A DNA stretch of 62,703 nt, filler included, from Nemertoderma westbladi (taxonomy: Eukaryota; Animalia; Xenacoelomorpha): assembly GCA_032718475.1 (NCBI GenBank). It is 3 parts of 3 records of this genome, joined end to end, with 100 filler letters (N's around TTAATTAATTAA, not from the genome) between each part and the next. Parts side by side here need not be neighbours in the genome. Positions count along the whole stretch, not along the records: positions 26,193 to 57,555 come from JAUCBJ010000258.1; 2 more parts are not named here. One strand, written 5' to 3'. Below are positions 1 through 62,703 of the stretch, in pieces. Position numbers and translations under genes: made by a program. Within the stretch, counting starts at the first letter, position 1; every line of letters starts with the position of its first letter. The notes below the pieces were generated by a model that was not told the DNA's origin, did not search any database, and saw only the letters and a program-made list of their open reading frames with translations.

Positions 1-395
1 GTGTTAAATATGATGTTATGATGTTATGATGTTAAATATTTGGAAATGGGGAAGTTATAATGTAAGGATTCAAAGTACAATTTTATTTTCCCTTTACTAG
101 AAATATTTCTTTATCCTTGCGAAGCGAGGTATATAAACTTTAAAGATGATAATGAAAAACCACATTAAATAAATTATCATTTTACCTTTAACACTAACTC
201 GGGATGTCGCTCTACAGACTTAATTTTAAATATTACATTTGTATCTGAGCTACTCGACATGTACCCTTCCCTCACTGAGGCTGGAGTTAAAAAAACTCAA
301 ATTATGCGAATCCTAAATTTGTTTACTACCCGGTTTAAAAAATTGCGAATGCAATTGTGCCAATAAAAAGATAAGTTATTTTCGGTAAAATTAAC

Positions 396-464
396 TTATC
401 ATTCGAGGTTAAGACCCCTAGAACAGTTCCTTTATCATTCGAGGTTAAGACCCCTACAGTTCCT
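396..464. repeat. Short direct duplication, about 36-bp unit, 2 copies
   Basis: ttatcattcgaggttaagacccta(gaa)cagttcct occurs twice in tandem. Confidence 0.8.
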
Positions 465-3400
465 TAATAAGTGGAGTAAAAGAGACTAACAATTTTGAAA
501 GTCTTCCTTAGCAAAATTTCGTGAACTCATCACTTAATATAGGCCTACATCTCGAAGTCATTGCGAAGTTACTCGAATTCATAATTCAGTTTTTCAAACT
601 CATAATTCACAATTCATTCCTCTGAGAATTTGTAAAATACTCCAGGATACTTTTAGAAATGATGGGAAGCCATTACAGCTTTTCATTATCATTATTTAAC
701 TCTTCGACGATTTAATTCGAATTAATAACACAAATGAATTCACATTAATTAATTTTAGTTAATTTTTATATTTAATGGAAGTTCCCTATTGATTATATTT
801 CGGTTGAGGAGTTTTCCATATAACACTGATTGAAATGAAAGCACTCTATCTGACCAATAACCAAACCATTTTGTGTCATTCTCATACAATAATCAGATTT
901 CAACAGCAAATAGCAGATGTTCTCAAGTGTAAATTACCGAAATAAGACTAAGAAACATTTTTTTATTTTGTATTTCATTTTATTTTATTTTTACTTGAGA
1001 AAGGCAACTATTTGTTGTCAAAAGCTGGTTAATATACAACTTCAATATGGTTCTTTTTAAAATTTAATGCCAGTTTACATCATTAATATATATATTCATT
1101 GATTTAATCAAATAAAATCGATATTTTTAAAATGCACAATAACACGAATGAATGGTTGTATTGAATGATTGATTGCATGAATGTTGGCAGTACGTTAGTA
1201 TGTTATATCCAAGTAAAAATCGAATAATCCTATGAGTAAAATTGCACAACGTACAGCTAAGCAAAGGCACCAAAAGTATTTTGTATTTCCAGCCATAGTT
1301 TAGGATAGCTTCTCTATAACTAATTAATTCTCTGCACGCTAAACTTCAGACTATGTGGAAGTAGTCTAGGATACGACGGTGTTTTGCAGTAAACGAGCCA
1401 GTTAAGGTTAGGTAACTGTTCGAAATAAACGATACTCCCGACTTGTCGGCTGCTGCCAAGCTTCCAGGGCAGATGCGTCCGCTCAGCTGCTTTGAGCAGT
1501 AGCGAGCAATACACTACATACATCATTTTTACAGAGTATATAAATAGCTACCGGCCAGCCTCAAGCTCAAAGTGAAAATTGAAATGAGAATGAAAAAGGA
1601 AGTAAAAATATTCAGCTCGTGTTTATTACTGCCTAATGTTAATTGTTAATATATAAATAGGTTGGTGGTGAGCATATATCCCGTATATTTATTTTCGATA
1701 TTTGGAGAGGCTAGTTGTCAATCGTTTGAGAAAGTGTATGAAGTAAGAAAAACATGAATTGAGGTTCCGAATTACGGCCTTCAAATTTCAAAACGAGAAA
1801 GCCGAGTTCGAAACATAAGTCGGAAAAAACACATTTTATTCTCAAACTCTACCAAAAATTAAAGAATCGCGAAATTACCCATGCAGGATTCGTCGTATAA
1901 ACTCAATTATTATATACCGAACCCAATTTGTACCAACTGCATAGTGTCTACTACTAATCTACGAACAGCTCACATACAGTACCGTTACAACCCCTCAGTA
2001 TAACCACGGTGTTTGGATTTATTCGCATCGACCAGGTGCACAGCAGTTCATTCAATACGTTCATAAAATATTAAGCATTTACTCAGCTATGGTCGTATTG
2101 TTCACAGTTACCACCCACAATTCGCATAACGTCTCATGCATATTGCATCAATAGACGACCGCCCACTGTACATTGTGCAGTTTAGCAGTGGATGAGCAGA
2201 AAGAGGGTACTTGGTGTATTTTCTCCTAGCCTGGGTATTATCCACATATTTTATTTGATGTAATTGTCATATCAGGATAAATGTGATTGACTTGCCTTTA
2301 TAGTTCTGTAATTGAATGCACATTTTATGGCGAGATGGTAAGGTTTTTTAATATTGTTATGGACCAGGCCGTATACATTATGTTGGATATGCCACACTAA
2401 TAAGAATGGAGTGTTATACCGTATTAGTGACACCTCATTGCCATCGCTTGGAATGTTTGGTAGATCGTGCGATTTGGAGGCTTTGTTTCAGGATCTGATA
2501 GTGCGACCAATCAGGTTAGCAGGTTACAGTTAAAACGAAAAAAGAATAGTCTGCGTTATCGTTACATACGCCAGAACGAACGCTACAGATTTTAACTTTT
2601 ATTTATGACCTAAAATCCCAAATCCCAAATCCAAATCCCAAATACATTGGAGGTGGGATTCAGATCAAGCAGCATCCTATGTCGGTATATATGTGTGTGA
2701 TTTCTCAAAGTCAAAAATTATCAGTGTAACTATGATTATGAACTATGTAAGTTCCCTCCAGCAGACTAGGGACCGTCGGTGATTTCAAGCATTGGGTAGT
2801 CTAGTTGGCCATAGGTGATATAGATGAAGGTCTGAATGTCAGTGTTTATTCCGTGCAGCAGTAAAGACTGTGCTTCTTTATTATGCCAGTTCCTGATCCT
2901 GATAGGTGCGTACCGCGGTAACAGCAGATCTCTTGATGGTACATACACAACACAAGGATGCTCGCAAGGTCAATGGCATATGATACAATGCAGTAGAACA
3001 TTGTTACCGGTAACAACTTCCTTACATTACCCATCGTCACCTTGTAGGAACGACAGGTGGATCTTCCTGATCACTGATATCACTGTCGAATAAGAGTAAC
3101 ACCAATTCAGCTTGTACATGTGATTGTTATATGGCACCGTCTGGACGTCTGGTGACAGGAATCGTAGAGATCACTCATTTACATTTCTGAAATTTCAGCA
3201 AAATTATAGTCTTGAACTTGAAAATGTCGATGCATGAAAAATATGTGATTTACATGGCCGATTGCGAACTGTGGCTGTATTGCGGTGCAGATAGGTAATG
3301 TTGAGGTTCCAATATAACCGTGGGAGTGGGAAATATAAATTCGATTTTGTAGGTTAGTAGAGCGGCTTGGTGGTGAGTTAAATTTAGAACCACATTAATA

Positions 3401-6304
3401 CTTGAGCCTTTCACAATGTTAAATAAAATAGGATGCAATATAAGTTCTTCCACACTATCTATATTTAATATTTATACTTTATTTCATTCAACCAATTAAT
3501 ATCATTCAGAGGCGTCGGTCCGAAATAACGTGGTTGCTATACAAGCAGCTCATTACTCTCGGTCACAAAGAATCTTTACCGATGACCAGATGCAGGGCGA
3601 CAAAGAACATTATACTAACCCAATAAACCCGAAATGCGACGAAAACACACAAACTGGCACCGCATTGACACACGACCGAGCACCCTCGGCATCATCTAAT
3701 TTGGTACCAGATGCTAGCGAGTCTATTGTCAACCCTTCGGATGAAGATAGTGCACAACGCCGTGCCTAACATTCAGCAAAACACAACCTATAGTTTCTAT
3801 GGTGAGAGAAAGGAGGCGAGGTGCGTCAGCTTGCTTCTCCAACGAGCACGTCAGCAGGGTTTAACATTAAAATCGTATAATAAACGGATTATACTGTCTT
3901 TATGGATCTGTGTCATGTGTTATTTGGCCCGCATCCGAGATGTGAATTCAGATGAGGAGGTGCGTCACGTCACCCCTTCACTGCCACTGCACTGCTTTAC
4001 TGGAAATGTGTTTATGATACGATAGATGTGATGCATTCAGTGTTTCAGTACAAGCGATCATCATGGAGTTGGTAAAACCGTCTGTATCAAGCGCATTGCA
4101 AATACTAGAAAAAGCTATATTTCCAAATACAATAAAATTTTTTGCTTTCTGTCACAAAATGTCGGTTGTAGATTACGGCTTTCTAGGATATCTATTATTT
4201 TTGGCAATTCAAATATCGAAAATTAATTTCACCAAAGTGTTGATGAAAATGACAAAACTCGAAAACCAAACGGAATTTAATGAGTTAGATTAATAAATCG
4301 AGGAGTGAGAAGGCAATATAAAAAGTGGTTTATCGTGTGAAATTAAAATACCTTTTAAGTATTAAGTACTTGTTTCATTGCGTCCGGGTTTTGTTAAAGA
4401 GATTGTTCTAGGGGCCTGACTAGTGCGCAGGATTAGTGTCAAACTAATCGAGTTGATAATGTGATCATATCCGTACATACAGTTATACAATTGCAAGTGT
4501 AGATTGACGAGAATTACTGAAGAGTGCGAGGTTTGTAAGGAGGCTGAGACAGGCCAGGAAACTATTAGTGGATACAATAGGGGAAGCGTGTACCCCGGTA
4601 AATGTAATTACTACGAGGGTTGGTGGTCCGTGTTTCTACGATCGGTTGTGTTGATCCCCGGGCCTTACGTGCGACGACGTTCACGGATATGCGATACGGT
4701 ACGCAGCGCTCGCCACAATGTATCGTTATCCCTTGATGAGAATCCGCCGAATGGTTTACTAACCCGTGCTCGCATGCAGCCCCCCGCGCGTTTCTGTAAT
4801 TGTGTCAGTAAAAACATATAAAATAAATGTACGGGGGTGTAACACATAGTTAGCTTTTACCTAAATTAAATAACAAAATTAGACATGCAAATGAGAGAAC
4901 GTGACCACTGTTGTATCGAAGCAGAAGGATAAATATGCGAACTAATTATATATTGATCGAATGTTAAACCGTAAAATAATTTTACACAATTTCATAACTT
5001 ATATAATAACATTACAACATGTTCAGTACCTAAGGCAATCACACTGTGTTGACAATTCGACTCGCCTATTTGCCTTTCAGAAATTCCTAGAATTTCTCAA
5101 GCGGTGAACACCACTTCCACCAATCCTATAGAGATACAGTAGTACCATTTCGATCAAACCGCCTAAGCTTGACAATTATAATAATAGGTTTTTTCACGGC
5201 ACTCATTTCTTGATAGATTTAAATAAAATTCGATTGTGAAGTCCGTGTAATTATATTGAAGAATCTCGTAATAATAATGATGAGACCAATAAAATATGCC
5301 TTCCATATTGTTTGGTATGATTCGTACCCAGGTTCATGCTTTAAATTCTTTCAAGCCTACCGCTTAGACTGAGGACGTATGCTGGTGGTCTCCTAGCTCA
5401 ACTGTATGTACTGTACAGTAGGCTTTGGCGAAAGCAAGGCAAGAAGCAGGGGCAGCTGCCTCCAGCAGTGGCCTTGCTTCGACAGGACTGCTCTGATCAA
5501 TATTTGATCAATATTCCTGCGTTTTAATCAACCCGTATGGACTAGGAATGCTATATGGTATATGGAATCGATTTTTTTCCCTCGGTAAGAATGCTGGACG
5601 AGGTTCCGCAAGCTACCACCCAACCCTCCAACACAGCTAGCTGTCCGCAGGCCTGCACGAAAACTTCATAAAAAATATCATACACATATAGGACAGAACG
5701 AACAACCCAATGGGGGAATAGAAATATGTCACATACTGTATATATGCACAAACGGACATGTTGCCCTAGCCCTGTTTTTACTTTACCCAATGGGGTTTTA
5801 TTGCCGCGATAGGGGTTCCACTGAACAGAGAGGCCTTTGGGACGCCCAGCGCAACCAAATGGAGTGTGAATGAAACGGCCATTAGTGATCAATGTTCCCT
5901 CGGTGAAGCCCCCATACCTATGTGAGAATTTGATCAATTTATCAATACCCTATAACTATTTATCTATGTTGAGTAATAGCAAAGATTGTAGGGTGAATCG
6001 AAGAACCTCTCCCCTTAACATTGATTATTCGACGTAAGGTGTCGATATTCTGTATGGATTAGATTAAGAGCGATTGTGTTTCTCTGGATATCGTTTACAT
6101 TTACATAAAGTATACAATGGAGTAATCGATTAATCTCGTGATTTCAGAACCTGCTCTACTAGTCGGAATTACCAGTTTGATAGAATGTTAGAATTTCTTT
6201 TACGGTTGTGAAAAATGCTGTAATCGATCGACATTACATACAATTGCACGCAATTCTTTTAAAATCAACAAATAAGTAACACAAATTAATACGTAGGTTA
6301 CTAA

Positions 6305-6400
6305 GTAAATACTTAGTTTCGAGCAACCAAACTTTATCTTCACTATGTAAATACTTAGTTTCGAGCAACCAAACTTTATCTTCACTATGTAAATACTTAG
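6305..6400. repeat. 42-bp tandem repeat, about 2.3 copies
   Basis: gtaaatacttagtttcgagcaaccaaactttatcttcactat repeated; explains the repeated peptides in ORFs 6200..6385 and 6234..6425. Confidence 0.85.
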
Positions 6401-7984
6401 ACAAATAAATACCTGAGTCCCTCAAGTAAATATTTGGATAAACTCAGTATTTTTTCGGGCAACCTGCTCCTGATTTATTTACACTAACAATGTAAGAGAA
6501 TACATGTGTTTAATTAGGTGGATGCGGATATTTACACCGGTGATTTTAGCCAAGAACTACCTTTGGACATATTTCTTTAAGTAAAGATACATGTAGTACA
6601 GCCTAAATATTTGTACATCTTACTTGGTGATACAAACGAAACGAGAAAACCTAAAGAACGGTAAAGCAGCTGTTGTAACAGCTGTTATTCATTTCACAAT
6701 GTCACCTGAGTAGAACCTACACCTAAATAACTGCATAAAACATCCTTCAAAATCTTCACATTTGATATGTATCTTTATAAGTTCTAGTTAATACGGATTT
6801 TAGAGTTCCAAGTCAAGAAATAGGAATCATCATTCACAAATTGAGGGTATTGTGGATTGCCTGTTTTCACCTGGACAATATCACAGCCAGGAAAACTTTT
6901 GCACAGCCTGACTACTACAGTACTTACCTACAGTTGTATATTTTGCATTCAAACCATTAATAGTATGATTAAAACACGTTTACGAATGATATATAAGTAA
7001 CTTTTTAATAAAGTCGAACTCTATTAACTTGGGCTGATCAGGGATGGCCGGCATGATTTGTATTATAATCAGTATGAGATCTAAAGGCCCACCACTACAA
7101 CGATAAAAACATGTAAATACAGAATACATCGCAAATATAAATGATATTATTTGTTAAAAGTATGAATGAAAGTGCTTCTCTATCGCCCTGGAGCAATTGA
7201 ACTGAATGATACAGTCAGACAAGGAATATGAATACGATATTGTGTAGCAGTAATCAAACTAAAGTGCTGTTTGATGTCAGATACACTGAGTGCTATGGTG
7301 CAATCCAATCATCTCCAATGAGTTCAATAGGATTCCATCAGGGACCTATACGCTTTGTAAAATGTTAATTCGACGGAAATTGATAAGCTATTCAGTCAAT
7401 TCCCCATTACAGTAATTGATACATCAACAAAGTGAACATTTATTTCCGACTTTCCGATGAGGCATTGTTTAATAATATAATATAAAATAAATATAAATAT
7501 AGACATTTCATTTGGAAAAAATTAAAGTTACAGGTTTTTATCGTCAATAGGCCTAGGCTATTATATATGCTGATTGCTACCGGTACTACAGCACACTATG
7601 TACAGTACATATAGGGATGAAACATATTTTTTGTGACCACTTTTTTTTACTCATTATGACCCCTTTTAATTATTTTAAATAACCCCTTTTTTTATTAATA
7701 AGTGAATTTTATTTAATTTTTTATTACTCTTTATGACCCTGCACTACTGTACTATCTGATTTGATTAGAACCGGTATCGGTATTACAATATATAGTATAG
7801 GTAACGCCTCATTATAGGCGTGCGGAATTTGGTTATGTTGTGCTGATGCTGAGTCTAAGGTAATCAATGACTCGGAACCATAGCATAGAGTATAGTTTAC
7901 GGTACCGTTCTGTGCAGCATGACTATTGTGATATATATTATATCATGTTTACAGCCTACTCTACCATCAAGTCAACAATGCCAA

Positions 7985-8880
7985 TATTGTTTTGTTTAGA
8001 AAAGCCTGCCGCTGTAACCTGCTTGTTTCCCTCAATTGGTAAAGTTATCGTTTATTGTTTTGGTTAGGAAAGCCCGCCACTGTAACCTGCTCCTTTCCCT
8101 CAATTGGTAAAGTGATCGTTTATTGTTTTGGTTGGAAAAACCAGCCTCTGATAACTGCTCATTTCCACCAATTAGTAAAGTGATTGTTTATTGTTTTGAT
8201 TAGGAAAACCCGCCACTGTAACCAGTTCCCCTTTCTCTTAATTCTAGATGAGTATGCGCGGGCCCAAGTCAATGGTGGTATCATAATGATAAAATATTGC
8301 AGGGATGGGGATTTTTTCTAAGTGACTGTTGCAGCTATATCTTGATGTAAGGTTCGGTAAAGAGAATTAACGAGTCAATGATTTTGCGTTACGTATAATT
8401 AAGTTTACAGAATCTTTCAATAAATAAAGTTACAATAATATTTCACCCAACAGGGCTTTATCAAATTGCATGGAATCTACTTACAAACAGTGAAACTATA
8501 TACCACAGTACCGAACTACCCAGTGCTAAAGTAGCCAATCGACTGTTAGTACAATGAACGATGAACCCTCAAAAAAAAAAAAAAAAACATGAATAAAAAT
8601 ATTATTGTAACTTTATTTATTGAAAGATTCTGTAAACTTAATTATACGTAACGCAACATCATTGACTCGTTAATTCTCTTTACCGAACCTTACATCAAGA
8701 TATAGCTGCAACAGTCACTTAGAAAACATCCCCATCCCCGCAATATCTTATCATTATTTCCCTCAATTCGTAGTATAGTGATCGTTTATTGTTTTGGTTA
8801 GAAAAAGCCCATCACTGTAACCTGCTCCTTTCCCTCAATTGGTTAAAGTGATCCTGATCAATTATTTTGGGTTAGAAAAA
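7985..8880. repeat. Degenerate about 68-bp minisatellite, interrupted by a foldback insertion
   Basis: Unit tttccctcaattggtaaagtgatcgtttattgttttggttaggaaagcccgccactgtaacctgctcc: about 3.5 copies at 7985-8240 and about 2 at 8758-8880. Single related units at about 32200, 41990 and 62238. Confidence 0.8.
8283..8757. repeat. Long inverted repeat (about 160-bp arms, about 153-bp spacer containing poly-A)
   Basis: 8283-8443 is the near-perfect reverse complement of 8597-8757. Confidence 0.9.
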
Positions 8881-11800
8881 TGCCTTATAGCCACCATCTT
8901 GTGTGCATGTTAAGGAGAGTTGTTAAGGAGAGCAGCAACAGAGTTGATTTAATTCAATTGTATTTTGTAATGTCTGAATATAGTGTGTATGTAATTTATT
9001 ATACAGTAACTTCGTTAAAAGTGAGAAGGACTGAAAGTCGTTTACTGTGTGAATCACATTCTGTGTATTGTTTCAATACAGTCTGAATGTCGGGAAAAAA
9101 AAGCGTCATAAAGAACAATAAAAGTATAAAAGTAATTTCGAAAAAAAATGGGTCAAAAAGAGCAAAAAAACGGGTCATAATAAATAACTGCCTATAGGAA
9201 TGTGAAACAAAAATTTGACAATATAGCTGTTGTAACGGTACGTTAACAGTAACGTTCACTTAAGTAATAGTGTGAGAGTTAAAAAAAGTGTGAGTGGAAA
9301 TAAAAGTAAAACATTTTTTGACGCTGTTGAAACTGACCGAGGAAAGTACTCATCAATAAAGTACAGTGTATCTCGATAGTTAATTAATATTTAAAATAAA
9401 TTTAAATAGTTTAAGTAGTATATTGTACCTACTTCATTACATTGAAATCACAGGTAGTGAAATAGTATTATTAGTTTACAAAGAAATTAATTTAATTTTA
9501 AATTAATAAATGTTTAACCCAGTGATACACTGTATCGAGTAAAATATAAGCCCACAAGCGCGTTTAATGTTGGTGGCTGTCAATCTTTCTCATACAAGTA
9601 TAGTAGTAGCACGAGCCATTTCGGATGCAGTACACGTTGTATGATGCATAATTAATGTGACGTGCCGCTTGGGATAAATAACACCCCCAGGTAAAACCGC
9701 AGTTACACGCCTATCAAATCGGTCAGTCCGTCTTGAAAATAGGAAGACTCGAGTTCGCGTGACAAGCGTGTGGGGTCAATTCATTAAAATATTGACGTTT
9801 CCTTTTCGTACAAGACTTTGTTCACGGAGTGGCAAACGCCTTTCCTTCCCAAAATACAATGGTAGGCCCCAAATACTGACAACAATTGCTCAATTAAAAA
9901 GAGATGAGTCTACGTGTTTCAGCGAAGAGAAAGAGGAATGTATTGTTCCTGTGTGCACTGGGGGGCCGACATGTAGTCGCGGGATTCGCTACCAACACAT
10001 CATACACAAGTATATAATTATAATACGACGCGCTTCACTAAACTCAATGATTAGGCTGACCTCGTGATTATCGCGTGAACTTACGACCGGACCACCATTG
10101 ATTTTCGATGCTGAATGTGGCCACTGACAGACAATGGAGGCGTCTTTATTTCAGGCAGCTCTATCATCCTTTGTTGCCAAATATTGCCAACGGGTCCTAG
10201 ACTCTGTCTTTGTTCACTGAGCGTGGGTATATATCAACAAGGAATTATCAGCACTATTTTAACTAGATTATCCGCAGCGCGGACGAGTAATTACTACGAC
10301 TTATGAGATTACCACAAATGAGATTCGTCTTCTTTTAATCCTTGGGTTTCCGCGATCGCCGTTCAAATATTTAACTTGCTGTACTCGTGAGGTACAGGAT
10401 AAATAGCAACGGGCCATCCGTTCGTATACACCTGTATAACACACCTGCCCATTGAATTAATATTTAAACTAATCCAGAGTAGGCCCTGTCAGAGTTCGGC
10501 CTAGAGATGGCAGGGGTTGTCAGATAGATAGGAATGTACATTGCACTGTAGAATAGAAGTTCATCACTTCTTATTGCTGTAAATGCAAAAAAACATACCT
10601 TAAATAATGCATATGATTATATTGCATATTATATTGCATATAAAGATTTAACGTTACATTTCATTACTCTTGTGTTTCAGGTGCTACCGGATTCTAAACA
10701 GCCGTATGCCGTAAAAAGCATTTCTCTCTCGCCGTAGAAAGTTCTACATTATATACATAATATTCTACTTACTGAGTTACATAAGATTTCCAATAGTAGA
10801 AGTCCTTGCTTTTTGCCCGGATTTGAGACAATTGTACTTCTTCTTGATATGGAAAGGGAAAGAGACCTGGGCTTTCAAACACAATCACCGCTTCATGACA
10901 AAAATAGGTAGCGGTAGGTTGTGTCTGATAAAGCCATTTATTAGGCGGATGGAGATGTTGAGACCGGTTGCATTTTGCAGGCCTCAGAGATAACGATATA
11001 AGAGGTTCAACCGGATCTACATGTAGTAGATAGGCTTTCCTATTCTTATAGTAACATACCACGGCGTTAAAAGCTTCTCCGAAAGTGAACCAACACCACG
11101 AAGTACTGTACTGCGAGGAAAGAGCGAGGCTGTTTGTTTTTATCACCATAGCCATATTGTTGGTCTCAAGCTACCTTGTTACCCCTGGTTAGTGCTCATC
11201 AATCTGACAGCCACTCTGCAATTATACTCGTTCGACAATAAAGCCTTTTTAACCAGGTAAGGCAGGATGCGTTTTCCAATTCAATTATTATGTTTGTTCG
11301 AAGGTAATTCGGGCCTATTGGATGGATCAGGTGTGCTAACAAGAGATTTTAATGAGCACTATTTGTGCCCCTTGTCCGATTCTACTCTACCTACAGTTCA
11401 TACTACTTTGTTCCCTGGCAGACAAGACTAGGCGTGGCCAGCCTCCTCACCACTCTTCATTTTAGCCTCTACTTTACTTTACTGGCTAGCGGTGTGTTTC
11501 ACTTTCTTTACGGAAACGATTATTAAAATATGCTGTTGATAGCAATAAATGTACGGTTGAACGTTAGAAATTGGTCACATTTTAAGGGACAATCATTTAA
11601 TCATTACCAAAATTCTAACAATCCGCATTTAATTTGAAGCAAAAAAACAATAGCAAGTTGTATACTTTCATGAGTGCGGCAGCCAAGCCACATTCGGTAT
11701 GATAGGAGGATATATTCAATTAATTGCGGTTTAACTGAAGAAACAAGTATGTTTTTTTTCCGAATCTTTATTTTATACTTAGTTCATCGCAACTTATATC

Positions 11801-14595
11801 TCCAAATGTACTTTGCCAGTTGGGAAAATAACATAAAATTATCAAAAAATCATATATACAACCAGAATTTTGAAATGGCAACTCGGCCATGGCGACTTTT
11901 TACTCTTGTTTCTAACACAATGAAGGGCAATCTGTAGTGCTGAACCAGAGATTCTATGCGGGTACATCCTTTATTAATGATAGCCGAATGGCTAGCCACC
12001 CGTGGGGATTTCATTCAACCGTCACCAAAAGCACATTCTTTTGGTTGACGGAGTAAAGCCAACTCAGTTACGCAAACAAAGCGATTACAAACAGTAAATG
12101 GCAGACGAGAGATAACGAAAGATCGACCCCCAGGGAAGCACAATCCCACGCAAACATTAATTAGTTGACGAGGAGGACCTATCTCACCAGGGTGCCGTCT
12201 CTTTCCGCGCTAACTGTATCTCTAGCGGGGTGCAGCAGGGTGCAATTCAGACTGGGTGTTGTGGGGTGGACAATAACACGCTCCGCTGTCCATCTTCCGT
12301 GTGCAATTCTGGTATTGTTCTTCTAGCTGGATGGCCACACCCCCACTGCGAAAGCAAATCAATACCGCGTGCCGCTCCTTTTATACGTTAAGCTGACCAA
12401 AAATACCGCAGCTCGCTTCATATGTAAGTACATAATCTATATAAACCCGTGTGCCGTGTGGTTGATTAACCCTATTGAGAATCAGGGACCTCTATATGAC
12501 AAACAACCCCACAACTCCCCTCCTAACCCCCCCCCCCCCCCCCCCCCCCCTATCCCGCATTGTTTTTTAGTATGTTTCTAAATCGACTTCTTTTTCGTAT
12601 AAATATAATGGCCCATAACTATAGTGAGTACGGGTGTTGTTAAATATTGTAGTTTTAGGGGTATAGCACCTTTTTTCACCACTATTTTTGGCGCTATATT
12701 TGATGTGCAATTGAAAATTAATTGTAATGATGGAGATATTGATTCTGCATTCTAGATTTTGTGACATTATGGTTTTTTGTGCCTTGATATTAAAGGGGGA
12801 GGGGGGGGGTGGGCTGTATCTACTTACTAGTGTACCCACTTGCTAACGGTGGTTCATTACGGTGGTTTTCGTGATTGGTGATATCATTTTCGACGTCAGT
12901 ACAGTAGTTAATGTTTGGTGGAATCTATGTCTGTCTGTTTGTCGATCTGTCTCACTTTCTTGACGGACAGACTCACAGAAAGAAAGAGACCTATAACTCG
13001 AGAATTAAGAGATATCGATTATCCGTTTTAAGATTGAAAATCCTCATTAAATTCAGCTTCAAGTGAATTAAAAAAAGGTGGAATACCCCGCAACCTCCCA
13101 CCCATTTAATGGAATACATACAATGATGGAGGGTAGAATTTCAATTATATCAAAACTAACTGTATCGCATTTATCATAATTATTTCAATACAGTAGGACT
13201 TTGGAAAAACTTTTTTTAAACTCAATTAGTGCAATTCTCCATCGTGGCGTACCACCCACACTCATTGATGTTCTGTGGGTTTACAATACCGTGCACTGTT
13301 TGGTGGTGGTGGTGGCTACCTCCATACAACTCCAAAGGTTAAGAGTCCAAACAAGTCTATGTCCTTAACAAGTCCTCTTGCCAAAATACTTTATAACCAA
13401 GTCATATATAAAATAATATAGTCCGACACAATACTACTTCACATGGGGCATTTAGTACATCGTATAGTGATTAACTACTGAAATCCACACCAGTTCACAT
13501 GTTTAATTAGTTGGCAACTCATTTACTCTCATAAACAAATTTACCTAATCCCAATGGATTATATTATATATACCTACATGGTTGCCTAAACCTATATAAT
13601 AACTTTTTAGTATTAACGGTCTATCGGTGTCTTTAATATTGTAACAGCTCGTTAGAAAAACAGACACGCCAACTCATCCAAATGTTAAACCCAATAATCT
13701 CCTTCACAAGTTCAAAACTTTAATAATTTGAAATTAAAGTTTTTAACTACTAAATTTATTAATTAACTATAATCTAGCACTTCAGAAGATTACAGTGCTA
13801 GGTGTTTTAAAATCCGAACATTAGCGAGGAATTTAATAAAGACAAGAATTATTAAACACTTATAAAGCACTAAGTTACTACATGGAGTGAGTATGTAATT
13901 TAAAAAAAATTGAAATATTTATGTAAAAATTATATATTTCTTAAAAGTGATATGTTAAACATTAAATTTAACCACCCTTTGTTATAGTATAATGTAGTGG
14001 TTTATGTTGTTTGTAGCGCCAGAATACATATGGTTTTTCTTAAGCCAGGTAATTTCTATAATATGTAAAATACTGTTAAAAAAACATTGAACTACTCTTT
14101 TGATTACTCTTACCTTGGAATATGACTTTACGGCCTAAGTATAATTTTCATTAAAATAAAAAAAGAAACGTTTATTCACAAAGCTTTGAAAATGGACTGT
14201 TTTAGGGAATAACACGAAAACAATTAACGGTAGTATAATACATATCCTATAAGCTGTAACAGTATCATCATTAACAGTTGATTTAAATGATCTTAATAAT
14301 AGTGAACTAAAGAGTGAGCTCACCAATCTCATAGAGTAATCCACGTCCTACCTTAGGAGTTTTATAATATTTCAATTTTCGAATAAATCGCTTTAACAGT
14401 ACCTATTACTATTCCAGGAATAACTTCCAAACTGAAAGTAAAATTGTAGACCAACGGTAACATAGACAGTTCAGATTGTAAAGTGTGTAAAATAGAGGCT
14501 ATGCGACCAATTTACGTCGGAGATCACGTTTGTTACTTGCAGTCAATGTGCGCAACTCTTTGGTAACTAGATATCAATTATTGTAGGAACGGAGG

Positions 14596-15681
14596 ATGTT
14601 CAACCAGCGTTTCGAAAACCAAGTAGCGTTCCCGGCGCTACCGGTGCTCGACCCATTCCTGGCGATATCGGCCAGGTCAGGTCGACCAACCACCGGCGTC
14701 CATCGGAACCAACCAACCCCTCCGGCCACAATAACGCCGAGCACCAGCGGTATTCGGGGAATGCTACCCAACCCTCGTAACCCAGAGGAACCAAATCGGT
14801 CAAAAAGCGCCATGAAAACGGTATCAATCCATCTGTCGGATGAGGACAACGGTGGATTGTTGGATAGTTCGACGCGCTATCAAACTCTCCGGAGCGCTCG
14901 GTCACTACCGAGCGCAAGACGAGTGAAATTCCTCACGGAATACGCCGACAATGAAGCGACGGACCAGGACTACCTGGGATGTCGTCTGGAGAACGCGGAT
15001 TTGCTGAGCGTAACGAGTTTAGCGATGACGGGTAAAGAGCAACCGCCCGTGCGACTAATCAGTCGACACGTCGATCGGATGGAAGCGCTGGCGAGACGAA
15101 AATTATACAACTACTACGGTCAGGGTGATCCGCGGGTGTCCACCACACGGGAATGCCAAAGAGCGACCGGGCGACACAACGCGAGTAATTTGTACATCGC
15201 TCAAGTGCGGCCAATGAGTGTGAAAAGAGGAGAATCCGAAGACGTAAACGTAGTCAGGATATCACCTTTCGTTGATATCGAAGGTGATGGTAAAAGGAAC
15301 GGACAAGAAATCCCACAGACAGAAAACAAATCTATTTTACGAGCCTCGGCCGACAAACAATCAACAAGTAAAAGACCTGAATTCCGGAGGTTCAAATCGA
15401 ACTTAGCTTACGGACATTTGCAGCGTTCTAGAAAAGGATTCACAACTCGTGCCGATAAGTGGAACGGCGTTTCCAAGAACATCACCATCCCGATAGGACC
15501 GAACTACAACGACGAAGATCTGGTGGACACCCTGCGAAGCGAAATAAGGTACATGGCGATGCGTAAGTGCTATTACTTCAACCCCGCCCGATATAACTTG
15601 GACGAAAACGTTTTACCACAGAGTAAACGGCAGTGCTCACCGGTGCTACAAGCCGACATTACAACAGGTGGAAAATACTAA
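14596..15681 (+). CDS. Single-exon hypothetical protein, 361 aa, no recognisable domain
   Basis: Long stop-free ORF, clearly more GC-rich than its flanks, non-repetitive protein. The ATG follows a possible 5' UTR acceptor (ttattgtag|gaacggaggATG). Confidence 0.7.
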   Translation: MFNQRFENQVAFPALPVLDPFLAISARSGRPTTGVHRNQPTPPATITPSTSGIRGMLPNPRNPEEPNRSKSAMKTVSIHLSDEDNGGLLDSSTRYQTLRSARSLPSARRVKFLTEYADNEATDQDYLGCRLENADLLSVTSLAMTGKEQPPVRLISRHVDRMEALARRKLYNYYGQGDPRVSTTRECQRATGRHNASNLYIAQVRPMSVKRGESEDVNVVRISPFVDIEGDGKRNGQEIPQTENKSILRASADKQSTSKRPEFRRFKSNLAYGHLQRSRKGFTTRADKWNGVSKNITIPIGPNYNDEDLVDTLRSEIRYMAMRKCYYFNPARYNLDENVLPQSKRQCSPVLQADITTGGKY

Positions 15682-15980
15682 TAAATATCCAACGGAACTT
15701 TCACACCATGGATAGATCTTATTATCTGATCGATTCAATAGAACATTATATTAACGGAATCCCCAACCACTACAATTCCACAATATCCACACCACAATCT
15801 TAACAACACTATTCCTCTATGTCAACAACATTAATGTGTAATCATTGTTTTAATTAATATCATTTATAATATGGAACTCACTAAATAGCTTTACTTCACT
15901 TTATTTTATATTTAACGCTTGTAATTTTATCTCAGTGCATGTACATTATCCATATTTCGTAAAAACTGCGTTGACTTTGA

Positions 15981-16270
15981 CTACTACTACTAGTAGGAAC
16001 TACAGTACCACTACCATACTGTAATCGGCATGCTGCATTGCTGCTGCACATTGCGATACCTAGGATTGCTTATCAAAAATTTGTGCCACCACTATGCAAT
16101 CCCCGATTCACATGCTCCAATGCAACGTAGCGTGCATTAAGAATGCTACTTAACTCATGCTGCATTGCAGCTGAATTACACATATATTAAGAATGCTATG
16201 CCGACATATAATTCTTATATAACATCTATATACTTAATTGCGCCGCCACAACTCCCTATCCCCCATGACT
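15981..16270 (-). mobile_element. Degenerate, rearranged 3' end of the RTE-like LINE family
   Basis: (cta)n run plus atcggcatgctgcattg, catgctgcattgcagctg, ttaagaatgct and cgccacaactccctatc-cccatgac match the 3' end of the copy at 35313-35430. Confidence 0.7.
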
Positions 16271-18251
16271 TTCTCGAAAATAAAAAATAAAACAAAAAGA
16301 TTCACAAATATAATAAATGTTCCTGTAGCCTACTTTCTTAGACCTTTTTGGGTGCTATTTCTCCCATCAGCAATGAAATCACTTTGAGGACAATAAATAA
16401 CGGAGAGTCTTAAAAACGCTTGTGAAGTAAATAAAACAATAGAATTAGAATTAATAATGACTTATTACATGGGAAAAATATTTACCGAGCACCAGCGAGT
16501 TAATAAAGTCTTGAGCGAATATTGAGAAAAAAATGTTATCTTCTTTCCCATGTAATACGTAATTTTAATCTTAAATTTGTACTTTTTTCTTTTTGTTGCT
16601 TTATAATAACAAATAGACTGACGCTAAACTACAGCCACCAATAATGGATATTGAGATCCGTTTTGAAGTACGACTTGCAGACAATAAAAATTCCATAACT
16701 TTTGAGTGTGTGACATAGATTTCCTCAAATTACTTGACATCTATGAATCTATGTAGAAAACATCTATGTTTTATACATAGATGTCATTTCAACAAATTTA
16801 ATAAAATTCCACTAAAAGTAATTCCACTAAAAATATTTTTTTTACTAATTTATGCCGGGGATAAAGTAAAATCAATGCAATCCTATGGGTAACTTTTTTC
16901 CCTAGGGAAAAAGGAACTCCTTTTCCCGCCGATTTGGGGGGTTTTTCGTGCGAAAATGTCACAATTTAAGAATAAAAATAATATGAGCCATTGTTGACGT
17001 AATAATATTATTTGTCTATATCGAATTATAAAGAAACATATTTTAACTAGAACTTACTGTTATAAAAAATATATAAAAAATTGAATGTTCTTTTATATAC
17101 AGTTGGCCAACATGAAGATTCTACTTCTACCTCACTTGGTGCCGTTGGTGGACATACCTAGTTATAGGTACATACATAGCATACACAAAGTACAGTACTG
17201 TAGGACACTTCGCTTCGCGTAGTAAGTGTCATAAACTTATGTTAAAGTGTCAACTCAAAATAATTATAAACAAAATCAAAACAGATGTCCCCTGATCATT
17301 TTACCACCTACTGTAGGGGCAGATTTGGTAAGAACTGCAGTCGATTTCACTCAAAACAAATATAACTTTCGCCCTATAGCGGCAGACTACAGAACTGCAG
17401 ACAGATTAGCCACATTTGAATGACACCGCTAATGGGCTAGTGGGAATCAGTCAAGCTTCAGTATGAACGGATTAAAGGTAAAGAAAAATATGAGAACATT
17501 TAATGTTTCGACATGTGGCCCTCTAGAGCGAGACTGTTGAACTGATAGTATATATGAAAGTCTCTATATAAAAAAAATATCAACTTCTGGTGTTATTGAT
17601 GCCTTCACATTTTAAACTCGACAGCTTTAAATCCAACAAAGTTATTAAGCATGTCAAAATCGTAACGACGATGACGACAACTATTTCCCATTATTGACCC
17701 AACCCCCCCCCCCCCCCCCCCCCCCCCAGCGAACTGACACGGGGGGGGGGGGGGGGGGGGTACTACAATGCAGCCGCAAAAATAATATAATATATCGAAC
17801 AACATTCATGTGCTTTTCAACACACATTTTTCGGCCGAAAAAATGTCGCGTGAAAAAACGATTTCGTCCGAAAAAATTTTGGCCATAAGAAACATATTTC
17901 GAGGAAAGCGAAAAATTTAATTGCTTTTGTAATCTCAATATCTTTTGGAAATTTAAATACTTATTATTCATTATTTTTTTGTAATCTCAATTATTGTTTA
18001 ACCTTTTTAACAACGGCGCCTCATAATCCAGTAATTACTCGTGAAATACCGGTAGATAAATTAAAGCAATGTAGTCATATGTAAAAAATAAGTACTGTAC
18101 ATAATATGAAATATAAAAAATAATGAGAGACTTAGTTTCTGAGAAACGTCGTATTCCAGAATACCGTATTACCAAAAACCAGTAACGTACTTTTACATAC
18201 TTGCCATTTTTATGACATAATTGTAACTTATTTGTACAAAAAAGTAACAAA

Positions 18252-20074
18252 ATGCGTGAAATCGTTCATTTGCAGGTGGGGCAGTGCGGTAATCAAATCG
18301 GAGCTAAGTTCTGGGAGGTCATATCTTCAGAACATGGCATCGACGGTGAAGGTTAGTACGATTTTTCCATCATTTTAAAGTACAAAAAAATATGTCATTT
18401 CTTTAGGTTTGCATTTTTGAGTCCTTACATTTTGTTACAACGTTTGTCAAACGCAGGGAAATATACTGGTACAGACCCTCTTCAAACTGAGCGGCTCAAC
18501 GTTTACTACACCGAAGCGGCAGGCGGGAAATATGTCCCAAGAGCCGTTCTAGTTGATTTGGAGCCGGGAATCGTGGACACAATACGAGCCACGCCAATGG
18601 GACAGCTGTATAAACCGGACAACTTCTGTTGGGGAACAAGTGGGGCGGGAAATAACTGGGCTAAAGGTTTCTACACGGAGGGAGCGGAGCTCTGCGACAA
18701 GGTTTTTATTTGTTATAATTTAAATTTAAATTAAAAAGATGGAAAAACTTCCGAATCCGTAATTTTTAATACTAGCTAGTTTTTAAATTTTTTTCTCATT
18801 GAAGATGATAGCTATTTATTAAAACTTAAATTAATGTTCAGAGTAAATAGTTTTTGATCTAAAAGAACAATTTATTGTTCTAGAACAAATAGTTATTGTT
18901 CTAGAACAAATAGATATTGTTCTAGAACAAACAATTATTGTTCTAGAACATTTTAAATATAAATTTTAATTAAATTTATTAGGCCAATAAATACATCCTT
19001 GTTTCCAAGGTGCTCGAAATGGTGAGGAAGGAATGCGAATCGAGTGACTGTCTGCAAGGCTTCCAGATGACCCACTCGTTGGGCGGGGGCACCGGCGCCG
19101 GAATGGGGACGCTGCTCATTAGCAAAATCCGGGAGGAGTATCCGGACCGGATAATGAACACGTTCTCTATCGTCCCGTCGCCCAAGGTCTCGGACACCGT
19201 GGTCGAGCCGTACAATGCGACCCTGTCGGTCCACCAACTCGTCGAGAACACGGACGAGAGCTTCTGCATCGACAACGAGGCCCTCTACGATATCTGCACC
19301 AAGACGCTGCGGCTAAAGACCCCGACCTACAGCGACCTCAACCATCTGGTCTCCTCCTCCATGTCCGGTGTGACTACGTGTCTGCGGTTTCCTGGGCAAC
19401 TAAATGCAGACTTGAGGAAACTCGCCGTGAACATGGTTCCATTCCCGCGGCTCCACTTCTTTATGACGGGGTTCGCCCCGCTAACGGCTCGTCTCGCTAA
19501 GAATTACTCGTCCCTCACCGTGGCCGAGATCACCAAACAGATGTTCGACCCCAACAACATGATGGCAGCCTGCGACGTGAGGACGGGCCGCTATCTGACT
19601 GCGGCCGCCATCTACCGTGGCAAACTCTCCATGAAGGAGGTCGACGACCAGATCCTCGATATGCAGAACAAGAACAGCAACATATTCGTGGAGTGGATCC
19701 CCAACAACATAAAGACGGCGTGTTGCGACATTCCGCCAAGGGGATATAAAATAGCGGGAACCTTTGTGGGCAACTCGACATCGATGCAGACGTTGTTTAA
19801 ACGCGTCGCGGAACAGTTCACCGCCATGTTCAGACGAAAGGCTTTCCTACATTGGTACACCGGGGAGGGAATGGACGAGATGGAGTTTACCGAGGCCGAG
19901 AGCAACATGAATGATCTTATAAGCGAATACCAACAATACGAGGACGCGGGGATGGATGACGAACAGATGGAGGAGGAAGAAGAGCAAGAGGTAGATGATT
20001 ACGAACAGGATGTACAAGAACAAGAATATCAAGATCAAGATCAGGAGGAGCAACAGGCACAGCAAGAGGACTAA
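18252..20074 (+). CDS. TUBB: Beta-tubulin, divergent isotype, 469 aa; exons 18252-18351, 18457-18701, 19010-20074
   Basis: [17 protein letters not shown] start, GGGTGAG GTP-binding motif and [20 protein letters not shown]. Introns gttagt..cag (phase 1) and gttttt..aag (phase 0) join in frame. AATAAA at 20136. Confidence 0.97.
18874..18950. repeat. 21-bp tandem repeat with palindromic core TGTTCTAGAACA (4 copies) in tubulin intron 2
   Basis: attgttctagaacaaatag-like unit repeated four times. Confidence 0.85.
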
Positions 20075-21467
20075 AACAGAACAATTTACGGAATAGAGTA
20101 GTGTAGGAATGATTTCGTGCTAATGTTTTCTATGAAATAAAAACAGATAAAAACAAGAAATGTAAAATCAGGAACACCAGTATGTTACTGGTGTTATGCG
20201 ATATAGTTCCGAAAATATATTACTAACCTTAACCTAATATTGAATGGGTTTATTGGTATCAATTGTGGTGCCAGTAGTCTGAGTATCTTATCTATAAAAT
20301 AAAAACATAATGATATATTTCAAAAGAAATTGTTAATAAACTAAATACCCAGACCCCTCGCTATTATCACTCATTATAATCCATGAGATGCAAATCTTGC
20401 AAATGTCCAATGAAGGTTTATAAAAATAATATAAATAGTGGGTTATTATATTTGTAAATGGAAAATCAGCACAGAACATGAAGATTAAGTTAACAAATTA
20501 CATCGCAGTGTCGCCTTGCATAATGCACAGTAGGCATTTAGCATAAGCGATTATACAAACTAGTAAATCGTATAATATTTAACAATATAAATAAATGTAT
20601 GTTTAGAGTACATTACATCGACAAATAGGATTAACTATATTATAATACTGGTTTGTTGCCCCAGCAATGTGTACCACAAACAAACTAATATTCACAGATA
20701 AACCAAATGTTGTGGTGTATTTACTGTATTTATTAAATATGAATAAATAGCCTACACTGAAAAAAGTAACTACATCTCGTATGAAAAAGTGCCACTATCA
20801 AATATTAGTGGTATTAATTAATTAATTAATAATAATAATTAATTAATTAATTGTGTATATACACCGCACATGGCATGGGCATGCCCTAAAATTCTGACTC
20901 ACCCAGTAAGGAGGAGGGAGGTCAAACTATCTCTGTTTTAAAATCAAACGCAATCAATCTCATAGAGTTTTAATTTGCAGAAAATTGGAAGGGTCGTGGG
21001 GGGTGGGGGATTAAGGCATTACATTCCAGGACATGGTATGTGTAGTTATTATTTTGGTGGAGATGGTGTTTAAAAAATACGTTAAAAAAAAACAAAACAG
21101 AACAGAAATTTACTGGAAATCTAAAAATTTACACACAATAGTTAGCAGGGGAGTAAGGAGAGTTGAACCAAAATTTACAAAAAAATGAATTACTCTGTTC
21201 CACATCGTAGAGAAACTGCAGAATCGGTAAAAAATCAATAGAAATTTGGAACACATAGTGCCAGTTAGTCTCTCCGTCTGTTTCTGTGTTTTTTCACTGT
21301 ATCACTTTTGTCAAATAAACTTTCTATCTCCATCTAAAACTGTCGTTTTTTAATTTTACAATAATACCAGTGAAATAATATCTTTGCACATTGCATTAGA
21401 ATATGATTTATTAAGTATAGGCCAAATTCACATGAATTAATTATTCTTTATTTAGTTCAATTATAGA

Positions 21468-24107
21468 CACCACAATAAAATTTGTAACAATATAACACAT
21501 TGATGAAAGATAAATGACTCAAGAAAGAACTTCCTGCATGCATCAAATGGGTCCAAACTTAGTTAGATAGCAAAATTTTGATTTTGAGATAAAGGGAAGT
21601 AGTGCCACAGGCACTACTTCCAGAACTTACCCTTTAGAGCAAGTGACTGGTTTAAAGCTCATCTATCCCATCATAGTAGACATGTACCGAACAACAAGAG
21701 TCCCACAAGAAATGAAAACAAGTAAGTTGGTGCCAGTTCCAAAGAAGAGCAACCTAACACTCTATGGTTCTTTTCGGGGAATCTCATTGATCTCGATTGC
21801 TGCAAAGCTATACAATAGGATTCTATTAAATCGCATCAGGGATCCCATTGAGAGACTGCTCCGTGGAAATCAGAATGGGTTCCGTAAAGGTCGTGGGACC
21901 ATGGAGCCCATTTTGGCACTTAGAAGGATAATTGAAGAATTATCAAAAAAGAAAGACAGGCATCAGGCTGTTATCTTTGTTGACTTCATCAAGGCCTTTG
22001 ATTCAGTCTCTCGCTCACGTATGTTCAGCATACTTTCATTATATGGGATTCCTGATGAAATTATTGCAGCAATCAGATCAGTATACGATGGTTCGACAAC
22101 ATTTGTGTCTACTGTTGACGGTGACACAGAACCATTTGAAGTGTTATGGGGACGGGGGCGTCCTCCAAGGAGACGCACTTGCACCATTCTTGATCATTAC
22201 TGTGGTTGACTATGTTCTACGCATGTCCTTAGATCATCATAATGACGATGGGGTGATGATAACTCCTCCTACTGGCTCCAGAAGTCGAGGAAATCCTGCC
22301 AAGTACCTAACTGATCTAGACTTTGCTGATGACTTAGGAGTACTCTCAGAATCATTAGAGGGAGCCCAACGGCTCCTCAGCTCATTAGAATATGCTGCTT
22401 CTAGTGTTGGTCTTTTTATTAACTCCAGAAAGACCAAAATTTTGACAGTTAACTTTGAAAGTCCTCAGCAAGTCTCTGATCGGATGAGCATAAGCTCAAA
22501 TGATGGTATGCTTGAGAATGTGGACGACTTCTGTTACCTGGGATCATGGATCCGGAAGTCAGGTGAGGACCTTCGAATACGTAAGGGAAAGGCATGGGCA
22601 GCCTTGAATAGGCTTTCCAGGATTTGGAAGTCACCGAGAATTAATCGGAAACTTAAGGTCCGATTATTTAGAGCAGCAGTAGTTCCAGTACTCCTCTACG
22701 GGAGTCCATGCTGGGCTCTAACTGCTGAGGACACCAAATCTCTGGATGGTACATTCACAAGAATGCTACGCCGGGTTCATTGTGTCAAGTACAATGCACA
22801 CATCTCCAACCAGACACTATATAACATTGGAGGTGTCTCATTGGTTCCCCCAAGCTTGACACTAGAACAAAATCGCCTCCGCTTTGCAGGACATTGCTTT
22901 CGCCGTGAGTACCAGCCAGTGCATAATCTTGTACTTTGGCAGTCTCATGGAGTGAATAAGCATGGTGGACAACCCATGACTTTCTTGAGACGCATCTTAA
23001 AGGACACTGGCCTTGAAGATGCGGATGATCTAGCAAATGTCATGGGTGATAGTGAGTTGTGGCGTTGCAATTTTGTTGACAAGCCGGCACAGCATTCTTA
23101 AAAATGCAGCTGCAATGCAGCATGCCGATCCTAGTAGTAGATACCAAAATTTTGATTTTGAGATAAAGGGAAGTAGTGCCACAGGCACATGTGACTCACA
23201 AGTGACTCCTATTCTCAATTTTTGCGATGGACAACTTTTAGTTCTCCCACTGCATTATGCTATATATTATGCTTATTAGAACCGCAATGGCCGATTTAGT
23301 AGGGGTAGACACCATCAAAACAAGCGTAGAGCGAATAGTTCTTGAGATATTGCAGAAAATGTTAAGCCCGGCACAAGTAAACATTAGTGCCTTGATGATT
23401 TTTATACAAATACACTAAAATGATATTTCTTCTAATTATCTTATGGCATCAAAAATTATTCAAATCACTGCAACGAATTGATTTAGTGTATACAGCAGAC
23501 ACCTTCAAAAAGAAAGAGTGGTGATTAGTTCTCTATAGTTTTTGTACAGAATGTCTGGAATGGGTCAACTCAATATAGAGTATCAATTGGTGGACATAGT
23601 CTTGACATTTTGTAAAATAACTCAAGAACTAATGACTCTACTCTTATTTTGAAGATGTATACACCCACTACATCGATCATTTTCTGTGATGTGTCTATTC
23701 TTGATTCCTTGAGATAATTAAAAGTATCATTCTTAGTGTATTTGTCCATATCGAATCAAGGCGGTATAGTATAATGTAGACTTGTGTCGGACTTCATATT
23801 TTCTGCGATATCTCTCAAGAACTATTCGCTCTACATTTGTTTTGAAAGTGTCTAACCCCGCTAAATCGGTCATTGCCGATATAATGAGCATAAAATGTGA
23901 AAAATGAGAATAAGAGTCACTTCCGCCAAAGAGTAGGTTCTGGCCATGTGCCTGTGGCACTATTTATTTCCCTTGATCCCAAAATCTACCTTTGGTATCT
24001 AACTGAGTTTGAACCCAATTGATGACAATTGATGCATGCAGGAAGTTCTTTCTTGAGTCATTGATCTTTCATTCATGTGTTAAATTGCTATAAAGTTCAT
24101 TGTGGTG
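21468..24107. mobile_element. Old imperfect palindromic (foldback/MITE-like) element of about 1.1 kb, split by a LINE insertion
   Basis: 21468-21614 plus 23189-23575 is the diverged reverse complement of about 23580-24107, e.g. gactcaagaaagaacttcctgcatgcatcaa vs ttgatgcatgcaggaagttctttcttgagtc, and gtagagcgaatagttcttgaga vs tctcaagaactattcgctctac. Confidence 0.85.
21615..23140 (+). mobile_element. 5'-truncated RTE-like non-LTR retrotransposon (RT region, one frameshift near 22150)
   Basis: RT motifs FRGISL, QNGFRKGR, FVDFIKAFD, GVLQGD, DFADD, FCYLGS and LRFAGHC across ORFs 21643..22209 and 21932..23101. Short 3' UTR ending (TAG)3; flanked by a 51-bp direct repeat. Confidence 0.93.
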
Positions 24108-24416
24108 AATCGCGATGGATCTAAATTTAAACCCCCTTGGGATCCGTCAAGATATCGATGAAATTTAGAGAAATTTTTTTGCCATAATTTTTTACCATTT
24201 GGCAACTTTTGAGAATCGGAAGAACAATGAAATCTAAAAAAAGTAAAAAACGCACCGCCCTAGTGACTATATAGCCTCTGGCTCTGCCTCTACCGTTATC
24301 TACTACCTGTCACCACGGGTTGACAAGAAAGTAACAATGAAACACGCGTATTCAATTAATTAGTCCCATTAAATACCATCCATATCTGTAGATAAATATG
24401 AAGAACAACCAATAGG

Positions 24417-24635
24417 AAAGTGGGTCAACCCTCCTACCCATCCATCCAAAGTGGGTCAACCCTCCTACCCATCCATCCAAAGTGGGTCAACCCTCCTACC
24501 TATCCATCCAAAGTGGGTCAACCCTCCTACCCATCCATCCAGGGTATGAGGGTCAACCCTCATACCCCTCCATCCAAAGTGGGTCAACCCTCATACCCAT
24601 CCATCCAAAGTGGTTCAACCCTCCTACCCATCCAT
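24417..24635. repeat. 31-bp minisatellite, about 7 copies
   Basis: aaagtgggtcaaccctcctacccatccatcc repeated. Confidence 0.9.
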
Positions 24636-25317
24636 TAATTAAAGCTTCTCACACTACTCAATTTTATGAAAAATGCATTGTGTACGAAAAGAGCAGACCA
24701 GTGGCGAAATCATTGCCTAATTTTGAAGCTGAATAATTTCTCTACCATAAAAGTGACATATTTATTGGTGAGTTGTAAAATCAATTAAATGGGATGGATC
24801 CAAAACAGTGGTATCAGTTCTAGAAAACAGGCGGGAAAAGTATACTTTCCTTCATAGCAAAACTGGTGCAAAACTGGTGGTTGCTACCATGAAGTCGGAA
24901 TTTTCGATTTCGCTTTTAAATTTTTGTTATGTCTGAGTCAAAAGTTGCCATTCAGATTTAGCGCTTAAAAAGGATTAAGATGTACAAATTAAATTATATA
25001 AATGAGGTGCACAATAAAAATATAATAAACAGTTCACAATACAGTAGCACAATTTGAGTATCCATAAATAATTAATTACAATTAACAGCTAACAACATCA
25101 AAAAAATATAGAGGAAAAAAAACGAAGAGGATCGATCATCTTACTTGACCTTAGGAGAACAGTCGCTATAAACTTACCTACATAGAACTAAATACTACTT
25201 AAGTTAATAGTTATAGGTAGTTTAGTGGAAGTTCAATTTATTGGTTCGATAAAATAAATTGTTTTTTGTCGACGCGGTTTATAAAGAACATGTTATTTGT
25301 TTATTGCTGTTAACAAT

Positions 25318-26092
25318 TTACTGCACTATATTGGTTGGGGACGACGTATGCCCTATGGGTAAAGTTCCCTCTTTCTCCATTCCTTTGGACACTAGGCATT
25401 GACCGTTGATGTCCCCAGTACAACAAGAGTTTCCGGGATCGGAAAGTACCCGGAGAGGACAACTAGCTGCTGTCCCGTCGACCAGACACTGCGCCAGGGT
25501 GTGGGAGCAGGTCGAGGTGTGGGGTGGTTGGGAACGCGAACCAGTCTGCTGACACAGTCCGGGGGTCTCTCTGGCACAATTCGTCACTCCATCCTTAGTC
25601 ATGGAGCTACCCGTTACTGTGTGCGCCGCCCCGAGTGGTTGGGACAGCGCGGTAATCGAGGGAGACCCACCGCCCACAGCGGGCGCGCGCAAACCGTCAA
25701 CGCGCGCGCGCTGGGAATCCGCGCCTGAGCCCGCTGTTGCCGAGGTGTGCGATGCGACGGCCACAACACCCGGCGCGCCACCTATCGCTTGAGTATGAAA
25801 GCCATCGGCTCTCTCAACTGTTGCCGTGGGCAAAGAGCCGCCGATCGCAGCTTTTAACGTCATAGCCGCATGTGACGTCATTGCCGACTGTGATGTCATC
25901 ATCGACTGTGACGTCATCGTCGAATATGACGCCATCGACGTCAAGGTATGGGACATTGCCGCAGCCGCGGTATGGGACATCACCACAGTCTGTGTTGTTG
26001 ACGTTTGTGACGTCATTGCGACATGTGACGTCACGGAGTGGCACGGGTGGGGTCCGCCAGAATGGCTTCCCCACTCATACGTGAGATTGTCA
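25318..26092 (-). CDS. Partial low-complexity (T/S/A/M-rich) ORF, open up to the gap
   Basis: GC-rich ORF 25318..26034 stays open upstream to the N-run; contains degenerate 18-bp MTSQSA-type repeats. Confidence 0.4.
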
Positions 26093-26192
26093 NNNNNNNN
26101 NNNNNNNNNNNNNNNNNNNNNNNNNNNNNNNNNNNNTTAATTAATTAANNNNNNNNNNNNNNNNNNNNNNNNNNNNNNNNNNNNNNNNNNNN
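26093..26192. other. Artificial gap/linker (N44-TTAATTAATTAA-N44)
   Basis: 100 bp with a six-frame stop linker in the middle. Confidence 0.97.
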
Positions 26193-27822
26193 TACCCAAG
26201 TCTGTGCTAGTTAGCTGTCTTTTAACAGCTGGGGGCAAATCAGGCAATTTGCGACGGTAATATGTTTTTCTACGCCTACTTAGATGAGATCTATTTCCTC
26301 CGCCTTCAGGATCGGTAGTATCGCCTTCCTCCGAGGATGTGTATCCCTGGCGCTTGGGAGTAGATTTTCTCATCATCTGCATTTGATTAGCAGTAAACTG
26401 TTTATTTATACTGTCTTGTGTCTCTTGCAGATTTTCCAACTCCAGTTGGGTTGTCTGCTCAGAGGCTCTCCGTTCTGCTTCGGCCACTGCCCTTTCCGCC
26501 TTTGCTTCTGCCGCTGCTGCCTTTCTTTTTGCTTCTGCCGCTGCTGCCCTTCCTTTTGCTTCTGCTTCTGCCGCTGCTGCCCTTCTTTCTGCTTCTGCTT
26601 CTGCCGCCGCTGCCTTTCTTTCTGCTTCTGCTTCTGCCGTAGCCGCCGCCTTTTGTTCCTCTATCCTTCTTTTCTTTATTTGTTCTTCTCGGACTCTAGT
26701 GAGGCGGAGTTTTTCTTCACATTCAGCTTGGTTTGCAGCTAACATTTCGGCATCGATTGAGTCCAACACAAGCTTGGTTCCTTCACTATTAGGGGAAAGT
26801 CCAGACAGCCGTCTCCTCAACTCTTCGTCTCCTAGGAATCGCTGATAGTCGGACAAATAAATGTCGATAGCGTCTCTAGTTCGCGGTTCCTCGGCGGCCT
26901 CTTCGCTTTTCGCTTGAGAAAGGGTGACATCAGTTGGTTCTTCATAGGTTGATCTCTCAGCCAGCTGGGATTTCCACTGGGCCGTTTCCTGGACTTTGAG
27001 ATCTACCCGATGTAACCAAGTTTTGACAGCAACCTGCAGCGACGTGTCCTGTCTTCTTTTGGAAGTTTCCTCAAAGGCTGAGAGGATTAGTCGTATGCGT
27101 AGGGTTCTTTCGCGTATTTGATATAGCAGGTCTTCCTGCTCTTGAGGTCCGTGAGGTTGTCGAAACAGTTGTTCTTCCAATCGATCCAAGGATCCGAAGA
27201 ATCCCTGCACATATCCTGCTGCCGACCTCTTCCAAACAGCTGGATCCATTGTATCTTTAGCCACTCCCATCCTGTGTATATCTTCCCAAGTAGCCTCGGA
27301 CAGATCCAACGGAAGTCCGTGTCCGGGAAAGTTCCATTGTGATTCAACAATAGATATCAATTCTTCCCTGGCGTATCCCGCGTAATTATCTTGGGTCGCT
27401 CGCTTATTCTTCGCCCAGTCGGCTTGATGTTCCTCCACCGCAATGAATATAGTAGTTAGCACTGCAGCAGGAAGAGTAAGAAGGGGGTCCGAGTAGACTG
27501 TATCAGCCATCTGCACTCCATGTTCGGGAGTCAGCTCTACAGTATCCGAACTGCTGGAGCTATCGGGCCGCTGGGAAGTAGGTTCTTGACCAAGATGTTG
27601 CTGCGATAGGACAACTGCCTCTTGGTCCCGTTTTACCTGTGCCCGAGTGCCTATGATGGACCTATGGTGGACTAGCCTAGGGTCTGATACTACTGGAGGG
27701 ATGACCTTTTTTACAGTAGGAGGTGAGCCGAACTCCTTTCTTATTCGCTCCACACTCCTATCTGAATCACAGATAGTTGTATCGATCAGACTGTCTGACA
27801 GGTTTTGCTGAGTGTCAGACAT
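26193..27822 (-). CDS. Partial intronless ORF of more than 540 aa with an Ala/Glu-rich coiled coil; possibly the gag/ORF1 of a retroelement
   Basis: Uninterrupted ORF running into the gap; (AAAAEAEAERK)n repeats, then acidic Ser-rich and basic segments. Preceded by about 3 kb of non-coding DNA with internal direct repeats. No zinc knuckle or RT is visible. Confidence 0.6.
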
Positions 27823-27899
27823 GTTTAGCTATACAGTTGAAGGCTTACTGCTATGGTTACAGTTAAAGCAAGTCTAGTAATTCAGTATGACCACTGGCC

Positions 27900-28178
27900 T
27901 AGTACCGGTAATTTATTGCAGTATATTATAATACCGGTATGCACTTATAATATATATAAGTATTGTAAACTAGGTTTGTCACAGAGTACCGGTATATAAA
28001 TTTAACACAGATATATATAAATATATAATAGGCCTATCTTGAATACCGGTATACAGCTTACACTTATAGTATATATAAGTATAATTATGAACTAGAATTA
28101 ATTACAGAGTACCGGTATGATTTCAGCTCAAATTTATAGAAATAAATATAATAAGCCTATGGTAAGTACCGGTATGTC
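27900..28178. repeat. Degenerate about 120-bp tandem duplication rich in TACCGGTA
   Basis: ataccggtat..cacttata..tatataagtat..actag..cacagagtaccggtat..gcctat pattern occurs twice. Confidence 0.65.
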
Positions 28179-29156
28179 AATTATTTTTAGAATAATTGAA
28201 TTCCTGAATATTTTAGGGTTACTTAGTTACTTTAACTTACTTTATTACCGTTATTTAAGCGGTAGTCCAACTGATAGTGAGACCTAGTTGTTGTATGGCA
28301 GGCCTACTATTTATAAATCGTTTGATTTGATTTATAATATTTATATACCCGTTTATATGGGTTTTTGTCAATATTTGAAATAAATGTTATTATTTCTGGG
28401 GGAGTCACTACACAGAAGCTGAACGCCTCTCAGTGAAGTGCTATTTATTTGACACTAAAACTGATAATTCTAATTTACCTAAGTTACTTAATACTACAAA
28501 TTACTTACGATACGGGTGAGATTAATTCTCTAATTAAACACAACAAAATATTACGTACGAAATTTTTAGGGTAATTTTACAGGAAACTACAAACCAGCCT
28601 AACAAAGGGTTAGAATTTCTGGTTATTACAACGGACAGGGTACTACGGTATTTGAAATAATAAGTAGTAAATATATTGTACTGTCCAGATAGGAAAATAC
28701 CACCGCTTGACAACCTATAACCGTATCGCTATAGGTACTACGTTATGTATCACGGATTGTTCCTACCCAGAAGCTAATAGAGCTAACGAATGTGCCTATC
28801 AACCACTTTACAACACAAATATACTGCTACACTAATTACTTCGGAAAGCACTGTACACTAAACCCTAAATTAGGTACAAGTACCGGTATAACAAATAATC
28901 AGTAGTTAAATATACTTGAACAGTTAAAAGAACCACGGCATCTGCTGGAGTGACCGAAGCACAAAATCTCCAGTCTTTACCTACGCCGAGCAGCCCTGAT
29001 GTAGTACCGGGGTTAGTTTAACTATAACGGTATGTATAACAAGCACAATTACTGTAGGAATAAACTTGGGGACATGAATGTTGCGAATAATCGCATAAAC
29101 TCTGAATAATAAATATTACGCTACCCGTAAAGAATTCTCAAACAAATACAAACCAA

Positions 29157-29670
29157 ACGCTGGCAAACTACTATCAAGCCTAAACAAACTACAGTATGTG
29201 CAGATTCTGAAACTGTTAGTTAGTATGCGTTCCAACACGGTAGTACGACTTACTCTTTAAGAGGGGATTGACCTTACAGCTTATGGCTGCCCCAACTTAC
29301 TAACGGCACTTTATCAGACCAACTCTACACACGCAGCAATCCCTTCAGACCTAAAAATAGCTAGACAACAATCCAGCCTACAAATATTTGAGTAATAACT
29401 ATTACGGTACCTGAACAGACCACACAAACAAACACAGGCTAAAACACTGGCAGACTACGATCAAGCCTAAATAAACTACAGTATATGCAGACTCTGAAAC
29501 TGTTAGTTAGTATGCGTTCTAACACGGTAGTACGACTTATTCTTTAAGAGGGGATTGACCTTACCGCATATGGCTGCCCCAACTTACTAACGGCACTTTA
29601 TCAGACAAACTCTACACACGCCGTAATCTCTCCAAACTCAACAACAGTCAGACAGCAGCTCAGCCTACAA
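29157..29670. repeat. Direct repeat of about 200 bp, offset 287 bp
   Basis: tggcaaactactatcaagcctaa...ctctacacacgc at 29161 recurs at 29448 with scattered substitutions. Confidence 0.85.
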
Positions 29671-31438
29671 TTATCTGAACAATCTGAGCAGGGTCACACG
29701 CCTTCTGCTCAATATTAGCCTACTAGGAAATAAAACCGACAGAAATAGGTAAAATCTCAATAAAAATTCAGGGCTGCAGTCCCTGATTAAGTACTAAGAC
29801 CTACCAGTATACAATAATCAAAATCGAATAATACTAAATGTACTTGTACAGCAGTACCGGTACCGGTGATGACAGTTAGGCCTACTGACCTACAGAAGTA
29901 CCGGTTCAGTTTTACCAGTCACTACGGTATTTTGCAACCTTATTGCCTACTGCAATAAGATTATAAACTGTTACTGTTCGCGCTTTTGAAGACCTTTAGC
30001 AGTTTAACCTGCCAAAATTTATATGTCTTTTAGTTAATTAAAACACCTTTAGCATACGACAACAATTTATGCTAATACACAAAACATTAGCCGAAGTCAG
30101 CCCATGCGCGATCATTCACCCGATGGATCTACACCCGGGAGGCTGAATTCGGATGCTTAAATTTTATTATTGCAGTGTAAGGTTGCAGTGTAAACTTACT
30201 GTATTATTCGATAGATCGTTAATAATTAATCTCTGACAGATATTATTGGCTTTCGGGAAATATTAACAGTTCCTTTAGGACGTGGCGCTCTATCTATTTA
30301 AACAGAACTAGGACTTATACTAAACGCAACGATACTGCTTATGATTAAAGTATAAAGCGCATTCTTTAGGAAATACTTTGTTACCAATCACAATCATACA
30401 CACTATTCTGCCGACAGTCAGTATATTTGATCACACATAAAGAGAGCAGTAATTGACTCATGTAGGGTCTGCTAAATAACATTAGATTCAATACACACCA
30501 CATTAATATAAATCGCAATTGTTATATATAGCCCGCCTCTCTAACCTGTAGTGTATCAAGAAAATTGGGAAATTTGGGTGATTTATCCGTATTATCCAAA
30601 GAGCAATATTTCCATCAACAAATAGGTACAATTAATAACTGACGGTAAAATAACAGTACAAACAATATGATTAATGCAGTTAAATTAAGTGAGTATATTA
30701 AGATGCGTTAAGTAGTTAATTAGGTAACAGTTTATACTTTCGATAATTCAAGCAGTTTTACTAGAGTTCTTCCCAAAAAGCCGGTGTTATGGCGAAAAAT
30801 GGGAACACAACAACAGAATCATATAAAATCATATGACTACTACTACTATACGAGTATACCAAAAACTCTTATTCCCCGAAGCTCCGTTCAACACAGAGGA
30901 TGAGCATAGAGATAGGAAATTCAGTTCAGTAGCGCTGGGATAGGTCAAAATCAACGCCTACGCAAATTCTATTGGCCGATACGGACAGCAAGGCTAAAGC
31001 AACCTCTCTAAGCTAGTTGGCCGATTAAACTGAGCCCAGATATCTCCGTATAGCACATCAGCCAATAAGCTGGTAGCTTGCACTATTTTAGTTATAAATC
31101 CCTTTGAGAGTATTCTAGCGACTGGGGGGGAACTGGCCAGCAAAGGCAAACGTATCAGTTATCCCACAAAAGCTTTTACACTCACAGAGTAATTACAATA
31201 ATTTACATGTTTCACATTGGTTTGATAGTAGCATTTTACAGTTTGCTTAACCTTATGTTGGTCATTAGAAAGCATTTAGTGTGAGAATAAAAATAAAGGT
31301 ACGGAGAAAATAAAAAGATCACCATTTATTGTTATTTTGCAACAAGTATTTTTGACATTTTATAAAAAAATGCGATAGTTGATAAAAACTGCAAGATTAT
31401 ATGATTATACTGAAAATATGTGTAAATTAGGTTCCCTT

Positions 31439-31818
31439 TTACGCGGAGCAACTTTCGTTTCTTAAACAAACGTTTCTCTGTTTTAGGAGGTCAGCAATAA
31501 GTTGATGGGCACCTTCAGAAACATTGCGAAACAAAAGTGTGAGTATATTACAGCAACAAGTTGCTCCGTGTGATGTGGGGGCCTTAGAGTCTAAGGTGAA
31601 AATTATTTATTTTCTAGTCCAATCTTGTATGTTTGTCCATTTTTTAATAACTAAAATAATATTTTTCTCACCAGCACTTATTTCCAAAGTTGAACCAACG
31701 ATATTATCTATTTGATCCATCAGTTCCCCGCAGTGATTCTCCGCCATTCTCGAAATTCTTTCATCTTCTTTGAGATATTTCAAGAAGAATCTCACCTTCG
31801 GGATGATGCTTAATAATT
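31439..31818 (-). CDS. Last two exons (31818-31672, 31590-31439) of an unknown protein-coding gene
   Basis: tttttag|147-nt exon|gtgaga (phase 1-1), then caccttag|exon ending TAA at 31441-31439. Reads LLSIIPKVRFFLKYLKEDER...NESCSA*. AATAAA about 110 nt downstream. Candidate upstream exons near 31949-31985, 32392-32447 and 32727-32780 are unresolved. Confidence 0.55.
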
Positions 31819-32641
31819 CTAAAAACAAAATGAAGATGTTTTGAATTGTAAATGATTTTTTATCCGAAATGGGAATATTTATTATGTAATGAAGTATAAT
31901 ACGATGTGCGGGTATATAAAGTAGAGCTATATTATGGTAGGTTTATACGCCTGGTGAAATTCCAACGGCGTCCATACGATACAACCTAGGAGTTATAGTG
32001 ATGGTCCCCTCCCTACCGATATACGATGTTACAAATAAGCAGCACCAAGTGACCCTAACACAACCAATACAACTGGACATTGGGTAGTAGCATAGTAGCG
32101 CACATTGGGGCGCATATTGTGGCGCACATAGTGGCGCATATTGTGGCGCACATAGTGGCGTATATCTCCTGCACAAATTGGTTGCATATGAAATAATGTT
32201 TTGTTTATTGTTTTGGTTAGAAAACATCTCCACTGTAATCTACTTCTCCCTTCCCTCCCTTAATGTTTTGAATTATGTTACATAAATTTTTAAACCCACT
32301 AAACACAATATTAGTGTTTCAAGTCTATTTGCGGCCCATTTGAATTATAGAAGACTTTCTGCTGATATATTTCCCTATGCAGTTTATTTACCCTCTTCTG
32401 AAAAATACCAGGTTCTCACTAAAACCCGGGTTGCAGAAGAGTTGAATCTAACCAAAACAATAAGCTAATTACTATCTGTACAGGTTGAGATAGAAATAAG
32501 TGCAATAAAAGAAAAAATATACTAATTCCTCTTACATAATATAATAAATACCAATAAAATTTCGACAGAAAATCGAAAATCCATTGTTCATAATTAGCAC
32601 TTTAACAGTTTTACGGCCCTTGTTTTGTAATTTCCCTCGCG

Positions 32642-32655
32642 GTCGCTAGGGAAAC
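32642..32655. promoter_or_regulatory. Candidate RFX X-box
   Basis: GTCGCTAGGGAAAC (reverse complement GTTTCCCTAGCGAC) resembles the RFX X-box consensus GTTNCCATGGNAAC. Confidence 0.3.
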
Positions 32656-33233
32656 AAAATGACGCCATGAAGTGCCGTATAGTATACCGGTATTCAGTAA
32701 TGTTTATGTAGTACATTCATTCTTACCTTTGCATTGAGTTTTAGTGCACATGTCGCCAATGTTAGATTACAGGTTCAAACCTGCAAGGTTTTAACAGTCA
32801 GAACACAAAAAACAGTTGAGATTGCCCGCCAACACTCTAAAGGGGCACAAATTATTTAAGTAATTCTAGTCACTAGTCAGCAGTATCAGTAAATCTTTAA
32901 GCCGCTATAAAGGAAGGACTTCTTAGGGGTGCGAATTGAATACATTTACGTTAAAGTTGTAGTCAAACAGGACAAACTGCCAGTATCCTTCACCTGACAC
33001 TCTGAATGGAGTAATTTCCAAGATCAAGAGACTGTAGTGATGTCCTTGCGTTTCGCATAAGCGCTTATCTATGGTAGTTGTGTTCGGTTTGTGATCATTG
33101 ATCAATCATTGTGATCATTTAATGTATTTTTTGGGGTTTAGCTTTGATTTAGATTGGAATGTGAGTCCTTAGTTTTGCACTTTTTTTTTACATGTACAAT
33201 TTTTGTCTCTTTTGAATTTTCAACAGCTTTCCT

Positions 33234-33650
33234 ATTGTGGTCAGGGTTACCCCTTGTGGTCAGGGTTACCCCTTGTGGTCATGGTTACCCCTTGTGGTCA
33301 GGGTTACCGCTTGAGGTCAGGGTGACCCTTTCTGGTCTGCTGACCAATTGTTATCATGGTGACCCATTCTAGTCAGGATAACCAATTGTGGTCTGGGTCA
33401 CCACTTGTGGTCAGGGTGACCAATTGAGGAGACCAATAGTGGTCTGGGTTACCCGTCGCGGAGACCCATTTTGGTCAGTGTGACACCTTGTGGTCTGGGT
33501 GACCCGTTGTGGTGACCCATTGTGGTCGGGGTTACCCCTTGTGGTCAGGGTTACCCCTTGTGGTCAGGGTGACCAATTGTAGTCAGGGCGACCCCTTGTG
33601 GTCAGGGTGACCCGTCAGGGTGACCCATTGTGGTCAGGGTGACCCATTGT
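33234..33650. repeat. Degenerate about 19-bp minisatellite (about 20 copies)
   Basis: ttgtggtcagggttacccc and variants. Confidence 0.85.
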
Positions 33651-34777
33651 CATGATGTTTTGAAGGAGCAATCAGAGATAATCTTTCTTGTCGAGTAATT
33701 ATTATTTCGAAACACAAATCACAGAAAACTAACAACTAGAAAACAACCAGGTTCAGATTAATTAAAGTAGTATTAATGCAGTGTACTCTAGTAAGAATGA
33801 AACAGTTTCGACTAAATAAATAAATAAAGTGTTGTTAAACAACTTTATACTGTTTCTTAGTTAGTCAAACCGGGTTTTTTTTATATGATGGATTAAATCC
33901 ATAATAATAATAAGACATGCCAGTATCTTATAGTTTTTCTTAAATTTTTGCCAATTCTTTTAAATTTAGACCAAATCTGTCGAAACAGCTAATTAATTAA
34001 GAATTAATTAATAATTAATCAATCATTAATCACTCGAAGAAGATAAAATATAATTTAGCGAAACCTACTGAAATAAATATTACTTTCCAATTAGTTTTAT
34101 TATGATTATTAAAACATTATTGTTGCATCGCTTTTATATAATTTTTTATCAACTATTTTCTCTGTTCAACTGGTTCGAAAACTGTTCCTTCATAAAAATC
34201 AATTAAATTATTTAAATAAAAGTATATATTGTATAAGTTTATAACACTACGCGTACAGGTATTATAAATAGATTTTGTATTAGAGAATATCATATTATCA
34301 TATCTTTCTGAGCAACACAATTAATTAGATGGACTTTGTTCTCAATGATATATTAATTGATTGGCTTACTTCCGGCAACCTGATCAATATAAACCAAACC
34401 AAACTCAATGACCTTTTTATACCATAATTATGAACTTAATTTCATTATAAACATAGATCAAAGAGAATGTCGGCACACATAAGTAAAATTACATATTAAA
34501 AATACAATATATATTATTATACAATTATTTCCGATTAATACAAATTTACAATAATAATTGTAAAAATTACCAGCAGTTATGGAAAAAAATAATTATTCCA
34601 AGATAAATAAGATAAGTATTTAAATTAGATAAATCAAAAAAATAAAAATAATGCCATATTAATGTGTCATGCCAGGGATTTAATTTACGAAAACTCATAA
34701 AATAATTAGTTTATGTTGAGAAACATGATGCAACACACAATCTTATCTAGGGCCCATATATCTCTCTGTAAGACTCA

Positions 34778-34905
34778 CCTATGCCTGAGCCAAAGGATTC
34801 CTTGATACAGGCAGGTCCATGGTGCTAGTACCAACGCCACCCACGGTCTCGACTGCAACAGGCTGTACTATATAGTTCGGAGACAGGTCGCTGTATTTCC
34901 CACGT
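34778..34905 (-). mobile_element. Fragment of an RLE-type (CRE/R2-like) non-LTR retrotransposon C-terminus
   Basis: Minus-strand translation RGKYSDLSPNYIVQPVAVETVGGVG resembles the KY..L...Y...P.AVET.G..G motif at the end of restriction-like endonuclease domains. Confidence 0.5.
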
Positions 34906-35079
34906 GATTGTTCTAATCAAGGAATTTAATTGTGATGTGAATGGGATAGATAAGAAATGGATTTTTGGGGGTGACAACAAGCGAGAAAAAATAGAGAAAT
35001 GTATACAAAGGCATGGGAATGGGAAAATGATACCGCGTCAACAAAAAAACAAGGCCCGCTGCTTTAAATTCACTGCTAA

Positions 35080-36332
35080 AGCCCCGTTCACATCCAACTG
35101 TGCGTGAGCGGTAAAGTAGTCTGGCGGTATTGAAGCGCTAACACTAACACTACCTGGAGCCCGTTCACACCCAACGGTACCGTTGCGGTAACTGATTGTC
35201 TGTCTGTGGACTGTGAATTCAACAGGGAATTACATTAATAGTTTTAACATTGTTTAAATGGGCTGCGGTAAACCGCGCGGTTTAGCGCCCAACTACCTGT
35301 TGGGTCGTTCACTACTACTACTACTACTACTAGGATCGGCATGCTGCATTGCAGCTGCATTTTTAAGAATGCTGTGCCGGCTTGTCAACAAAATTGCACC
35401 GCCACAACTCCCTATCACCCATGACATTTGCTAGATCATCCGCATCTTTAAGGCCAGTGTCCTTTAAGATGCGTCTCAAGAAAGTCATGGGCTGTCCACC
35501 ATGCTTATTCACTCCATGAGGCTGCCATAGTACAAGATTATGCACTGGCTGGTCCTCACGGCGAAAGCAATGTCCTGCAAAGCGGAGGCGATTTTGTTCT
35601 AGTGTCAAGCTTGGGGGAACCAATGAGACACCTCCAATGTTATATAGTGTCTGGTTGGAGATGTGTGCATTGTACTTGACACAATGTACCCGGCGTAGCA
35701 TTCTTGTGAATGTGCCATCCAGAGATTTGGTGTCCTCAGCAGTTAGAGCCCAGCATGGACTCCCGTAGAGGAGTACTGGAACTACTGCTGCTCTAAATAA
35801 TCGGACCTTAAGTTTCCGATTAATTCTAGGTGACTTCCAAATCCTGGAAAGCCTATTCAAGGCTGCCCATGCCTTTCCCTTACGTATTCGAAGGTCCTCA
35901 CCTGACTTCCGGATCCATGATCCCAGGTAACAGAAGTCGTCCACATGCTCAAGCATACCATCCTTTGAGCTTATGCTCATCCGATCAGAGACTTGCTGAG
36001 GACTTTCAAAGTTAACTGTCAGAATTTTGGTCTTTCTGGAGTTAATAAAAAGACCAACACTAGAAGCAGCATGTTCTAATGAGCTGAGGAGCCGCTGGGC
36101 TCCCTCTAATGATTCTGAGAGTACTCCTAAGTCATCAGCAAAGTCTAGATCAGTTAGGTACTTGGCAGGATTTCCTCGACTTCTGGAGCCAGTAGGTGGA
36201 GTTATCATCACCCCATCATCGTGTCGTTCACAGCCAGCGGTGTACCGCTGGCCCTGCGGTACACCGCGCGGTGTACCGCTGGCCCTGCGGTACACCGCGC
36301 GGTGTACCGTTCCGTTGGATGTGAACGGGTCT
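35080..36332. mobile_element. Non-autonomous TIR element (PIF/Harbinger-like MITE, about 330 bp) interrupted by a LINE
   Basis: TIRs AGCCCCGTTCACATCCAAC (35080) and GTTGGATGTGAACGGGTCT (36314-36332, 1 mismatch), flanked by TAA and TTA; internal palindromic gcggtgtaccgc repeats. Confidence 0.7.
35313..36222 (-). mobile_element. Second, more 5'-truncated copy of the same RTE-like LINE
   Basis: Translation nearly identical to the C-terminal part of ORF 21932..23101. (TAG)n tail at 35312-35332; 9-bp TSD GTCGTTCAC at 35304-35312 and 36223-36231. Confidence 0.93.
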
Positions 36333-37666
36333 TTAAGGGGGTTTTGATTGGAATACGTATCACATAAACATAAACAATGACAATGAATTTCAAATTAATA
36401 ATCTGCAATTATTGTTTGTAAGAAAAGTTGCATTTATTGTCCTTTATAAATAAGTTAAAAAGGCAATTTTGTTGAAACTACATGACTTTCATTTCCAGCA
36501 TGGAGCAGCTGTAAGCAATAATATAAATTGATGTTTCATTAATCGAATTGGGAGGGCTTGGGGGTTTATTTCGTAAACTGACTTAGAAGGCGGAATTATT
36601 ACAAAAGGAGAGAAATAATTACAAGTATTGATCGCGAAATGCTATGATACATAGCCACGCATGTCGCTGCCGTGTAACCAATGATATACTGAGCATTTCA
36701 GAAACTAAAACCAGCAGTCATTTAATACACAAAGCATATTGTTTAATAAGATAATATAGGTAATATATGTGATGTGAGAGCGTAACTGGCTCATTACACA
36801 CAAATATACGACACATAGTCGTATAGAAAAGCGTTTGATGGCAGCCTTTAGTATTACAGTTAAACCGTCGTGGGGTTTACTAAACCAAATAATGACCGTA
36901 TGTAATTGCTGAGCTCACAGCTGGGCTGTTTGAATAGTATAATAATAACGGAAGCATAATACGGTAAGTAACGCGTGTATGGGGTTGGGATGTGCCCTCA
37001 ACGGGTCTGATGGTGCGCGGGTAACTATCTAATGACAGCATATGGTTGGGTTTGCGCTCGGCAAAAGATATGCTTTATAGAAGCTTTCTCAGCCTGCTGC
37101 TATGCTGGTGGTGGTTTCGGTTGGCAGCGCAGTTTGGTGCGGCTGTTGGTTTAGGGGGGGTAAAGGAGGTTCTGATTACCACAACACATTGAATCTATTG
37201 GGTACACCGACCAATAAGCGGCCCTGTGATTGTGCTGTTATAGTAACAGGTCTCTCTGCTGAATGCACATTGCTTACTTACTGTCAACTTCTTTCTTTTA
37301 TATTTAAATAAAATAAGGATAATATTTTGAATAAGAAGATTATTATTAATTTTGTTTTAATTCTATTTATTTTATTACCGTTAATTTCTAACATTCAAAT
37401 AAAATTAATAACAAAATTATAAATTAATAATAATGCCATAATAATAAAATAATAATTCGCACTGTGCAGTATACGCAAAGGGAAACAACATTATTTATCT
37501 TTCGCCAAGAAAACTTGACGCCATGCGATTGAATGTTACATTTAATACAAGAAATGTTGTTCAAGGTACACTACACTACACCCACCGACAAGTAACAAAA
37601 ATAAAAAAAGGGTTTTAACGCAGCGAGTTTTCTGCCTCTCCTAGAGGCCTTACTCAGGCTTTAAAC

Positions 37667-37840
37667 AGGGCCGGATTTAGAGTTGTGGGTGGCCTGGCTG
37701 CGCTCGGCGCCGATGTGCAAACCCCATACAGTAGAGCCCATGCCCAGGCTCCCCACAACTGACCCGGCCAGTAGTGGTGGGGGGCCTGGGCACAGGCTCA
37801 ACTGTATGGGGTTTGCACAGCACATGCGGCGCCGAGCACT
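37667..37840. mobile_element. GC-rich MITE-like remnant with an internal foldback
   Basis: Begins CAGGGCCGGATTTA (hAT-like end). gtgcaaaccccatacag..gcccaggc is inverted as gcctgggc..ctgtatggggtttgcac. Confidence 0.5.
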
Positions 37841-38085
37841 TCACAAAGACTATACTATACTGAAAGACACATTTTCTCTCGTTTTCATTACCCTAACTTT
37901 TTAATCTATTTATTGCAAATAGGCCTACCTTTCAAAAAAACCTGAATGTAGTTGTAAATATATTAGTAGGAAAGTTGAGTTAGGAAATGTTTCCTATCCA
38001 TTTTTCCGGAAATTTTCTATATATTTTCCGGAAATTTCCTATTTTATTAATTCTTTATTAAACACATTCTAAAAACATATAGTAA

Positions 38086-39245
38086 AACACAAGTAGAGTA
38101 AACACAAGAAACAAGGGATTCCCCCAACACAAGTAGAGTAAACACTAGAAACAAGGGATTCCTGCAACACAAGTAGAGTAAACACAAGAAACAAGGGATT
38201 CCTCCAACACAAGTAGAGTAAACACTAGAAACAAGGGATTCCTGCAACACAAGTAGAGTAAACACAAGAAACAAGGGATTCCCCCAACACAAGTAGAGTA
38301 AACACTAGAAACAAGGGATTCCTGCAACACAAGTAGAGTAAACACAAGAAACAAGGGATTCCCCCAACACAAGTAGAGTAAACACTAGAAACAAGGGATT
38401 CCTGCAACACAAGTAGAGTAAACACTAGAAACAAGGGATTCCTCCAACACAAGTAGAGTAAACACTAGAAACAAGGGATTCCTGCAACACAAGAAGAGTA
38501 AACACAAGAAACAAGGGATTCCTCCAACACAAGTAGAGTAAACACTAGAAACAAGGGATTCCTGCAACACAAGTAGAGTAAACACTAGAAACAAGGGATT
38601 CCTGCAACACAAGTAGAGTAAACACTAGAAACAAGGGATTCCTGCAACACAAGTAGAGTAAACACTAGAAACAAGGGATTCCTGCAACACAAGTAGAGTA
38701 AACACTAGAAACAAGGGATTCCTGCAACACAAGTAGAGTAAACACAAGAAACAAGGGATTCCTCCAACACAAGTAGAGTAAACACTAGAAACAAGGGATT
38801 CCTGCAACACAAGTAGAGTAAACACTAGAAACAAGGGATTCCTGCAACACAAGTAGAGTAAACACTAGAAACAAGGGATTCCTGCAACACAAGTAGAGTA
38901 AACACAAGAAACAAGGGATTCCCCCAACACAAGTAGAGTAAACACTAGAAACAAGGGATTCCTGCAACACAAGTAGAGTAAACACTAGAAACAAGGGATT
39001 CCTGCAACACAAGTAGAGTAAACACTAGAAACAAGGGATTCCTGCAATACAAGTAGAGTAAACACTAGAAACAAGGGATTCCTGCAACACAAGTAGAGTA
39101 AACACTAGAAACAAGGGATTCCTGCAACACAAGTAGAGTAAACACAAGAAACAAGGGATTCCTCCAACACAAGTAGAGTAAAGACTAGAAACAAGGGATT
39201 CCTGCAACACAAGTAGAGTAAACACTAGAAACAAGGGATTCCTGC
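38086..39245. repeat. 40-bp tandem array, about 29 copies (predicted 3' UTR of the 71-aa gene)
   Basis: aacacaagtagagtaaacac(t/a)agaaacaagggattcc(tg/cc/tc)c repeated; lies between the predicted stop (39246) and two minus-strand AATAAA (38043-38059). Confidence 0.95.
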
Positions 39246-42112
39246 TTAGATGTGTTTAGGTGGTTCGTTATCTTCTCTCTTGTGCTCGTAACTACGGACG
39301 AAATATACTTTTAAATAATAAGTGAATTGTTTTAATTTTTAATGAATTTAGATATACTTTTTCGGAAATTTTCGAAATTTTCTTGAAAAACACATTTCAG
39401 AAAATCTCACATCCCTATATATTAGACTTGGAAATTAGAAATTTGAAGCATGTTCCGGTTTATATCAGTATAAAAACATCTGATCCAAAAATGCAAGAAT
39501 TGAAAGTGAAAAAAACATACTTTCATAAGCTACAAAAATATTTACTGTTTTTCAGAAAAAAATCCAAAATAATGGCAGGACGACCTCGGCAACATTAATA
39601 ACTTAGTGGTAATATACTGATAGAATTTTATTAAAAGTTATAATTTTAAGATTAATTGTAACCATTATTATAATAAATAAATATATTGATGTCGTTCAAG
39701 GGTACATTTCAAAATATTCAACGAAACATTAACAACACATAAAAGCAAAATATTCAACGAAACATTAACAACACATAAAAGCAAAATATTCAACGAAACA
39801 TTAACAACACATAAAAGCAAAATATTCAACGAAACATTAACAACACATAAAAGCAAAATATTCAACGAAACATTAACAACACATAAAAGCAAAATATTCA
39901 ACGAAACATTAACAACACATAAAAGCAAAATATTCAACGAAACATTAACAACACATAAAAGCAAAATATTCAACGAAACATTAACAACACATAAAAGCAA
40001 AATATTCAACGAAACATTAACAACACATAAAAGCAAAATATTCAACGAAACATTAACAACACATAAAAGCAAAATATTCAACGAAACATTAACAACACAT
40101 AAAAGCAAAATATTCAACGAAACATTAACAACACATAAAAGCAAAATATTCAACGAAACATTAACAACACATAAAAGCAAAATATTCAACGAAACATTAA
40201 CAACACATAAAAGCAAAATATTTTCATAATGTGCGTACCTTGGAACGTTCCTAGGACAAACACTTAGATGTTTGGAGTGGAACGTTCCTAGAACAAACAC
40301 TTAGATGTTTGGAGTGGAACGTTCCTAGAACAAACACTTAGATGTTTGGAGTGGAACGTTCCTAGTACAAACACTTAGATGTTTGGAGTGGAACGTTCCT
40401 AGTACAAACACTTAGATGTTTGGAGTGGAACGTTCCTAGTACAAACACTTAGATGTTTGGAGTGGAACGTTCCTAGAACAAACACTTCGATGTTTGGAGT
40501 GGAACGTTCCTAGAACAAACACTTAGATGTTTGGAGTGGAACGTTCCTAGTACAAACACTTAGATGTTTGGAGTGGAACGTTCCTAGTACAAACACTTAG
40601 ATGTTTGGAGTGGAACGTTCCTAGTACAAACACTTAGATGTTTGGAGTGGAACGTTCCTAGAACAAACACTTCGATGTTTGGAGTGGAACGTTCCTAGAA
40701 CAAACACTTAGATGTTTGGAGTGGAACGTTCCTAGTACAAACACTTAGATGTTTGGAGTGGAACGTTCCTAGTACAAACACTTAGATGTTTGGAGTGGAA
40801 CGTTCCTAGTACAAACACTTAGATGTTTGGAGTGGAACGTTCCTATAACAAACACTTCGATGTTTGGAGTGGAACGTTCCTAGAACAAACACTTAGATGT
40901 TTGGAGTGGAACGTTCCTAGTACAAACACTTAGATGTTTGGAGTGGAACGTTCCTAGTACAAACACTTCGATGTTTGGATTGGAACGTTCCTAGAACAAA
41001 CACTTAGATGTTTGGAGTGGAACGTTCCTAGTACAAACACTTAGATGTTTGGAGTGGAACGTTCCTAGTACAAACACTTAGATGTTTGGAGTGGAACGTT
41101 CCTAGAACAAACACTTCGATGTTTGGAGTGGAACGTTCCTAGAACAAACACTTAGATGTTTGGAGTGGAACGTTCCTAGTACAAACACTTAGATGTTTGG
41201 AGTGGAACGTTCCTAGTACAAACACTTAGATGTTTGGAGTGGAACGTTCCTAGTACAAACACTTAGATGTTTGGAGTGGAACGTTCCTAGAACAAACACT
41301 TCGATGTTTGGAGTGGAACGTTCCTAGAACAAACACTTAGATGTTTGGAGTGGAACGTTCCTAGTACAAACACTTAGATGTTTGGAGTGGAACGTTCCTA
41401 GTACAAACACTTCGATGTTTGGAGTGGAACGTTCCTAGAACAAACACTTAGATGTTTGGAGTGGAACGTTCCTAGTACAAACACTTAGATGTTTGGAGTG
41501 GAACGTTCCTAGAACAAACACTTAGATGTTTGGAGTGGAACGTTCCTAGCTAATTACGTTTATGACCCTTGTACAGTATAGCTATGTAAACCTCCATCGC
41601 TTCACTTGCTCTGTAAATAAATACACAGCGTCGTATCGCTGAAAAGTTCTACCCTTTACACATTTATGTAAATAGTAATTTTTTGTTGTACATATAAATA
41701 TTATTTTATTATAATATCTTGTTGCCTACATAATTTATAAGCCCAATATGTAGGTGGTGTATAAAATACCTATATTTTTGGGGTGAGTAAAAATCAAAAT
41801 GAGTGAGTACCAGTTAAATTACTGGGAGCAAATCTTGGGATAGGAGTAGCGCCCACCCCTACCCTCGGGTAGCAGCTATCGAAAGAGGAGCCTTCGGGTC
41901 GCCTCCGGCTTCGGCCGACTGTTTGCTTGCTTTGAAAAAACCCAAGACCCAATTAAGTAAGCTGCATAATCTTGTAAACATTTGTTAACTTTCGTTTATT
42001 GTTTTGATTCCCCCAACACGCCTCTGTAACCTGCTCCTTAACTAACGATCTATCTATCACCCTCAATGAATATATTAACTACAGTAGTATTACAATATCC
42101 AACCCCCCCCCC

Positions 42113-42145
<33 letters not shown>

Positions 42146-43252
42146 AGCTGCATTGGGAATCTGTTTTATGCTGGTAGAGTAATACAGAAAAGGTTGGGAA
42201 GTGACCGAGCTGCTGTACTAATTTGGAAATCTTCCGATTACTTACTGTAAGAAAATCGTGTATGTTTGTTTGTCGGTCTGTCTGTTTGTCACACGAAAGG
42301 CTCCGAAACTATCCGGTCAATTGTTTTTAGTACCCTCCTGTAGTGTATGGTCTGTATGGGAGTATAAAGCAATTTTCAGCGTTTTTGCAAAAAATGACAT
42401 AAGCGAAAAGTGCCATAGACGCAATGGTAAAATAACACCAATAACAGCTGGTGTTCATGATGAAAAATGGCTTATGTAATGGATTTCTACACAGGCTCAG
42501 TATAAATCGATGAGGTTGCCAAGATTATTGTAAACTGTAAACTGTCCTAAACTCCATTGGTGTCATTAGAATCATGAGAGGGAAACGTAGGTTTAGATAA
42601 TTGGATCATTGTCGGGCCTAAAGGAACAAAGTGATTTAAAAAGTTAAATATTAGTATATTAATTAATTAATAGAAGTGTTCTGAAGATTGAAGATTTACA
42701 TCCCGCGTGCTTACACGCCGCTAAATTATTACAATGGCTAAAACATTTGGAGGTGTTTCCGGTATTGTTGCCATGGAGATTGTGGGTGGTGCCCCTCTAG
42801 TATTTATTTTATTGATTCATATTTTCCATTGTGTAGAAAAGCGTCGGTATACCGTCCCGAAGGTCGTGCCTGGGTGTTAGCGTGACGTCCGCCCTTCCAG
42901 TCAGTAACTACGTCTGTAGGACATAAACTCTTACAGTATCACTCTGTATAACAACAATATATTCTGTAGGTTAGGTTTTTAAATTTCCCTCCGAATACTA
43001 CTTTATAATACTGTCTAAACTGTTACAGTGATATACAGTGCGGATCATGACTTGATTGTCCAAACGCATTTCTTTATCATATTTAAAGGGCTGTGATTGG
43101 ATGATTTATTATGTATCTGCAAATGCTGCATGTTATACATTACTGGTTACTGTACCAGGGGAGTGAGACCTCAGAGTGCTTTCGATGCTTCTAGTAAAGC
43201 CGACTGTTAGTGTTGGAAGGACTTCTGCTTTGTCAGGAATGTCAGAAGCCAT
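39246..43252 (-). CDS. Predicted 4-exon small protein, 71 aa: exons 43252-43156, 42913-42853, 40250-40239 (12-nt microexon), 39291-39246
   Basis: All introns GT-AG with matching phases (1,2,2): G|gtacag..ctacag|, CG|gtatac..cctag|, AG|gtacgc..cgtag|. Product MASDIPDKAEVLPTLTVGFTRSIESTLRSHSPDVVTDWKGGRHANTQARPSGRNVPSYEHKREDNEPPKHI*. No homology recognised; not in the ORF track. Confidence 0.55.
39710..40222. repeat. 36-bp near-perfect tandem array, about 14 copies
   Basis: gcaaaatattcaacgaaacattaacaacacataaaa repeated; starts about 16 nt into the intron after the microexon donor. Confidence 0.95.
40242..41549. repeat. 37-bp tandem array, about 35 copies, made of a 3' splice site plus 9 nt of the microexon
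   Basis: Minus-strand unit actccaaacatctaagtgtttgt(t/a)ctag|gaacgttcc; only the last copy continues aag|gtacgc. Confidence 0.95.
41828..41932 (+). mobile_element. Possible SINE 3' segment
   Basis: ggagtagcgcccacccctaccctcgggtagcagctatcgaaagaggagccttcgggtcgcc resembles, from memory only, a widespread invertebrate SINE tail; needs a Dfam/Repbase check. Confidence 0.35.
42767..42780. promoter_or_regulatory. Candidate RFX X-box
   Basis: GTTGCCATGGAGAT is close to the canonical GTTGCCATGGNAAC; lies in intron 2 of the predicted 71-aa gene. Confidence 0.35.
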
Positions 43253-43425
43253 CCGATTAGCGCGTCACGAAATATGTCAAGAAATAATATAGTTTTTTTG
43301 GTGGGACAATTATACAAGTGAATATGGTAGTAATATAACACACACGCCCCCCCCCCCCCCCATTCTATAACACACACGCCCCCCCCCCCCCCATTCTATA
43401 GTGTAGTACTGTATGTTACTATGCA

Positions 43426-43438
43426 CCGCTAGATGGCA
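43426..43438. promoter_or_regulatory. Candidate CTCF site
   Basis: CCGCTAGATGGCA resembles the CTCF core CCASYAGRKGGCR; lies in the short gap between two same-strand genes. Confidence 0.3.
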
Positions 43439-43712
43439 TCTCAATATAACTAAAAAAAGTAAAAATTTTGCGGTGAGGAACAGCAGACAGCAGGTGAGGT
43501 CACAATAGCAGAACGATCTTTGACGGCCTCATGGTAAAAGTAAACGTGGTCGACAACCATTTATTCCAACAGAAACAAACATGAATTTTATGTATTTAAA
43601 TAAATAATTATTATATTAGAGAGTATTCTGTATAGTAGGCATTAATAGGAAAATAATAATGGACTTACTGTAGGCTGTAAATCTGAAAGTTATTGAAAAT
43701 CCTTCTAATTAG

Positions 43713-44919
43713 TTATTTGTTTCTAGTAATTAACTCGCTGACAGTTAACATGCGGTAACCTTCCCATTGAGCCTGCTCTATCAACTGTGTCTGCAGTTCT
43801 TCATCCGTCATGTAGGATGTTACTTGGGTACGTAGCTTCTCCATGACAACCAAGTTAGTGCAGCTGATGAAGAACTTTTTGGATATGAGTATGCACTCGC
43901 AACCTTTAGATACTAGACTCACACCTTGTATCGGTTGTTCTGAATATACTGCCGCATATAAACCGAACACATCTTTAGCTTGGAGAAGTTGTATTTCCAC
44001 CCATCTATCTTGTAACTCCCGCCCATCTGTTCCGTTTATTAACTTTCCTGTCCCACTGATCAATGACGAGCGTTTACCTATCGTATCAAACCAACGTTCT
44101 GATAGCCAATCGGATTTCATTTGTAAGAATTTCTCATGGGACGAAGCCTGATTGGTCAGCTGACTGCGTTGATTCCAGTTATTAACTCTCTTGTTATATG
44201 TCGCTTTCATTCTAGAATATTCATCAGTAGATGACGCATTATCTTGTGGATTTCTAGTGATTGGAAATCTATTTCACAAAATATCCTTTATTTCACCAGC
44301 TAATCGAATATTTTGATTTAATTTATATATTTTTTAGGTTGGTAATTTTAGACCAGTAATTTAAATACATTTTTCTTCCTCCATTCTGTGATGGTTGATA
44401 CATTGCATTATCATTCTCATGTATAACACATAACTTTAAATTTAGTAATTAAGTATTTTGAATTTTTATTAACATCATAAATAAACAACATTATTTTTCC
44501 AAGAAAAGGTTATTTTGTGAACTGATTTCGCAACTTTTTATTGCTATATATATTTTTCCAATTATTATTTACCCAGAAACCGCCATCGAATTGTCTGAAA
44601 CTCGGTTTTGTGAGTCGGATCTTCCGGTAGGCGACGCAGCTTCCAAGGCGAACGATATAAATATAATCGGCTTTACGAACGTCGGCACAGATAACCGTTC
44701 CATTCCGGAAGTACGTGTACAGACAAACATTTGGGTCGCGCCAGGGTAGTTGGTCTATTGGCCAGCCACGTAACGCCTCCACCGTGCGAAGAAAGGTAAT
44801 GAATTCCGGTTCCTGTCCCTCCAGATACGGCGGCATGAATATCTCGATGAAGTCTTCTCGCGGAAGGCACAGCAGTTCTAGTTCGTTATGGGAAACTACA
44901 GTGGCAGATCGGACACCAC
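43713..44919 (-). CDS. 3' part of a cyclic-nucleotide-binding-domain protein (CNBD2-like); exons 44919-44573, 44385-44369 (17 nt), 44268-43713
   Basis: GVRSATVVS..ELLCLPREDF is the end of a cNMP phosphate-binding cassette and hinge. A second degenerate CNB region follows (NGTVIC..YIYIVRLGSC ... DVFG..VSLVSKGCECILISKKFF). GT-AG phases 0 and 2 reconcile through a 17-nt exon. 5' exons are absent (array and gap). Confidence 0.75.
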
Positions 44920-47900
44920 CTAAAAATAACAAAACTACAGTGGCAGATCGGACACCACCTAAAAATAACAAAACTACAGTGGCAGATCGGACACCACATA
45001 AAAATAACAAAGCTACAGTGGCAGATCGGGCACCACCTAAAAATAACAAAACTACAGTGGCAGATTGGACACCACCTAAAAATAACAAAACTACAGTGGC
45101 AGATCGGACACCACCTAAAAATAACAAAACTACAGTGGCAGATCGGAGACCACATAAAAATAACAAAGCTACAGTGGCAGATCGGGCACCACATAAAAAT
45201 AACAAAACTACAGTGGCAGATCGGACACCACCTAAAAATAACAAAACTACAGTGGCAGATCGGACGCCACCTAAAAATAACAAAACTACAGTGGCAGATC
45301 GGACACCACCTAAAAATAACAAAACTACAGTGGCAGATCGGACACCACCTAAAAATAACAAAACTACAGTGGCAGATCGGACACCATCTAAAAATAACAA
45401 AACTACAGTGGCAGATCGGACACCACATAAAAATAACAAAGCTACAGTGGCAGATCGGGCACCACATAAAAATAACAAAACTACAGTGGCAGATCGGACA
45501 CCACCTAAAAATAACAAAACTACAGTGGCAGATTGGACACCACCTAAAAATAACAAAACTACAGTGGCAGATCGGACACCACCTAAAAATAACAAAACTA
45601 CAGTGGCAGATTGGACACCACCTAAAAATAACAAAACTACAGTGGCAGATCGGACACCACCTAAAAATAACAAAACTACAGTGGCAGATCCTAAAAATAA
45701 CAAAACTATAGTGGCAGATTGCACACCACCTAAAAATAACAAAACTACAGTGGCCGATCAGGCACCACATAAAAATAACAAAACTACAGTGGCAGATCGG
45801 ACACCACATAAAAATAACAAAACTACAGTGGCAGATCGGACACCACCTAAAAATAACAAAAACTACAGTGGCAGATCGGGCACCACATAAAGATAACAAA
45901 ACTACAGTGGCAGATCGGACACCACCTAAAAATAACAAAACTACAGTGGCAGATCAGACGCCACTTAAAAATAAAAACTACAGTGGCAGATCGGACACCA
46001 CCTAAAAATAACAAAACTACAGTGGCAGATCAGACGCCACTTAAAAATAAAAACTACAGTGGCAGATCGGACACCACCTAAAAATAACAAAACTACAGTG
46101 GCAGATCGGACACCACCTAAAAATAACAAAAATACAGTGGCAGATCGGACACCACCTAAAAATAACAAAACTACAGTGGCAGATCGGACACCACCTAAAA
46201 ATAACAAAACTACAGTGGCAGATCGGACACCACATAAAAATAACAAAACTACAGTAGCAGATCGGACACCACCTAAAAATAACAAAACTACAGTGGCAGA
46301 TCAGACGCCACTTAAAAATAAAAACTACAGTGGCAGATCGGACACCACCTAAAAATAACAAAACTACAGTGGCAGATCGGACACCACCTAAAAATAACAA
46401 AAATACAGTGGCAGATCGGACACCACCTAAAAATAACAAAACTACAGTGGCAGATCGGACACCACCTAAAAATAACAAAACTACAGTGGCAGATCGGACA
46501 CCACCTAAAAATAACAAAACTACAGTGGCAGATTGGACACCACCTAAAAATAACAAAACTACAGTGGCAGATTGGACACCACCTAAAAATAACAAAACTA
46601 CAGTGGCAGATCGGACACCACCTAAAAATAACACAACTACAGTGGCAGATCGGACACCACCTAAAAATAACAAAAATACAGTGGCAGATCGGACACCACC
46701 TAAAAATAACAAAACTACAGTGGCAGATCGGACACCACCTAAAAATAACAAAACTACAGTGGCAGATTGGACACCACCTAAAAATAACAAAAATACAGTG
46801 GCAGATCGGACACCACCTAAAAATAACAAAACTACAGTGGCAGATCGGACACCACCTAAAAATAACAAAACTACAGTGGCAGATCGGACACCACCTAAAA
46901 ATAACAAAACTACAGTGGCAGATTGGACACCACCTAAAAATAACAAAACTACAGTGGCAGATCGAGCACCACATAAATATAAGAAAACTACAGTGGCAGA
47001 TCGGACACTACCTAAATATAACAAAACTACGGTGGCAGATCGGACACCACCTAAAAATAACAAAACTACGGAGGCAGATCGGACGCCACCTAAAAATAAC
47101 AAAACCACAGTGGCAGATCGGACACCACATAAAAATAACAAAGCTACAGTGGCAGATCGGACAATACCTAAAAATAACAAAACTACGGTGTCAGATCGGA
47201 CGCCACCTAAAAATAACAAAACTACAGTGGCAGATTGGACACCACCTAAAAATAACAAAAATACAGTGGCAGATCGGACACCACCTAAAAATAACAAAAC
47301 TACAGTGGCAGATCGGACACCACCTAAAAATAACAAAACTACAGTGGCAGATCGGGCACCACATAAAGATAACAAAACTACAGTGGCAGATCGGACACCA
47401 CCTAAAAATAACAAAACTACAGTGGCAGATCGGACGCAACCTAAAAATAACAAAAATACAGTGGCAGATCGGACACCACCTAAAAATAACAAAACTACAG
47501 TGGCAGATCGGACACCACCTAAAAATAATAAAACTACAGTGTCAGATCGGACACCACCTAAAAATTACCAAACTACAGTGTCAGATCGGACACCACCTAA
47601 AAATAACAAAACTACAGTGGCAGATCGGACGCCACCTAAAGATAAAAAACTACAGTGGCAGATCGGACACCACCTAAAAATAACAAAACTACAGTGGCAG
47701 ATCGGACACCACCTAAAAATAACAAAACTACAGTGGCAGATTGGACACCACCTAAAAATAACAAAAATACAGTGGCAGATCGGACACCACCTAAAAATAA
47801 CAAAACTACAGTGGCAGATCGGACACCACCTAAAAATAACAAAACTACAGTGGCAGATCGGACACCACCTAAAAATAACAAAACTACAGTGGCAGATTGG

Positions 47901-50900
47901 ACACCACCTAAAAATAACAAAACTACAGTGGCAGATCGGGCACCACATAAATATAAGAAAACTACAGTGGCAGATCGGACACTACCTAAATATAACAAAA
48001 CTACGGTGGCAGATCGGACACCACCTAAAAATAACAAAACTACGGTGGCAGATCGGACGCCACCTAAAAATAACAAAACTACAGTGGCAGATCGGACACC
48101 ACATAAAAATAACAAAGCTACAGTGGCAGATCGGACAATACCTAAAAATAACAAAACTACGGTGGCAGATCGGACGCCACCTAAAAATAACAAAACTACA
48201 GTGGCAGATTGGACACCACCTAAAAATAACAAAAATACAGTGGCAGATCGGACACCACCTAAAAATAACAAAACTACAGTGGCAGATCGGACACCACCTA
48301 AAAATAACAAAACTACAGTGGTAGATCGGACACCACCTAAAAATAACAAAACTACAGTGGCAGATCGGACGCCACCTAAAAATAACAAAAATACAGTGGC
48401 AGATCGGACACCACCTAAAAATAACAAAACTACAGTGGCAGATCGGACACCACCTAAAAATAATAAAACTACAGTGTCAGATCGGACACCACCTAAAAAT
48501 TACCAAACTACAGTGTCAGATCGGACACCACCTAAAAATAACAAAACTACAGTGGCAGATCGGACACCACCTAAAGATAAAAAACTACAGTGGCAGATCG
48601 GACACCACCTAAAAATAACAAAACTATAGTGGCAGATTGGACACCACCTAAAAATAACCAAACTACAGTGTCAGATCGGACACCATCCAGAAATAACAAA
48701 ACTACAGTGGCAGATCGGACACCACCTAAAAATAACAAAACTACAGTGGCAGATTGGACACCACCTAAATATAACAAAACTACAGTGTCAGATCGGACAC
48801 CATCCAGAAATAACAAAACTACAGCGGCAGATCGGACACCACCTAAAAATAACAAAACTACAGTGGCAGATTGGACACCACCTAAATATAACAAAACTAC
48901 GGTGGCAGATCGGACACTACCTAAAAATAACAAAACTACAGTGGCAGATCGGACGCCACCTAAAAATAACAAAACTACAGTGGCAGATTGGACACCACCT
49001 AAAAATAACAAAACTACAGTGGCAGATTGGACACCACCTAAATATAACAAAACTACAGTGGCAGATCGGACACTACCTAAAAATAACAAAACTACAGTGG
49101 CAGATCGGACGCCACCTAAAAATAACAAAAATACAGTGGCAGATCGGACACCACCTAAAAATAACAAAACTACAGTGGCAGATCGGACACCACCTAAAAA
49201 TAATAAAACTACAGTGTCAGATCGGACACCACCTAAAAATTACCAAACTACAGTGTCAGATCGGACACCACCTAAAAATAACAAAACTACAGTGGCAGAT
49301 CGGACGCCACCTAAAGATAAAAAACTACAGTGGCAGATCGGACACCACCTAAAAATAACAAAACTATAGTGGCAGATTGGACACCACCTAAAAATAACCA
49401 AACTACAGTGTCAGATCGGACACCATCCAGAAATAACAAAACTACAGTGGCAGATCGGACACCACCTAAAAATAACAAAACTACAGTGGCAGATCGGACG
49501 CCACCTAAAAATAAAAAACTACAGTGGCAGATCGGACACCACCTAAAAATAACAAAACTACAGTGGCAGATCGGGCGCCACCTTAAGATAAAAAACTGCA
49601 GTGGCAGATCGGACACCACCTAAAAATAACAAAACTATAGTGGCAGATTGGACACCACCTAAAAATAACAAACCTATAGTGGCAGATCGGACACCACCTA
49701 AAAATAACAAAACTACAGTGGCAGATCGGACACCACCTAAAAATAACAAAACTACAGTGGCAGATCGGGCACCACATAAAGATAACAAAACTACAGTGGC
49801 AGATCGGACACCACCTAAAAATAACAAAACTACAGTGGCAGATCGGACACCACCTAAAAATAACAAAACTACAGTGGCATATCGGACACCACCTAAAAAT
49901 AACAAAACTACAGTGGCAGATTGGACACCACCTAAAAATAACAAAACTACAGTGGCAGATTGGACACCACCTAAAAATAACAAAACTACAGTGGCAGATC
50001 GGACACCACCTAAAAATAACAAAACTACAGTGGCAGATCGGACACCACCTAAAAATAACAAAAATACAGTGGCAGATTGGACACCACCTAAAAATAACAA
50101 AACTACAGTGGCAGATCGGACACCACCTAAAAATAACAAAACTACAGTGGCAGATTGGACACCACCTAAAAATAACAAAAATACAGTGGCAGATCGGACA
50201 CCACCTAAAAATAACAAAACTACAATGGCAGATCGGACACCACCTAAAAATAACAAAACTACAGTGGCAGATCGGACACCACCTAAAAATAACAAAACTA
50301 CAGTGGCAGATTGGACACCACCTAAAAATAACAAAACTACAGTGGCAGATCGGGCACCACATAAATATAAGAAAACTACAGTGGCAGATCGGACACTACC
50401 TAAATATAACAAAACTACGGTGGCAGATCGGACACCACCTAAAAATAACAAAACTACGGTGGCAGATCGGACGCCACCTAAAAATAACAAAACTACAGTG
50501 GCAGATCGGACACCACATAAAAATAACAAAGCTACAGTGGCAGATCGGACAATACCTAAAAATAACAAAACTACGGTGGCCGATCGGACGCCACCTAAAA
50601 ATAACAAAACTACAGTGGCAGATTGGACACCACCTAAAAATAACAAAAATACAGTGGCAGATCGGACACCACCTAAAAATAACAAAACTACAGTGGCAGA
50701 TCGGACACCACCTAAAAATAACAAAACTACAGTGGCAGATCGGGCACCACATAAAGATAACAAAACTACAGTGGCAGATCGGACACCACCTAAAAATAAC
50801 AAAACTACAGTGGCAGATCGGACGCCACCTAAAAATAACAAAAATACAGTGGCAGATCGGACACCACCTAAAAATAACAAAACTACAGTGGCAGATCGGA

Positions 50901-53900
50901 CACCACCTAAAAATAATAAAACTACAGTGTCAGATCGGACACCACCTATAAATTACCAAACTACAGTGTCAGATCGGACACCACCTAAAAATAACAAAAC
51001 TACAGTGGCAGATCGGACGCCACCTAAAGATAAAAAACTACAGTGGCAGATCGGACACCACCTAAAAATAACAAAACTATAGTGGCAGATTGGACACCAC
51101 CTAAAAATAACCAAACTACAGTGTCAGATCGGACACCATCCAGAAATAACAAAACTACAGTGGAAGATCGGACACCACCTAAAAATAACAAAACTACAGT
51201 GGCAGATTGGACACCACCTAAATATAACAAAACTACAGTGTCAGATCGGACACCATCCAGAAATAACAAAACTACAGTGGCAGATCGGACACCACCTAAA
51301 AATAACAAAACTACAGTGGCAGATTGGACACCACGTAAATATAACAAAACTACGGTGGCAGATCGGACACTACCTAAAAATAACAAAACTACAGTGGCAG
51401 ATCGGACGCCACCTAAAAATAACAAAACTACAGTGGCAGATTGGACACCACCTAAAAATAACAAAACTACAGTGGCAGATTGGACACCACCTAAATATAA
51501 CAAAACTACGGTGGCAGATCGGACACTACCTAAAAATAACAAAACTACAGTGGCAGATCGGACGCCACCTAAAAATAACAAAAATACAGTGGCAGATCGG
51601 ACACCACCTAAAAATAACAAAACTACAGTGGCAGATCGGACACCACCTAAAAATAATAAAACTACAGTGTCAGATCAGACACCACCTAAAAATTACCAAA
51701 CTACAGTGTCAGATCGGACACCACCTAAAAATAACAAAACTACAGTGGCAGATCGGACGCCACCTAAAGATAAAAAACTACAGTGGCAGATCGGACACCA
51801 CCTAAAAATAACAAAACTATAGTGGCAGATTGGACACCACCTAAAAATAACCAAACTACAGTGTCAGATCGGACACCATCCAGAAATAACAAAACTACAG
51901 TGGCAGATCGGACACCACCTAAAAATAACAAAACTACAGTGGCAGATCGGACGCCACCTAAAAATAAAAAACTACAGTGGCAGATCGGACTCCACCTAAA
52001 AATAACAAAACTACAGTGGCAGATCGGACACCACCTTAAGATAAAAAACTACAGTGGCAGATCGGACACCACCTAAAAATAACAAAACTATAGTGGCAGA
52101 TTGGACACCACCTAAAAATAACAAACCTACAGTGGCAGATCGGACACCACCTAAAAATAACAAAACTACGGTGGCAGATCGGACGCCACCTAAAAATAAC
52201 AAAACTACAGTGGCAGATTGGACACCACCTAAAAATAACAAAAATACAGTGGCAGATCGGACACCACCTAAAAATAACAAAGCTACAGTGGCAGATCGGA
52301 CACCACCTAAAAATAACAAAACTATAGTGGCAGATTGGACACCACCTAAAAATAACCAAACTACAGTGTCAGATCGGACACCATCCAGAAATAACAAAAC
52401 TACAGTGGCAGATCGGACACCACCTAAAAATAACAAAACTACAGTGGCAGATCGGACGCCACCTAAAAATAAAAAACTACAGTGGCAGATCGGACTCCAC
52501 CTAAAAATAACAAAACTACAGTGGCAGATCGGACGCCACCTTAAGATAAAAAACTACAGTGGCAGATCGGACACCACCTAAAAATAACAAAACTATAGTG
52601 GCAGATTGGACACCACCTAAAAATAACAAACCTACAGTGGCAGATCGGACACCACCTAAAAATAACAAAACTACGGTGGCAGATCGGACGCCACCTAAAA
52701 ATAACAAAACTACAGTGGCAGATTGGACACCACCTAAAAATAACAAAAATACAGTGGCAGATCGGACACCACCTAAAAATAACAAAACTACAGTGGCAGA
52801 TCGGACACCACCTAAAAATAACAAAACTACAGTGGCAGATCGGGCACCACATAAAGATAACAAAACTACAGTGGCAGATCGGACACCACCTAAAAATAAC
52901 AAAACTACAGTGGCAGATCGGACGCCACCTAAAAATAACAAAAATACAGTGGCAGATCGGACACCACCTAAAAATAACAAAACTACAATGGCAGATCGGA
53001 CACCACCTAAAAATAACAAAACTACAGTGGCAGATCGGACACCACCTAAAAATAACAAAACTACAGTGGCAGATTGGACACCACCTAAAAATAACAAAAC
53101 TACAGTGGCAGATCGGGCACCACATAAATATAAGAAAACTACAGTGGCAGATCGGACACTACCTAAATATAACAAAACTACGGTGGCAGATCGGACACCA
53201 CCTAAAAATAACAAAACTACGGTGGCAGATCGGACGCCACCTAAAAATAACAAAACTACAGTGGCAGATCGGACACCACATAAAAATAACAAAGCTACAG
53301 TGGCAGATCGGACAATACCTAAAAATAACAAAACTACGGTGGCCGATCGGACGCCACCTAAAAATAACAAAACTACAGTGGCAGATTGGACACCACCTAA
53401 AAATAACAAAAATACAGTGGCAGATCGGACACCACCTAAAAATAACAAAACTACAGTGGCAGATCGGACACCACCTAAAAATAACAAAACTACAGTGGCA
53501 GATCGGGCACCACATAAAGATAACAAAACTACAGTGGCAGATCGGACACCACCTAAAAATAACAAAACTACAGTGGCAGATCGGACGCCACCTAAAAATA
53601 ACAAAAATACAGTGGCAGATCGGACACCACCTAAAAATAACAAAACTACAGTGGCAGATCGGACACCACCTAAAAATAATAAAACTACAGTGTCAGATCG
53701 GACACCACCTATAAATTACCAAACTACAGTGTCAGATCGGACACCACCTAAAAATAACAAAACTACAGTGGCAGATCGGACGCCACCTAAAGATAAAAAA
53801 CTACAGTGGCAGATCGGACACCACCTAAAAATAACAAAACTATAGTGGCAGATTGGACACCACCTAAAAATAACCAAACTACAGTGTCAGATCGGACACC

Positions 53901-56900
53901 ATCCAGAAATAACAAAACTACAGTGGAAGATCGGACACCACCTAAAAATAACAAAACTACAGTGGCAGATTGGACACCACCTAAATATAACAAAACTACA
54001 GTGTCAGATCGGACACCATCCAGAAATAACAAAACTACAGTGGCAGATCGGACACCACCTAAAAATAACAAAACTACAGTGGCAGATTGGACACCACGTA
54101 AATATAACAAAACTACGGTGGCAGATCGGACACTACCTAAAAATAACAAAACTACAGTGGCAGATCGGACGCCACCTAAAAATAACAAAACTACAGTGGC
54201 AGATTGGACACCACCTAAAAATAACAAAACTACAGTGGCAGATTGGACACCACCTAAATATAACAAAACTACGGTGGCAGATCGGACACTACCTAAAAAT
54301 AACAAAACTACAGTGGCAGATCGGACGCCACCTAAAAATAACAAAAATACAGTGGCAGATCGGACACCACCTAAAAATAACAAAACTACAGTGGCAGATC
54401 GGACACCACCTAAAAATAATAAAACTACAGTGTCAGATCAGACACCACCTAAAAATTACCAAACTACAGTGTCAGATCGGACACCACCTAAAAATAACAA
54501 AACTACAGTGGCAGATCGGACGCCACCTAAAGATAAAAAACTACAGTGGCAGATCGGACACCACCTAAAAATAACAAAACTATAGTGGCAGATTGGACAC
54601 CACCTAAAAATAACCAAACTACAGTGTCAGATCGGACACCATCCAGAAATAACAAAACTACAGTGGCAGATCGGACACCACCTAAAAATAACAAAACTAC
54701 AGTGGCAGATCGGACGCCACCTAAAAATAAAAAACTACAGTGGCAGATCGGACTCCACCTAAAAATAACAAAACTACAGTGGCAGATCGGACACCACCTT
54801 AAGATAAAAAACTACAGTGGCAGATCGGACACCACCTAAAAATAACAAAACTATAGTGGCAGATTGGACACCACCTAAAAATAACAAACCTACAGTGGCA
54901 GATCGGACACCACCTAAAAATAACAAAACTACGGTGGCAGATCGGACGCCACCTAAAAATAACAAAACTACAGTGGCAGATTGGACACCACCTAAAAATA
55001 ACAAAAATACAGTGGCAGATCGGACACCACCTAAAAATAACAAAGCTACAGTGGCAGATCGGACACCACCTAAAAATAACAAAACTATAGTGGCAGATTG
55101 GACACCACCTAAAAATAACCAAACTACAGTGTCAGATCGGACACCATCCAGAAATAACAAAACTACAGTGGCAGATCGGACACCACCTAAAAATAACAAA
55201 ACTACAGTGGCAGATCGGACGCCACCTAAAAATAAAAAACTACAGTGGCAGATCGGACTCCACCTAAAAATAACAAAACTACAGTGGCAGATCGGACGCC
55301 ACCTTAAGATAAAAAACTACAGTGGCAGATCGGACACCACCTAAAAATAACAAAACTATAGTGGCAGATTGGACACCACCTAAAAATAACAAACCTACAG
55401 TGGCAGATCGGACACCACCTAAAAATAACAAAACTACGGTGGCAGATCGGACGCCACCTAAAAATAACAAAACTACAGTGGCAGATTGGACACCACCTAA
55501 AAATAACAAAAATACAGTGGCAGATCGGACACCACCTAAAAATAACAAAACTACAGTGGCAGATCGGACACCACCTAAAAATAACAAAACTACAGTGGCA
55601 GATCGGGCACCACATAAAGATAACAAAACTACAGTGGCAGATCGGACACCACCTAAAAATAACAAAACTACAGTGGCAGATCGGACGCCACCTAAAAATA
55701 ACAAAAATACAGTGGCAGATCGGACACCACCTAAAAATAACAAAACTACAGTGGCAGATCGGACACCACCTAAAAATAATAAAACTACAGTGTCAGATCG
55801 GACACCACCTAAAAATTACCAAACTACAGTGTCAGATCGGACACCACCTAAAAATAACAGAACTACAGTGGCAGATTGGACGCCACCTAAAGATAAAAAA
55901 CTACAGTGGCAGATCGGACACCACCTAAAAATAACAAAACTATAGTGGCAGATTGGACACCACCTAAAAATAACCAAACTACAGTGTCAGATCGGACACC
56001 ATCCAGAAATAACAAAACTACAGTGGCAGATCGGACACCACCTAAAAATAACAAAACTACAGTGGCAGATTGGACACCACCTAAATATAACAAAACTACA
56101 GTGTCAGATCGGACACCATCCAGAAATAACAAAACTACAGTGGCAGATCGGACACCACCTAAAAATAACAAAACTACAGTGGCAGATTGGACACCACGTA
56201 AATATAACAAAACTACGGTGGCAGATCGGACACTACCTAAAAATAACAAAACTACAGTGGCAGATCGGACGCCACCTAAAAATAACAAAACTACAGTGGC
56301 AGATTGGACACCACCTAAAAATAACAAAACTACAGTGGCTGATTGGACACCACCTAAATATAACAAAACTACGGTGGCAGATCGGACACTACCTAAAAAT
56401 AACAAAACTACAGTGGCAGATCGGACGCCACCTAAAAATAACAAAAATACAGTGGCAGATCGGACACCACCTAAAAATAACAAAACTACAGTGGCAGATC
56501 GGACACCACCTAAAAATAATAAAACTACAGTGTCAGATCAGACACCACCTAAAAATTACCAAACTACAGTGTCAGATCGGACACCACCTAAAAATAACAA
56601 AACTACAGTGGCAGATCGGACGCCACCTAAAGATAAAAAACTACAGTGGCAGATCGGACACCACCTAAAAATAACAAAACTATAGTGGCAGATTGGACAC
56701 CACCTAAAAATAACCAAACTACAGTGTCAGATCGGACACCATCCAGAAATAACAAAACTACAGTGGCAGATCGGACACCACCTAAAAATAACAAAACTAC
56801 AGTGGCAGATCGGATGCCACCTAAATATAAAAAACTACAGTGGCAGATCGGACACCACCTAAAAATAACAAAACTACAGTGGCAGATCGGACGCCACCTT

Positions 56901-57555
56901 AAGATAAAAAACTACAGTGGCAGATCGGACACCACCTAAAAATAACAAAACTATAGTGGCAGATTGGACACCACCTAAAAATAACAAACCTACAGTGGCA
57001 GATCGGACACCACCTAAAAATAACAAAACTACGGTGGCAGATCGGACGCCACCTAAAAATAACAAAACTACAGTGGCAGATTGGACACCACCTAAAAATA
57101 ACAAAAATACAGTGGCAGATCGGACACCACCTAAAAATAACAAAACTATAGTGGCAGATTGGACACCACCTAAAAATAACCAAACTACAGTGTCAGATCG
57201 GACACCATCCAGAAATAACAAAACTACAGTGGCAGATCGGACACCACCTAAAAATAACAAAACTACAGTGGCAGATCGGACGCCACCTAAATATAACAAA
57301 ACTACAGTGGCAGATCGGACACCACCAGAAATAACAAAACTACAGTGGCAGATCGGACACCACCTAAAAATAACAAAACTACAGTGGCAGATCGGACACC
57401 ACCTAAAAATAACAAAACTACAGTGGCAGATCGGACACCACCTAAAAATAACAAAACTACAGTGGCAGATCGGACGCCACCTAAAAATAACAAAACTACA
57501 GTGGCAGATCGGACACCACCTAAAAATAACAAAACTACAGTGGCAGATTGGACAC
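44893..57555. repeat. 39-bp tandem array, at least 12.66 kb (about 325 copies), truncated by the gap, with higher-order repeats
   Basis: Unit aaactacagtggcagatcggacaccacctaaaaataaca; on the minus strand tgttatttttag|gtggtgtccgatctgccactgtagttt, i.e. the CNBD acceptor plus 27 exon nt. Confidence 0.98.
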
Positions 57556-57655
57556 NNNNNNNNNNNNNNNNNNNNNNNNNNNNNNNNNNNNNNNNNNNNT
57601 TAATTAATTAANNNNNNNNNNNNNNNNNNNNNNNNNNNNNNNNNNNNNNNNNNNN
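57556..57655. other. Artificial gap/linker (N44-TTAATTAATTAA-N44)
   Basis: Same 100-bp six-frame stop linker as at 26093. Confidence 0.97.
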
Positions 57656-59820
57656 GGTTAGACGAGAACTTATTAGGTTGGCAGAAGGATATTAACGGGT
57701 ATTGGTCTGTTCAACAGTTCTGCTGTTAGTATAGAGGTCGCGGTTGTTTATCAGAGGTTGCCATTCATTGTAAAGAATTTGGTCTTTTTCTCATTGATTT
57801 CCATCCCGTAAGTAGTACAAAAAAGTACTAAGGCATTTAATTTCTTCAGCGCATTAACCTTATTTGATGCAAAAATTATAGTATCGTCCATTAGTAAAAG
57901 AATATGTATTCCCCCTAAAAACCCATCTTCCCTTACAGCTGATCGCACCATATGTACTAGTTTATCAATATAGATCAAAATAATATAACGCACGAGGGTG
58001 CCCCCTGGCGGACACCTACCTTAGTTAGGAACAATGCAGATTTCAAAATATGTTTCGTACGATTATATACTGCCTGTATTGCTAATAACATAACTTTACC
58101 ACAACCACATGATTTTAATGTTTGTAGCAAAAGATCCCGTGGTACCCGATCGTACGCTTTTTTGAAATCTACGAATATTATATACAACCTTAGTTTCTTG
58201 TGTAAAGCATAGTCTATCAGTAAACGAAGCGCAACAATATGTTCCCTGCATCCCCTGTTAGGTAAACCCCTGGCCTGACATTTATCTAGGTTACACCATC
58301 TTAGCAGTCTCTTTGCTAATAATAAATCGTACACTTTCGCTACAGTTGACATGATGGATATTCCTCTATAATTGCCACATACAACACGGCTACCCGATTT
58401 AAATATCACAAGTAATTTACTTATACCCCAATTAACCGGATACCACGTGCTATATAATACAATATTAAATACCGATAGGAAGAATAGTAACCAGACAGCC
58501 CCACGTAACTCTTCCCTGTCTTCATATCTGCCATCGCTTCTGCGAGTTCCCGCTCGGTAAAGGGATCATCGAGGGTAGGAATGTAGGGGGAGGCATCGCA
58601 ATCAATTGGACTCGCTACACTTGTGGAATCACCTCCCAACAACTGTGTGAAATGGTCTATGAACTGGGTATCACTCGGTGTATCATCGCCTATGGAAGTA
58701 TTTTCCACTTTACCTCTCCAATTTATCGCCTTCCATATTGTCTTAGGATTGTTTTCCATTGTTAGTCGTTTCCATCTACATAATCTATTTTTAGAAGTAT
58801 CCCAATTTTGATTCTATCCCCGCTTATTATTCTTGGCACAAGTGTTAATTAATATACTGCAGTCGTCAATGCAATGACACAATTCTTCTTTCGATAGAAT
58901 CGACGGATCCGGCGGGTGTATATGTGACATTGCAACGGAGAATGCCTGGCAATCGGTAGTCGTATGTGACACTCCTTTACGCATCGAGAGGTCGCCTCCG
59001 GCGACCTCTCGGGCCAACCGGGTACTCCTAGTGCACCTGAACGTTCAACCAAAGACTCCCCCGAATAACTCAACTGTAGATCCACCAATATATTAACTTT
59101 GAGAGGCGCATGATCAGAAAAACCTAGAGATTGGTCGACGGACACCAAACTAACCAAGTCAACAACATCCCACGAGAATATCGCATGGTCGATCTCAGAG
59201 ATCCACTCCCTTCCTTTGTGGTAACTCACCCACCGAATTGTTTCCCATCATATTTAAAATGGTTGAGTACCACGGTATTTGTAGCCGAGCAAATATTAGT
59301 TAATCGATGACCCCTTGTATTAGTTACATTGTCAACTATTCCATTGTATATTTCAGTTCCTGATCGTGGTTCGGTTTGGCATTCTCTATAAATAACAGGA
59401 TATCCAACTCTTGCGTTTATATCTCCCATTACCGCTACCATTGGTTCATCTTTTAGTTTCGAATGGAATATACCAACCAGCTCCTCCGAAAAATATGGTG
59501 AGTCAGGTGGCGGTATGTAGCAACCACCAAACAGTATTCTAGGTATCAACGATAACCGGAACCATATCTGTCCTTCGCTTGAAGCATCAACAGAGTAAAT
59601 ATATTTCTGTAAATCTTAACATAAGTAATATAATCCCTCCTCTGTGGTTCGCTGTTGCATAGTTTGGATACGTAACAAAACCTGGTACCTTAATAATTGC
59701 ACTAGTTTTTACCTCACTAATAAAAATGACATCATGTTGTAATAAAAATGTTAATACTCTCGGTTCAGTAAGTTTGTCACGGACGCCACAAATGTTCCAC
59801 GAACATATAACCTAATTTCC
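57656..59820 (-). mobile_element. Decayed LINE ORF2 (APE endonuclease plus RT), multiple frameshifts, 3' end lost in the gap
   Basis: SWNICG..IFISEVK (about 59710-59805), YIPP, GDINAR, IDH and SDH APE motifs; NYRGISI, FVDFKKAYD, GVRQG and LMDD RT motifs spread over several short ORFs. Confidence 0.9.
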
Positions 59821-59909
59821 GAGTTTTTAGTTCATCGACATCATGTACCTGCAAAACAGGATTTCAGTGTATAAATTCAAAAATATAGGCAAGCTGCCAG
59901 TAGAATAAC

Positions 59910-60569
59910 CTGTTAGAAGACATTGCTTGGCTCCATGTTGTAAACGGTGTTTGTTTAACATTTACGATCCCGTTATCTTCGATCCGGGCAGTGACCATTG
60001 GGAAGCCAGATTGGTAAAGCCACTGACGGAGGAAGGTGTCTCCATCCGGAAGGTTTTTAGACGAGTCTAAGATCTCCAGCGTTCGAACTCCATCGCGAAA
60101 TATCTCAATAAATTCATCAGTTGATATAGTTGAAAAGATAAATTTCTTTATAACTTTCTAAAAAAAGATACAATCAATAAAATACATGATGAAATGAACG
60201 ATAAAATGACAACCCATAATTATTATTTAAAGCAAACAAGTAGCACTCAACATCTAGCAGAATTTAAATAATTTATACGAATCATCCTTAAGTCCTGTTG
60301 ACTTTATGATAGTAACAATAATGTGTTGGCAAGTTATGTTTTCGAGGCAATTGATGTGTTTCGGCCATTAATATTTATTTTATTAACCTGTAAAACATGT
60401 TTCATTAGTCCTTCTCCGTATATGCTGTCGACCATTTCTAAAATGAATGTAGGTTTGGTGTAAACGAGAAACACTTCCCCAAACACATCCATAACTTCGT
60501 CTTTTGGAGGTACAATGTTGAGAACAGATGCACCTTGCGTCAGAGAATCCGCGTATAGTGTGTTTTGCA
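59910..60569 (-). CDS. Two internal exons (60569-60388, 60157-59910) of an M1-family aminopeptidase (APN/ERAP-like)
   Basis: LYADSL...EVMDVF..VYTKPTFILEMVDSIYGE..MKHVLQ|KVIKKFIF...FLRQWLYQSGFPMVTA..VNVKQTPF matches the Y-x-K-G and W-x-x-Q-x-G-F-P regions of M1 peptidases. GT-AG intron in phase 0. Confidence 0.8.
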
Positions 60570-61118
60570 CTACAAAATATATAAATTAAATCATCAGAAT
60601 AGATTTATTTAATATTATAATTCTAATAGATTATTATGATTATAATATATTATTTATTCAGAAAGCCTGTGCACAGTTATGAGTAACCATGAGAATATGG
60701 GAATATTTCCACGAACGAGCGTAAGGAGTGAGTCAAATATGAAACAAGTGTCTGAAATTGAAATACAGGTACTTTATTTAAATCGAATATGTTCCGGTAG
60801 TTTCGAAGTGTCATTAATTAAAAATTACATAATTAGGAGCTTCTCTTTAATTAGGAGGTCTACAATAAGGTTACTCACTCTGCTATGTTAGGGGGTGGAT
60901 CAGGAGAATGAATTTTAGTTACACAAAGCAGTGTGTCATGTTGTTACTCACTGTGGATTGCAAAATCTTTTATAGTTGACCTATAATAGTTGTATGTATT
61001 TAAGGAGCCCGCTGGCCTACCGCCTAACTTAGCAGGAGTACCTATGTTATATATTCACATAGGATTCACTGGGAAAAGATTTCCGTTTGACGCGGGGTAA
61101 TACCTATAGAAAGAATAA

Positions 61119-61491
61119 AGGTAAAAGGTAGACCTGGAAATACTATCTGATACCTTGTATGTCCGCAATTTACCTCCTCGTGGCCTCCCATCTGTCATAC
61201 CATTATCTGCTGCCACTGTGCTCAACCCTACAGTACTTGGCCGTCTTTAACCACTCGATACAATGTCCCACCTAAATTAGTAGCTAGAGTGTATGATTAA
61301 TCATTGTGGCCGTGATGGTTCAACGTTAATATACACTACCCTTTCATTGTAGCGAGTGGTTAAAGACGGCCAAGTACTGTAGGGTTGAGCACAGTGGCAG
61401 CAGATGATGGTATGACAGATGGGAGGCCATGAGGAGGTAAATTGCGGACATACAAGGTATCAGATAGTATTTCCAGGTCTATCTTTTACCT
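61119..61491. repeat. Long inverted repeat (147-bp arms, about 4 mismatches, 79-bp spacer)
   Basis: 61119-61265 is the reverse complement of 61345-61491. Confidence 0.92.
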
Positions 61492-61570
61492 GAGCCGTTA
61501 GCTGAATGGTTAGAGCGTCAGGCTTCCAACCCGGAGGTCACCAGTTCGATCCCACCTGGAAGTCGTTGCC
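61492..61570 (+). mobile_element. tRNA-derived SINE head or pseudo-tRNA
   Basis: A-box-like tagctgaatggttagagcg and B-box-like agttcgatccc, but the acceptor stem does not pair. Confidence 0.6.
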
Positions 61571-62097
61571 GTCTTTGCAAAAGCTGTGCCCAACATAAAG
61601 TTATAATAATATAAAACCACTCATTCACCCCAAAACACCAATAATAAATTATTCATTCAGTAGGTAGCGACAGAGTGCCGGTAACCTATACCTATAAATG
61701 AAACAGGTACCATACGACCAATGTTGCTTGTGCTGACTGAAACTGTGATGAATGACCTAGCTCAGCGTAACAATATAATACTATACATTCATACTTAGAG
61801 AATGCTGTTACATTTTTATTTCACGCCGTGATATATAGCACCCATAGCCCATCATTGAGTTTACTTTATTTCCCGGCGTATTTCACGCCGACGCACGCTT
61901 TATACCCCTTATGATCGATCCCTTGACGTTCGCTCATAGCGAATAAATTATCGGCAATATTAGGAGCCCACTTGGCAAATTTTACATCTGGTGTCAGTGG
62001 GATATATAGCTATATTTATTTCAAGTAATAAACAATTATTCATAAATAATTATTGGTTAACTTGAAGGTTGCTTCTCATGTTCCCAGATAGGGAGGG

Positions 62098-62140
<43 letters not shown>

Positions 62141-62370
62141 GGACGAAATAAAAATTCATCCATCTCCAGGGGAAATTCGACGCAAATAACAGCTGATTAC
62201 TCTCAAAAATAAAACTGTATACTGTTCTATTGTGTTTAGTTTATTGTTTTGGTTAAAATAACGTGCCACTGTAACCTGCTTCTTTCCCTAAATTGAGAAT
62301 GTAACATTGAGGCGGGATATTAATTCGCCAAGAAGGGATTTGCCCCCCCCCCCTTTCTCTAATTAGCACT

Positions 62371-62703
62371 TTAACCCTATTACCACTGGGGTGTTTGAAC
62401 CATTAGCACCACTGGGGGGGGGGGGGGGGGGGGCGATTCGGCCCACCCACTATATTTTTGTAATCGTCCAATGAAATCCTACAAAATTTGGGATGTTGGT
62501 GAAACAACTAGATGAACACTACCAAACATTAAAAAGTTAAAATTTCATAAGCAGTGAATCATAATTTTGATGAAAAATAAAAGTAGTCCCAGGACAAAAT
62601 TACAAAATTTTTCGTTTTCTAAAAACTGATATATAGTGTGGCAGTTTTGGCTAGATTTAGTAGGTTTTTCAAGACGCTGAATCGAATGTGATTATATTCC
62701 ATT
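62371..62703 (+). mobile_element. Possible left end of a non-autonomous TTAA-specific (piggyBac-like) element
   Basis: TTAA|CCCTATT followed by a G-run; a similar TTAACCCTATT plus C-run occurs at 12466. The other end is not seen. Confidence 0.3.

Follow-up and report, generated by a model that had tools for sequence, protein, structure and literature searches.

A 39-bp satellite that fills at least 12.7 kb of the Nemertoderma westbladi genome (assembly GCA_032718475.1) runs without interruption into a coding exon of a CNBD2-like gene, in a 62,703-nt stretch of joined sequence (the window). The explanation that we favor, and that the sequence makes probable, is that each 39-base unit spans the end of an intron and the start of that exon, and that the array is a passive satellite lying inside the intron, from which splicing is predicted to proceed to the last copy. 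The array would then likely be an unusually large example of the known type called a 'mirage', and not a new system.

TRF placed the array at 44893-57555 on the minus strand, with a period of 39 and 325.6 copies, exactly where a previous sequence-only reading had described it. Wrap-around segmentation gave 326 segments made of 62 distinct strings, with a mean identity to the consensus of 96%. The same reading had counted about 325 tandem AG|GT junctions, which overstates the number still intact: among the 325 junctions scored by segmentation, AG was present at the end in 279 and AG|GT in 278. AG had been lost from 8 of the 25 junctions nearest the exon, compared with 2-5 per 25 elsewhere, although units are not independent of each other. 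A higher-order repeat of 71 units (2763 bp) covers 50162-55750 (no strand assigned), where 50162-52987 and 52925-55750 are identical over 2826 bp; together with the high identity among units, this amounts to the concerted evolution that characterizes mirages. On the exon side the terminal copy equals the consensus exactly, and no stop is encountered on passing into the exon at 44919-44573, confirming that the last copy is seamless with a CNBD exon. Like a mirage, then, the array repeats a segment of the local gene head to tail, and its terminal copy is joined directly to the exon. Three short stretches taken from the unit were absent from the rest of the window. Six further tandem arrays in the window exceed 200 bp, and three of these, within 7 kb, have units of 36-40 bp.

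At its far end the array breaks off at a 100-nt spacer (57556-57655, no strand), in which a six-frame stop linker is flanked by 44 N on either side. An identical spacer lies at 26093-26192, and both are likely joins between contigs. Hence 12.7 kb is a minimum length, and the sequence beyond need not be adjacent in the genome. This bears on the 'upstream FGE exon' that had been assigned to the CNBD gene, which we took to be 60385-60570 (minus strand), the only FGE-bearing exon seen past the spacer. It matched Peptidase_M1 at a Pfam E of 0.066 and obtained an Atlas score of 0.96, with Peptidase_M1 in 26 of 30 matches, while the CNBD2-like HMM described below did not match it. We therefore consider it an exon of a probable M1 aminopeptidase outside the CNBD2-like gene, so that an RT-PCR starting there would fail. 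PDB searches with the two exons past the spacer returned chance matches only.

Contigs from other sequencing runs speak to the existence and the size of the array. The junction between exon and repeat was found in DNA contigs of a second sample (X2 and X3, two runs of one sample) and the repeat was present in a third (run X5), the three samples coming from three studies. An assembly artefact as the origin of the array is thereby ruled out as far as its existence goes. In run X1, a possible source of the assembly, contigs of the consensus unit had depths of 3800-5229, against 6.3 for the contig of the flanking exon. These depths would correspond to 600-830 identical copies, against 70-132 in the assembly, and scaling gives some 2000-2800 units in total, or half that if the flank represents one haplotype; contig depth is no copy number, and such counts are rough. 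The ratio of repeat to single-copy depth was 77 in X2 and 21 in X3, which puts library bias at 3.6-fold at least, since both runs come from one sample. The array is thus probably several-fold longer than assembled, or else has copies elsewhere, and its length may vary between individuals. Its exact assembled length and the perfect 2.8-kb duplicate may be assembly artefacts. Neither the far end of the array nor an array-free allele appeared among the listed, filtered contig matches to 43500-44935 and 44700-44990.

The exon adjoining the array (44573-44919, minus strand, 347 nt), recognized through Pfam, homologues and an HMM, encodes the end of a first cNMP-binding domain, including R-S-A-T, and the start of a second, and is followed by a putative donor, GTAAAT, at 44572. 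Its product matched Pfam cNMP_binding with an E of 8e-6 and 26.1 bits, just missing the cut-off of 27.5, and it had 312 protein matches at E<=0.001 (best 7e-37). Names were looked up for 10 of these: four have cluster members named CNBD2-like (oyster, abalone, acorn worm) and three others were named only as cNMP-binding-domain proteins (mussel, flatworms). The arginine of R-x-A-T, described beforehand as the conserved residue of the phosphate-binding cassette, is indeed kept in 115 of 120 aligned homologues, a set that includes five cluster mates. The last coding exon (43716-44268, minus strand) is stop-free and ends at the stop codon, with an uncertain 5' border; it was recovered by the HMM at E 8e-30 and by tblastn with 91 of 104 homologues.

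This CNBD2-like HMM (70 full-length homologues, 608 positions) was searched, with the --max option, against 2230 six-frame pieces of the window. Its positions 294-402 fell on exon 44919-44573 and positions 457-592 on 44207-43720, and beyond these two exons it hit only one chance piece of 19 aa, so the 5' half of the gene, FGE motif included, is absent from the window. Judged by its sequence, with two cNMP-binding domains and the C-terminus of the family, the host gene is CNBD2-like, a label that applies to a gene whose N-terminal half lies outside the window and does not mean orthology to vertebrate CNBD2. No close orthologue emerged from word-based searches of proteins (0/46 and 1/2 candidates). 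A beta-tubulin search gave no more than 79-83% identity to many animals and by itself singled out no phylum. Between the two exons, the most convincing donor is in phase 0 but the most convincing acceptor in phase 2, and joining the exons across a poorly conserved linker would require weaker sites or a speculative 17-nt micro-exon, for which 44369-44385 (minus strand) is a candidate.

The key assumption of the sequence-only reading, less certain than it was stated there, concerns the 12 nt with which the unit begins. In the last copy these T-rich bases lie at 44920-44931 (minus strand), and their final AG (44921-44920) would be the working splice acceptor. The sequence-only reading had divided the unit into 12 nt of intron end and 27 nt of exon, and base composition favors this division. 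T-rich 12-mers ending in AG occur at none of 3267 coding positions of the window, GC content is 51% in the remainder of the exon, and TTC accounts for 35 of 42 Phe codons. Translated in the frame of the exon, the unit gives L-L-F-L-G-G-V-R-S-A-T-V-V, where homologues have E-L-A-L-M-H-G-A-K-R at the matching place, and the residues that it would put at -7 and -4 before the Arg are seen in 0 of 120 homologues. The likelihood ratio of intron end over coding sequence ranged from 196 to 520,000 across 18 parameter sets, a rough figure in which the base frequencies of acceptors are assumed. Even when placement inside the exon is given prior odds of 200-300 to 1, we regard it as highly probable on these grounds that the 12 nt are an intron end.

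Homologues, in turn, do not place an intron here. The FG[ED] motif is intact in 115 of 150 of them. Another 12 break immediately before its E/D, five of these with the Gln expected from read-through of a CAG acceptor, which locates the family intron 19 nt upstream of the window's AG. The remainder are 13 short ORFs unbroken from 8 residues or fewer before the Arg, 8 that start downstream, and 2 unclassified; not one of the 150 breaks at the window's AG. An orthologous intron at tag|gtggtg is thus not seen in distant homologues, and an intron end at this point requires an intron peculiar to this lineage, 19 nt downstream of the position usual in the family.

These observations would fit a rival explanation, in which all 39 nt were coding and a new intron was born inside the exon by tandem duplication, as in the model of Rogers. 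The duplication would provide AG|GT twice, with the GT of the first copy serving as donor and the AG of the last as acceptor, and the frame would be restored whatever the size of the array. In its fuller form, a 13-codon piece of the cassette would have grown to between hundreds and more than 2000 copies (tens of kb) and would be spliced out exactly, where no homologue has an intron. The unit does consist of 13 codons, stop-free in the frame of the exon, of which the Leu at -6 (70/120) and the Gly at -3 (27/120) match homologues, and the tblastn alignment reaches 9 nt past the AG. There are also an estimated 200-300 times more possible placements inside the exon than at one acceptor offset, enough to offset the likelihood ratio at its low end, and the mechanism has been shown experimentally (Hellsten 2011, as cited in the available text of PMC3443670 and PMC4974935). 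But with each of the 18 parameter sets composition points to an intron end, Leu and Phe are what T-rich intron ends encode in any case, and the donor would be a weak GTGGTG. Moreover, two downstream family introns, after YFR (12 ORFs) and after KS (5 ORFs), are missing from this gene, so its intron set has been remodeled and a private intron is plausible. Overall, we consider the birth of a new intron from coding sequence unlikely, although it keeps alive one of the three ways of dealing with decoy acceptors suggested by the sequence-only reading, the use of the array as an intron, in a sharper form in which the 12 nt would be coding.

Among those three options, the skipping of decoys by a passive mirage is the best supported. 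A single local duplication would have copied 12 nt of intron end with 27 nt of exon, unequal crossover or slippage would have amplified the unit, and whole blocks of 71 units would have been copied later. The donor at 44572 would pair with the last AG, 347 nt away, and the rest would be treated as one giant intron. Exon definition limits the distance between an acceptor and the downstream donor. No more than the last few AGs fall within this range of the donor at 44572, so the spliceosome would be expected to choose the last one. The next AGs might be used now and then, adding 13-residue blocks in frame and inserting them into the phosphate-binding cassette: from 16 of the 279 AGs (the last one and 15 others) an open frame continues in register into the exon, and from the remaining 263 the frame is shifted or a stop is met. 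Against this reading, each consensus unit has another AG 15 nt before the one at the junction. As for the internal AG|GT, its AG is kept in 46 of 59 unit types and lost in 13, its G belongs to the more variable positions, and there is no sign of selection on it. The weak link of the mirage lies in the branch point, for which the motif is YTRAY. Perfect matches occur in 38 variant units, but the last 21 units have none, so the true acceptor would need a weak branch point.

Two further alternatives make the array either an active participant in splicing or a cause of its failure. The remaining option of the sequence-only reading was recursive removal, in which the first AG, with the original branch point, would be spliced first, a donor would be regenerated at GTGGTG, and the array would be removed in at least one further step. 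The consensus for a donor is GTRAGT. The hexamers following AG|GT match 0-2 of its 4 variable positions, GTRAG is found nowhere in the whole array, and neither the strong regenerated donor nor the site conservation expected of a ratchet point was observed, as judged by a general and not species-specific consensus. The AG|GT of the array shows no extra conservation, with AG no better kept than other positions. The 278 junctions do offer the necessary juxtaposition of AG and GT, two donors of the window (GTTTTT, GTTAAT) are likewise far from consensus, and human UBC uses tandem dual-use AGGT sites, according to the available part of PMC10809524. But recursive sites in the fly are strong and conserved, delimit segments nearly all longer than 1 kb, and show no AGGT-to-AGGT junctions in the portion of PMC6110457 at hand. 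Recursive removal is thus left unsupported, and we judge it very improbable. Alternatively, the array might have crippled the gene, with splicing scattered over many AGs or transcription failing, in which case the intact exons would mean that the damage is recent. The array would leave the original branch point stranded at its far end, no perfect branch motif is present in the last 21 units, as noted above, and the array is young (96% identity, perfect 2.8-kb duplicate). Loss of Cnbd2 in the mouse is incompletely penetrant, as far as the available text of PMC7054227 goes, so selection may be weak. These points must be set against the state of the gene itself. Both CNBD2-like exons are stop-free, with neither stop nor frameshift across ~900 nt, and a second allele, seen in run X3 as one 118-nt contig at a depth of 5.4, differs from the exon at four positions, all four of them synonymous third positions. 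Synonymous changes make up 83 of 354 possible changes (23%), giving p ~0.003 for 4/4. This pattern is a hint that the gene is alive and constrained, with the caveat that the differences may predate the array. The presence of the repeat in three samples from three studies also argues against a crippled gene, which we find improbable. The earlier suggestion that the downstream exons are intact and the gene perhaps expressed is therefore favored by open frames and synonymous differences, and weakened by best-looking splice sites that are out of phase.

As a mirage, the array stands out by its extreme size, far beyond the published cases of 2-7 copies with which we compared it, as described in the available parts of those papers. 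Its units carry distinguishing variants, so that it would be well suited as a natural experiment on the choice of a 3' splice site from hundreds of nearly identical candidates, a counterpart to the donor case of F7. If instead the 12 T-rich bases were coding, it would be a rare natural birth of an intron by exonic duplication with the source sequence still intact, and, should a new intron indeed have formed, it would combine intron gain of the Rogers type with intron gigantism in one event. A literature search, with most subscription papers outside its reach, retrieved no published case of an acceptor-side array of hundreds of copies.

The closest relatives are the mirages of amphioxus, which are amplified intron-exon boundaries in Adh3, the globins BflGb6 and BflGb9, troponin C and PGBD5; in the accessible text of PMC3087553 and PMC3902484, RT-PCR found splicing undisturbed by them, and they were proposed as a route to new introns. 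Like the array described here as we read it, they are tandem copies of an intron end and an exon start, many of which keep AG, and they evolve in concert. Unit size is 39 bp here and 10-160 bp in amphioxus, whereas copies number at least 325, and perhaps 2000 or more in one sample, compared with 2-7 in the amphioxus globin and PGBD5 cases. The 71-unit higher-order repeat and the junction at a non-ancestral position also set our array apart from what those texts describe, and its splicing is a prediction. In the 37-bp VNTR of intron 7 of human F7 (PMC1557585, consulted text), the end unit likewise spans the real splice site and the identical pseudo-sites are silent, yet that repeat lies on the donor side, has few copies, and its mechanism was tested with minigenes. 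From what is available of the two sources, the AGGT model of Rogers (PMC3443670) and the RdRp gene of potato (PMC4974935) share with the array a duplicated segment that holds AG|GT, and the potato duplication crosses an intron-exon boundary, as the unit here probably does. It comprises two copies, with a strong cryptic donor and a new intron confirmed by RNA, in contrast to hundreds of copies and a weak donor here. Human UBC also carries tandem AGGT sites at in-frame intervals, a layout that could be spliced stochastically; its units are whole functional domains, as far as the accessible part of PMC10809524 reports, while a retained unit here would interrupt the phosphate-binding cassette. Finally, recursive sites of Drosophila resemble the array in having juxtaposed AG|GT within a long intron, but, in the excerpts of PMC6110457 and PMC8605326, they are single, strong, conserved and kilobases apart, whereas the sites of the array have weak donors, lack conservation and are spaced at 39 nt.

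In X3, a DNA sequencing run with contigs matching the exon/repeat junction, a 63-nt contig of depth 6.1 aligned to 44922-44974, carried a 13-nt loose end and was similar to a gapped, diverged version of the 39-bp unit. This contig could represent a decayed far end of the 39-bp array, another locus, or a chance similarity.

Three other minisatellites all lie less than 7 kb from the end of the CNBD2-like gene: 29 copies of a 40-bp unit (38086-39245), 14 copies of a 36-bp unit (39710-40222) and 35 copies of a 37-bp unit (40241-41549). Read on the minus strand, the 40-bp unit includes a YAG that resembles a splice acceptor; no exon was seen at the end of this array.

Elsewhere in the window, LINE-like reverse-transcriptase regions at 21571-23098 (plus strand) and 35366-36394 (minus strand) are near-identical copies, one on each side of the first spacer. 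Separate from these, inspection of translations by eye showed a decayed LINE-like element at 57754-59811 (minus strand), in which pieces of an endonuclease and of a reverse transcriptase can be recognised. The first spacer is itself flanked by long minus-strand ORFs of 257 codons (25321-26091) and 545 codons (26194-27828). The latter has Ala/Glu-rich, coiled-coil-like repeats and gave no Pfam match; the two ORFs possibly belong to a Gag-like gene of a mobile element. Pfam matches were likewise absent for an intron-free 364-codon ORF (14587-15678, plus strand) and for the second exon of a pair that probably encodes part of an M1 aminopeptidase (59867-60585, minus strand).

A divergent beta-tubulin gene occupies 18252-20074 (plus strand). 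Its product shows at most 83% identity to any database tubulin and bears a long acidic tail, and its introns fall after codons ~33 and ~114, positions unlike those of vertebrate genes.
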